Positions 1-64,000 of a stretch of DNA of 64,000 bases are shown one piece after another; the stretch's first letter is position 1, and every line of letters starts with the position of its first letter. The stretch is from contig NW_027362767.1 of the NCBI RefSeq assembly GCF_046119375.1, positions 425,754,001 through 425,818,000 of the forward strand. Reading direction: 5' to 3'. The translations under genes were made by a program, and so were the position numbers. The notes under the pieces were generated by a model. The model was not told the origin of the DNA, ran no database searches, and was given only the letters and a program-made list of their open reading frames with translations. This DNA comes from Phyllobates terribilis. Taxonomy: Eukaryota.

Positions 1-173
1 TGGGTTGTAAAGGGGTTAAAGGGAATATGGAGTATTTTACAGAAGGGGGTATAGCTGGCACTGAAGTGGGCGCCTGTCCTGAGCAGACGAGGGGAGTCTC
101 CGGCACGGGGCGAGTATGATTGTGTCTGCGGGGCGTGCACTTCCTCCCCTCACAATCCCTCTCCTCTCTGCAG

Positions 174-232
174 GGCACAACATGAGATTATTCAGCCCGG
201 ACAGCGGCGACTGGACATTCACACTTGTCACA
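174..232 (+). other. egfl8: Candidate upstream (5' UTR or N-terminal) exon of egfl8
   Basis: Pyrimidine tract ctcctctctgcag acceptor and CA|gtgagt donor. Contains an ATG at 182 that would be in frame with ATG 1563 after splicing to 1545. Confidence 0.5.
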
Positions 233-1315
233 GTGAGTGCATTCATACCGCTACCTACATCCCGTATTATCCGCTACTACCGATGTAGCAGAGCTGGGCT
301 CTCCTGCAGTCCTATGTAAAATCCCAGCTCTGCTACATCTCAATGTTTCCCATTTTTGACTTTTTTTATTTCCACTGTATAATTTTTTGACATTTTTTGC
401 CATCATTGATTGTAATGTTATTACGTGCCAATATTCTAGATTCTTGTAGGGGAGAATATCTCCATAATACGGGGCGAGTACACGGGTACAGTGCGGACTC
501 ATATCCTACGGCAGTGTTCACACAGGGCATTTTTCCTATTTTTTTCCAGTACAATCTTATTACAATATTTTTCTTTTTTGTTGCATTTTTCACTATTTTT
601 TGCTTTTTGCCTTGGTTTTTGTTACTACAGCGCAGCTCACAAAACACAAGCGTCTGACTTAATTGTGATTTTGCTTCAGTCATTAATATGTGAAGAGGAC
701 GGGAAACACAATAACTACAAAAATGAGGCCCCTTTCAGGAGCTTCCTGACCCCAGCACACCGCTAACCACCTGTAGCAGGAGGGTCCGGTGCCCACATCC
801 CATTATTAGAGCGGGGTCTCATCAAATGCCAAAATTAGGGTCAAAATCACCTTTTTGGGGGCTCCCGGGGGCCCCATTGTGAATTTATAAAAAATAATAT
901 TTTTTTTCAGATTTTTTTTATTTTTCCTTTTTAATGTCCTGGGTGAAGCTTTTTCCCCCCGATCCGCGGCTTGTTCGCCCGTTGCCCACGTGGCTTCCTC
1001 TTCACAGTGATCCCTCTGGTTTCCACATGTGAACAGAGCAGGAAATAGAGGACCGAGAAGGGAAAAGATGTTGATAAGGAAAGTACATTTTCCATTTTGC
1101 AAAGTTTTTGATGTTTTCCCAGTGTCGATGTCAGTGACAGATCCCGAACCGCTCGGACCTCCGACCATTGTATTCACAGCTGCACCCCCTATGGGCCACG
1201 TATTTATGTGGGGCCCCTGTGTATGTGATCCGGGCCCTTACTATCAGATATATTGTGGGTTCTCAATAGATTACTATTAGGCTATATACTATAAAACACC
1301 AATAGAATTCACTGT

Positions 1316-1497
1316 ACAATCGCTTAAAGAGCAATTCCCAAGCGGTGCATAATGCGCTGACTACGACCACATTATACAATCGCTTAAAGAGCAATTCCCA
1401 AGCGGTGCATAATGCGCTGACTATGACCACATTATACAATCGCTTAAAGAGCAATTCCCAAGCGGTGCATAATGCACTGACTACGACTACATTATAG
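1316..1497. repeat. 60-bp tandem repeat, ~3 copies
   Basis: acaatcgcttaaagagcaattcccaagcggtgcataatgc recurs at a 60-nt period. Confidence 0.9.
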
Positions 1498-1562
1498 AGT
1501 ATTTACAGCACTACTCCACCCCTTATTTCTATCATTATTCATAGGTGGGTCCAGCAGTCACA

Positions 1563-17938
<16,376 letters not shown>

Positions 17939-18864
17939 CCCCTTAAACCCATAAATTATTTATATCCCCCCTATGGAACACACTTATTTATGGCCCCTTT
18001 TTCCTATTTATAACCCTTATTCCTTTACGTCATGTCTTCATAATCAACAAATACTATTTGTATATAAAATGGATTTCTGGGAGATTCATATAGAGTATAA
18101 CTCGGTATCGGTGCTCAGTGGGGTCCATCTGGCGCTTATGGGGTCCGTCGTGTAATGGATCTATCCCTGCCCTCACGGGATCCAGTAACGATGGGGCAAA
18201 GAGCCACCTCCGAGCGGTAAGACGCCTCTGACGTGTAGTAACCTGCTATCGGCACCTCGCGGACCTCCGGATACTTCCGACTCCATTCCTCAAGAATGAC
18301 CACAACCTTGTAGAAGACGGAACAATCCTACACGAGGGCAGCTGTTATTCTTACTTGATCTGAACAGTTTTGGAGACAGCTGGGTACACGAGCTCGGGTA
18401 TCTCCGACCGCGCCATAGAGAATGAATGGAGCGGGGCGGCCCCTTGATCTAGATCAAGATCTATGGCAGCTTCTGGTTGGATTTTACGGCCTCCAATCTG
18501 TCTCTTCATCGGGTCCAGAGGTGCACCCTGTTTTTTTGTTTTGTACAAAAATGTTAGTTTTTTTAACCAAAGTCAAAAGTAAGTTTAAAGGAGATTATAA
18601 GGGGCGACAGACCGTACGTTTCCCCTTCCTGCTGGATCCCCTTATGGCTTTGGCTCAAAAAAAGTGCATCAAAAATTGTAGTGGAATTTTTCTAAAAACA
18701 GAATTTGATCCCATTCTTAAAAATACCAATTTCTTCTAGCTTGCAGCAGTGGAAACTGCAACCGGCCCGGCCTTCACTTACTACAGAAATGGCTCAAGAT
18801 CAGCAGACTGGGAGCCGTTCTTAGGCCCCATTCACACCTCCGGATACAAACAGTACCGGGAAAA

Positions 18865-20190
18865 CCAGCATCAGTGTTTGGGATCAAGCGTCATCAGTAT
18901 GCGATCAGTGAATCATCAGTATGCCATCCATGTTGTGGATCAGTGTGCCATCAGTGTTTTGGATCAGTGTTTTGGATCAGTGTGCGATCAGTGTTTTGGA
19001 TCAGTGTTTTGGATCAGTGTGCCATCAGTGTGCCATCTGTGTTGTGGATCAGTGTGCCATCAGTGTTTTGGATCAGTGTTTTGGATCAGTGCGCCATCAG
19101 TGTTTTGGATCAGTGTACCATCAGTGTTTTGGATCAGTGTGCCATCTGTGTTGTGGATCAGTGTGCCATCAGTGTTTTGGATCAGTGTTTTGGATCAGTG
19201 TCCTATCAGTATTTTGGATCAGTGTCCCATCAGTGTTTTGGATCAGTGTGCCATCAGTGTTGTGGATCAGTGTCCTATCAGTATTTTGGATCAGTGTCCC
19301 ATCAGTGTTTTGGATCAGTGTGCCATCAGTGTTTTGGATCAGTGTTTTGGATCAGTGTCCTATCAGTATTTTGGATCAGTGTCCCATCAGTGTTTTGGAT
19401 CAGTGTGCCATCAGTGTTGTGGATCAGTGTCCTATCTGTGTTTTGGATCAGTGTCCTATCAGTGTGTTGGATCAGTGTGCCATCAGTGTGTTGGATCAGT
19501 GTGCCATCAGTGTTTTGGATCAGTGTGCCATCAGTGTTTTGGATCAGTGTGCCATCAGTGTTTTGGATCAGTGTCCTATCAGTGTTTTGGATCAGTGTGC
19601 CATCAGTGTTTTGGATCAGTGTGCCATCAGTGTTTTGGATCAGTGTCCTATCAGTGTTTTGGATCAGTGTGCCATCTGTGTTTTGGATCAGTGTCCTATC
19701 AGTGTTTTGGATCAGTGTCCTATCAGTGTTTTGGATCAGTGTCCCATCAGTGTTTTGGATCAGTGTGCCATCAGTGTTTTGGATCAGTGTGCCATCAGTG
19801 TTTTGGATCAGTGTCCTATCAGTGTTTTGGATCAGTGTGCCATCAGTGTTTTGGATCAGTGTGCTATCAGTGTTTTGGATCAGTGTCCCATCAGTGTTTT
19901 GGATCAGTGTGCCATCAGTGTTTTGGATCAGTGTGCCATCAGTGTTTTGGATCAGTGTCCTATCAGTGTTTTGGATCAGTGTGCCATCAGTGTTTTGGAT
20001 CAGTGTGCTATCAGTGTTTTGGATCAGTGTCCCATCAGTGTTTTGGATCAGTGTGCCATCAGTGTTTTGGATCAGTGTCCTATCAGTGTTTTGGATCAGT
20101 GTGCTATCAGTGTTTTGGATCAGTGTCCCATCAGTGTTGTGGATCAGTGTCCTATCAGTGTTTTGGATCAGTGTCCCATCAGTGTTGTGG
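18865..20190. repeat. 24-bp satellite (catcagtgttttggatcagtgtgc), resuming at 23102-23221 after the L2 insertion
   Basis: 8-aa periodic ORFs (GSVCHQCF); the same unit occurs on both sides of the LINE. Confidence 0.95.
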
Positions 20191-23103
20191 TAACCTCTCC
20201 TGCTGCACTTTCGTACGGCGGATTCCACCTCTCCCATACCCCCCGCCCCAACGGCAAGCACGGTGGAGGAATAGGTTTCCTCCTCTCAGAAAACTGCTCC
20301 TTCACCCAGATCCCACTGCCGCCCGCAATTACTCTCCCGTCTTTTGAAGTGCACGGTGTGCGCATCTACTCCCCCTCCAACCTCCAACTGGCTGTCATCT
20401 ACCGCCCCCCAGGAACAGCCACCACTTTCTTTGACCACTTCACCACCTGGCTACTTCATTTCCTCTCTGTTGACATCCCCACTATCCTCATGGGCGACTT
20501 TAACATCCCCATTGATACTCCCTCTCAGCTGCCTCTAAGCTTCTATCCCTCACTTCCTCCTTTGGTCTTACCCAGTGGTCTTCCACACCCACCCACAAAG
20601 ACGGCCACACGCTGGACCTCATCTTCACCCGCCTCTGTTCCCTATCTAACCTCTCTAACTCACCTCTCCCTCTCTCTGACCACAACCTACTCACATTCTC
20701 TTCTCTCTCCTCCCCGGGGCAACAATCCCCACTCCACAAACTTGAATACCCTCGTAGAAATCTCAAACACCTTGACCTACACTCTCTCTCTGAATCCCTC
20801 CTCCCTCTTACAGACATTAGTTCCTTACATGATGCAGATGCTGCTGCCACTTTATACAACACCACAACAGCTGCAGCTCTCGATTCGGTCGCCCCCCTCA
20901 TGCATACCAAGACTCGCACAATCAACAGACAACCCTGGCACACCAGCCTAACTAAAGAACTGCGACGGGCCTCCAGGGCTGCTGAACGTAGATGGAAAAG
21001 GTCCCACTCCCATGAGCACTTCATCGCATTCAAACAGTCCCTCACTACCTTCAAGTCCACACTCACTGCAGCAAAACAAACATACTTCACATCTCTCATA
21101 TCCTCCCTGTCCCACAACCCCAAACAACTATTCAACACCTTCAATTCTCTCCTCTGTCCCCCAGTGCCTCCTCCCTCTCCTCTTATTTCAGCCGAAGACT
21201 TTGCCTCATTCTTCAAGCAGAAGATTGACACCATCAGACAAAGCTTTTGCCTAAAGCCCCCACAGCCCCTCCCTACACCTACTCAACCCTCCTCCTCCAA
21301 AACTACATTCTCCACCATTTCTGAAGATCAACTTTCCTCCTTACTCTCCAAATCACACCTCACCACCTGTAAACTTGACCCAATCCCGTCCCACCTCATC
21401 CCAAACCTTACCACTATCTTCATCCCAGCCCTAGCCCACCTCTTCAACCTGTCACTAACAACTGGTGTCTTCCCCTCATGTTTCAAACATGCCTCAATCA
21501 CACCCATCCTCAAAAAGCCCTCCCTTGACCCATCCTCTGTGTCTAGCTATCGCCCCATATCACTTCTCCCCTATGCCTCAAAACTACTGGAACAACATGT
21601 CCATTCTGAACTGTCCTCCCACCTCTCCTCCTGCTCCCTCTTTGACCGCCTACAATCTGGTTTCCGACCGCACCATTCTACTGAAACTGCACTGACTAAA
21701 GTCACAAACGACCTACTAACCGCCAAATCTAAGCGACACTACTCTGTCCTCCTCCTCCTAGACCTGTCATCTGCCTTTGACGCAGTGGACCATTCCCTCT
21801 TACTACAGACTCTCTCATCTCTCGGCATCACAGACTTGGCCCTAACCTGGATCTCCTCATACCTAACAGACAGGACATTCAGTGTCTCCCACTCACACAC
21901 CACCTCTTCATCTCGCCCCCTATCTGTCGGTGTCCCCCAAGGTTCAGTTCTAGGACCCCTGCTCTTCTCCATCTACACCTTAGGCCTGGGACAGCTCATA
22001 GAGTCTCATGGGTTTCATTATCACCTCTATGCTGATGACACACAGATCTACCTCTCTGGACCTGATATCACCTCCGTATTAACCAAAATCCCACAATATC
22101 TGTCTGCTATTTCATCCTTCTTCTCTGCTAGATTTCTAAAACTTAACATGGACAAAACAGAATTCATCATCTTTCCGCCATCTCATTCAACCCTCCCAAC
22201 TGACCTATCCATCATAGTCAATGGCTGCCCACTCTCCCCAGTCCCTCAAGCTCGCTGCCTCGGGGTAACCCTGGACTCGGAACTCTCCTTCAAAACACAT
22301 ATCCAAGCCCTTTCCACTTCCTGCCGACTCCCAACTTAAAAATATCTCCCGGATCCGCACATTCCTAAACCATGAATCTGCAAAAACACTAGTGCACGCC
22401 CTCATCATCTCCCGCCTTGACTACTGCAACCTCCTGCTCTGTGGCCTCCCCTCTAACACTCTCGCACCCCTCCAATCTATCCTAAACTCTGCTGCTCGAC
22501 TAATCAACCTGTCCCCCCGCTATTCCCCGGCCTCTCCTCTCTGTCAATCTCTTCACTGGCTCCCCATTGCTCAGAGACTCCAGTTCAAAACCCTAACCAT
22601 GACATACAAAGCCATTCACAACCTGTCTCCTCCATATATCTCCGACCTAGTCTCCCGTTACATACCTGCACGCAACCTCCGATCCTCACAAGATCTCCTG
22701 CTCTACTCCCCTCTTATCTCCTCCTCCCACAACCGTATACAAGATTTCTCCCATGCTTCCGCCCTACTCTGGAACTCTCTACCCCAACGTATCAGACTCT
22801 CGCCTACCGTGGAAACCTTCAAAAGGAACCTGAAGACCCATCTCTTCCGACAAGCCTACAACCTGCAGTAACCACCGCTCCACCATACCGCTGCACGACC
22901 AGCTCTACCCAGACCTACTGTATCCTCACCCATCCCTCGTAGATTGTGAGCCCTCGCGGGCAGGGTCCTCGCTCCGCCTGTACCAGTCGCTGTCACATTG
23001 TGTTCAAGATTATTGAAATTGTTCTTGTATTATACCCCCTTTTTCACATGTAAAGCGCCATGGAATAAATGGCGCTATAATAATAAATAATAATAATAAT
23101 AAT
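20191..23103 (+). mobile_element. 5'-truncated L2-clade LINE with a frameshifted ORF2 (partial endonuclease plus RT)
   Basis: EN motifs GGGIGFLL, YRPP and GDFN. RT motifs [23 protein letters not shown] and YADD (22028-22039). Frame breaks near 20520, 20900 and 22335. L2-type stem-loop end plus (TAA)n tail. Confidence 0.92.
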
Positions 23104-24558
23104 CAGTGTGCCATCAGTGTTTTGGATCAGTGTGCCATCAGTGTTTTGGATCAGTGTCCCATCAGTGTTTTAGATCAGTGTGCCATCAGTGTTTCGGATC
23201 AGTGTGGCATCAGTGTTTTTTACAGACACATAGACCTTTATTGGCCTTTATCATCGGAGCTTCTGATACAAATGCAGAGCAGCGTAAGTTATAATTCGAG
23301 ATGAGTGAACCGGAGCCGTGAAGTTCGAGGTTCGTACCGGACACCGAGTGTCAGAGAGATAGAGATAGATAGATACCATTTTACAACACCAAAGTTCAGA
23401 TACCCATTGACTTCTATGGGGTTCCGATTCAAGTCTGGGTACAGTTTTGGTACCGCGGTACCAGAACTGAACTTTGGAGTGAAGTTTGCTGGCACCTGAG
23501 TTTCCACGGGTCGGCTCGTCCCAGTTATGTTTTCGTGCGGCATTTGTGTAAAGAGCGGATGTCGGGCTCAGTGCACACACAGACGTGTGAAGGATCTGGG
23601 TGCGTTCCTGTGTAACATTACAATGGACGGGAGAAACTTTGGTAAATATGTTAAAAAAATATTGCAATCAGCGATCATTTAGGTCGGGTGATGTAAATGC
23701 AGTTTAAGGCGAAGTTCACATGGAGTTTTGAAGGGGGGAAAAAAAGTGAAGTTTTTCAAGCAGAATCCGCTACAGGGTGCACTTTTTTTTTTGGACGTTT
23801 TGAAGAGTCGTTTTCCCACAGTCTTTGCAGACTTTGGACTTGACAGTGTCACGTTTGGAGGAATCAGCTTCAAAGACGTGACGTCACAATCCACGCTACA
23901 CATGGAAATTTGCTGCGGATTTTTCCTTCCAGTGTGGACACAAGGTGGCGCTCTGTTCTGCCGAAGAGAGGACGATCCTGCGAAGGTGCATCGGCACGTG
24001 ACCACCTCATTAAAGAGAACTGTGTATGTCCGCCATTGTATGTCGATGGCGTTCTCGGGTCAGAAGCCTCCTGCTCCCATAAATCGCTCCTTTGTCTGAA
24101 GGCTGCTGCTGCCGCTGATCTCCAGCCCAATCTCTCATAAGGGTGGTATGGTCGCCCAGTCACACGTCTGGAGTTTCCACTTTCTTCCTTTCCCTCTCGC
24201 CATGTGCTGGCCGGTGATAAGGAACATATGCAGAATTACTCACGCCTTCTCCTCCCTTCCTGAGTCGGGGGGAGGCTGGGTGCGCCCCGTGTAAGGTGCT
24301 TATCCAGATCCCACCCTTCCCGCTGCTGTAAACACCACACAACTTCCCGCAGCGATGGCTCATTGGGAAATGGCGGATCTCTCCGGCTCACACGTCCCGG
24401 CACAGGTGCACGCTCCTCACAGAGCAAAACGCAAGGTGCCAAGCTGGGCACGGCGCGCAGGAAACAAAACATTTACACTACTTCTTTTAGAATTTCCCAT
24501 TATACAGGGAGGCAAAGACCACGCGTTTTGGCAAAGAGATTATTTAGGTGAAGTAGTG

Positions 24559-24847
24559 ACCAAGATCCTATCCCAAAATGTAGCAGGTATAATAATATTA
24601 GCAAAGACCTAAAATTAGAAATGTAGTATAGTTCTTCTGATTTGCTATGTCACTTACCCCATGTGCGGGGTATTACAGTAGATTAGGTATCCATGGTAAT
24701 GACTCATTACCATGGATACCTAAGCTACTGCAATGTCCTGCAGATGGCGTAAGCGACATAGCAAATCAGAAGAACTATACTACATTTCTAATTTTAGGTC
24801 TTTGCTAATATTATTATACCTGCTACATTTTGGGATAGGATCTTGGT
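24559..24847. repeat. 289-bp near-perfect palindrome (foldback/MITE-like)
   Basis: Symmetric about 24703; outer ~99-bp arms and inner ~30-bp arms match in reverse complement. Confidence 0.9.
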
Positions 24848-25856
24848 AATGGGAATACTCCTGTAAACCCCATTTAGACGTCTGTTTTTCACACTACTCC
24901 TATCCGTCCTTTCCATGGATAAAACAAGTACCAGTTACAATCTATGCAAACCAAGTAGTGCACGAAAGAAAAATGAAAAATTGCAACGGATAAATCGCTT
25001 TCCAAGCGCTGATGAAAATGCACATGAGAAAAATCCTAACACTTCCTACTGGGTAATCCACATCAGGCTTTGGCTCAAAAATTATACCAAAAATTCCAGT
25101 TACGTTTTAGCCTTACGCCGCTTTCTAACAGGATTTTTGAAAAAAAAAATCCACCTAATCTACATTTCATATAAAGTGCCAAAAATTGCTTACAAAAATT
25201 GCTTGAAAGACCCGGCCTATTCATTTCTATTGTGCAATCACTTCAGGGGAAAAAAAAAAAAAAAAAAAGCTTCTACACAAACTTCCCGGAGGAGGAACGT
25301 TTCTTGCTTTTAGCAGTTTCCACTTGCAAAACACATTTTTAACTATCTCAATAAAGCTGTGCGCACGTATCGCACGTTGATCACTATTTTCTTTCTGCCC
25401 CAAACCCTGCGCTCAGACGTTCGCTCATTGTCAATGGAGAAGCGGGAGGATTGGCATTTCTTCAGGCCGGTTGTGGCATTTTTCTTCCATAGATCTCCTT
25501 TGTTTTGATTTTTTTTTAAAAAGCATTTGTATTGCATTTTTGCTATAATAAATCATGTGGCTTTGTGGGGAATTGTAGCATCATATGACCGATGGCGCAC
25601 AGGACTTATAATGTTTAAAATGTATGTAAAAAGCACAGAAATAGTGTTATAACCCTGTACTAATGCATTTATCACCCGTTCGTGTGGCCATATTAGATTC
25701 ATTTCTTTAATCCCTGTGACCTACACAGTGCAGCGACCATAAGAGGCCGTGGTGCGTTTGCGCCCTCGCATGGTGGAATCAGGTACTGCTTCACTGAATA
25801 AGCGGCCCATAGAAAGGCACCATAGGATTATACTTATTTACATCCATGTACGGCCT

Positions 25857-25945
25857 GGGGGCTAAGAGCGCAGGCCCCGGGGGGCTAAGAGCGCAGGCCC
25901 CGGGGGGCTAAGAGCGCAGGCCCCGGGGGGCTAAGAGCGCAGGCC
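25857..25945. repeat. 23-bp GC-rich tandem repeat, 4 copies
   Basis: Unit ggggggctaagagcgcaggcccc. Confidence 0.9.
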
Positions 25946-26376
25946 AGCAGTGCAAGTGAAGTGACCTATACATCAAAATTACAAGAATGTGGCCTCAGCC
26001 CCCTGGAAACCCCCACAACTATTATGTCCTGCTCAGTGGAATTACTTAGGGGGCATACACTAAGGAGGATCAAAACAAGGGGCATAAAGGAGGGCACTTG
26101 GAAAGTATATTGTGCATCTAGATCTATTGGGAGTATAATTGAGGGTAATATGGGTGCTGTACAGTAATATTTTTCACTGCTGAGCGTAAGCCTGCTGTAT
26201 ATTATTCCGAAAAAAAAATAAAAGGGATCGTCCACATTGGGCAACAGTTGTTTTTTTACCGTAAATACTTGTATTTGGGTCTAAAACTCACATTTGTAAT
26301 TGGGCTTCATTTGAAATTTTGCACCATTTATCTTCTATAGACTGTTGCACCGTCTTTTGCTGGCTGCAGAACAAGC

Positions 26377-26866
26377 TAGAGAGGACCTGTCACCATCTCA
26401 AAAACATCGAGTTCAATCTCTGAGCTCCCCTGATTCTGCCGCTTTTTTCCGTTTTGAGTTGTGTCGCTCCACTCTAGAGATATTCATATTTTTGTCTTCT
26501 GGAGCGCAGCATGTGAAATCTCTGCTTGCAGCCAAGTGGGCGTTTCTCCAGAGTCTTCTCTGGGGCAGCAATATCACTCCTCCCTCCCAGACTCCACCAA
26601 TCACACCTAGAGCTGGACTGACTGCTAAGTCAGCTGACAGCATCTGGCAGGGAGAGGTGTCAGTGCACATCCCAGAGAAGAGTCGGGGAGAAACGCCCAG
26701 TTGCACTACAGAGATTTCACATGCTGCGCTCCAGAAGACAAATGTGAATATCTCTGCAAAGGAGCGATGCAAGGAAAAATGGAAAAAAACATCAGTCATG
26801 AGAGCTCAGGGATAATTACAAAGTATTTAACGAAGATTTTATGAGCAAGTGACAAGTCCTCTTTAA
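26377..26866. mobile_element. MITE with long imperfect inverted arms
   Basis: agagaggacctgtcac...gtgacaagtcctctttaa termini; inner match gagatattcatatttttgtcttctggagcgcagcatgtgaaatctctg. Confidence 0.7.
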
Positions 26867-28443
26867 CCGAGAAACCGCCAGCTCATTCTAATGGTCTGAT
26901 GAGAGTTTTTAACGCTCTTCTCTGTAATTTAGCTCCTCTCAGACCACATCAAAGTTAAAAGCGCAGGAAACAAAGAGCCTGTAAAATAAGAATGGTGCAA
27001 ATTTTTTAATGAAACCTAATAGCAGAAATGATTTTTGGTCCTAAATACATGTACTTAAATAGGAAAAGAAAAAATATCCCCCAACCCCTTTAACAATAGC
27101 CATGATGGACCACCCAGGTGGCAGCAATGTGTCTCATCCTGAGAGTTAGCAGCACGCCAGCAGACTTCCCATATAGAGGATAGAGATGGCCGTACGTCTT
27201 CATACTTCTTCTCAGGACATAAATTATTCACGTCATCGTCTACCAGGTAATGAAAAATCCAGAGAAAGAACGAACAGACGCACCGGTGACCCAGAAAAAT
27301 TTGTGCAATGCTAATTCACATATACAGGACAGGAGATTAATATGCCCCTCCCGCCCGCGCAACATCCCACCCCACGTCATACCCACAAGACATCCTCTTC
27401 CCACTAATCGATAGCTATGAACACATTGGCACGTGTAACTCTTCCACGCCTCGCACTAGTACATGAAAAAGTACGTGGAAACGGGAGGCAGATATGAGGA
27501 CGAAGAAGGTGTCAGGCCGCGGAGTAACAAAACATGGATATTCTCAGGCCACAAGACAGGAATCCGGGGAGAGTCTGAAAGTTGCGGGTCGGTGGTTGCG
27601 GAGTGATGGGAGCGTGGGAAGAGGCAATAGGGGGAAGGGCGAGAGGCCACAGTTTTGGGCAGATCAGTTCCATGGTTCCTGCCCCCATTCCAAGTCCGTA
27701 AAGAGATGGAGGGCTGAAGAGGGCAATGCCGGGCATCCTTCACCCTATATAACTGGCCGACCCCATTCCTGGCTGAACAGAGAGCGAGAGGGAAGACGGT
27801 GAGGACTGCGGACAGTCAACGAGGAGAGAGGAGAGCGCAGTACCGGCCGGACATTAATAAATATAATTACACAGTTAAGGCACCCCCTCCGAAATCTCAC
27901 CCGCGGCTCTACGTACTGACAACCCGCCTCCTTCCCGCTAATGGAATGTCGTCCGATCCTCGTTCCTAACCGGCCACGTCCTTCATTTAACCCTGCGGTA
28001 TCTGGATGACCACATTCTTCATCCCTGCATCTCTCTTCGACCCCCTAATAACTGTATGACCCCCTAACCCTCCCCTTCTGACAGTCCCTATATTTCACTC
28101 TCTAGGTAAACATGGAGGTCCTCCGGCTGACAACGTCGTCATCGCCTTTCGGGTGACATTCTACGTCCTTGTCGGTTTGGAGGGAATGTTTATCTTCTCT
28201 TGGTTACCCCAAAAAAAAAAATAATGTTCTACAGTCCTATACAAGTTTCCACTCTCCTCCCGGCTCTTCACGTCGGTGGAGTCTCATCTATGGTCTTTGT
28301 TACGTGGTTCAATGGGATCCTTGAATGGCGATTTTGCTCTCTCCTCTCTCTCGGCATTGTACCTCTTTTGGATGGATCCTGAATGGGGGATGGGGAGGTG
28401 GTACCCAGGCCAAGGAGGACAATGGAGGGCGATGGAAGGGGGA

Positions 28444-28601
28444 TCAATGTCCACCCCCAGGCTCCTTTCCTGGGCGTTCATTTGAAATGTGAGTTAATGT
28501 CTCAAGCATCAACCCTCGGACTTTATCGGCGAGGTCGGGGACGTCGTCAGCACACAGCCCCCTGGTGGGCACCCCCGGGAGGATCTGCACTGTACACTTT
28601 C
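28444..28601 (-). CDS. agpat1: agpat1 last coding exon ([40 protein letters not shown])
   Basis: ctctttcag acceptor. Matches the AGPAT1 C-terminal DDVPxLADxVR motif. Not in the ORF track; read by hand. Confidence 0.92.
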
Positions 28602-31600
28602 CTGAAAGAGATAAAGGGGGAGCACGTTACTCAAAAAAAAAAAAAAAAAAAAAGGCAAGGAGGAAAAATTATATTACAGTATTATGGACCAACATTTGGG
28701 AAGAACTCCCTAATCACTGCTTTCAGATTTCTCCTTCAGTCTCGTCACGGCCCCCCCCAATGTACTACCTCCGGCCCCTTTCCCCACCAATGCACAACCT
28801 CCGGCCTTTTGGTGTGTGACATCTGGACCCATTGCCCCCCGGTGTATAACATCCAGCACCTCTTTCCCGGTATGTAACATCCAGCCCCCAGTGTATAACT
28901 TCCGGCCCCCCGCCATGCCATCTGCCTTTACTAACATATGACAGAGCAGCCGGTGGTGCGGAGCTCACTGATACCAGCGCGGTCCTGTAATAGGAGACAC
29001 CGGGGTACAAAAGTCCATCCATGACATTTCTTCCTCCTGAATCTTCCCCATCACCTGTGAGTGATATTACTGAGAAGTGCAAGGAACCGCAGCAACTCAG
29101 CCACAAAGTGGAGACCCCGTAATGTTACAGAGCGGGGGGCAGAGTGCTGAACAGCAGAGAACAGAGAAGTGACCACCGCTCTGCAGATCCCATACCTTCT
29201 CTGATACTAACATCAACACAAACACTGCCTCCCCGCCGGGAGCTTCATGGCCGAGCAGCTGCGTGCAGCCGTACATCACCAAGCACAATACCGAGCGTCG
29301 GATGGAGTGGTGTAAAGCCGCCACCACTGGACTCTGGAGGAGACGTGTCCTGTGCAGTGATGGATCATTCTCTATCTGCGATTGATGGAGGAGTCTGGGT
29401 TTAGTGACACAAGGAGAACGTTACCCCCTGACTGCATTGTGCCCTTTGTACTGGTGGTGGAAGAGTACAACGCTATGGGCTGTTAACAGGGGGCGGCCGC
29501 AGACCCTCAGCTCCAGTGATCAGAAATCTTAATCTTCAGCACAAGACGTTGTGGACAATTGTAGCTTCAGCTTTGTGGGAACAGTTTGGGGTTCGCCCTT
29601 CTCCCCATGACTGTCCAGTGCACAAGCTCCATACAGACATGGAGGAGAACATGAGCGGCCTGTATTCTTCCACCTTCCTGTATGCAGATATAGGAGGACT
29701 CGGACTGGCAGTGATTACAGATTTTGAGCCCTTACCTGCGTTCAGCGTTTCCTCTCTATTCTGCCCTTGATAGATCCACTATATAATGAGGGGTCACTGT
29801 CACAAGTCAGGCTGCATCCCCCCGGACCACCATGATTTTCCCCCCTGACCTCGATGGGGCTGTCATGCATTTGGTGGTGAGATGTTCTGGGATATCACGT
29901 GGTTGTCAGACATCATTAATGCTGGATCTGAGCAGCGCTCTTATTATAGCAGCGAGTTCAGCTCTAAACTTAGTTTCGGGAAGTTCGTTCAGTCTTGTGA
30001 AACTGATGTGGAAACCGGAGCTGCGCCGTCTCAGCAGACACGCCATGTTATGTTACACCGGGGAGCAGCAGCGCCTGTCGGCCGGACGTTAAGTGCTCGC
30101 CTCATTATTTACTGCTTACATTTACCTCCAGCGCCTCCTCGTGCTGCTGGACGGCGCCCTCAGAGGGCCGCGCTGGCACCATACACCCTGAGCTGCCCGG
30201 CGTTACTGGGCACGGGTCATGAGAGGAGACACCATGCAAAACATCAACACTAATGGAAACCGTGAAGCAAGCAGTAATGAGCGGCCAGAAGTGCTAGCCC
30301 ACAGACGTGACGGGAAATGGTTAATGATCGGCTTTTATGGCAGGATATATAGCGCTGTTATCTAGAAAAAGGGTCAGAGGTGTTTAGGTAGTGAGTGCTC
30401 GGAGGCCTCGTAGTACGACCCCAACAGGAGTCCACAGGGTGCAGAGCGCAACCCCACTGGACTTTATGAGCACTGGATGGAGAAGATCTAATTATTGCCA
30501 TGGCTGTTGGTTATGTTCTCCCCTCCATGTCTGTATGGAGCTTGTGCACTGCGCACAGTCATAGGGGACAGATAAGGGCCTTCCCACAAAGCTGAAGTTA
30601 CAATTGTCCACAATGTCTTCTGATGAAGATTAACCACTTCGAGTCACAGCCTGTTTTTGCCTTCGTGACCAGGCCAATTTTTTCAATTCTGACCACTGTC
30701 ACTTTATGAGGTAATTACTCTGGAACGCTTCAACGGATCCCCCTGATTCTGAGACTGTTTTTTTGTGACATATTGTACTTCATGATAGTGGTAAAATTTC
30801 TTCGATATCACTTGCGTTTGATTGTGAAAAAAATCGGAAATTTGGCAAAAATTTTGAAAATTTTGCAATTTTCAAACTTTGAATTTTCATGCCCTTTAAT
30901 CAGAGAGATATGTCACACAAAATAGTTAATAAATAACATTGCCCACATGTCTACTTCACATCAGCACAATTTTGGAACCAAAATTTTTTTTTGTTAGGAA
31001 GCTATAAGGGTTAAAAGTTGACCAGCGATTTCTCATTTTTCCAACAAAATTTACAAAAACATTTTTTTTTTAGGGACCACATCTTATTTGAAGTGACTTT
31101 GAGGAGCCTTTATGACAGAAAATACCCAAAAGTGATACCATTCTAAAAACTGCACCCCTCAAGGTGCTCAAAACCACATTCAAGAAGTTTATTAACCCTT
31201 CAGGTGCTTCACAGGAATTTTTGGAATGTGGAAGAAAACAATGAACATTTAACTTTTTTTCACAAAACTGCTACTTTAACCTCAAATTTTTAATTTTCAC
31301 AAGGGCAGCCAGAAAAAATGGACCCCAAAATGTGTTGTGTAATTGCTCCTGAGCACGCTGATACCCCATATGTGGTGCAAAGCCACTGTTTGGGCGCACG
31401 GCATGGCTTGGAAGGTAAGGAGCGCCATTTGACTTTTGGAATGGAAATTTGACTGGAATGGATAGCGGACGCCATGTTGCATTTGGAGAGCCCCTGAGGT
31501 GCCTAAACAGAGGAAACCCCCAACAAGTGACCCCATTTTGGAAACTAGACCCCTCAAGGAACTTATCTAGATGTGTGGTGAGCACCTTGAACCCCCAGGG

Positions 31601-34600
31601 GCTTCACAGAATTTTATAATGTTGAAGTGTGAAAATAAAAAAAACACATTTTTAAACACAAAACTGCTACTTTAGCCTCAAATTTTTAATTTTCACAAGG
31701 GCAGCCAGAAAAAATGGACCCCAAAATGTGTTGTGCAATTTCTCCTGAGCACGCTGATACCCCATATGTGGTGCAAAGCCACTGTTTGGGCGCACGGCAT
31801 GGCTTGGAAGGTAAGGAGCGCCATTTGACTTTTGGAATGGAAATTTGACTGGAATGGATAGCGGACGCCATGTTGCATTTGGAGAGCCCCTGAGGTGCCT
31901 AAACAGAGGAAACCCCCAACAAGTGACCGAATTTTACAATCTACTCCTCTGTATAAATTAATCTAGTGGTGGGAAAATAAGTAGATAGGTAAATGGTCAC
32001 TAAACCCATAGATGAATTCCCACAGAGGTGTCATTTCTATAATAGGGTCACTTCAGGGGGGATTATGCTGTTCTGGCACTTTTCAGAGTACCAGAGCTAA
32101 AGAATCCCCCCTGAAGTGACCCCATTTTGGAAATGAAACCCCTCTGGGAATTCATCTATGGGTTTAGTGACCATTTTAACTCAATGGATGATTTCCAGAA
32201 ACAAGCACGCAATGGAAGGTTTAGATTCTGGAGAACCCCCCCTGGAAATTAAGTGAGCTCTACTCGAATGTGTCATTCACTAAATGAACCAAATGTTTGA
32301 ATGACAAATTGGGATACATTTTTACAGTTTAAAAACGTGGTTCTGTGTGGAAGATTTTAAAGCAGTCAGTGACGCATAAGGCTGGCAATGATGGGCATTG
32401 TGGGCAATAGTAGCGGGTATCACGCCTCATTCCTCTCTTAGTACATACACGACATCTTTTCTGGGGGTTCCTTCTTGTTTCCGTTGCTGGAATAAGTGCA
32501 ATAAAATGTCGCTCAGTGAGTCTTTTCACATCCTCAGATTCTAATGGATGAGCGGGGCTAACACTTTGAAAGACAAGATTTTCAATTACCTTTTCTTGAT
32601 AATCAAGAAAAGGATCTGAATTTCCTGCTTCTTTGTACAACACAAAAGAATTGTATGTGGCCACCTGAAACAAAGAAATAACCAACTTTTTATACCAGGT
32701 ATAGGACTTTCTTGATACCTGGTATGGCTGTAGAACCTGGTCTGCAAGGTCCACACCCCCCATGTGTTTGTTGTAGTCAATGACTGACACAGGTTTTTGC
32801 TTCGGAGTGGTGGATCCTAGTTCTACAGTGGCCCTTGTGGCATCTGTGTGGATCGAGCTGAGGACAAAAATATCCCTCTTATCCCTATATTTCAGGGCAA
32901 GCAGCTCTCCGTTGCGTACAGCCCCTGACTGCCCCTTTTGAAACTTTTGGTTGACCAATGGTTGTGGAAACCCCTGACGGTTTTTACAGATGGTCCCACA
33001 AGCCCCGATGTTGTGTTCAACCAGACTTTTAAATAGGGGTATGCTGGTGTAATAATTGTCCACATATAGATTGGAGCCTTTTTGAAAAAATGGACTTATC
33101 AGCTCCCAAACAATTTTTCCAGATGTCCCCAGATAAGTAGGGCATCCTGGTGGGTTTAGTTGGCTATCTTTCCCCTCATATATGCAGAAAGCGGATGTGT
33201 ATCCGGTTGAACTTTCGCACATTTTATAGATCTTTATTCCAAACCTTGCCCTTTTAGATGGGATAAATTGCTTGAGGTGCAGTCTTCCTTTGAATTTTAC
33301 AAGGGACTCATCTATAGAAATATCTTGTGTTGGGGTGTAGAGGCTTAAGAATTTTTCTGACAAATTTTCAATGATGGGTCTAATTTTATATAACCTGTCA
33401 TGTTCTGGGGCATTTCGGGGCAGGCATTGACTATTGTCGTTAAAATGCCAAAACCGCATGAGCATTTCATAACGGGTCCTAGGCAGAATGACTGAAAACA
33501 TAGGGGTGGCTTGAACAGGGTGGTTGGACCAGTAGGATCGAATGCTCAGTTTTTTAACAAGCCCCATGGCAAATGTAAGTCCTAAAAATTTTTTTATTTC
33601 CGGGACATTAGTTGGTGTCCATAAATTTGCCCTAGCATAGTAAGAACGGGGATTCTGGCTTATGAATTGGGACGCGTATAAATTTGTTTGCACGACAATA
33701 TGCTCTAGCAAGCGGTCTGTAAAAGACAAATTAAAAAAATGAATTGGTCCAAAATCTTCCACCTGCACATTTATACCAGGAGTGGCGTTGAAATCAGGGC
33801 TGAATGGAGCAGCCGAATCCGAAGCCTCCCATCTGGGAAATGCTAGATCATGTGGCAACGCCCCTTGTACACTGGCGTGCGCCAATTCACTAGTAGCAGG
33901 GACAGCGCTTGTACTGGGCAGCGTTCCCTGATTTGGAGACGTTTCTCCAGTAGCGCTATTTGCACCTATTGCTGTACTGGTCCTTGGGCTTGAGGATGGA
34001 ACAGAATCACTGCTCATTTCTGAGCTCTCAGTGTCGCCGCTACTAAAACCCTCAAAATCCACATCTCCATCTGAGATTGCGCTGTCATCAGTGTCAGAAC
34101 ACAGCAGGGCATACACCTCCTCTGCGGTATAAGTCTGACGGGCCATTTTATTTTTATATTTTTTGACCGGACTGGACTGACCGGACCGGACTGACCGGAC
34201 TGGACTGACCGGACCGGACTGACCGGACCGGACTGACCGGACCGGACTGACCGGACCGGACTGACCGATCTGACCGGACTGATCTGACCGGACTGACTGA
34301 CTGACTGACTGATCTGACCGGACTGACTGACTGACTGATCTGACAGGACTGACTGACTGATCTGACAGGACTGACTGACTGACTGATCTGACAGGACTGA
34401 CTGACTGACTGACTGATCTGACAGGACTGACTGACTGACTGATCTGACAGGACTGACTGATCTGACAGGACTGACTGACTGATCTGACAGGACTGACTGA
34501 CTGATCTGACAGGACTGACTGACTGATCTGACAGGACTGACTGACTGATCTGACAGGACTGACTGACTGATCTGACAGGACTGACTGACTGATCTGACAG

Positions 34601-37320
34601 GACTGACTGACTGATCTGACAGGACTGACTGGACTGACTGACCTGACAGGACTGACTGATCTGACAGGACTGACAGGACTGACTGACTGACTGATCTGAC
34701 AGGACTGACTGACTGACTGATCTGACAGGACTGACTGACTGATCTGACAGGACTGACTGACTGATCTGACAGGACTGACTGACTGATCTGACAGGACTGA
34801 CTGACTGATCTGACAGGACTGACTGACTGACTGATCTGACAGGACTGACTGACTGACTGATCTGACAGGACTGACTGACTGACTGATCTGACAGGACTGA
34901 CTGATCTGACAGACTCACTAACCCTAACTCTTACTTTCTTTTTTATTTTTTATTTTTTTACTTTCACAGTGGCAAGGCTGACAGCTCTTGTCACACTGTT
35001 TCTCCTCTGCTCTCTCACTGAGATCGGAGGAGAAACTGCATTTATCAGGCAGATCGCCCGGGAAAGTTTGTTGCTAAAACAAACTTCCCTGGTGATCTCT
35101 CTGATTGGCTGGTGTGACGCTGACATCATCAAGACCTGAGCCAATCAGGTCTCGATGTCAGAGGTCACAGCACCGGGATCCCCGCCGCTGACAGGTATGT
35201 GGGGGGTCCCGATCGCCGACCACCGGCTGTCCCTATCTTTTAAATGCCGCGATCGCTATGGATCGCGGCATCTAGAAGATAGGAACAGGTTAACATCATG
35301 AGGACCTGATCCAATCAGGTCCCCATGATGCCACATGTCAGAGCTATCGCTCTGAACCGGTACCGCAGCGCTAGCAGGACCCTGGGGGTCCTGAGCGCTG
35401 CGGGACCACCCACCGTTTTTAAACGTCGGCGCTGCACAGAGCCCAGGCAGCGCCGACGTTTATGTACAGTGGGCGGTCCTGAACCGGTTAAGATTTCCCT
35501 TCACCGGAACTAAGGGCCCAATGCCGACCCCTGATGACAAGCCCATAGCAATATCCTCCTCCACCATCTGTGCAGCGGGCACAATGCAGTCTTTTAAACT
35601 TCCTCCTAACATCTCCAGGACGAACGTGTTGTCTATGGCCACGGCACTCACAGGGCGTCAGTATGGCGACAGATTTATACAAACCAATACCTTTGGGGAT
35701 CGACTGATTCTGTGATCTCACCTGTAGTGAACTTTTTGTCTTTCTTGCTGTAGAAATCCTTATAGGAAGACATGATGACTGGAATTACGGGGACCTAAAA
35801 AAGATAAATAAGTAAAAATAGAAAGCAACGTGATGCCGCCCGCTTGATGCCATTGCAGCAGATACAGCGGCCAGGTAAGTAGACGGTTACAGCCCACTCC
35901 TCCATAGATTGGGGGGGGAATCTTACCTGCGCTTGCACTGCCAGGTGGAAGGCGCCTCGTTTGAATGGCAGCAGTGACCCGCTGTGATTTCGGGTCCCCT
36001 CTGGGAACACCCAGACACGCACCTAGATCAGCACAGAGACAGGTATAGTAACTGACAGATGCCCCATAGCGGTCCTCGATGCCCTGCCATTACTGGACCC
36101 TCACATACAGACCTGATGGACCCATGGTGGTCTGAAGAAAAACAGATACCCAGTCTTCTCGCTTCCTCTTCCAGCCAATCATCAGAGACTGACTGGCTGC
36201 AGCGTCAATATCGTGACCGAGCTGGACATCGGTGGGGAGCAAATGGCCCAAGTCCAGTAGGCCAGTATCTGTTTTAATTATAAGACCACCCTGGCCCAAT
36301 TGTCAGATAAAATATATCAGTGGACGTCCTGCTAATAGGTTTAGGTCAGTGCCACTGGCCCTATACTTTGTGCCCCCCCACCTCCGCTCCCTGCATCTGA
36401 CATTATAGCCCCCATGGTTTCCCATCTCACATCCTCCTTCAGCATGGTCTCCGCCGCCTCCGTCATCACACTGATGGCGTCATCTGTTTTTTTGCGGTTG
36501 ATGAAGATGACGCCGGCCAGCCAGCACGCCAGCCCGGCAGTGCCAGCATACATCAACTCGCGCTTGGCAATGGGCACACAGCGACCAGGCAGGATCTCCA
36601 TCATCCCTGGAGAGAGATGGGACACAATAGGTTAACCACGTATAGACTAATACCATCACTGGTAAAGCCCTGGTGTCACAGTGACTCACCGAGGCCCGAC
36701 TGACCCGGCATTATACATAATGTAACCTGAATGACTGCACCCGAGAGCAAATGTGGGCCCAGAATCACCAAACTCCACAGAATGGACCCGGAGAATTCCC
36801 CGACCTCCGGCTCCCGACCTCGACATGTCTTACCTAGCAGATCCAGCGAACTCTGGTGGTTTGACACCACGACGTATGGCTCCTTAATGTTGAAGTTCTC
36901 CCAACCACGGACCTCGATCTTGATACCATAGAGGTATTTAATATGCAGAAGCATGAACCGGAGGACCCTGAGACAGGAGATAAGGGGCACTGGTAAGAGT
37001 CCAAGGGAAGAACAAGCGAAGGTAGAAGATACACCACAGACGGGAAAAACGAGAGTAAAAGGGAATAACGGCGCAGAGGCCGGTCCTATAACACCGTAGC
37101 CTCACATACGAGAGGAGGCGGCCGCCATCACTTACTTCATGTTCTCCACGTTGCGCCCCCTCACTGCACATATAGGAATGGCCAAGATGGCCAGCGTCAG
37201 GATCCAGCCGTTGTAAAACGCCATCTTGCAGAAGTACTTGAAGGAGACGCTCCATTCGTACAGGAGCGGGAACGCCACCAGACAGACCACGAGAAGCCAC
37301 TGCGCCACAGACAGCTCCAT
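28444..37320 (-). CDS. agpat1: 1-acyl-sn-glycerol-3-phosphate acyltransferase alpha, spliced model complement join(37136..37320,36834..36967,36431..36606,35927..36022,35722..35794,28444..28601), 273 aa
   Basis: Six exons with canonical splice sites total 822 nt. Acyltransferase motifs NHQSSLD, IFINR, VFPEGTR and FKRGAF are present. [31 protein letters not shown] and [14 protein letters not shown] are AGPAT1-type rather than AGPAT2. Confidence 0.95.
29225..29660 (+). mobile_element. Degenerate Tc1-like transposase remnant
   Basis: Fragments resembling ELHG..GRAAA, RRHWTL, DCIVP and LWEQFG, with many indels. Confidence 0.7.
31251..31926. repeat. ~396-bp direct tandem duplication in the piggyBac 3' region
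   Basis: Identical ORFs offset by 396 nt (31290 vs 31686). Confidence 0.9.
32329..34146 (-). CDS. piggyBac transposase (PGBD4-like), 605 aa, uninterrupted
   Basis: Catalytic DDD contexts [16 protein letters not shown] and MGGVDLAD. C-terminal Cys-rich CRVC..CPQC..LC..C..H domain. Acidic N-terminus. Confidence 0.93.
   Translation of the reverse strand: MARQTYTAEEVYALLCSDTDDSAISDGDVDFEGFSSGDTESSEMSSDSVPSSSPRTSTAIGANSATGETSPNQGTLPSTSAVPATSELAHASVQGALPHDLAFPRWEASDSAAPFSPDFNATPGINVQVEDFGPIHFFNLSFTDRLLEHIVVQTNLYASQFISQNPRSYYARANLWTPTNVPEIKKFLGLTFAMGLVKKLSIRSYWSNHPVQATPMFSVILPRTRYEMLMRFWHFNDNSQCLPRNAPEHDRLYKIRPIIENLSEKFLSLYTPTQDISIDESLVKFKGRLHLKQFIPSKRARFGIKIYKMCESSTGYTSAFCIYEGKDSQLNPPGCPTYLGTSGKIVWELISPFFQKGSNLYVDNYYTSIPLFKSLVEHNIGACGTICKNRQGFPQPLVNQKFQKGQSGAVRNGELLALKYRDKRDIFVLSSIHTDATRATVELGSTTPKQKPVSVIDYNKHMGGVDLADQVLQPYQVSRKSYTWYKKLVISLFQVATYNSFVLYKEAGNSDPFLDYQEKVIENLVFQSVSPAHPLESEDVKRLTERHFIALIPATETRRNPQKRCRVCTKRGMRRDTRYYCPQCPSLPALCVTDCFKIFHTEPRF
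34166..34913. repeat. Compound GACT/GACAG/GACCG microsatellite upstream of the transposase ATG
   Basis: Directly visible; source of the spurious 254-aa S/Q/V ORF. Confidence 0.95.
35722..35794 (-). CDS. agpat1: agpat1 coding exon 5 ([24 protein letters not shown])
   Basis: 73 nt, ttttttag acceptor, G|gtgaga donor. Confidence 0.93.
35927..36022 (-). CDS. agpat1: agpat1 coding exon 4 ([22 protein letters not shown])
   Basis: 96 nt, atctag acceptor, CAG|gtaaga donor. Confidence 0.96.
36431..36606 (-). CDS. agpat1: agpat1 coding exon 3 ([23 protein letters not shown])
   Basis: 176 nt, ctccag acceptor, gtgaga donor. Confidence 0.96.
36834..36967 (-). CDS. agpat1: agpat1 coding exon 2 (NHQSSLD catalytic motif)
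   Basis: 134 nt, tctcag acceptor, gtaaga donor. Confidence 0.96.
37136..37320 (-). CDS. agpat1: agpat1 coding exon 1 ([13 protein letters not shown])
   Basis: ctctgcag acceptor (exon starts at 37325), ATG at 37320, AA|gtaag donor. Confidence 0.93.
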
Positions 37321-37371
37321 CGCTCCTGCAGAGACGGGAAGAGACAGCGACAGATGAGACCGGGAGATATA

Positions 37372-39150
37372 ACGCACGGAAGGAGAGAGACGAGGACAGG
37401 AGGGGGTGTATAACGCACAGGAGGAGAGAGAGAGACGAGGACAGGAGGGGGTGTATAACGCACAGGAGGAGAGAGAGAGACGAGGACAGGAGGGGGATAT
37501 AATGCACAGGAGGAGAGAGAGAGACGAGGACAGGAGGGGGATATAATGCACAGGAGGAGAGAGAGACGAGGACAGGAGGGGGATATAATGCACAGGAGGT
37601 GAGAGACGAGGACAGGAGGGGGATATAATGCACAGGAGGAGAGAGAGAGACGAGGACAGGAGGGGGATATAATGCACAGGAGGAGAGAGAGAGACGAGGA
37701 CAGGAGGGGGATATAATGCACAGGAGGAGAGAGAGAGACGAGGACAGGAGGGGGATATAATGCACAGGAGGAGAGAGAGAGACGAGGACAGGAGGGGGAT
37801 ATAATGCACAGGAGGTGAGAGACGAGGACAGGAGGGGGATATAATGCACAGGAGGTGAGAGACGAGGACAGGAGGGGGTGTATAACGCACAGGAGGAGAG
37901 AGAGAGACGAGGACAGGAGGGGGTGTATAACGCACAGGAGGAGAGAGAGAGAGACGAGGACAGGAGGGGGTGTATAACGCACAGGAGGAGAGAGAGAGAG
38001 AGACGAGGACAGGAGGGGGTGTATAACGCACAGGAGGAGAGAGAGAGAGAGACGAGGACAGGAGGGGGTGTATAACGCACAGGAGGAGAGAGAGAGAGAC
38101 GAGGACAGGAGGGGGTGTATAACGCACAGGAGGAGAGAGAGAGAGACGAGGACAGGAGGGGGTGTATAACGCACAGGAGGAGAGAGAGACGAGGACAGGA
38201 GGGGGATATAATGCACAGGAGGAGAGAGAGAGAGACGAGGACAGGAGGGGGTGTATAACGCACAGGAGGAGAGAGAGACGAGGACAGGAGGGGGTGTATA
38301 ACGCACAGGAGGAGAGAGAGAGACGAGGACAGGAGGGGGTGTATAACGCACAGGAGGAGAGAGAGAGAGACGAGGACAGGAGGGGGTGTATAACGCACAG
38401 GAGGAGAGAGAGAGACGAGGACAGGAGGGGGATATAATGCACAGGAGGAGAGAGAGAGACGAGGACAGGAGGGGGATATAATGCACAGGAGGAGAGAGAG
38501 AGACGAGGAGGACAGGAGGGGGATATAATGCACAGGAGGTGAGAGACGAGGACAGGAGGGGGATATAATGCACAGGAGGAGAGAGAGAGACGAGGACAGG
38601 AGGGGGATATAATGCACAGGAGGTGAGAGACGAGGACAGGAGGGGGAAATAATGCACAGGAGGAGAGAGAGACGAGGACAGGAGGGGGATATAATGCACA
38701 GGAGGAGAGAGAGACGAGGACAGGGGGGGGGTATAATGCACAGGAGGAGAGAGAGAGACGAGGACAGGAGGGGGATATAATGCACAGGAGGAGAGAGAGA
38801 CGAGGACAGGAGGGGGATATAATGCACAGGAGGAGAGAGAGACGAGGACAGGGGGGGGGTATAATGCACAGGAGGAGAGAGAGAGACGAGGACAGGGGGG
38901 GGTATAATGCACAGGAGGAGAGAGACGAGGACAGGGGGGGGTATAATGCACAGGAGGTGAGAGACGAGGACAGGAGGGGGATATAATGCACAGGAGGAGA
39001 GAGAGAGACGAGGACAGGAGGGGGATATAATGCACAGGAGGAGAGAGAGACGAGGACAGGAGGGGGATATAATGCACAGGAGGAGAGAGAGACGAGGACA
39101 GGGGGGGGTATAATGCACAGGAGGAGAGAGACGAGGGCAGGGGATATAAC
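37372..39150. repeat. ~45-bp purine-rich minisatellite (gagacgaggacaggagggggatataatgcacaggaggagaga), ~39 copies
   Basis: Tandem units with a variable (GA)n; ends ~45 nt from the agpat1 acceptor. Confidence 0.95.
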
Positions 39151-39865
39151 GTACGGATTATACAGAGGATGTTGGGACTTATACTTGTCAGGGAGCCCCT
39201 GTATGAGCTGAGTGTCAGCAGATAATGGGCAGAGTTCAGCGCGATGTCTTAAGATCGGGAGTTCTGCTCTTTGCTCCGCTTCTCTCCCACCTTTGTACAC
39301 ATTTCTAACACTTAGTTATTTTTCCCCTTTATACACATTTCTTCAGCTTGTAGCCCCTCCAGCTGCTGCAGGACAACTCACATCATGCGTTGACAGCCAG
39401 AACCTGTAACCCCTGTAACTGGTCTAATACTACAACTCCCAGCATTGCCTTGACACATGCAAGTTACCTGTGACCCTCCAGCAATAGTAGGACAACAAAT
39501 CTCAGCATGCCCTGACAGATGAAAGCAACTTGAAGCTGACTGCGGTGACACTACAACCCCCAGAATGCGCTGATGACAGGAGGAAAATGATTTCTAGGAA
39601 GGAAAAGTCCAAAACGTCCTCTAGCGTCTGGAACCCATCTTCAGGATTACGACGAGACATTGTGCACCGCTCTGGATATACGGTATATACCGAAAGTAGC
39701 ACTCTGTAGCGCCATAGCATGCAAACATGAATTGCATTTCTGCTCTGGAAATTAGGAAAAAACAAGAATACTTAGAGCATAAATTGGCCAATCCATGTGA
39801 ACCCAGCAGCCAGATAAGGCGATTCTCTTTGCTGGGGACCCATCTAATGTGAATCCTCCCCTAGG

Positions 39866-40039
39866 CTGAAGCCTGCATTTATATGGGGAGGTAGGATCCT
39901 GCTGTGATTATAACCACCAGAGGCTGATGGGTGGAGTGCTTTGTATACATAGGCTCTCTGATGAAGTACTCCACCCATCAGCCTCTGGTGGTTATAATCA
40001 CAGCAGGATCCTACCTCCCCATATAAATGTAGGCTTCAG
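39866..40039. repeat. 174-bp hairpin-forming inverted repeat
   Basis: ~76-bp arms (ctgaagcc..gggtggagtgctt / aagtactccaccc..ggcttcag) around a ~22-nt loop. Confidence 0.9.
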
Positions 40040-41214
40040 TCCAGGAGAAGATTCATTTTAGGATAGGGCCCCAGCAAAGAGGATCTGGCTGCTGGATACA
40101 CATGAATTGGCCAATTTCTGTGCCAAGTATTCTCGTTTTTTCCCCCCATTTTCAAAAGAAGTAATGCAATTCTAATTTGACATATTTCATGTTTGCATAC
40201 TATAGCATTGCAGAGTGCCACTTTGTTATGTATGGAGATGGCTGCTCTTAGTTTGCACCTGTACACACCTGTTTTCTGTTTGGAAGTGACGGTCAGTCTT
40301 TTGTATAGGGCATATACTGGCCTGAGCTCTGTCTACGCCCTGCGGTATACGGATACAGACACCAATCACCTCATTTCCCGGCAGGTCGTACTGTAAAAAC
40401 CAGATTCTCCTCCCTGTGACTGTAGAAAGCGGAGGTCTCTGTGCTCCATGGAGAAAAATCTACTTACTGTGCAGCCGAGAGTGAATCCATGCACGGTGTG
40501 AGCAGCGACCACGCCTGGGCCGCGCTCCGATAAGAGGCCTTATCTCACCATTAAGTAACGAGGCCGCCCGTATCTAACCTGCTCTCTCCTCCCGATGTAA
40601 GCGATATTACATCAGGCCTGGTCCATAGCACGGCTGCCCTCCCGCAGCATCACAGCCCCCGTCCGCCTCCCGAGGACCTCTGCCGCCCGAGGACCTCCGT
40701 CAATCCCGCTTTTGTGCTGGTGTGTTAGCTCTTTGTCTGATATTTTTCTGCTGCCGCTCTTGGTGCCCCAGACGGCACCGGGTCACGTGAATACCAACTG
40801 GGTTCACGCCAACAAGTGCAACTCTGAAAGCCGGACCGTAGGGGCTCTCCGACGCCAAATAGGATCCAAATCATTTCTGAAATTAAATTACTTTTTTTTT
40901 TTTTTTAAATCTGAGCTCCGGAGCGATAATATATTGCATCTCCACCAGTCAATCGATATTTAAAAGGGGACCCATCACCACGATTTACTCGTATAAACAG
41001 GTCCAAACTTTAGAAAAGTATGCCCCAGAAATGGCATTCTAAAATTTATACCCATTAGTTCTCAATAGGCCGGCAAACCTCTGGAAAATTGGTTTAACAA
41101 AAACACTTGTGCCGTATGCAAAGTGGGGAGAAACCCGGCAACCGGACGTATGAGGTTAGGCTGCTGGTGTGTGATGATCAAAACAACCCCGAAAAACCTA
41201 AAAAAGGACCTGTA

Positions 41215-41711
41215 AGGGTATGTGCACACGGTGCGGATTTGGTGCGGTTTTGATGCAGCGTCAAAACCGCAGCGGCCAGATGTTACAGCAGAGTGGATGG
41301 GATTTCTAGAAATCCCATGCCCACTATGCGTTTTTGTGCACCTGCGGAAACTGACATGAGGCACGTTTTTCAGATCCGCAGCATGTTTATTTCTGTTGCG
41401 GAAACGCATGTGGATTTCCCCCATAGACTTGCATTAGATGAGGAAAATCTGCATGCGTAAAAACCGCATGCGTGTTTTGTGTGCATTTCCGCAGCGGAAA
41501 CGCACACAAAACCGCTAGATGATGATCAATAAAGTTTGTTTAAAAAAACCTTATACTCTGAAACTCTGCAAATTTCAACATGAAAACCACATCAAAAAAA
41601 GCTTGCGGCAAAACCGCATGTAAAAGCCGCAAATAACCTAATTTGCATATTAGGTGCGGAAATGGTGCAGCGTCAAAACCGCAGCAAATCCGCACCGTGT
41701 GCACATACCCT
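41215..41711. mobile_element. MITE (AGGGTATGTGCACACGGTGCGGATTTG TIR)
   Basis: Matching ~27-bp terminal inverted repeats; internal gcggttt/aaaaccgc motifs. Confidence 0.8.
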
Positions 41712-43300
41712 AAATCATCCACTCCACATGTCATTGTATACGTCATCCATAGGCCGCTCAGTCGCGCACGTTCGCAGTATAACATTGCACTGGTGCATGC
41801 GCAAAGTAAAATTAATTCACCTGCGCAGAACAGGGGAAGCCCAGCGCATACTTCGTTTCTATGCTGTATTGCACAAGATTAAGGGTCTGATCTACGCTAT
41901 CCTCGTCAATCAAAGGACCCTTGAGCACTACTGACGCCCGCCGTCACCCACACTGATCAGATGTGAGAAGGTCCCAGGCCAGCGGATGGACAAAGAGGCG
42001 GAACAACACCGCGCCATACACTGCAGTGCGCGTGGCATTATGGTCTCTGTACACGCTGTACTTCCCAGAAAACCCCTTTAATGTGCCGTCTCAAAGGCAA
42101 GAGCTGTCCATATATCCTATTAGGACACATGGAAGTCAGAGAGGTACCTCAGGTGTGAGCCCCCGCCATACTCTGGAGAAAAGACTCATGTGCAAGAACA
42201 CCCCCCGCTCTGGAGGACAGGACCCATCTATGCATTTTATGGTCGGCCACTTGTTTGTAAACCCGGCATATAATCCTATATTTCCACAGCACCCAAATCC
42301 TCGCTCCCATAAGGCGCAACTAGACGTAGTAATGGGAATTTACAATATGCACGCCAGGTAGTATCACTGCGTAAGTAAATGAACCCACCAAGCCTCACCC
42401 CCCCCCCCAATCTATAGGGGTCCAGTTAAGGCCTCCATTAAAGGGTTACCTTCAGATCTGGCCTAATGGAGGGCACCTGGAATCACTCTGCCCGTCATTT
42501 TCTCTTGTTAAATTAATCCTTCCTGCCAGATCCCGCGGCAGCGGCCATCAGCCGGCAGATCTGAGTGATAACAGCTGCCCGTCTGCCAAGCCATTCTGTA
42601 ATAAGTGAGTCAGAGGCCGGACGCAGCGAGGGGGCACCGCGAGCTGCAACTAAATCCTTGTAAATCCACTGAGTAAGATATTAACTGGAAACAGACTGAG
42701 GAGCTGGGGCCATAATGGTATCTGCAGGGTCTCGAGGACTCATTGGAGGCGCCATCAGAGGATGGGAATCAGAGAGGTCCTGGGCTGATCACTGAGGGTG
42801 GACCCGTAGACCGTCTATGAGCTGACCCAGCCTCTCCAAGTGTCGGCCCCTTCATCTCATCGATTAAAGGGCATCAATAATGGGATCCCCACCGATCAAA
42901 ACTTGACATGTCATATTTTCACAGCCAATATGAACAAGCAAAGCTGCAGTGTAAAGCATGCAGGAAAAAAAATATAGGAGGTCTACTGGTAACGCATTGA
43001 AGCTGAGTCACCAATCATTAAAATAAATTATCGGACAAGTTCATTTCTAAACTTTTAGCTCTTTTTGAGTTAAGGATGGGTGCAGTTAGGTGAGACTACA
43101 CCTACTACTACCCCCACTATTATTCCGGTGCTTACCTGTCACAGCGCTAGCCAATGGAGAAGCAGCTTTGACGACATTTGATGACATCACATGGAGCTTG
43201 ACAGACTACCTGCGGAGAGCACATGAAGGGTTAAGGCCGGCATGAGAACGAGCAGTCTAATAAGTCTTCTTCATCGAGAATAATGTATATAATGGTAGTA

Positions 43301-43336
<36 letters not shown>

Positions 43337-45424
43337 TAGAAAAATCACAATACAGTCACATGGAAGCTGTCAGGTAACAGACCACTGGGAAAGGAGTTAA
43401 AGCAGATGCTGAGACTTGTAGTTCCCCGGCAGCTAGGTGGGGTCACGTTGCATGAGAACATACATTGTACACAGCGGATGACTGATCACATGAGGTAAAA
43501 TGATCTATATTGTTATATTTGGGGTCCTGTGTACAGCCTGTCTGGGCGCAGTATGGCGGCTGTCACGGGGCGGACAGCTGAGTCCGTGCTCCTCAGTCGC
43601 TGACTGCACAGAACAGGTGGATCCCTACGGGCCTTCTGTCCTCCAGACGGGATCGCGGCATCGTAAACTTCTCGCTTCCCCCTCATCACTGATGGCTTTG
43701 TCTCCCCCTCGTTCTCCTCCTCCGCCGCCATCAATGACAGAGGCCTTTTCTCTCCTCACTCCCCCGTCTCCCTCCTGACTGTCGCAGCTGCTGACGTCTC
43801 TGCCGGCCCAGATCATTGTCCTATTTACAGGATAAGAAAATCCCAGGCAGCCTCCATCGCTCGGCCTTCACCCCCGTGGTGCTGAGGCCTGCGGCCATGT
43901 CCACCCAGCGGGCAGCGAATGCGCACATTACACAGACCACAGGCACAAAACGATGCAATAAAGAAGAGAAGAGGGTTACATGGTACAATATGGGCCTCAA
44001 GATCAGGTCTAGGGCCACAGACACCAGATGAGGCACTAAGACTTTGCTACACCGCCGTCCAACTCAGAGATGGGGCCGACAGTGCGCCCTCATGACCGTA
44101 CACCTTAGACCGGTCGACAGCTATTACTTCCGATCACATGCCTACGTGGTTGAGGAAATAAACGGCTACCAAACACCTGCAGGGGCAAATTATCTCTCGG
44201 GCCACAAATAATGGGGCATGCTGAAATCCAACATGCCCAACCCTTCATTGCCCCAACATGTGACATAAGGAAAGAGTCAGAACACCCCCATAAAGATCAG
44301 ATGGCTGGTCTGCTTCTTCCTACGCGGAGTTTCCAGCTGCCATTCAATCTATACAGCCACCATTTCTCCATCAATCGTTGTTGCATTTCACCTACTCATC
44401 ATTAAAGAAGAAGCTTCGAGGATCCACCTCTCCAGGTGAGAAAACATAAAAGGTCAGCTGAGCCTTCATGTTTTCACTATGGGAAGAGCTAAGTATCCAG
44501 TGTTCAGAAGAGTCATGAGGCCCCCATAAGCATTCGATCATCCTGCAAAAATTTTAATCCAAAGAGTATGGAGGCCAAAGCCAAGTAAAAGACATAGTCT
44601 GACCAGGTGACAAAAGCAGCACCCGTGAAACCCGATATGGCCGACAATGGTAGCCTTCAACCAATTACTTCCCATCCTTGAAATTTAGCATTATGCGACA
44701 CCCTATAAAATGAATTGGTGACTATTTAGGACACAGATTAGGCAGAGTTTGCCACCAGCCACGTTTTCCTTTAGTCATTGATGACCCATTCTGAAGTAAA
44801 AGTCACAAAAAGGAAGAGAAAAATGTAAACAATACTGAATCCTGATCACAACAATGTGACTGATGGGACGCGAGCGCCAAGCTCCACAATGACTGACACT
44901 CAGCGAATATTCAATTGCGGGACACGGTCCAACAATGGTGGCCACCGATCTAACACCAGGCCGAGACCTCCAAGAGAAAGGTTTTGGAATTGGAACGTCT
45001 CAGTCAAAGTTCAATAAAGCGAATAAGTGTGACCAAAGAAATCATCAACCACAAAGAGGTTTCCACGAACAAGGGAGGATCTGCATTACATCCATCGACG
45101 GAGGTAAACGTGCTGGAATATTCGCTACGCAGCACGCCCCAGGGCGAGAAACAAGACTCCAACACTCCAAATACCATGAAAAGGGTCTATGATTTCTGTT
45201 CAGCTCAGAGTTAAAAAAGTACTGAAGACATTCATTCATTTGATAATGCAAAGTTCAAAGCTGCATTCCGAATTCTGCTGGTTGTTATGGGAAAGAGTCA
45301 GCAAACTTGTTGACAGATCCACCCCAAACAGTTTAGTAGACTACATTAGAGTTTATATTTACTATAGCAGATGTATTGTACAGAGCCTGGCGATCTGGTG
45401 ACCTAGAATGTGAATCACCAGATA

Positions 45425-46368
45425 AGTAATGTATGTACACAGTGACTGCACCAGCAAAATAGTGAGTGCAGCTCTGGAGTATAATACAGGAGGTAACTCA
45501 GGATCAGTAATGTAATGTATGTACACAGTGACTGCACCAGCAGAATAGTGAGTGCTGCTCTGGAGTATAATACAGGATGTATCTCAGGATCAGTACAGGA
45601 TCAGTAATGTAATGTATGTACACAGTGACTGCACCAGCAGAATAGTGAGTGCAGCTCTGGAGTATAATACAAGAGGTAACTCAGGATCAGTAATGTAATG
45701 TATGTACACAGTGACTGCACCAGCAGAATAGTGAGTGCAGCTCTGGGGTAAAATACAGGATGTAACTCCGGATCAGTAATGTAATGTATGTACACAGTGA
45801 CTGCACCAGCAGAATAGTGAGTGCAGCTCTGGAGTATAATACAGGAGGTAACTCAGGATCAGTAATGTAATGTATGTACACAGTGACTGCACCAGCAGAA
45901 TAGTGAGTGCTGCTCTGGAGTATAATACAGGATGTATCTCAGGATCAGTACTGTAATGTATGTACACAGTGACTGCACCAGCAGAATAGTGAGTGCAGCT
46001 CTGGAGTATAATACAAGAGGTAACTCAGGATCAGTAATGTAATGTATGTACACAGTGACTGCACCAGCAGAATAGTGAGCGCAGCTCTGGGGTAAAATAC
46101 AGGATGTAACTCCGGATCAGTAATGTAATGTATGTACACAGTGACTGCACCAGCAGAATAGTGAGTGCAGCTCTGGAGTATAATACAGGAGGTAACTCCG
46201 GATCAGTAATGTAATGTATGTACACAGTGACTGCACCAGCAGAATAGTGAGTGCTGCTCTGGAGTATAATACAGGATGTATCTCAGTATCAGTACAGGAT
46301 CAGTAATGTAATGTATGTACACAGTGACTGCACCAGCAGAATAGTGAGTGCAGCTCTGGAGTATAATA
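45425..46368 (-). repeat. 86-bp satellite array A, ~11 copies
   Basis: Unit gtaatgtatgtacacagtgactgcaccagcagaatagtgagtgcagctctggagtataatacagga...; ORFs at an 86-nt period. Confidence 0.95.
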
Positions 46369-47594
46369 CTCAGTAGAGGATTTTTGAGGCAATGTATGCA
46401 CGCCGTTGGCTCCATCTATATACAGACTACAGATGACGCAGTTATTACTCATCCTCACAGGCAGTAGACATGTTTATTCCTCTGTGGTAAACTCTACAGG
46501 AAGTCAGTGACGTGTTACAGGGTTTGCTGCTCTGAAGAAACAGGAAGTCCCTGGTGATTGTGACACTCCGGGGGCAGCAGGACCAAAATAAGGAGATGGT
46601 GACCAGTGTCAGGACAACACAGAACAATCAGTCTTCAGCGCTACTTAAAGGGGCGCTGGATCTATAGCTTAGATTTATCTCCATGTGCTGGAAGTAGGCT
46701 GAGCTATTGCTCCCTGTAATCAGCCAGAATAAGACTGATCCAGGGATTAGGCTGCTGGGAATGAATGTGGTGTGTGAGGTAATTGCAGCGACTCGTCATT
46801 ATTCCACTGAGCTGTATGACCATGGAAAGTGCCAGGGCGCAGGTCCCTGTGGTAATGCAGTGTAATGGAGGAATCAGGTGTGACTGGTACCTGGCCCCAC
46901 TGACTGCTGGGAAATATATACCTGATATCTCTATACATATATATGGTGGTGAAAAACTGCTGTAAATGCCTGAGCACCCACAGCAGCCAATCAGAGATCA
47001 GTTTTTATTTCAAAACCTGACCTGGAGACTTCAAACAAGGATTCTTATTGGTCGCTATGGGCAACGAGGCCTTGTTCTGTCAAAGACCATACAATCTATT
47101 ACCATTATATTGGGTGCGTCTATTTTAACATATGGCGCATCTTGTACGAAGCAAAAAGACGTTTCTCCTTTTAGTAAAGTGTTTTTCTAAAGACATATGG
47201 CAGCAGTCAATCAGAATGCTCCTTTTGCTCACAAAAGGGCTTCTGATAAATGAGAGCTGAAATCTGATTTGTACTTGTGTGTAGCAACCAAACATGGATA
47301 AAACCCGACCAGATGCAGCTCCAGTAAGGGAGAAAGTTTTTAAAAACTCCTATAGAAAGTCAGATATCTCCGAAATAATTCATGACAGCGGGAGCGCGGC
47401 GACGTGATTACAATTAGCCATAGGCACAGTGCTTTCTAGGAATCCTCTAAGAAACAATGAAAAGCTTATTTATTTAGGGCTTATTCACACTTATATCGGA
47501 AAATAGGGATCAAATACTTCTGAGGGCTAAAATCCAATGCCTAATGCAGCGTCCGAGGTGTGGAGAAGTTCAAAGCCCGCCATAAATAAAAGTC

Positions 47595-48215
47595 ATGTCC
47601 CGCCCCGCCACCAGGCGCTGCACCGAGCGCGGGTCTCCCCGCCCCACCACCAGGCGCTGCACCGAGCGCGGGTCTCCCCGCCCCACCACCAGGCGCTGCA
47701 CCGAGCGCGGGTCTCCCCGCCCCACCACCAGGCGCTGCACCGAGCGCGGGTCTCCCCGCCCCACCACCAGGCGCTGCACCGAGCGCGGGTCTCCCCGCCC
47801 CCCCAACACCAGGCGCTGCACCGAGCGCGGGTTTCCCCGCCCCACCACCAGGCGCTGCACCGAGCGCAGGTTTCCCCGCCCCACCATCAGGCGCTGCACC
47901 GAGCGCAGGTTTCCCCGCCCCACCATCAAGCGCTGCACCGAGCGCAGGTTTCCCCGCCCCACCATCAGGCGCTGCACCGAGCGCAGGTTTCCCCGCCCCA
48001 CCATCAGGCGCTGCACCGAGCGCAGGTTTCCCCGCCTCTCCATCAGGCGCAGGTTTCCCCGCCTCTCCATCAGGTGCTGCACCGAGTGCAGGTTTCCCCG
48101 CCCCACCATCAGGCGCTGCACCAAGAAAAGATTTCCCCGCCTCTCCATCAGGCACTGCACTGAGTGCAGGTTTCCCCGCCCCACCATCAGGCGCTGCACC
48201 GAGCGCAGGTTTCCT
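47595..48215. repeat. 36-bp GC-rich minisatellite, ~17 copies
   Basis: Unit ccccgccccaccaccaggcgctgcaccgagcgcgggtct-like; 12-aa periodic ORFs. Confidence 0.95.
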
Positions 48216-48639
48216 TAAAAGGTGTACAGCAAAGAAAAAATTTAGCAAAGGGCTCAGATATTTCCTCTGACTTGAGGCCTCCCAGGTCACGGCTTTACAC
48301 AGTAAACCCCATTCAGCCAGTAATTGGCTAATATGGGTCCCTCCGGAGGTCAGTGATTGGCTCATCGGCCATTTCTTAGCATTTCCTGTGCGTTGTGACA
48401 CGACCAGAAAGTAAAGACGGCAGGGACACAGCAAACTTTGGAAAGAGAATGACGACAGAGCAGTTAGCCTATTAGTTTTATTTTTTGGAAACCACTCAGC
48501 CTTTTGCCAAAAACTTTTTCCCCTACTTGGCAGCCCCTTAAAGTGTCATAACTGTGTACAGGGGATATCTGATAACAGAGGTGTAGCTGTAAAGGAGCTG
48601 CGCACCAGAGTCCCTTCCCTCCCTCACATTTGGTGACTT

Positions 48640-49485
48640 AGGCTATGTGCCCACGATGCAGAAATGCTCAGGAATTTTTCCTGAGCGTTTCTGCATCTCC
48701 CTGGCAGATGCGGATTGTGCATGCGGATTGTGCATGCATTTTACTGCCAGGGACATGCGGATGTGAAGCGTTCTTCACTTGCATTTCCGCATGCGGGTTG
48801 ACAAGCGCTTTACAAGCGATTTTAGCATCACTTGGAAAGTGCTTGTCAACTTGGTCACACTATAGAAATCCATGAAAACAGCATGGATTTATATACTGTG
48901 ACCGTAAAAAAATAAAAAAGAAGTCTATACTTACCTTCCGATGGCCCCCGGTGTCTTGTTTCCCTCTGTCCCGGCTGCCAGCAGCGCTACACTGAAGGAC
49001 CAGCCGACGTCAGCGTCACGTGACCATGACGTCAGCGCAGGTCCTTCAGTACATCACGAATTGTCGGGAAGGGAGGACGAGCGCACCGGGGTCCGTCAGA
49101 AGGTAAGTATGTATTTATTTTTTATTTTATTCTTTTTTTTTTACAGTACTATGGTACCCGGGTCTGGAGGAGAGTCTCCTCTCCTCCACACCCGGGTACC
49201 ATCCGCACATTGAAACGCATGGAATGTGCATCTACATATACAGTGATGCGTAATCCATGTGTTCTAATGCAAGTCAATTGCGGCAAAAACGCAGCGCTTC
49301 CGCAAAATAATTGGTAGTGCTGCGTTTTTTTCCGAAATGATAATCCGCAGCGGAAACTTCCGCAGCATGTACACAGCACATGCGGATTATCATTGGGGAA
49401 CATGGCAGGCCTTCTACCAAGCGTTTTTTAAGCGTTTCTGCCGCTGCGGAAACGCTTAAAAAAAAGCATCGTGGGCACACAGCCT
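48640..49485. mobile_element. ~850-bp MITE (AGGCT(A/G)TGTGCCCACGATGC TIR)
   Basis: aggctatgtgcccacgatgc...gcatcgtgggcacacagcct termini. Confidence 0.8.
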
Positions 49486-49896
49486 TACACTGGGACCGTG
49501 CTTGGGTCTTCACACTAACAGTTATCAGACAAGATGATATAACACAAACATACAAATCCATCATTAGAACAACTACTAGAATCATATTCCAATATCTCAT
49601 GTGTCTTCTGATATTTGAGGATTACAACCCCCAAGCCTGAGGCTGCACTACTGAGACACTGATAAAAAGCAGCATAAAACGTATCAAGCGCAAAAATGTC
49701 AGAGGCCGTGTGTGGATCCACATTGAAATTCTCACATGGAAAGGATGTCGATATTGTTTAATTCTCAATGACAACACTACATGTCACAAGTCAGCAGTGG
49801 AGCAGCCTCATGTTTGGATCAGTAACTTCAAATGATCAGATCTCTAAAATTAATTACGCCATGCTCACATACATTACATCAATTATCCTCTAGTGA

Positions 49897-51785
49897 GTAG
49901 TATACTCCAGAGCTGCACTCACTATTCTGCTGGTGCAGTCACTGTGTACATACATTACATTACTGATCCTGAGTTACATCCTGTATTATACTCCAGAGCT
50001 GAGCTCACTATTCTGCTGGTGCAGTCACTGTGTACATACATTACATTACTGATCCTGAGTTACATCCTGTATTATACTCCAGAGCTGCACTAACTATTCT
50101 GCTGGTGCAGTCACTGTGTACATACATTACATTACTGATCCTGAGTTACATCCTGTATTATACTCCAGAGCTGAGCTCACTATTCTGCTGGTGCAGTCAC
50201 TGTGTACATACATTACATTACTGATCCTGAGTTACATCCTGTATTATACTCCAGAGCTGCACTAACTATTCTGCTGGTGCAGTCACTGTGTACATACATT
50301 ACATTACTGATCCTGAGTTACCTCCTGTATTATACTCCAGAGCTGCACTCACTATTCTGCTGGTGCAGTCACTGTGTACATACATTACATTACTGATCCT
50401 ATACTGATCCGGAGTTACATCCTGTATTATACTCCAGAGCTGCACTCACTATTCTGCTGGTGCAGTCACTGTACATACATTACATTACTGATCCTGGTTA
50501 CATCCTGTATTACACTCCAGAGCTGCACTAACTATTCTGCTGGTGCAGTCCCTGTGTACATACATTACATTACTGATCCTGTACTGATTCTGAGATACAT
50601 CCTGTATTATACTCCAGAGCTGCACTCACTATTCTGCTGGTGCAGTCACTGTGTACATACATTACTGATCCTGTACTGATTCTGAGATACATCCTGTATT
50701 ATACTCCAGAGCTGCACTCACTATTCTGCTGGTGCAGTCACTGTGTACATACATTACATTACTGATCCTGTACTGATTCTGAGATACATCCTGTATTATA
50801 CTCCAGAGCTGCACTCACTATTCTGCTGGTGCAGTCACTGTGTACATACATTACTGATCCTGTACTGATTCTGAGATACATCCTGTATTATACTCCAGAG
50901 CTGCACTCACTATTCTGCTTGTGCAGTCACTGTGTACATACATTACATTACTGATCCTGCACTGATTCTGAGATACACCCTGTATTATACTCCAGAGCTG
51001 CACTCACTATTCTGCTGGTGCAGTCACTGTGTACATACATTACATTACTGATCCTGAGTTACATCCTGTATTATACTCCAGAGCTGCACTCACTATTCTG
51101 CTGGTGCAGTCACTGTGTACATACATTACATTACTGATCCTGAGTTACATCCTGTATTATACTCCAGAGCTGCACTCACTATTCAGCTGGTGCAGTCACT
51201 GTGTACATACATTACATTTCTGATCCTGAGTTACATCCAGTATTATACTCCAGAGCTGCTCTCACTATTCTGCTGGTGCAGTCACTGTATACATACATTA
51301 CTGATCCTGTACTGATCCTGGAGTTACATCCTGTATTATACTCCAGAGCTGCACTCACTATTCTGCTGGTGCAGTCACTGTGTACATACATTACATTACT
51401 GATCCTGTACTGATCCTGTATTATACTCCAGAGCTGCACTCACTATTCTGCTGGTGCAGTCACTGTGTACATACATTACATTACTGATCCTGAGTTACAT
51501 CCTGTATTATACTCCAGAGCTGCACTCACTATTCTGCTGTTGCAGTCACTGTGTACATACATTACATTACTGATCCTGAGTTACATCCTGTATTATACCC
51601 CAGAGCTGCACTCACTATTCTACTGGTGCAGTCACTGTGTGCATACATTACATTACTGATCCTGAGTTACATCCTGTATTATACTCCAGAGCTGCACTCA
51701 CTATTCTGCTGGTGCAGTCACTGTGTACATACATTACAGTACATATACCAAGTTACATCCAGTATTATACTCCAGAGCAGCACTC
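49897..51785 (+). repeat. 86-bp satellite array B, ~22 copies, opposite orientation to array A
   Basis: Reverse complement of the 45425-46368 unit. Confidence 0.95.
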
Positions 51786-53532
51786 ACTTTTCACAGGGAG
51801 TTTTTTTCAGATATATAATTCAGGAAATGCTCTATTTTGGGAGTTTCTCTTTTCCTGAAGGGCTCTGAACAGCTTTTTGTGCAGCCTTTTGATTGGCCAG
51901 TCCCTAGGTTGGAGCAGGTTCCATCAGACTCCACTTCACAGATGTGACCGCGCTGTATATTTTTTTTCCCACAGGCTTTTTCTTTCAAAAGCTGCAAGTG
52001 GTAAAAACAGTCTCAAGGCTCTGCATGTGAGCACAATATGGATTTCCTATAGAAATTAAAGAAGTTTTCCAGGAATGTTTGCAGAGGATTATGAAGCAGA
52101 TCTGCTCCCAATAACTCTGTGTGTGTACACCACCGTACAGCGACACTCCCTAGGGGGTATTATTACCCTGAACCTAGATCCATTCCCCCTCTGCTGCCCC
52201 CACTAGTGCCGGATTATTGGATGCATATTTAAAATATAAATTCCAGACTATCAGACCACCCGGACCACTACATACCGTACGGAAGGGATTATGTTGTGCG
52301 TTTCCAATGACTATAAGAAGTTGTGATGCCTCTAGCTTCATAGTTACAAGATCGGACCCCCGTCCCCCCAGTACACAACCCCATCCATATTACGAGCTAT
52401 GAGGCTCATTTTCGGGCCGGCCGGTGTTAACAGGCGGACACACGACAACATTTTTTTGGAATTTTTCCTGACACACAAGCTGCAAAAACCGACACATCCA
52501 CGAGACTATGACAATCCCTACGGTACAACGACCTGTATAACACACCGAGAGCCCACATGTGCAGCCTCACACCATAAGGCAGCGTGTCTGGAATCAGCTG
52601 AGAAGTGACTACAACTCCCACCACAAAGCTGAGAGTTGTAGTGCCACAGGTGGCATTGCTCAGGCTATAGGTTTAGTTCCCCTCCCCCCAAACGAGTGAT
52701 ATGTCGTATCCGCCATGACTGACCTGTACAGAGGGTCCCTGGCGGGCTCCGGGCTTCCTGTTGTGCTTCAGCCAACCCTGGGGTGAAAGCAGAGAGAGGA
52801 TTGGAGCCCCTCGCATATGGTACCCCCATCAGCTCCAGCCCTGCCACTATGGGGCACTCACTGTAGCTATTCCCTGCCCACCCCAAACTTTTTACACTGC
52901 CCCCCCCCAAATCCGTACCCATTATGGTTCCCCCCATAAGTTTACAGCTGCACTCCTTGGCCAGCCTATCCTGCCCCCTCCCATTACCTCCTGTACCAAT
53001 GCCAGCAGGGTGCAATCTTCTCTCTCTGCACAATCAGGTACCATCTGCTCCACCTCTTCTCTTTCACTGCCACCCCCCCCAGATGCTGATGTAACGGTCC
53101 ACTCCTACTATAAAAGTAACAAAACGGCCAGTACTAACTGCCTGCAGGGGATGTCGAGAGCCAGGGTGCACCCCAAGAATGGAAATCTGGGGGAAGATGA
53201 GGCCAAATCCAACAGCTGCTGCAAGAAAGAGGCAGGAAAAGGGGGAGATGGAGGCAAGAGAAGAGGGGAGAAGAGCCAGAAGTAATATGGAGGGGGTGAG
53301 GGCACACAGAAGGAAACAAACAGGGAAATGAGAGGGGACACAGCGTATCAATGGCCGAGCAGAGACAGATGACAGGAGAGGGAGACAGCAGGGAAAGAGG
53401 AGGGGGCGGGGAGGGCACAGGACGGCGGCAGATCGGGGGCAGGAGGCCGCGGAGGAGGAGGACGGAGCCCGGTGCCCACTGCTGTCTGTCTGCAGATGGA
53501 GACTCACTGAGAGAGGGAGGAGCCGGCCCAGG

Positions 53533-53551
53533 GCATTGTGGGTAGTGTAGT
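53533..53551 (-). promoter_or_regulatory. ZNF143/Staf-type motif ACTACACTACCCACAATGC just upstream of a minus-strand CA|GTGAGT donor (53507); candidate promoter/first exon
   Basis: Motif resembles ACTACAnnnCCCAnAATGC; GC-rich context. Confidence 0.4.
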
Positions 53552-53620
53552 CCTCATCCCCGCACAGGATTATGGGAGCTCCATCCCTGATGTCTGATGT
53601 GTGCGGTCTGATCTGTGCAG

Positions 53621-56057
53621 CTGCTCACAGCATTAACCCCTCCAGCACCTGCTCACAGCATTAACCCCTCCAGCACCTGCTCACAGCATTAACCCCTCCA
53701 GCACCTGCTCACAGCATTAACCCCTCCAGCACCTGCTCACTGCATTAACCCCTCCAGCACCCGCTCACAGCATTAACCCCTCCAGCACCCGCTCACAGCA
53801 TTAACCCCTCCAGCACCTGCTCACAGCATTAACCCCTCCAGCACCTGCTCACAGCATTAACCCCTCCAGCACCTGCTCACAGCATTAACCCCTCCAGCAC
53901 CTGCTCACAGCATTAACCCCTCCAGCACCCGCTCACAGCATTAACCCCTCCAGCACCTGCTCACGGCATTAACCCCTCCAGCACCTGCTGACAGCATTAA
54001 CCCCTCCAGCACCTGACCACAGCATTAACCCCTCCAGCACCTGCTCACGGCATTAACCCCGCCTGCAACTGCTGACAGCATTAACCCCTCCAGCACCTGC
54101 TGACAGCATTAACCCCTCCAGCACCTGCTGACAGCATTAACCCCTCCAGCACCTGCTGACAGCATTAACCCCTCCAGCACCTGCTCACTGCATTAACCCC
54201 TCCAGCACCTGCTCACAGCATTAACCCCTCCAGCACCTGCTCACTGCATTAACCCCTCCAGCACCTGACCACAGCATTAACCCCTCCCACACCTGACCAC
54301 AGCATTAACCCCTCCAGCACCTGCTCACGGCATTAACCCCGCCTGCAACTGCTGACAGCATTAACCCCTCCAGCACCTGCTGACAGCATTAACCCCTCCA
54401 GCACCTGACCACAGCATTAACCCCTCCAGCACCTGCTGACAGCATTAACCCCTCCAGCACCTGATCACAGCATTCACCCCTCCAGCACCTGATCACAGCA
54501 TTAACCCCTCCAGCACCTGATCACAGAATTAACCCCTCCAGCACCTGATCACAGAATTAACCCCTCCAGCACCTGATCACAGCATTAACCCCTCCAGCAC
54601 CTGACCACAGCATTAACCCCTCCAGCACCTGACCACAGCATTAACCCCTCCAGCACCTGCTGACAGCATTAACCCCTCCAGCACCCGACCACAGCATTAA
54701 CCCCTCCAGCACCCGCTCACAGCATTAACCCCTCCAGCACCCGCTCACAGCATTAACCCCTCCAGCACCCGCTCACAGCATTAACCCCTCCAGCACCCGC
54801 TCACAGCATTAACCCTTCCAGCACCCGCTCACAGCATTAACCCCTCCAGCACCCGCTCACAGCATTAACCCCTCCAGCACCCGCTCACAGCATTAACCCC
54901 TCCAGCACCCGCTCACAGCATTAACCCCTCCAGCACCTGCTCACAGCATTAACCCCTCCAGCACCCGCTCACAGCATTAACCCCTCCAGCACCTGACCAC
55001 AGCATTAACCCCTCCCACACCTGACCACAGCATTAACCCCTCCAGCACCTGCTGACAGCATTAACCCCTCCAGCACCTGCTGACAGCATTAACCCCTCCA
55101 GCACCTGCTGACAGCATTAACCCCTCCAGCACCTGCTGACAGCATTAAGCCCTCCAGCACCTGACCACAGCATTAACCCCTCCAGCACCTGACCACAGCA
55201 TTAACCCCTCCAGCACCTGACCACAGCATTAACCCCTCCAGCACCTGACCACAGCATTAACCCCTCCAGCACCTGATCACAGCATTAAGCCCTCCAGCAC
55301 CTGATCACAGCATTAACCCCTCCAGCACCTGATCACAACATTAACCCCTCCAGCACCTGATCACAGAATTAACCCCTCCAGCACCTGATCACAGAATTAA
55401 CCCCTCCAGCACCTGATCACAGCATTAACCCCTCCAGCACCTGCTGACAGCATTAACCCCTCCAGCACCTGCTGACAGCATTAACCCCTCCAGCACCTGC
55501 TGACAGCATTAACCCCTCCAGCACCTGATCACAGCATTAAGCCCTCCAGCACCTGATCACAGCATTAAGCCCTCCAGCACCTGATCACAGCATTAACCCC
55601 TCCAGCACCTGATCACAACATTAACCCCTCCAGCACCTGATCACAGAATTAACCCCTCCAGCACCTGATCACAGCATTAACCCCTCCAGCACCTGATCAC
55701 AGCATTAACCCCTCCAGCACCTGCTCACTGCATTAACCCCTCCAGCACCTGACCACAGCATTAACCCCTCCAGCACCCGCTCACAGCATTAACCCCTCCA
55801 GCACCCGCTCACAGCATTAACCCCTCCAGCACCTGATCACAGCATTAACCCCTCCAGCACCTGATCACAGCATTAACCCCTCCAGCACCTGCTGACAGCA
55901 TTAACCCCTCCAGCACCTGATCACAGCATTAACCCCTCCAGCACCTGATCACAGCATTAACCCCTCCAGCACCTGATCACCGCATTAACCCCTCCAGCAC
56001 CTGATCACCGCATTAACCCCGCCTGCACCTGATCACAGCATTAACCCCTCCCGCACC
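53621..56057. repeat. 28-bp satellite (cagcattaacccctccagcacctgctca), ~87 copies
   Basis: Directly visible; fades into degenerate attaacccttcc units to ~56500. Confidence 0.97.
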
Positions 56058-57971
56058 TCAGACCTGCAATTCACTTCATTAACCCTTCCTCCATCCCAGA
56101 AATGCATACATTAACCCCTCTTGCACCACAGACGTGTAGCTTCAGGGCGTTAACCCTTCTAGCAGCACAGGTTCTCAGTCTTTGAACATTAACCCTTCCT
56201 GCACCCCAGATCTATACAGTAGTTGCAGCTGCTCCACCTCCCCAATAACCCTTTATACTCCCTGCAGTTTTGTTGCGGTCCCTTTTTTCAGAGTCCGGGG
56301 TCTTGTTAACCCTTTCGCCCCTTGCTCAGATCTCCTCCGATCCTCCATCCTGTGAGTGAGAGCTCGCAGTATAATGCGAGGGCTGCAGCCATAGACAAAG
56401 GTCGGTGCCTGGAGCTATCAATCAAAGGTCATCTCTAATAATCACATGTCCTCCCACTGTCAACGGGAAGTTATGGAGGGAGCGACCCATTAACCCTTTA
56501 TTAACCCTGGGGAGAGACATTATTAGCTCTGACTATATATACTTTTATTTAGTTTTCAGTCGGTAGACTTATATCAAGTCTTGTTTTTTGCGGTACAAGT
56601 TGTACTTTTTATCATCACCATGTTAGAGTTTATACGACTTTCTGATCTTTTTTTGGGAGGCAAAGTGACAAAAAAAACAGCAATTCTGCCATTCTGAATG
56701 TTTTACATTTTGACATTCGCCGCCGTATAGAATTAATATACTTTATTAGTTTGGACAGTTGTGCATGCGGCGATTCCAAATATATATATATATATATATA
56801 CAGTACAGACCAAAAGTTTGGACACACCTTCTCATTTAAAGATTTTTCTGTATTTTCATGACTATGAAAATTGTTCATTCACACTGAAGGCATCAAAACT
56901 ATGAATTAACACATGTGGAATTATATACTTAACAAAAAAGTGTGAAACAACTGAAAATATGTCTTATATTCTAGGTTCTTCAAAGTAGCCACCTTTTGCT
57001 TTGATGACTGCTTTGCACACTCTTGGCATTCTCTTGATGAGCTTCTAGAGGTAGTCACCGGAAATGGTCTTCCAACAATCTTGAAGGAGTTCCCAGAGAT
57101 GCTTAGCACTTGTTGGCCCTTTTGCCTTCACTCTGCGGTCCAGCTCACCCCAAACCATCTCGATTGGGTTCAGGTCTGGTGACTGTGGAGGCCAGGTCAT
57201 CTGGCGTAGCACCCCATCACTCTCCTTCTTGATCAAATAGCCCTTACACAGCCTGGAGGTGTGTTTGGGGTCAATGTCCTGTTGAAAAATAAATGATGGT
57301 CCAACTAAACGCAAACCGGATGGAATAGCATGCCGCTGCAAGATGCTGTGGTAGCCATGCTGGTTCAGTATGCCTTCAATTTTGAATAAATCCCCAACAG
57401 TGTCACCAGCAAAGCACCCCCACACCATCACACCTCCTCCTCCATGCTTCACGGTGGGAACGAGGCATGTAGAGTCCATCCGTTCACCTTTTATGCGTCA
57501 CACAAAGACACGGTGGTTGGAACCAAAGATCTCAAATTTGGACTCATCAGACCAAAGCACAGATTTCCACTGGTCTAATGTCCATTCCTTGTGTTCTTTA
57601 GCCCAAACAAGTCTCTTCTGCTTGTTGCCTGTCCTTAGCAGTGGTTTCCTAGCAGCTATTTTACCATGAAGGCCTGCTGCACAAAGTCTCCTCTTAACAG
57701 TTGTTGAAGAGATGTGTCTGCTGCTAGAACTCTGTGTGGCATTGACCTGGTCTCTAATCTGAGCTGCTGTTAACCTGCAATTTCTGAGGCTGGTGACTCG
57801 GATAAACTTATCCTCAGAAGCAGAGGTGACTCTTGGTCTTCCTTTCCTGGGGCGGTCCTCATGTGAGCCAGTTTCTTTGTAGCGCTTGATGGTTTTTGCA
57901 ACTGCACTTGGGGACACTTTCAAAGTTTTCCCAATTTTTCGCACTGACTGACCTTCATTTCTTAAAGTAAT

Positions 57972-59770
57972 TGTTATGCACACGCCCGGGCTGAGCGGCG
58001 TGTGCGTGTGATTGTAGTGATTCCACTGGACCATGAACCGGAGAGTGCCTGGAGGGGCGTGACTAAGTATCTGGCCGATCCGACCAAGATGGCACGACGG
58101 CATACGACGCCAGTGCACCAGGGAGAAACCGGGCAGAGGGACCAGGTGCTACTCCAGGTCAAACTCCGGACACGGGGGTTGACCCACACAGGGATTACTG
58201 GATCAGGCTGGTTAGGCTGGCGCACAGACTGGAGGGTATAGGCAGGCACGACTGGTATGCAGGCAGGCGGGTAAAGGCAAGCGCAGCTAGAGTGCAGACA
58301 GGGAGGCACTAGCAGGTAGGAACACAGGCGGGATAGGACCCAGTACACACTGGGACTCAGGAACAATACAGGTAGAGGGGTACAGGCAAGCACAGCTAGA
58401 GTGCAGACAGGGAGGCACTAGCAGGTAGGAACACAGGCAGGATAGGACCCAGTACACACTGGGACTCAGGAACAGGCAGGTTAGGCTGGCACAGACTGGT
58501 GGATATAAGCAAACACGGCAGGTATGCAGATGGGTGGATACAGGCGAGTAAGCAGGCAGGGAGGTACTGGCCGAAAGGACGGGCTGGAGCACAGAAAGGT
58601 TAAGACCCAGTACAGACTGGGTCACAGAACCGCAGATGCGGTAGACAACCACAGCAGAGAGGGAACGCCCGAAGCGGTGGGCAAGAACAGAGCAGGACGG
58701 GGCTGCAGGAGCAGCGAGCACAAGCAGGGCAGGACAGGACTGCCGGAGCAGCGGGCAGAAGCAGGGCAGGACAGGACTGCCGGAGCAGCGGGCAGAAGCA
58801 GGGCAGGACAGGACTGCCGGAGCAGCGGGCAGAAGCAGGGCAGGACAGGACTGCCGGAGCAGCGGGCAGAAGCAGGGCAGGACAGGACTGCCGGAGCAGC
58901 GGGCAGAAGCAGGGCAGGACAGGACTGCCGGAGCAGCGGGCAGAAGCAGGGCAGGACAGGACTGCCGGAGCAGCGGGCAGAGGAGTCAGAGCAGGCTAGG
59001 CTGAGTAGGGGGGACAGGGCTCAGTTCACACGGAACAGACAGGAAGGGAAAGGCAGAGCCAGACACCCACAGGGTACTTGCAGTGAAGTAGCGAGTGGAC
59101 CACAAACTCACAAACGGGAGTACAGAGACAACAAGCAGGAGTTAGGTACGAGTTCAGACTCTGCAGAAAAAGGAAGGGAACGGACATAGAGGAAAAACAG
59201 GTAAAGGATAGGAGAGAGTTCAGACTGGAACTGAGTGTACGGAGGAGACCGACACTGCAGCGGGATACAGGAGCGGGTCTGGGAATACGGCCCCCAGAGA
59301 GGCAGGAGGAACAGGCTAGGAGCGTGTTCAGACAGGTCAGACAAGATACAGGAACAGGTCTAGGTAATCGGCCCCTAGAAGGCAGGAGGAACAGGCTAGG
59401 AGCGTGTTCAGACAGGCCTGGAAATACAGCCTCCAGGATAGGCAGACAAGAGAACACAGAACAGGACCTGGCACCTTCAGAGTGCAAGCACACACTGAAA
59501 GAAACACTATGCTCAGGCAGGGATAGAAGGGAGCTGCTGAGCTATATACCAAGTGACAGACAGCAATAGGCTGAGGACGCACAAGGGGTGTGACCCACAG
59601 CAGGTACAAAAGGCAGGAAGTGATCGGGCGCCGCCCTTAAGCAGCAGAAACAGACACAAACAGACAGCATGGAGGGAAGCCAGAGAGACATTCTGGACAG
59701 GAGATCAAGTGCGCCCTCTTGCACAGTGGGAGATGGACCACCATGCAAGGACGCCGCCAGGTATGTTACA
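57972..59770 (-). repeat. 3' LTR (1799 bp; contains 7 x 37-bp repeat at 58722-58980)
   Basis: Direct repeat of 61761-63559 (offset 3789). Confidence 0.95.
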
Positions 59771-61617
59771 GTACCTCCCCCCTTACGCCCCCTCTTCTTC
59801 AGGCCTGCCAGAATCTTCCGCAGGGAATTCGAGGGCCAGTCGTTCACTGGGTTGGAGGGGGACAGAGACTTAAGGGTAATCTCTGCTTCGAGGTACATCT
59901 TGTCAAGCTCACAGGAAGAAATAGACGGGTTATCACGTACATAATGAGGAAAAGTCACTGTCTCTTTGTTATCTGGTGGTATCCCGGAGGATTCAGGAAA
60001 CAACTGGAGGTCCTCCGCCGGGTCAGAAGAGTGCAGAGGCTCAGAGAAAACAACTGCTTCAGAGTACACTAGGTCGGACTCACTGGAGGAAGCAGGCGAG
60101 GTATCGGGTACCGAGTATAGGAAAGTCTCTGTCCATTCACCACCAGGTGGCACCCCGAAGGGTTCTGGAGACAGCTGGCGGTCCTCCGCCTGGTCAGAGG
60201 GGTGTAGAGACTCACGGGTAACCTCTGCTTCAGAGTACACTAGGTCGGACTCACTGGAGGAAGCAGGCGAGGTATCGGGTACCGAGTATAGGAAAGTCTC
60301 TGTCCATTCACCACCAGGTGGCACCCCGAAGGGTTCTGGAGACAGCTGGCGGTCCTCCGCCTGGTCAGAGGGGTGTAGAGACTCACGGGTAACCTCTGCT
60401 TCAGAGTACACTAGGTCGGACTCACTGGACGAAGCAAGCGAGGTATCAGATCCAGGATATAGGAAAGTCTCTGTCCATTCACCACCAGGTGGCACCCCGA
60501 AGGATTCTGAACACAACTGGAGGTCCTCCGCCTGGTCGGAGGGGTGTAGAGACTCAGGAGTAACCTCTGCTTCGGAGTACACTAAGTTGGACTCACTGGA
60601 CGAAGCGAGCGAGGTATCAGGTACAGAGTATAGGAGAGTCTCTGTCCTTTCGCTACCAGGTAGCACCCCGAAGGGTTCAGGAGACAACTGGAGATCCTCC
60701 GCCTGGTCGGAGGGGTGTAGAGACTCGGAGGTAACTACCACTTTGGGGTACCCATTGTCAGGCTCACAGGACGAAGCGGACAAAGTATTGAGTACCGGGT
60801 GTAGAGAAGTCTCTCTCCATTTGTCATCGAGTGGTATCCCGGAGGGTTCAGGAGGCAACAGGGGATCCTCCGCCAGGTAGTAGAGGTGCACAGACTCTGA
60901 GGTAACCACAGCTTTGGAGCATCCTTGGACATGCACACCGGTAAAAGAGAAAGAAGCATCTGATGCCGGGTGCAGGAAGTTCTCCTGTGTGGAGTCTGGA
61001 TGGGCAGAAGTCTCTTCGGCCAGGAGAACTGGTGCACTACCCACGCACATTACCCATTGGGGTTTCTCCGGGATACAGGGAGATGAAGCTTCAGTAGGGA
61101 CTTCAAGGTTGGGGTCAGGAGGTCTCAGGGAGGACAGACCCTGGCGTGACGGCTTGCCTCTACGTCTAGCACGTCTGGACTGCCTCTTGAGGTTGAGAGA
61201 AGTATTCCGGAAAGCGTAGTCACCCTGTGAGGATTCTGGGTGGGCAGTAGTCTCATTGGGCTGGAGGACTATTGCGCTACCCACACACATTACCCGTCGG
61301 GGCTGCTCCGGGATATTGGGAAGTGAAGCTTCAGCAGGGGCTTCAGAGTTAGGGTCCTCGAAGACCATACGAAAGGCCACCAGGAAGGCCTGCAGGTCAA
61401 GGATGACAGGATCCCATGCTTCCCATAGGGGGGTGACCCATTTCAAGGCATCACCCGCTAGGTAGTCAATCATAAAGGCCACTTTAGCCCAATCGGAAGG
61501 AAAATAGAGAGGGTAGGCCTTAAAGTGTAGCATGCATTGCTCCACAAATGCACGACACTGTCTTGGATCCCCATAGTAACGTGGCGGATCCGCAGGAACG
61601 AGGGCTGATAGATCCAT
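59542..61617 (-). CDS. Gag-like N-terminal domain (sushi/RTL/LDOC1-type) fused to 57-aa acidic Ser/Pro-rich tandem repeats, 691 aa
   Basis: PPRYYGDPRQCRAFVEQC..FPSDWAKVAFMIDYLAGDALKW..LQAFLVAFRMVFEDP resembles retrotransposon Gag N-terminal domains. The ORF is uninterrupted, with a 171-nt periodic interior. Confidence 0.8.
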   Translation of the reverse strand: MDLSALVPADPPRYYGDPRQCRAFVEQCMLHFKAYPLYFPSDWAKVAFMIDYLAGDALKWVTPLWEAWDPVILDLQAFLVAFRMVFEDPNSEAPAEASLPNIPEQPRRVMCVGSAIVLQPNETTAHPESSQGDYAFRNTSLNLKRQSRRARRRGKPSRQGLSSLRPPDPNLEVPTEASSPCIPEKPQWVMCVGSAPVLLAEETSAHPDSTQENFLHPASDASFSFTGVHVQGCSKAVVTSESVHLYYLAEDPLLPPEPSGIPLDDKWRETSLHPVLNTLSASSCEPDNGYPKVVVTSESLHPSDQAEDLQLSPEPFGVLPGSERTETLLYSVPDTSLASSSESNLVYSEAEVTPESLHPSDQAEDLQLCSESFGVPPGGEWTETFLYPGSDTSLASSSESDLVYSEAEVTRESLHPSDQAEDRQLSPEPFGVPPGGEWTETFLYSVPDTSPASSSESDLVYSEAEVTRESLHPSDQAEDRQLSPEPFGVPPGGEWTETFLYSVPDTSPASSSESDLVYSEAVVFSEPLHSSDPAEDLQLFPESSGIPPDNKETVTFPHYVRDNPSISSCELDKMYLEAEITLKSLSPSNPVNDWPSNSLRKILAGLKKRGRKGGGTVTYLAASLHGGPSPTVQEGALDLLSRMSLWLPSMLSVCVCFCCLRAAPDHFLPFVPAVGHTPCASSAYCCLSLGI
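59771..59800 (-). promoter_or_regulatory. Polypurine tract of the LTR element
   Basis: GAAGAAGAGGGGGCGTAAGGGGGGAGGTAC immediately before the 3' LTR TG. Confidence 0.85.
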
Positions 61618-61748
61618 CTGGACGGGTGCGTAATTCGCCTGGAACTAGCTAAAGGGGGAAAAAAAATTTATTTATTTTATTTTAATGCATGTATTCGCTG
61701 GAAAAACTTCTCAAAGAGCGAAGGCCGTGGGGCTCAACGGGAACCATG

Positions 61749-61760
61749 GCCTGAGCATGC
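61749..61760 (-). promoter_or_regulatory. Primer-binding-site position: GC-ATGCTCAGGC, complementary to the predicted transcript 5' end (self-priming type)
   Basis: No TGG tRNA-CCA complement at the LTR junction. 10/10 reverse-complement match to GCCTGAGCAT at 63307-63298. Confidence 0.7.
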
Positions 61761-63559
61761 TGTTATGCACACGCCCGGGCTGAGCGGCGTGTGCGTGTGA
61801 TTGTAGTAATTCCACTGGACCATGAACCGGAGAGTGCCTGGAGGGGCGTGACTAAGTATCTGGCCGATCCGACCAAGATGGCACGACGGCATACGACGCC
61901 AGTGCACCAGGGAGAAACCGGGCAGAGGGACCAGGTGCTACTCCAGGTCAAACTCCGGACACGGGGGTTGACCCACACAGGGATTACTGGATCAGGCTGG
62001 TTAGGCTGGCGCACAGACTGGAGGGTATAGGCAGGCACGACTGGTATGCAGGCAGGCGGGTAAAGGCAAGCGCAGCTAGAGTGCAGACAGGGAGGCACTA
62101 GCAGGTAGGAACACAGGCGGGATAGGACCCAGTACACACTGGGACTCAGGAACAATACAGGTAGAGGGGTACAGGCAAGCACAGCTAGAGTGCAGACAGG
62201 GAGGCACTAGCAGGTAGGAACACAGGCAGGATAGGACCCAGTACACACTGGGACTCAGGAACAGGCAGGTTAGGCTGGCACAGACTGGTGGATATAAGCA
62301 AACACGGCAGGTATGCAGATGGGTGGATATAGGCGAGTAAGCAGGCAGGGAGGTACTGGCCGAAAGGACGGGCTGGAGCACAGAAAGGTTAAGACCCAGT
62401 ACAGACTGGGTCACAGAACCGCAGATGCGGTAGACAACCACAGCAGAGAGGGAACGCCCGAAGCGGTGGGCAAGAACAGAGCAGGACGGGGCTGCAGGAG
62501 CAGCGAGCACAAGCAGGGCAGGACAGGACTGCCGGAGCAGCGGGCAGAAGCAGGGCAGGACAGGACTGCCGGAGCAGCGGGCAGAAGCAGGGCAGGACAG
62601 GACTGCCGGAGCAGCGGGCAGAAGCAGGGCAGGACAGGACTGCCGGAGCAGCGGGCAGAAGCAGGGCAGGACAGGACTGCCGGAGCAGCGGGCAGAAGCA
62701 GGGCAGGACAGGACTGCCGGAGCAGCGGGCAGAAGCAGGGCAGGACAGGACTGCCGGAGCAGCGGGCAGAGGAGTCAGAGCAGGCTAGGCTGAGTAGGGG
62801 GGACAGGGCTCAGTTCACACGGAACAGACAGGAAGGGAAAGGCAGAGCCAGACACCCACAGGGTACTTGCAGTGAAGTAGCGAGTGGACCACAAACTCAC
62901 AAACGGGAGTACAGAGACAACAAGCAGGAGTTAGGTACGAGTTCAGACTCTGCAGAAAAAGGAAGGGAACGGACATAGAGGAAAAACAGGTAAAGGATAG
63001 GAGAGAGTTCAGACTGGAACTGAGTGTACGGAGGAGACCGACACTGCAGCGGGATACAGGAGCGGGTCTGGGAATACGGCCCCCAGAGAGGCAGGAGGAA
63101 CAGGCTAGGAGCGTGTTCAGACAGGTCAGACAAGATACAGGAACAGGTCTAGGTAATCGGCCCCTAGAAGGCAGGAGGAACAGGCTAGGAGCGTGTTCAG
63201 ACAGGCCTGGAAATACAGCCTCCAGGATAGGCAGACAAGAGAACACAGAACAGGACCTGGCACCTTCAGAGTGCAAGCACACACTGAAAGAAACACTATG
63301 CTCAGGCAGGGATAGAAGGGAGCTGCTGAGCTATATACCAAGTGACAGACAGCAATAGGCTGAGGACGCACAAGGGGTGTGACCCACAGCAGGTACAAAA
63401 GGCAGGAAGTGATCGGGCGCCGCCCTTAAGCAGCAGAAACAGACACAAACAGACAGCATGGAGGGAAGCCAGAGAGACATTCTGGACAGGAGATCAAGTG
63501 CGCCCTCTTGCACAGTGGGAGATGGACCACCATGCAAGGACGCCGCCAGGTATGTTACA
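61761..63559 (-). repeat. 5' LTR (1799 bp; minus-strand TATATAG at 63337-63331)
   Basis: Direct repeat of 57972-59770; only two substitutions seen (58019/61808, 58541/62330). Confidence 0.95.
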
Positions 63560-64000
63560 GTAATGATGGCCACTCGTTTTTCTTTACTTAGCTGCTTTTT
63601 TCTTGCCATAATACAAATTCTAACAGTCTATTCAGTAGGACTATCAGCTGTGTATCCACCAGACTTCTGCACAACACAACTGATGGTCCCAACCCCATTT
63701 ATAAGGCAAGAAATCCCACTTATTAAACCTGACAGGGCACACCTGTGAAGTGAAAACCATTTCCAGTGACTACCTCTTGAAGCTCATCAAGAGAATGCCA
63801 AGAGAGTGCAAAGCAGTCATCAAAGCAAAAGGTGGCTACTTTGAAGAACCTAGAATATAAGACATATTTTCAGCTGTTTCACACTTTTTTGTTAAGTATA
63901 TAATTCCACATGTGGTAATTCATAGTTTTGATGCCTTCAGTGTGAATGTACAATTTTCATAGTCATGAAAATACAGAAAAATCTATAAATGAGAAGGTGT

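What the first reader, a model, noticed from the sequence alone, without database searches (positions are those of the whole stretch)
57972..63559. Young gag-only LTR retroelement encoding a Gag-domain plus tandem-repeat protein
Seen: complete LTR-interior-LTR structure with TSD and PPT. The whole 2-kb interior is one intact 691-aa ORF with no protease, RT, RNase H or integrase. The first ~90 aa resemble the Gag N-terminal domain of sushi-type Ty3/gypsy elements. Established: that lineage gave rise to mammalian RTL/LDOC1 short-Gag genes. Inference: this is a recently mobilised non-autonomous family that borrows Pol in trans but keeps its own modified Gag-fusion protein. That protein could bias packaging, interfere with helper capsids, or be a domestication precursor.
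Basis: partly seen in the sequence, partly recalled or inferred. Interest (0 to 1): 0.8.

Follow-up and report, generated by a model that had tools for sequence, protein, structure and literature searches.

The report
Half-capsid jumping gene, thousands of copies
This is one copy of a young, very abundant parasitic retrotransposon family that has lost all its enzymes and half of its capsid gene yet keeps one long open reading frame; enzyme-less elements like this are known in frogs, fish and plants, but keeping only half a capsid resembles certain mammalian host genes.

Summary
Confirmed, with corrections. A minus-strand LTR element (57972-63559; 1,799-nt LTRs, 2 mismatches; 5-bp TSD) sits inside a Tc1 transposon. 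It belongs to a young family with at least 8,772 internal copies. None of 40 position-sampled copies is long enough to carry Pol. It primes on its own RNA (Tf1/sushi type). The ORF is not a whole Gag: it has only the capsid N-terminal lobe, an Arg-rich patch, 57-aa acidic repeats, a Pol C-terminal remnant and 76 variable residues read into the 3' LTR. Older copies keep decayed protease, RT-start and chromodomain remnants, so this is an old deletion derivative of a co-resident chromovirus lineage (capsid lobe 47-58% identical), the likely helper. Across copies the frame is preserved (0 shared stops, about 6 expected). The capsid lobe is moderately constrained (shared dN/dS 0.40-0.50; private changes about 1.0); the tail is near neutral. 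Expression and binding are untested. Gag-only mobile families are published (zebrafish Bik-1/2, Xenopus 1a11, plant TR-GAG). The half-capsid in a mobile family, paralleling mammalian RTL8/LDOC1, is the distinctive part. New variant of a known kind.

The parts
61761..63559 (-). 5' LTR, 1,799 nt, TG...CA, with internal 37-, 80- and 109-bp tandem repeats
57972..59770 (-). 3' LTR, 2 mismatches to the 5' LTR (0.11%)
63560..63564 (+). Target-site duplication GTAAT, right copy
57967..57971 (+). Target-site duplication GTAAT, left copy
63332..63337 (-). TATA-like box (LTR position 223)
   Evidence: promoter role inferred
63298..63307 (-). Self-primer: 10 nt at LTR 253-262, the inferred transcript 5' end, complementary to the PBS
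   Evidence: present in 66 of 69 copies
61749..61758 (-). Primer-binding site of self-priming type, 2 nt after the 5' LTR
   Evidence: same geometry in L193 and L194
61618..61747 (-). Leader: decayed 5' end of gag. The ancestral ATG now opens a 21-codon uORF; an A-rich stretch and a polypyrimidine-AG acceptor-like motif follow
   Evidence: DNA match to the autonomous gag start, 0 of 200 shuffles; AG in 70 of 72 copies, ancestral ATG in frame in 0 of 72; splicing not shown
59542..61617 (-). Single 691-aa ORF
61348..61593 (-). Capsid N-terminal lobe (aa 9-90; DUF4939-like, helical)
61123..61197 (-). Arg/Lys-rich patch (aa 141-165; 10 K+R, no D/E), probably descended from the basic stretch between capsid and nucleocapsid
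   Evidence: collinearity shown through older copy L173; no constraint detected
59975..60914 (-). 171-bp (57-aa) acidic Ser/Pro-rich tandem repeat, 5.5 copies; origin unknown
59764..59823 (-). Remnant of the Pol C-terminus (aa 599-618), overlapping the PPT
   Evidence: 69-74% identity to L193-L195 Pol ends
59775..59784 (-). Polypurine tract, followed by a GTAC spacer
59542..59770 (-). LTR-encoded read-through tail (76 aa), not conserved in frame among copies
56824..64000 (-). Host Tc1/mariner transposon; its transposase gene is interrupted near the start by the insertion (right arm runs off the window)
   Evidence: inverted arms 249 nt, 97%; Pfam HTH_Tnp_Tc3_2 and DDE_3

Best explanation
A non-autonomous, self-priming Tf1/sushi-type (vertebrate chromovirus) LTR retrotransposon family that arose long ago by internal decay of a gag-pol element and has amplified recently to about 9,000 or more internal copies. 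SHOWN: the structure, youth, copy number, ancestry, absence of Pol, preserved frame and moderate constraint on the capsid lobe. INFERRED: the RNA starts near LTR position 253, its first 10 nt pair with the PBS, and RT/RNase H, integrase and a complete capsid come in trans from co-resident full-length chromoviruses that share the PPT and terminal motifs. Copies that go on transposing must be translated through the whole interior, most simply because an early stop destabilises the RNA; the repeat tail acts as a sequence-indifferent spacer. The half-capsid is kept folded because it takes part in helper particle assembly through lobe-lobe contacts and so raises this family's share of packaged RNA. 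This last step is the weakest (about 0.4).
For: Copy number: 8,772 exact PPT-LTR junctions, 5,556 exact LTR-PBS junctions of one variant, 25,627 LTR ends, controls 0. 30 of 30 PPT loci and 10 of 10 PBS loci have this kind of interior. Of 40 position-sampled copies, 31 of the 35 parsed ORFs are open to the PPT; median LTR divergence 0.19% (34 pairs); TSDs match in 32 of 34. Self-priming match in 66 of 69 copies, a Tf1/sushi trait (PMC6317226, passages). Ancestry: Pol C-terminus 69-74% identical, U5 78% over 107 nt, related PBS; decayed protease/RT start in L170 and L173, E 1e-11 to 1e-14; chromodomain remnant, E about 1e-4 to 2e-6. Frame: 0 shared stops against 6.0 expected in aa 9-300, and 6 private stops against 7.1. 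Net ORF length is a multiple of 3 in 64 of 70 copies; 3 of 3 shared ORF indels are in frame against 25 of 96 in the LTR. Capsid lobe shared dN/dS is 0.40 (p 0.0006) or 0.50 (p 0.012), private 0.97-1.02; deep pairs 0.20-0.51. No near-identical full Gag donor was found. A lone N-lobe can enter and bind full capsids: RTL8-PEG10 (PMC11684626, passages).
Against: There is no expression, translation or binding evidence. The shared-versus-private contrast in the lobe is borderline: Fisher p 0.045 and 0.13. The lobe holds about 2.5 times more shared synonymous variation per site than the tail (0.42 vs 0.17), so its alleles are older and recombined, and part of the constraint may predate the current family. 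The 171-bp unit makes repeat-number changes in frame automatically, so the indel test rests on few independent events. Ty1 and HIV-1 Gag show no cis-preference (PMC3945221, passages), which weakens a cis-packaging role; in RTL8 the lone lobe inhibits rather than helps. The helper is only 47-58% identical in the lobe and its LTR termini differ after the first bases. The Arg-rich patch shows no detectable constraint.
Confidence: 0.6

Rival explanations
1. Translation-only constraint. The open frame protects the RNA, but the protein does nothing. The lobe's low dN/dS is inherited from older, then-functional Gag alleles shuffled in by recombination.
For: Tail dN/dS 0.84-0.98 with no shared stops. 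Excess old variation and A/B mosaics in the lobe. Sampled copies with damaged or missing lobes exist (L170, L209). A paper suggests minimal translation rather than Gag is what stabilises Ty1 RNA (PMC3945221, passage).
Against: The A and B alleles are 77% identical to each other but only 47-58% to any full Gag examined, and a motif search found no full-Gag sister (1 unrelated hit). So the constrained divergence seems to have arisen inside the Pol-less lineage. The model still folds confidently (pLDDT 88).
Confidence: 0.25
2. Interference or copy-number control. The half-capsid poisons helper particle assembly, like RTL8 on PEG10 or Ty1 p22, and is favoured by host-level selection or by competition between elements.
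For: The N-lobe-only architecture matches RTL8, which lowers PEG10 particle abundance. The family's junction count (8,772) exceeds that of the one helper subtype counted (4,236). Two deep lobe alleles coexist.
Against: The selection seen is on lineages that keep transposing; a family that depends on the helper would lose by blocking it. No fixed, old, LTR-less locus was seen.
Confidence: 0.1
3. No selection at all: the intact ORFs only reflect very recent bursts from a few master copies.
For: Median LTR divergence is 0.19%; 150 of 150 scored hits are identical in aa 1-91.
Against: Subfamilies differing by 5-25% and carrying different large in-frame rearrangements all keep the frame. 0 shared stops against 6.0 expected. 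Synonymous excess in the lobe.
Confidence: 0.05

Closest known systems
Tf1/sushi (V-clade) chromoviruses, Metaviridae; co-resident full-length elements L193-L195
   Same: Self-priming PBS geometry, 5-bp TSD, PPT with GTAC spacer, capsid lobe 47-58% identical, homologous Pol C-terminus and U5.
   Different: No protease, RT, RNase H, integrase, capsid C-lobe or zinc knuckle; a new repeat tail; a longer LTR; a new start codon.
Zebrafish BHIKHARI Bik-1/Bik-2 (PMC12067270, passages)
   Same: Young, mobile, LTR-bounded, one long Gag-derived ORF (617 aa in Bik-1), no pol, partner element needed.
   Different: Bik is described as an endogenous lokiretrovirus with a coiled coil and a capsid domain, has few intact copies (7 and 5), and has a shown developmental role. 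This family is chromovirus-derived, N-lobe only, with thousands of copies and no function shown.
Xenopus laevis 1a11 and xretpos (PMC4585706, passages)
   Same: LTR elements without pol homology; 1a11 encodes a 71-kDa Gag-like protein, similar in size.
   Different: Tens of ORF copies. Sequence relationship to this family was not tested; the original descriptions were not read.
Plant TR-GAG elements (PMC4350172, abstract and passages)
   Same: LTRs plus a single Gag ORF, no Pol, still active, helper not near-identical.
   Different: Under 4 kb, in plants; TR-GAG1 encodes a Gag precursor with a zinc finger. Selection is not discussed there (0 occurrences of the term).
Mammalian half-capsid genes RTL8 and LDOC1 (PMC11684626 and PMC10516033, passages)
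   Same: Capsid N-lobe only with the fold kept and neighbouring regions diversified or disordered; DUF4939-type lobe.
   Different: Those are fixed host genes; this is a mobile multi-copy element. It is a parallel truncation, not shown to be an ancestor or ortholog.

Membership tests
Tf1/sushi (V-clade) chromovirus lineage | Self-priming PBS complementary to the transcript 5' end | tested here: met
   10-nt match 30 nt after the TATA start; 66 of 69 copies. The transcript start itself is inferred.
Tf1/sushi (V-clade) chromovirus lineage | TG...CA LTRs, PPT, 5-bp TSD | tested here: met
   (TSD in 32 of 34)
Tf1/sushi (V-clade) chromovirus lineage | Gag capsid homologous to chromodomain-bearing gag-pol elements | tested here: met
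   (P0039 has Chromo)
Tf1/sushi (V-clade) chromovirus lineage | Intact Pol (PR-RT-RH-IN-chromodomain), i.e. an autonomous member | tested here: not met
   No Pol family; remnants only. It is a non-autonomous derivative.
Tf1/sushi (V-clade) chromovirus lineage | Placement by RT phylogeny with sushi-ichi and Amn elements | not tested
   The element has no RT and no tree of the helper RT was built. The V-clade label rests on self-priming plus chromodomain.
TR-GAG | LTRs with a single Gag-derived ORF and no Pol; evidence of recent mobility | tested here: met
TR-GAG | Length under 4 kb | tested here: not met
   5,588 nt
TR-GAG | ORF codes for a Gag precursor (capsid plus nucleocapsid) | tested here: not met
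   N-lobe only; no Retrotrans_gag, Ty3_capsid or zinc knuckle, which full Gags here do match
BHIKHARI-type gag-only endogenous retroviruses | Young gag-only family complemented in trans | tested here: met
BHIKHARI-type gag-only endogenous retroviruses | Retroviral (lokiretrovirus) origin with coiled coil and capsid domain | tested here: not met
   Homology is to chromovirus Gag and Pol; the N-terminal region has decayed into the leader
Domesticated half-capsid genes (RTL8/LDOC1 type) | Capsid N-lobe only, fold retained | tested here: met
   Sequence position within Gag. Fold matches capsid lobes: dArc1 Z 9.0, rmsd 3.8, 80 aligned; Ty3 CA-NTD Z 7.1, rmsd 2.4, 72 aligned. The fold alone does not separate N- from C-lobe.
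Domesticated half-capsid genes (RTL8/LDOC1 type) | Fixed, immobile, orthologous host locus | tested here: not met
   This copy is a recent insertion among thousands. Whether some other copy is domesticated was not tested.
Domesticated half-capsid genes (RTL8/LDOC1 type) | Binds or enters full-length capsids | not tested

The most novel reading that the evidence does not exclude
A satellite-like retrotransposon whose selected product is a lone capsid N-lobe on a long disposable tail. It co-assembles with, and exploits or modulates, the capsids of a distant helper chromovirus, with two recombining lobe alleles tracking helper variants. It would be a still-mobile counterpart of the half-capsid architecture otherwise described in fixed mammalian genes (RTL8, LDOC1), showing that this truncation can be selected before any domestication.
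Probability: 0.35. Interest if true: 0.8.

Novelty: new variant of a known kind. Interest (0 to 1): 0.56.

Why it matters
Gag-only elements raise an open question: why keep a gene when the helper supplies everything? The TR-GAG paper raises it too. This family allows a test. It has thousands of young copies, a built-in neutral control (private mutations), visible intermediate stages of decay, and a split between a constrained capsid lobe and a free tail. If the lobe works on helper capsids, it offers a selfish-element route to the half-capsid architecture of RTL8/LDOC1. By rough arithmetic on exact-match counts the family occupies about 60-70 Mb, around 0.6% of a 10.6-Gb assembly, so it also bears on how giant genomes grow.

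Tried and rejected
Word-indexed protein searches with the whole ORF and with aa 1-95 found nothing at E<=0.001 (lengths 380-1210 only); the full HMMER library search did. PDB sequence search: no capsid match. Foldseek: no match at E<=0.001, though capsids rank on top. Expression: no RNA holder listed. Laying contigs of 4 runs (X1, X3, X5, X7; 4 of 10 listed) on 60915-62050 showed presence only, including under a second organism label, and no splice joint at the acceptor-like motif; this is no evidence either way. Splice donor: no strong site in the LTR by a rough matrix recalled from memory. No AATAAA/ATTAAA in the LTR, so the poly(A) site is unknown. Repeat origin: no significant match to helper Gag or Pol at protein or DNA level (36-248 of 300 and 36-113 of 200 shuffles as good). 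An autonomous element sharing the exact PBS junction: 34 variant junctions, 4 examined, all this family. A closer full Gag: 14 motif hits, 10 examined, 47-58% identical. The two 'shared stops' were artefacts of multi-base codon changes and vanish in the codon-based count. No complex prediction was obtained. Earlier scan notes: nothing found. Literature: 10 searches; some searches sought a vertebrate non-autonomous, truncated-Gag or half-capsid family and listed none. Subscription journals and Repbase/Dfam are not covered, so prior annotation cannot be excluded. No supplements were read.
Full report
OBSERVATION. The element lies on the minus strand at exactly the stated limits. The LTRs are 63559-61761 and 59770-57972, 1,799 nt each, differing at 2 positions, with a 5-bp duplication GTAAT and a 1,990-nt interior. 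It interrupts the transposase gene of a Tc1 element whose arms are 97% complementary. The 691-aa ORF (61617-59542) starts 143 nt into the interior and ends 229 nt inside the 3' LTR. Pfam finds only DUF4939 at aa 11-86 (E 2.9e-6, below the curated cut-off).

PRIMING. The 10 nt after a 2-nt spacer behind the 5' LTR are complementary to LTR positions 253-262, 30 nt after the start of a TATA-like box. The match holds in 66 of 69 copies with a usable 5' LTR (one mis-parsed LTR left out). Self-priming is described for the Tf1/sushi group (PMC6317226, passages). The transcript start is inferred, not mapped.

PROTEIN. A search of 1.84 billion representatives with aa 1-95 gave 1,466 hits. The best are 52-56% identical, and in most of the best hits the match lies 50-100 residues into Gag; several of the 8 proteins scanned continue into protease, RT, integrase or chromodomain. 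The window's homology stops where the capsid C-lobe begins. The AlphaFold model (pLDDT 88, five helices) matches capsid lobes: 22 of 48,161 chains scored Z>=5, topped by dArc1 (Z 9.0, rmsd 3.8, 80 aligned), with Ty3 CA-NTD at Z 7.1, rmsd 2.4, 72 aligned. These Z values are modest for a helical domain and Foldseek gave nothing at E<=0.001, so the assignment rests on sequence. After the lobe come an Arg-rich patch (aa 141-165), 5.5 acidic 57-aa repeats, 20 residues homologous to the Pol end, and 76 LTR-encoded residues. The stop lies 226 nt into the LTR in 27 of 54 open copies and anywhere from -14 to +460 in the rest, so that last stretch is incidental.

FAMILY. The assembly has 10.57 Gb. Exact patterns give 8,772 PPT-LTR junctions, 5,556 LTR-PBS junctions of one variant and 25,627 LTR ends, with reversed controls 0. 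All 150 scored protein hits were identical over aa 1-91 (149 on contig C1); 135 of 150 sit in open frames of 590 aa or more, none above 823, and 126 of 150 lie near 57-aa steps. The first 30 PPT loci and first 10 PBS loci along C1 all had this kind of interior. I fetched 40 of the first 41 PPT places on C1 (one tandem neighbour skipped). 37 parsed as PBS-PPT pairs with interiors of 1.4-2.9 kb and 35 had a parsed start; 31 of these 35 are open to the PPT. LTR divergence has median 0.19% (0-3.0%, 34 pairs) and TSDs match in 32 of 34. Of the 5 unparsed: L158 is open, L166 is open with a changed start codon, L171 is frameshifted, and L170 and L173 are an older type. A further 37 stretches chosen by DNA similarity have more broken ORFs.

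ANCESTRY AND HELPER. A public full Gag (P0002) found many full-Gag elements in the genome. Three fetched whole (L193-L195) have gag and pol; L194 matches protease, RT, RNase H and integrase and L193 a chromodomain; all three carry stops or frame breaks in pol. L193 and L194 show 5-bp TSDs and the same 10-nt self-priming geometry. Shared with the window: the PPT region (80-84% over 43-51 nt), the Pol end (69-74%), a U5 stretch (78% over 107 nt, L195) and the first ~50 nt after the PBS (0 of 200 shuffles). The ancestral gag ATG survives but is in frame and open in 0 of 72 copies. L170 and L173 keep the helper-type PBS (458 such junctions), a decayed post-capsid region (0 of 300 shuffles) and decayed protease plus RT start (28% identity, E 1e-11 to 1e-14) in one long frame. 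At least 48 of 70 compared copies carry a 195-bp segment that the window's subfamily lacks; it is a decayed chromodomain. The series is therefore full element, then fused decayed gag-pro-RT with repeats, then loss of pro-RT, then loss of the chromodomain remnant; the order is inferred from content, not from a rooted tree. The lobe is only 47-58% identical to 25 full-Gag loci examined, against 77% between the family's own two alleles. A pattern joining the family's lobe motif to a full-Gag junction gave 1 unrelated hit. The L193/L194-type PPT junction occurs 4,236 times (interiors not examined). These elements are the likely helper; this is inference.

SELECTION. Pairwise Nei-Gojobori over 54 open copies gave 0.26-0.42 for aa 1-91 and 0.71-1.13 for three tail regions, repeats excluded (pairs not independent). 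Splitting variants into private (one copy) and shared, with L152, L167 and L062 left out for large indels: single-base counting on 68 copies gave lobe shared 0.40 (p 0.0006), private 0.97, Fisher 0.045, tail shared 0.98. Codon counting on 69 rows gave lobe shared 0.50 (p 0.012), private 1.02, Fisher 0.13, tail shared 0.84 (not significant). Shared stops were 0 against 2.5 plus 3.5 expected; private stops were 6 against 7.1. Net length to the Pol remnant is a multiple of three in 64 of 70 copies; shared indels are in frame in 3 of 3 ORF events against 25 of 96 LTR events, the latter inflated by alignment fragmentation. Deep pairs give lobe 0.20-0.51 and linker 1.0-1.1. Against: the lobe has 0.42 shared synonymous changes per site versus 0.17 in the tail, two alleles with recombinants and a tandem duplication in L102, so some of the constraint may be old.

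MECHANISM. Most likely: the RNA self-primes and borrows enzymes and capsid in trans; translation through the interior is needed for a copy to propagate; the lobe is kept because it engages helper capsid assembly. RTL8 shows that a lone N-lobe can bind and enter full capsids, where it inhibits (PMC11684626, passages). Ty1 and HIV-1 Gag lack cis-preference, and translation itself may stabilise Ty1 RNA (PMC3945221, passages); this favours the RNA-stability part and weakens the packaging part. Nonsense-mediated decay as the cause is my inference from general knowledge. An acceptor-like motif precedes the start in 70 of 72 copies but no splicing was shown. I put the identity of the element at about 0.95, selection for translation at about 0.8, and a role of the lobe in helper particles at about 0.4.

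COMPARISON AND NOVELTY. Mobile gag-only LTR families are known: zebrafish Bik-1/2 (PMC12067270, passages), Xenopus 1a11 and xretpos (PMC4585706, passages) and plant TR-GAG (PMC4350172, abstract and passages). Half-capsid proteins are known as fixed mammalian genes (PMC10516033, passages). I found no paper on a mobile half-capsid family in searches of an open-access library, which does not cover repeat databases. It works like a TR-GAG or Bik element but fails their membership tests on Gag completeness, and it is not a domesticated gene. Verdict: real, a new variant of a known kind, interest 0.56.

Noticed in passing
L102 (G000:C1:9333529-9336548): A family copy with two tandem capsid N-lobes in frame, resembling the A and B alleles found singly in other copies; a possible source of the allele mosaics.
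   Followed up: partly
L170, L173: Older subtype (LTR divergence about 3-4%, 5-bp TSDs) with helper-type PBS and decayed protease/RT-start sequence in a long open frame; 458 such junctions genome-wide.
   Followed up: partly
L052, L067; G000:C1 near 86.49, 579.03 and 880.48 Mb: Tandem arrays of the element that appear to share LTRs (spacing 2.3-4 kb).
   Followed up: no
L209 (G000:C10:83557500-83558600): Variant in which the lobe is deleted and the PBS-proximal ATG runs straight into the lobe's end; the same junction sequence occurs at 10 of the 34 places, of which only this one was read.
   Followed up: partly
L062: A family LTR inserted inside another copy's ORF.
   Followed up: no
window:37132-37400 (-): The end of an open frame reads like the first coding exon of a 1-acylglycerol-3-phosphate acyltransferase (AGPAT-like; label recalled, not tested), about 20 kb from the element on the same strand.
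   Followed up: no
window:32329-34200 (-): Long open frame that looks like a piggyBac-type transposase (label recalled, not tested).
   Followed up: no
window:20200-22900 (+): Frameshifted endonuclease-RT frames that look like a CR1/L2-type LINE (label recalled, not tested).
   Followed up: no
62 matched TSDs: Target-site bias: position 2 is T or A in 51 of 62 and almost never G; positions 1 and 5 lean C/G.
   Followed up: no

Follow-up and report, generated by a model that had tools for sequence, protein, structure and literature searches.

A pol-less, chromovirus-related LTR retrotransposon family of Phyllobates terribilis with a primer binding site complementary to its own LTR, most likely self-primed

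The window analysed here, a stretch of 64,000 nucleotides from Phyllobates terribilis, contains on its minus strand a 5,588-bp LTR retrotransposon of the Ty3/gypsy type that lacks pol and whose primer binding site (PBS) shows complementarity to a site in its own LTR. Reverse transcription of this chromovirus-related element, probably a Tf1/sushi element, is most likely primed by its own RNA, through the predicted first 10 nt, and not by a tRNA, a reading to which we assign a probability of roughly 0.88. The tRNA-independent, Tf1-like mode of priming put forward in a preliminary description of this DNA is supported by covariation across related families, a conserved 10-mer, a predicted helix and, in a limited test, the lack of a match to tRNA.

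All components of a non-autonomous LTR retrotransposon are present (LTRs, PBS, polypurine tract and target site duplication, TSD; Table 1) and pol is absent, yet the element has been amplified. The two LTRs, 1,799 bp each with TG...CA ends and two differing positions, enclose an internal part of 1,990 bp in which no protease, reverse transcriptase (RT) or integrase is encoded.

The insertion lies in a Tc1-type DNA transposon (domains HTH_Tnp_Tc3_2 and DDE_3; window 56824-57971 and 63560-64000) that has inverted arms at 56824-57072 and 63752-64000 and whose transposase gene is interrupted by the LTR element. A target preference for Tc1 elements was considered and rejected: loose contig ends represented the empty site, and the TSDs of other copies varied. 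Elsewhere, the window holds an 861-aa open frame at 32329-34914 (minus strand) with DDE_Tnp_1_7 and zf-Tnp_2 domains, resembling a piggyBac-like transposase, and minisatellite arrays at 11386-18000, 45419-51792 and 53505-56000 with 14-bp, ~86-bp (containing inverted blocks) and 28-bp units.

Table 1. Features of the LTR retrotransposon and their positions in the window.
Feature	Position	Strand	Remark
5' LTR	61761..63559	-	1,799 bp, TG...CA; 2 differences from 3' LTR
3' LTR	57972..59770	-	own copy of primer 10-mer at 59518-59509
TSD, upstream copy (ATTAC, 5 bp)	63560..63564	-	ATTAC at both element ends
TSD, downstream copy (ATTAC, 5 bp)	57967..57971	-	
Predicted U3, 252 nt	63308..63559	-	predicted boundary; 235-252 nt in 39/39 measured copies, R-U5 variable
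TATA-like box (TATATAG)	63331..63337	-	30 nt before primer site
Predicted self-primer, first 10 nt of RNA	63298..63307	-	exact complement of PBS
TGTT of second duplex	63292..63295	-	predicted pairing with terminal AACA of U5, past a 2x2 internal loop
Predicted R-U5 (1,547-nt loop)	61761..63307	-	C/T-rich; internal tandem repeats of 80, 37 and 109 bp
Splice-donor-like GTGAGT, single in R-U5	62895..62900	-	candidate, from sequence
103-nt U5 segment common to autonomous family F	61841..61943	-	77-81% identity
Candidate U5 arm of third (pretzel) stem	61807..61813	-	could pair with 61746-61740
9-bp hairpin at U5 end	61767..61794	-	pair probability 0.98-1.0
PBS, non-tRNA	61749..61758	-	2 nt after LTR; exact complement of primer 10-mer
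ATG where relatives start Gag	61740..61747	-	21-codon ORF here; also partner arm of candidate third stem
Overlapping AATAAA hexamers, then T/C run and AG	61649..61681	-	poly(A)-signal-like and splice-acceptor-like
691-aa ORF	59542..61617	-	Gag N-terminal part (DUF4939), acidic 57-aa repeats; extends into 3' LTR
Polypurine tract	59771..59800	-	near-identical to polypurine tract of family F

The coordinates given in the preliminary description all proved right: TATATAG begins at 63337 on the minus strand, GCCTGAGCAT occupies 63307-63298 and its complement ATGCTCAGGC 61758-61749. Its estimates of ~250 bp for U3 and ~1.55 kb for the loop agree with the 252 nt and 1,547 nt predicted here, and the PBS, which it had described as not of the tRNA type, indeed lies 2 nt (GC) after the LTR. 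No TGG occurs within 0-5 nt; the first one lies within the ATG, 14 nt downstream. Within the LTR, no complement of at least 7 nt to the PBS region exists except at 63307. By simple arithmetic with equal base frequencies, an exact 10-mer complement at offsets 0-5 would arise by chance somewhere in the LTR with a probability of ~1%, and inside the 11-nt window after the TATA box with one of ~6e-5. As a control, none of 324 downstream 10-mers had an exact complement in its own LTR stretch. Likewise, a complement of at least 7 nt was found in none of three elements with the tRNA-type PBS TGGTATCAGAGC (L140-L142). These contrast with the window element, which lacks the TGG-starting PBS matching a tRNA 3' end that is characteristic of tRNA-primed Ty3/gypsy elements.

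The base that follows the 10-nt PBS (window 61748, minus strand) is C in 8 of 9 family representatives, and the base preceding the primer site is usually a pyrimidine in the window element and related loci. It is tempting to speculate that this conserved C at PBS position 11, for which the DNA offers no partner, could pair with the m7G cap.

The window element belongs to a large family: a 20-mer spanning the LTR end and the PBS has 8,783 exact matches in the 10.6-Gb genome, and the reversed control has none. We examined 41 copies (the window copy, 20 of the first listed pattern matches and 20 more divergent ones), 39 of which have a readable LTR start. In these 39, R-U5 measures 1,031-1,888 nt (median 1,620) and U3 is fixed at 235-252 nt; 38 have an internal part of 1.6-2.4 kb, and the 5-bp TSDs match or nearly match. 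The PBS is identical in 30 of 30 copies; an exact primer 10-mer is found in 36 of 39, the remaining three having one mismatch. Among 34 distinct copies, column conservation amounts to 0.99 in the primer 10-mer, compared with 0.50-0.76 at positions -11 to -1, 0.53 at +11 and 0.62 at +16 to +40, and rises to 0.85-0.94 at +13 to +15 (the TGTT region). The TATA core is fixed at -30 in the same copies, TAT being invariant at -30 to -28 and TA at -26 to -25. Thus, the primer 10-mer is an island of conservation within the family, with flanks that diverge between subfamilies.

Many copies have LTR pairs that are 99.6-100% identical, which points to recent amplification. Some copies lie 3.1-4.0 kb apart (G000:C1:880484525-880495300, C1:1144892991-1144896689, C3:645978984-645983175 and others), a spacing that suggests tandem arrays with common LTRs. 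Three near-identical old copies (L189-L191) have lost the primer site through a deletion after the TATA box of the 5' LTR and are probably DNA-level duplicates of one dead copy.

The preliminary description had named covariation of the two 10-mers across family copies as a test of self-priming; compensatory changes were found across related families and not within the family itself. Related elements were gathered with two LTR-independent profiles (DUF4939 and a Tf2-type SH3), and a subset of 82 loci was fetched. The 5' LTR end was located in 62 of them with a pattern in which the first letters of the PBS were constrained and the LTR site was left free, and the other 20 were dropped. The complement in the own LTR is exact in 41 of the 62 loci, has at most one mismatch in 56 and two or three mismatches in 6; a TATA-like motif, searched with a loose pattern, lies 29-35 nt upstream in 55 of the 56 loci with at most one mismatch. 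Eight distinct PBS 10-mers match their own site exactly, namely those of the window family, F, two G types, D, A, A2/B and E, and copies of family C match at 9 of 10 positions. In a 9x9 matrix, each PBS pairs with its own site at 10/10 positions (C at 9/10) and with foreign sites at 4-9/10, except for A2 and B, which have one common sequence. Two or three types of Watson-Crick pair occur at 7 of the 10 positions, while positions 1, 2 and 9 are invariant. Compensatory changes are seen even between close subfamilies (A and A2, the two G types, and L122 within F), and the 10-mer of the window family differs from that of the nearest autonomous family at two positions, both of them compensated. The pairing ends sharply at +1, at a fixed distance from the TATA-like box, an indirect indication that the site may be the 5' end of the RNA. 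RT identities between the related families range from 64 to 87%, and their loops measure ~0.17-0.95 kb versus 1.0-1.9 kb in the window family. TG(T) at +13 is also present in families D, A, B and E but not in F, G and C.

Within the family, point variants of the PBS were found in 50 copies (16 and 34, versus ~8,800 copies in total); 36 were fetched, three of these lacked the primer site, and compensation was observed in none of the 33 with a readable LTR site. These variants are about as frequent as those at a neighbouring position (35), and we read them as decay after insertion, since uncompensated changes are what post-insertion mutation is expected to leave; they lend self-priming no support. 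Taken together, the exact complement, the conservation island, the compensation across families and the clean controls make self-priming very likely.

Folding of the R-U5-PBS region, also proposed in the preliminary description, yielded the expected helix: in a global fold of the window copy it forms across 1.55 kb with a pair probability of 0.98-1.0. Past a 2x2 loop it is extended by 4 bp onto the LTR end, and the fold also contains a 9-bp hairpin in U5. The second duplex (TGTT/AACA) has a pair probability of 0.71-0.98, and in three other copies the primer helix reaches 0.73-1.0. When pseudoknot-free folds were computed for representatives of the related families, the primer helix was low or partial in about half of them, some of which chose a U5/AUG stem. 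Long-range folds of this kind are weak evidence in either direction. A candidate third stem comprises 7 bp over the ATG, and its two central letters are flipped on both sides in family F. Compared with shuffled sequences in two energy tests, this stem is not significant in the window family (p 0.13-0.56); p values below 0.05 were obtained in 4 of 14 and 2 of 12 representatives, respectively. A third stem of the Tf1 pretzel is described in PMC10085805.

Based on these data we propose the following course of events. RNA polymerase II would initiate at 63307 or close to it, which is 30 nt past the TATA box, and nucleotides 1-10 of the transcript would pair with the PBS, thereby closing an R-U5 loop of 1.0-1.9 kb; a 2x2 internal loop and 3-4 bp of pairing with the LTR-terminal ACA would follow. 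On the model of Tf1, a helper RT may cleave with its RNase H after about nucleotide 10 and free a 3'-OH, from which RT would copy the 2-nt spacer and up to ~1.5 kb of U5-R before jumping to the 3' LTR. An autonomous chromovirus would supply RT, RNase H and integrase in trans; of those sampled, family F is the closest. Few competing partners are probably present in the loop, which is poor in A and rich in C/T, so that the length of the loop would be free to drift via tandem repeats.

The primer might instead be the 5' end of a second RNA of the element, be it a dimer partner, a short transcript ended at AATAAA or a helper RNA, in which case no 1.5-kb loop is needed. We consider this rather improbable, and it would still be self-priming in kind. 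It would fit the freely varying loop length (1.0-1.9 kb) and the arrangement of poly(A) signals. Neither AATAAA nor ATTAAA occurs in the LTR of any of 39 copies, and none of 12 hexamer variants was found in the R-U5 of 7 copies or in the LTR of family F; the sole AATAAA hexamers lie outside the LTR, ~80-95 nt after its end and just past the PBS, and are present in 19 of 20 copies. Moreover, the family D primer can pair with the window PBS with one G-U (9/10 matches). Against a second RNA speaks that the family keeps its own exact 10-mer and not that of D or F, and that the predicted fold is the intramolecular helix. Beside the AATAAA hexamers, all of 20 copies have an acceptor-like run ahead of the Gag ATG, and a single GTRAGT donor-like site is located in the R-U5 of 37 of 39. 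These candidate sites suggest that a spliced mRNA may be formed which drops the PBS and the upstream ATG. Among the contig joints listed from public runs none was of the CT..AC kind, which speaks neither for nor against splicing.

It is improbable to a higher degree that the helix is structural or regulatory, with a function in packaging or translation control, and that a host RNA, for example a fragment of a tRNA, serves as primer. Long-range pairings between U5 and AUG exist in retroviral leaders, and the stem suggested here over the Gag ATG is of a similar kind. In addition, TGGTTCCC, 14 nt after the LTR, may resemble a tRNA-Glu-type PBS, and the screening against tRNAs covered a T-loop pattern test and 63 Rfam candidates in two clusters. 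Mature tRNAs end in CCA, so that a tRNA PBS requires a TGG, which is absent here at 0-5 nt; the TGG at +14 is part of the start codon and its continuation varies from family to family. Within these limits, the check for a tRNA match that the preliminary description had suggested favours self-priming: the 10-mer together with the T-loop motif occurs at three sites in the genome (control, two), none of them in a tRNA gene. A host primer would furthermore have to track at least eight different PBS sequences, and the helix would block its access to the PBS. An Rfam search over 59700-63600 (E at most 1) revealed no ribozyme or known RNA family, and hence nothing of the kind that defines a retrozyme.

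Eight loci on small contigs of the assembly (L136-L143; C3338, C5097, C5240, C5304, C6167, C6528, C6743 and C7377) form a separate RT clade with long LTRs, and the three with a readable LTR end have the PBS TGGTATCAGAGC, which is typical of plant tRNA-Met-primed chromoviruses. They are possibly foreign DNA in the assembly.

That the match is due to chance, or is an inherited relic without function in this non-autonomous family, is hardly credible: uncompensated PBS variants within the family and the descent of its copies, which makes identity alone weak evidence, would be in line with it, but the 10-mer has stayed intact while both flanks diverged between subfamilies, the two differences from the nearest autonomous family are both compensated, and the near-identity of many LTR pairs indicates a family that is still amplifying.

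Self-priming of a pol-less element presupposes enzymes from elsewhere, and kinship points to their possible source; the lack of pol and the need for a helper are not mentioned in the preliminary description. The 691-aa ORF of the window element matches DUF4939 with an E value of 2.4e-6, just under the curated cut-off; a comparison of its Gag piece with solved structures gave no significant match. The truncated Gag (N-terminal piece, window 61330-61617, minus strand) shows dN/dS values of 0.14-0.57 between subfamilies in 15 pairwise comparisons of six copies, which are not independent of each other, and an ORF of at least 500 aa is kept in 32 of 41 copies. The low dN/dS and the preserved long frame indicate that the truncated Gag protein probably has a role. 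No autonomous copy with the LTR of the window family was found among the 41 copies or the 150 best Gag matches, where the longest frame comprises 823 aa. By RT phylogeny, the families with a self-complementary PBS form one clade apart from TGG-type elements (100/100). In family D a single frame codes for Gag, protease, RT, RNase H, integrase, a Tf2-type SH3 and a chromodomain; the best match of the family among solved structures is Ty3, its Gag matches PEG10 (E 1.8e-11), and matches to its RT-RNase H include chromodomain-bearing elements of frogs (up to 84%) and fish. The chromodomain scan covered D, and it was with the Tf2-type SH3 profile that families F and G were detected. In the Gag tree the window element groups with F and G (98/98, with a long-branch warning), and its Gag identity is 45-51% to family F versus 33-41% to others. 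Family F is also similar in a 103-nt U5 segment, a near-identical polypurine tract and CCATGG after the PBS. Judged by architecture and kinship, the window element is likely to belong to the Tf1/sushi group, and we infer that its helper enzymes most likely come from family F, among the families sampled. The 103-nt U5 segment, which is conserved also in L104, L111, L121, L122 and L125, has no match in Rfam, and the rest of the LTR cannot be aligned with that of F; a packaging or recognition signal is a possible function.

Butler et al. are said to have proposed self-priming and a pretzel structure for vertebrate Tf1/sushi elements in 2001. In Tf1, pairing with the PBS involves the first 11 nt of the RNA, and the RNase H cut falls between nucleotides 11 and 12 (PMC7175516). 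Self-priming is presented as a common trait of the Tf1/sushi group, its vertebrate members included, in PMC10085805, PMC6317226 and PMC4600332. As far as these sources extend, the mechanism itself is already known from Tf1 and already predicted for vertebrate Tf1/sushi elements. Like Tf1 and Tf2 of Schizosaccharomyces pombe and Tj1 of S. japonicus, the window element has chromovirus relatives, a PBS complementary to the (here predicted) 5' end of the RNA in place of a tRNA site, and a (likewise predicted) second pairing beside the PBS. Unlike these, it has 10 bp after a 2-nt spacer, a loop of 1.0-1.9 kb and no pol; the third pretzel stem is only suggested in the window family, and its mode of priming is a prediction from the sequence. 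With the vertebrate Tf1/sushi elements (V-clade chromoviruses such as sushi-ichi and Amn-ichi/ni/san) it has in common TG..CA ends, a 5-bp TSD, predicted self-priming and chromodomain-bearing relatives, the Gag of family D resembling PEG10. By contrast, the window element is non-autonomous, with a truncated Gag and acidic repeats, and its family has LTRs of 1.3-2.1 kb without AATAAA, whereas a training set of Sushi LTRs has a mean length of 572 bp and a clear AATAAA (PMC3601003).

The window family also invites comparison with non-autonomous elements of other kinds. LARD/TRIM-type elements have intact LTRs, PBS and polypurine tract without pol, reach high copy numbers and occur in tandem arrays. 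The window family is like them in these respects, its tandem arrays being putative, but it retains a long ORF, of which the Gag part is under purifying selection, and a self-complementary PBS. What looks new is a loop of 1.0-1.9 kb in a non-autonomous family with purifying selection on a truncated Gag; a literature search, with most subscription papers outside its scope, returned no report of the window family or of kilobase self-priming loops. Additional file 1 of Neumann 2019 may list long self-priming LTRs in plants, and given such possible cases we do not claim the longest loop known.

A more far-reaching model is offered tentatively, and in its entirety we regard it as doubtful. The ~8,800 pol-less elements would prime in cis over a loop of up to 1.9 kb, 2-10 times as long as in autonomous relatives, with no poly(A) signal in their LTRs; an intron spanning the PBS would serve as a switch, giving either genomic RNA able to prime or spliced mRNA for the selected truncated Gag, and the C at PBS position 11 may contribute an 11th base pair with the m7G cap.

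According to the sources cited here, bench experiments have demonstrated self-priming in fission yeast; for vertebrate elements it is so far a prediction. The genome of P. terribilis provides a clear comparative case, in which the LTR site has followed each of eight PBS sequences. Because the transcription start site and the cleavage site are predicted to the base, a long-standing prediction becomes testable in a vertebrate. Our findings suggest that a priming loop of kilobase size may be tolerated and that copy numbers in the thousands are in this way within reach of an element that depends on a helper.
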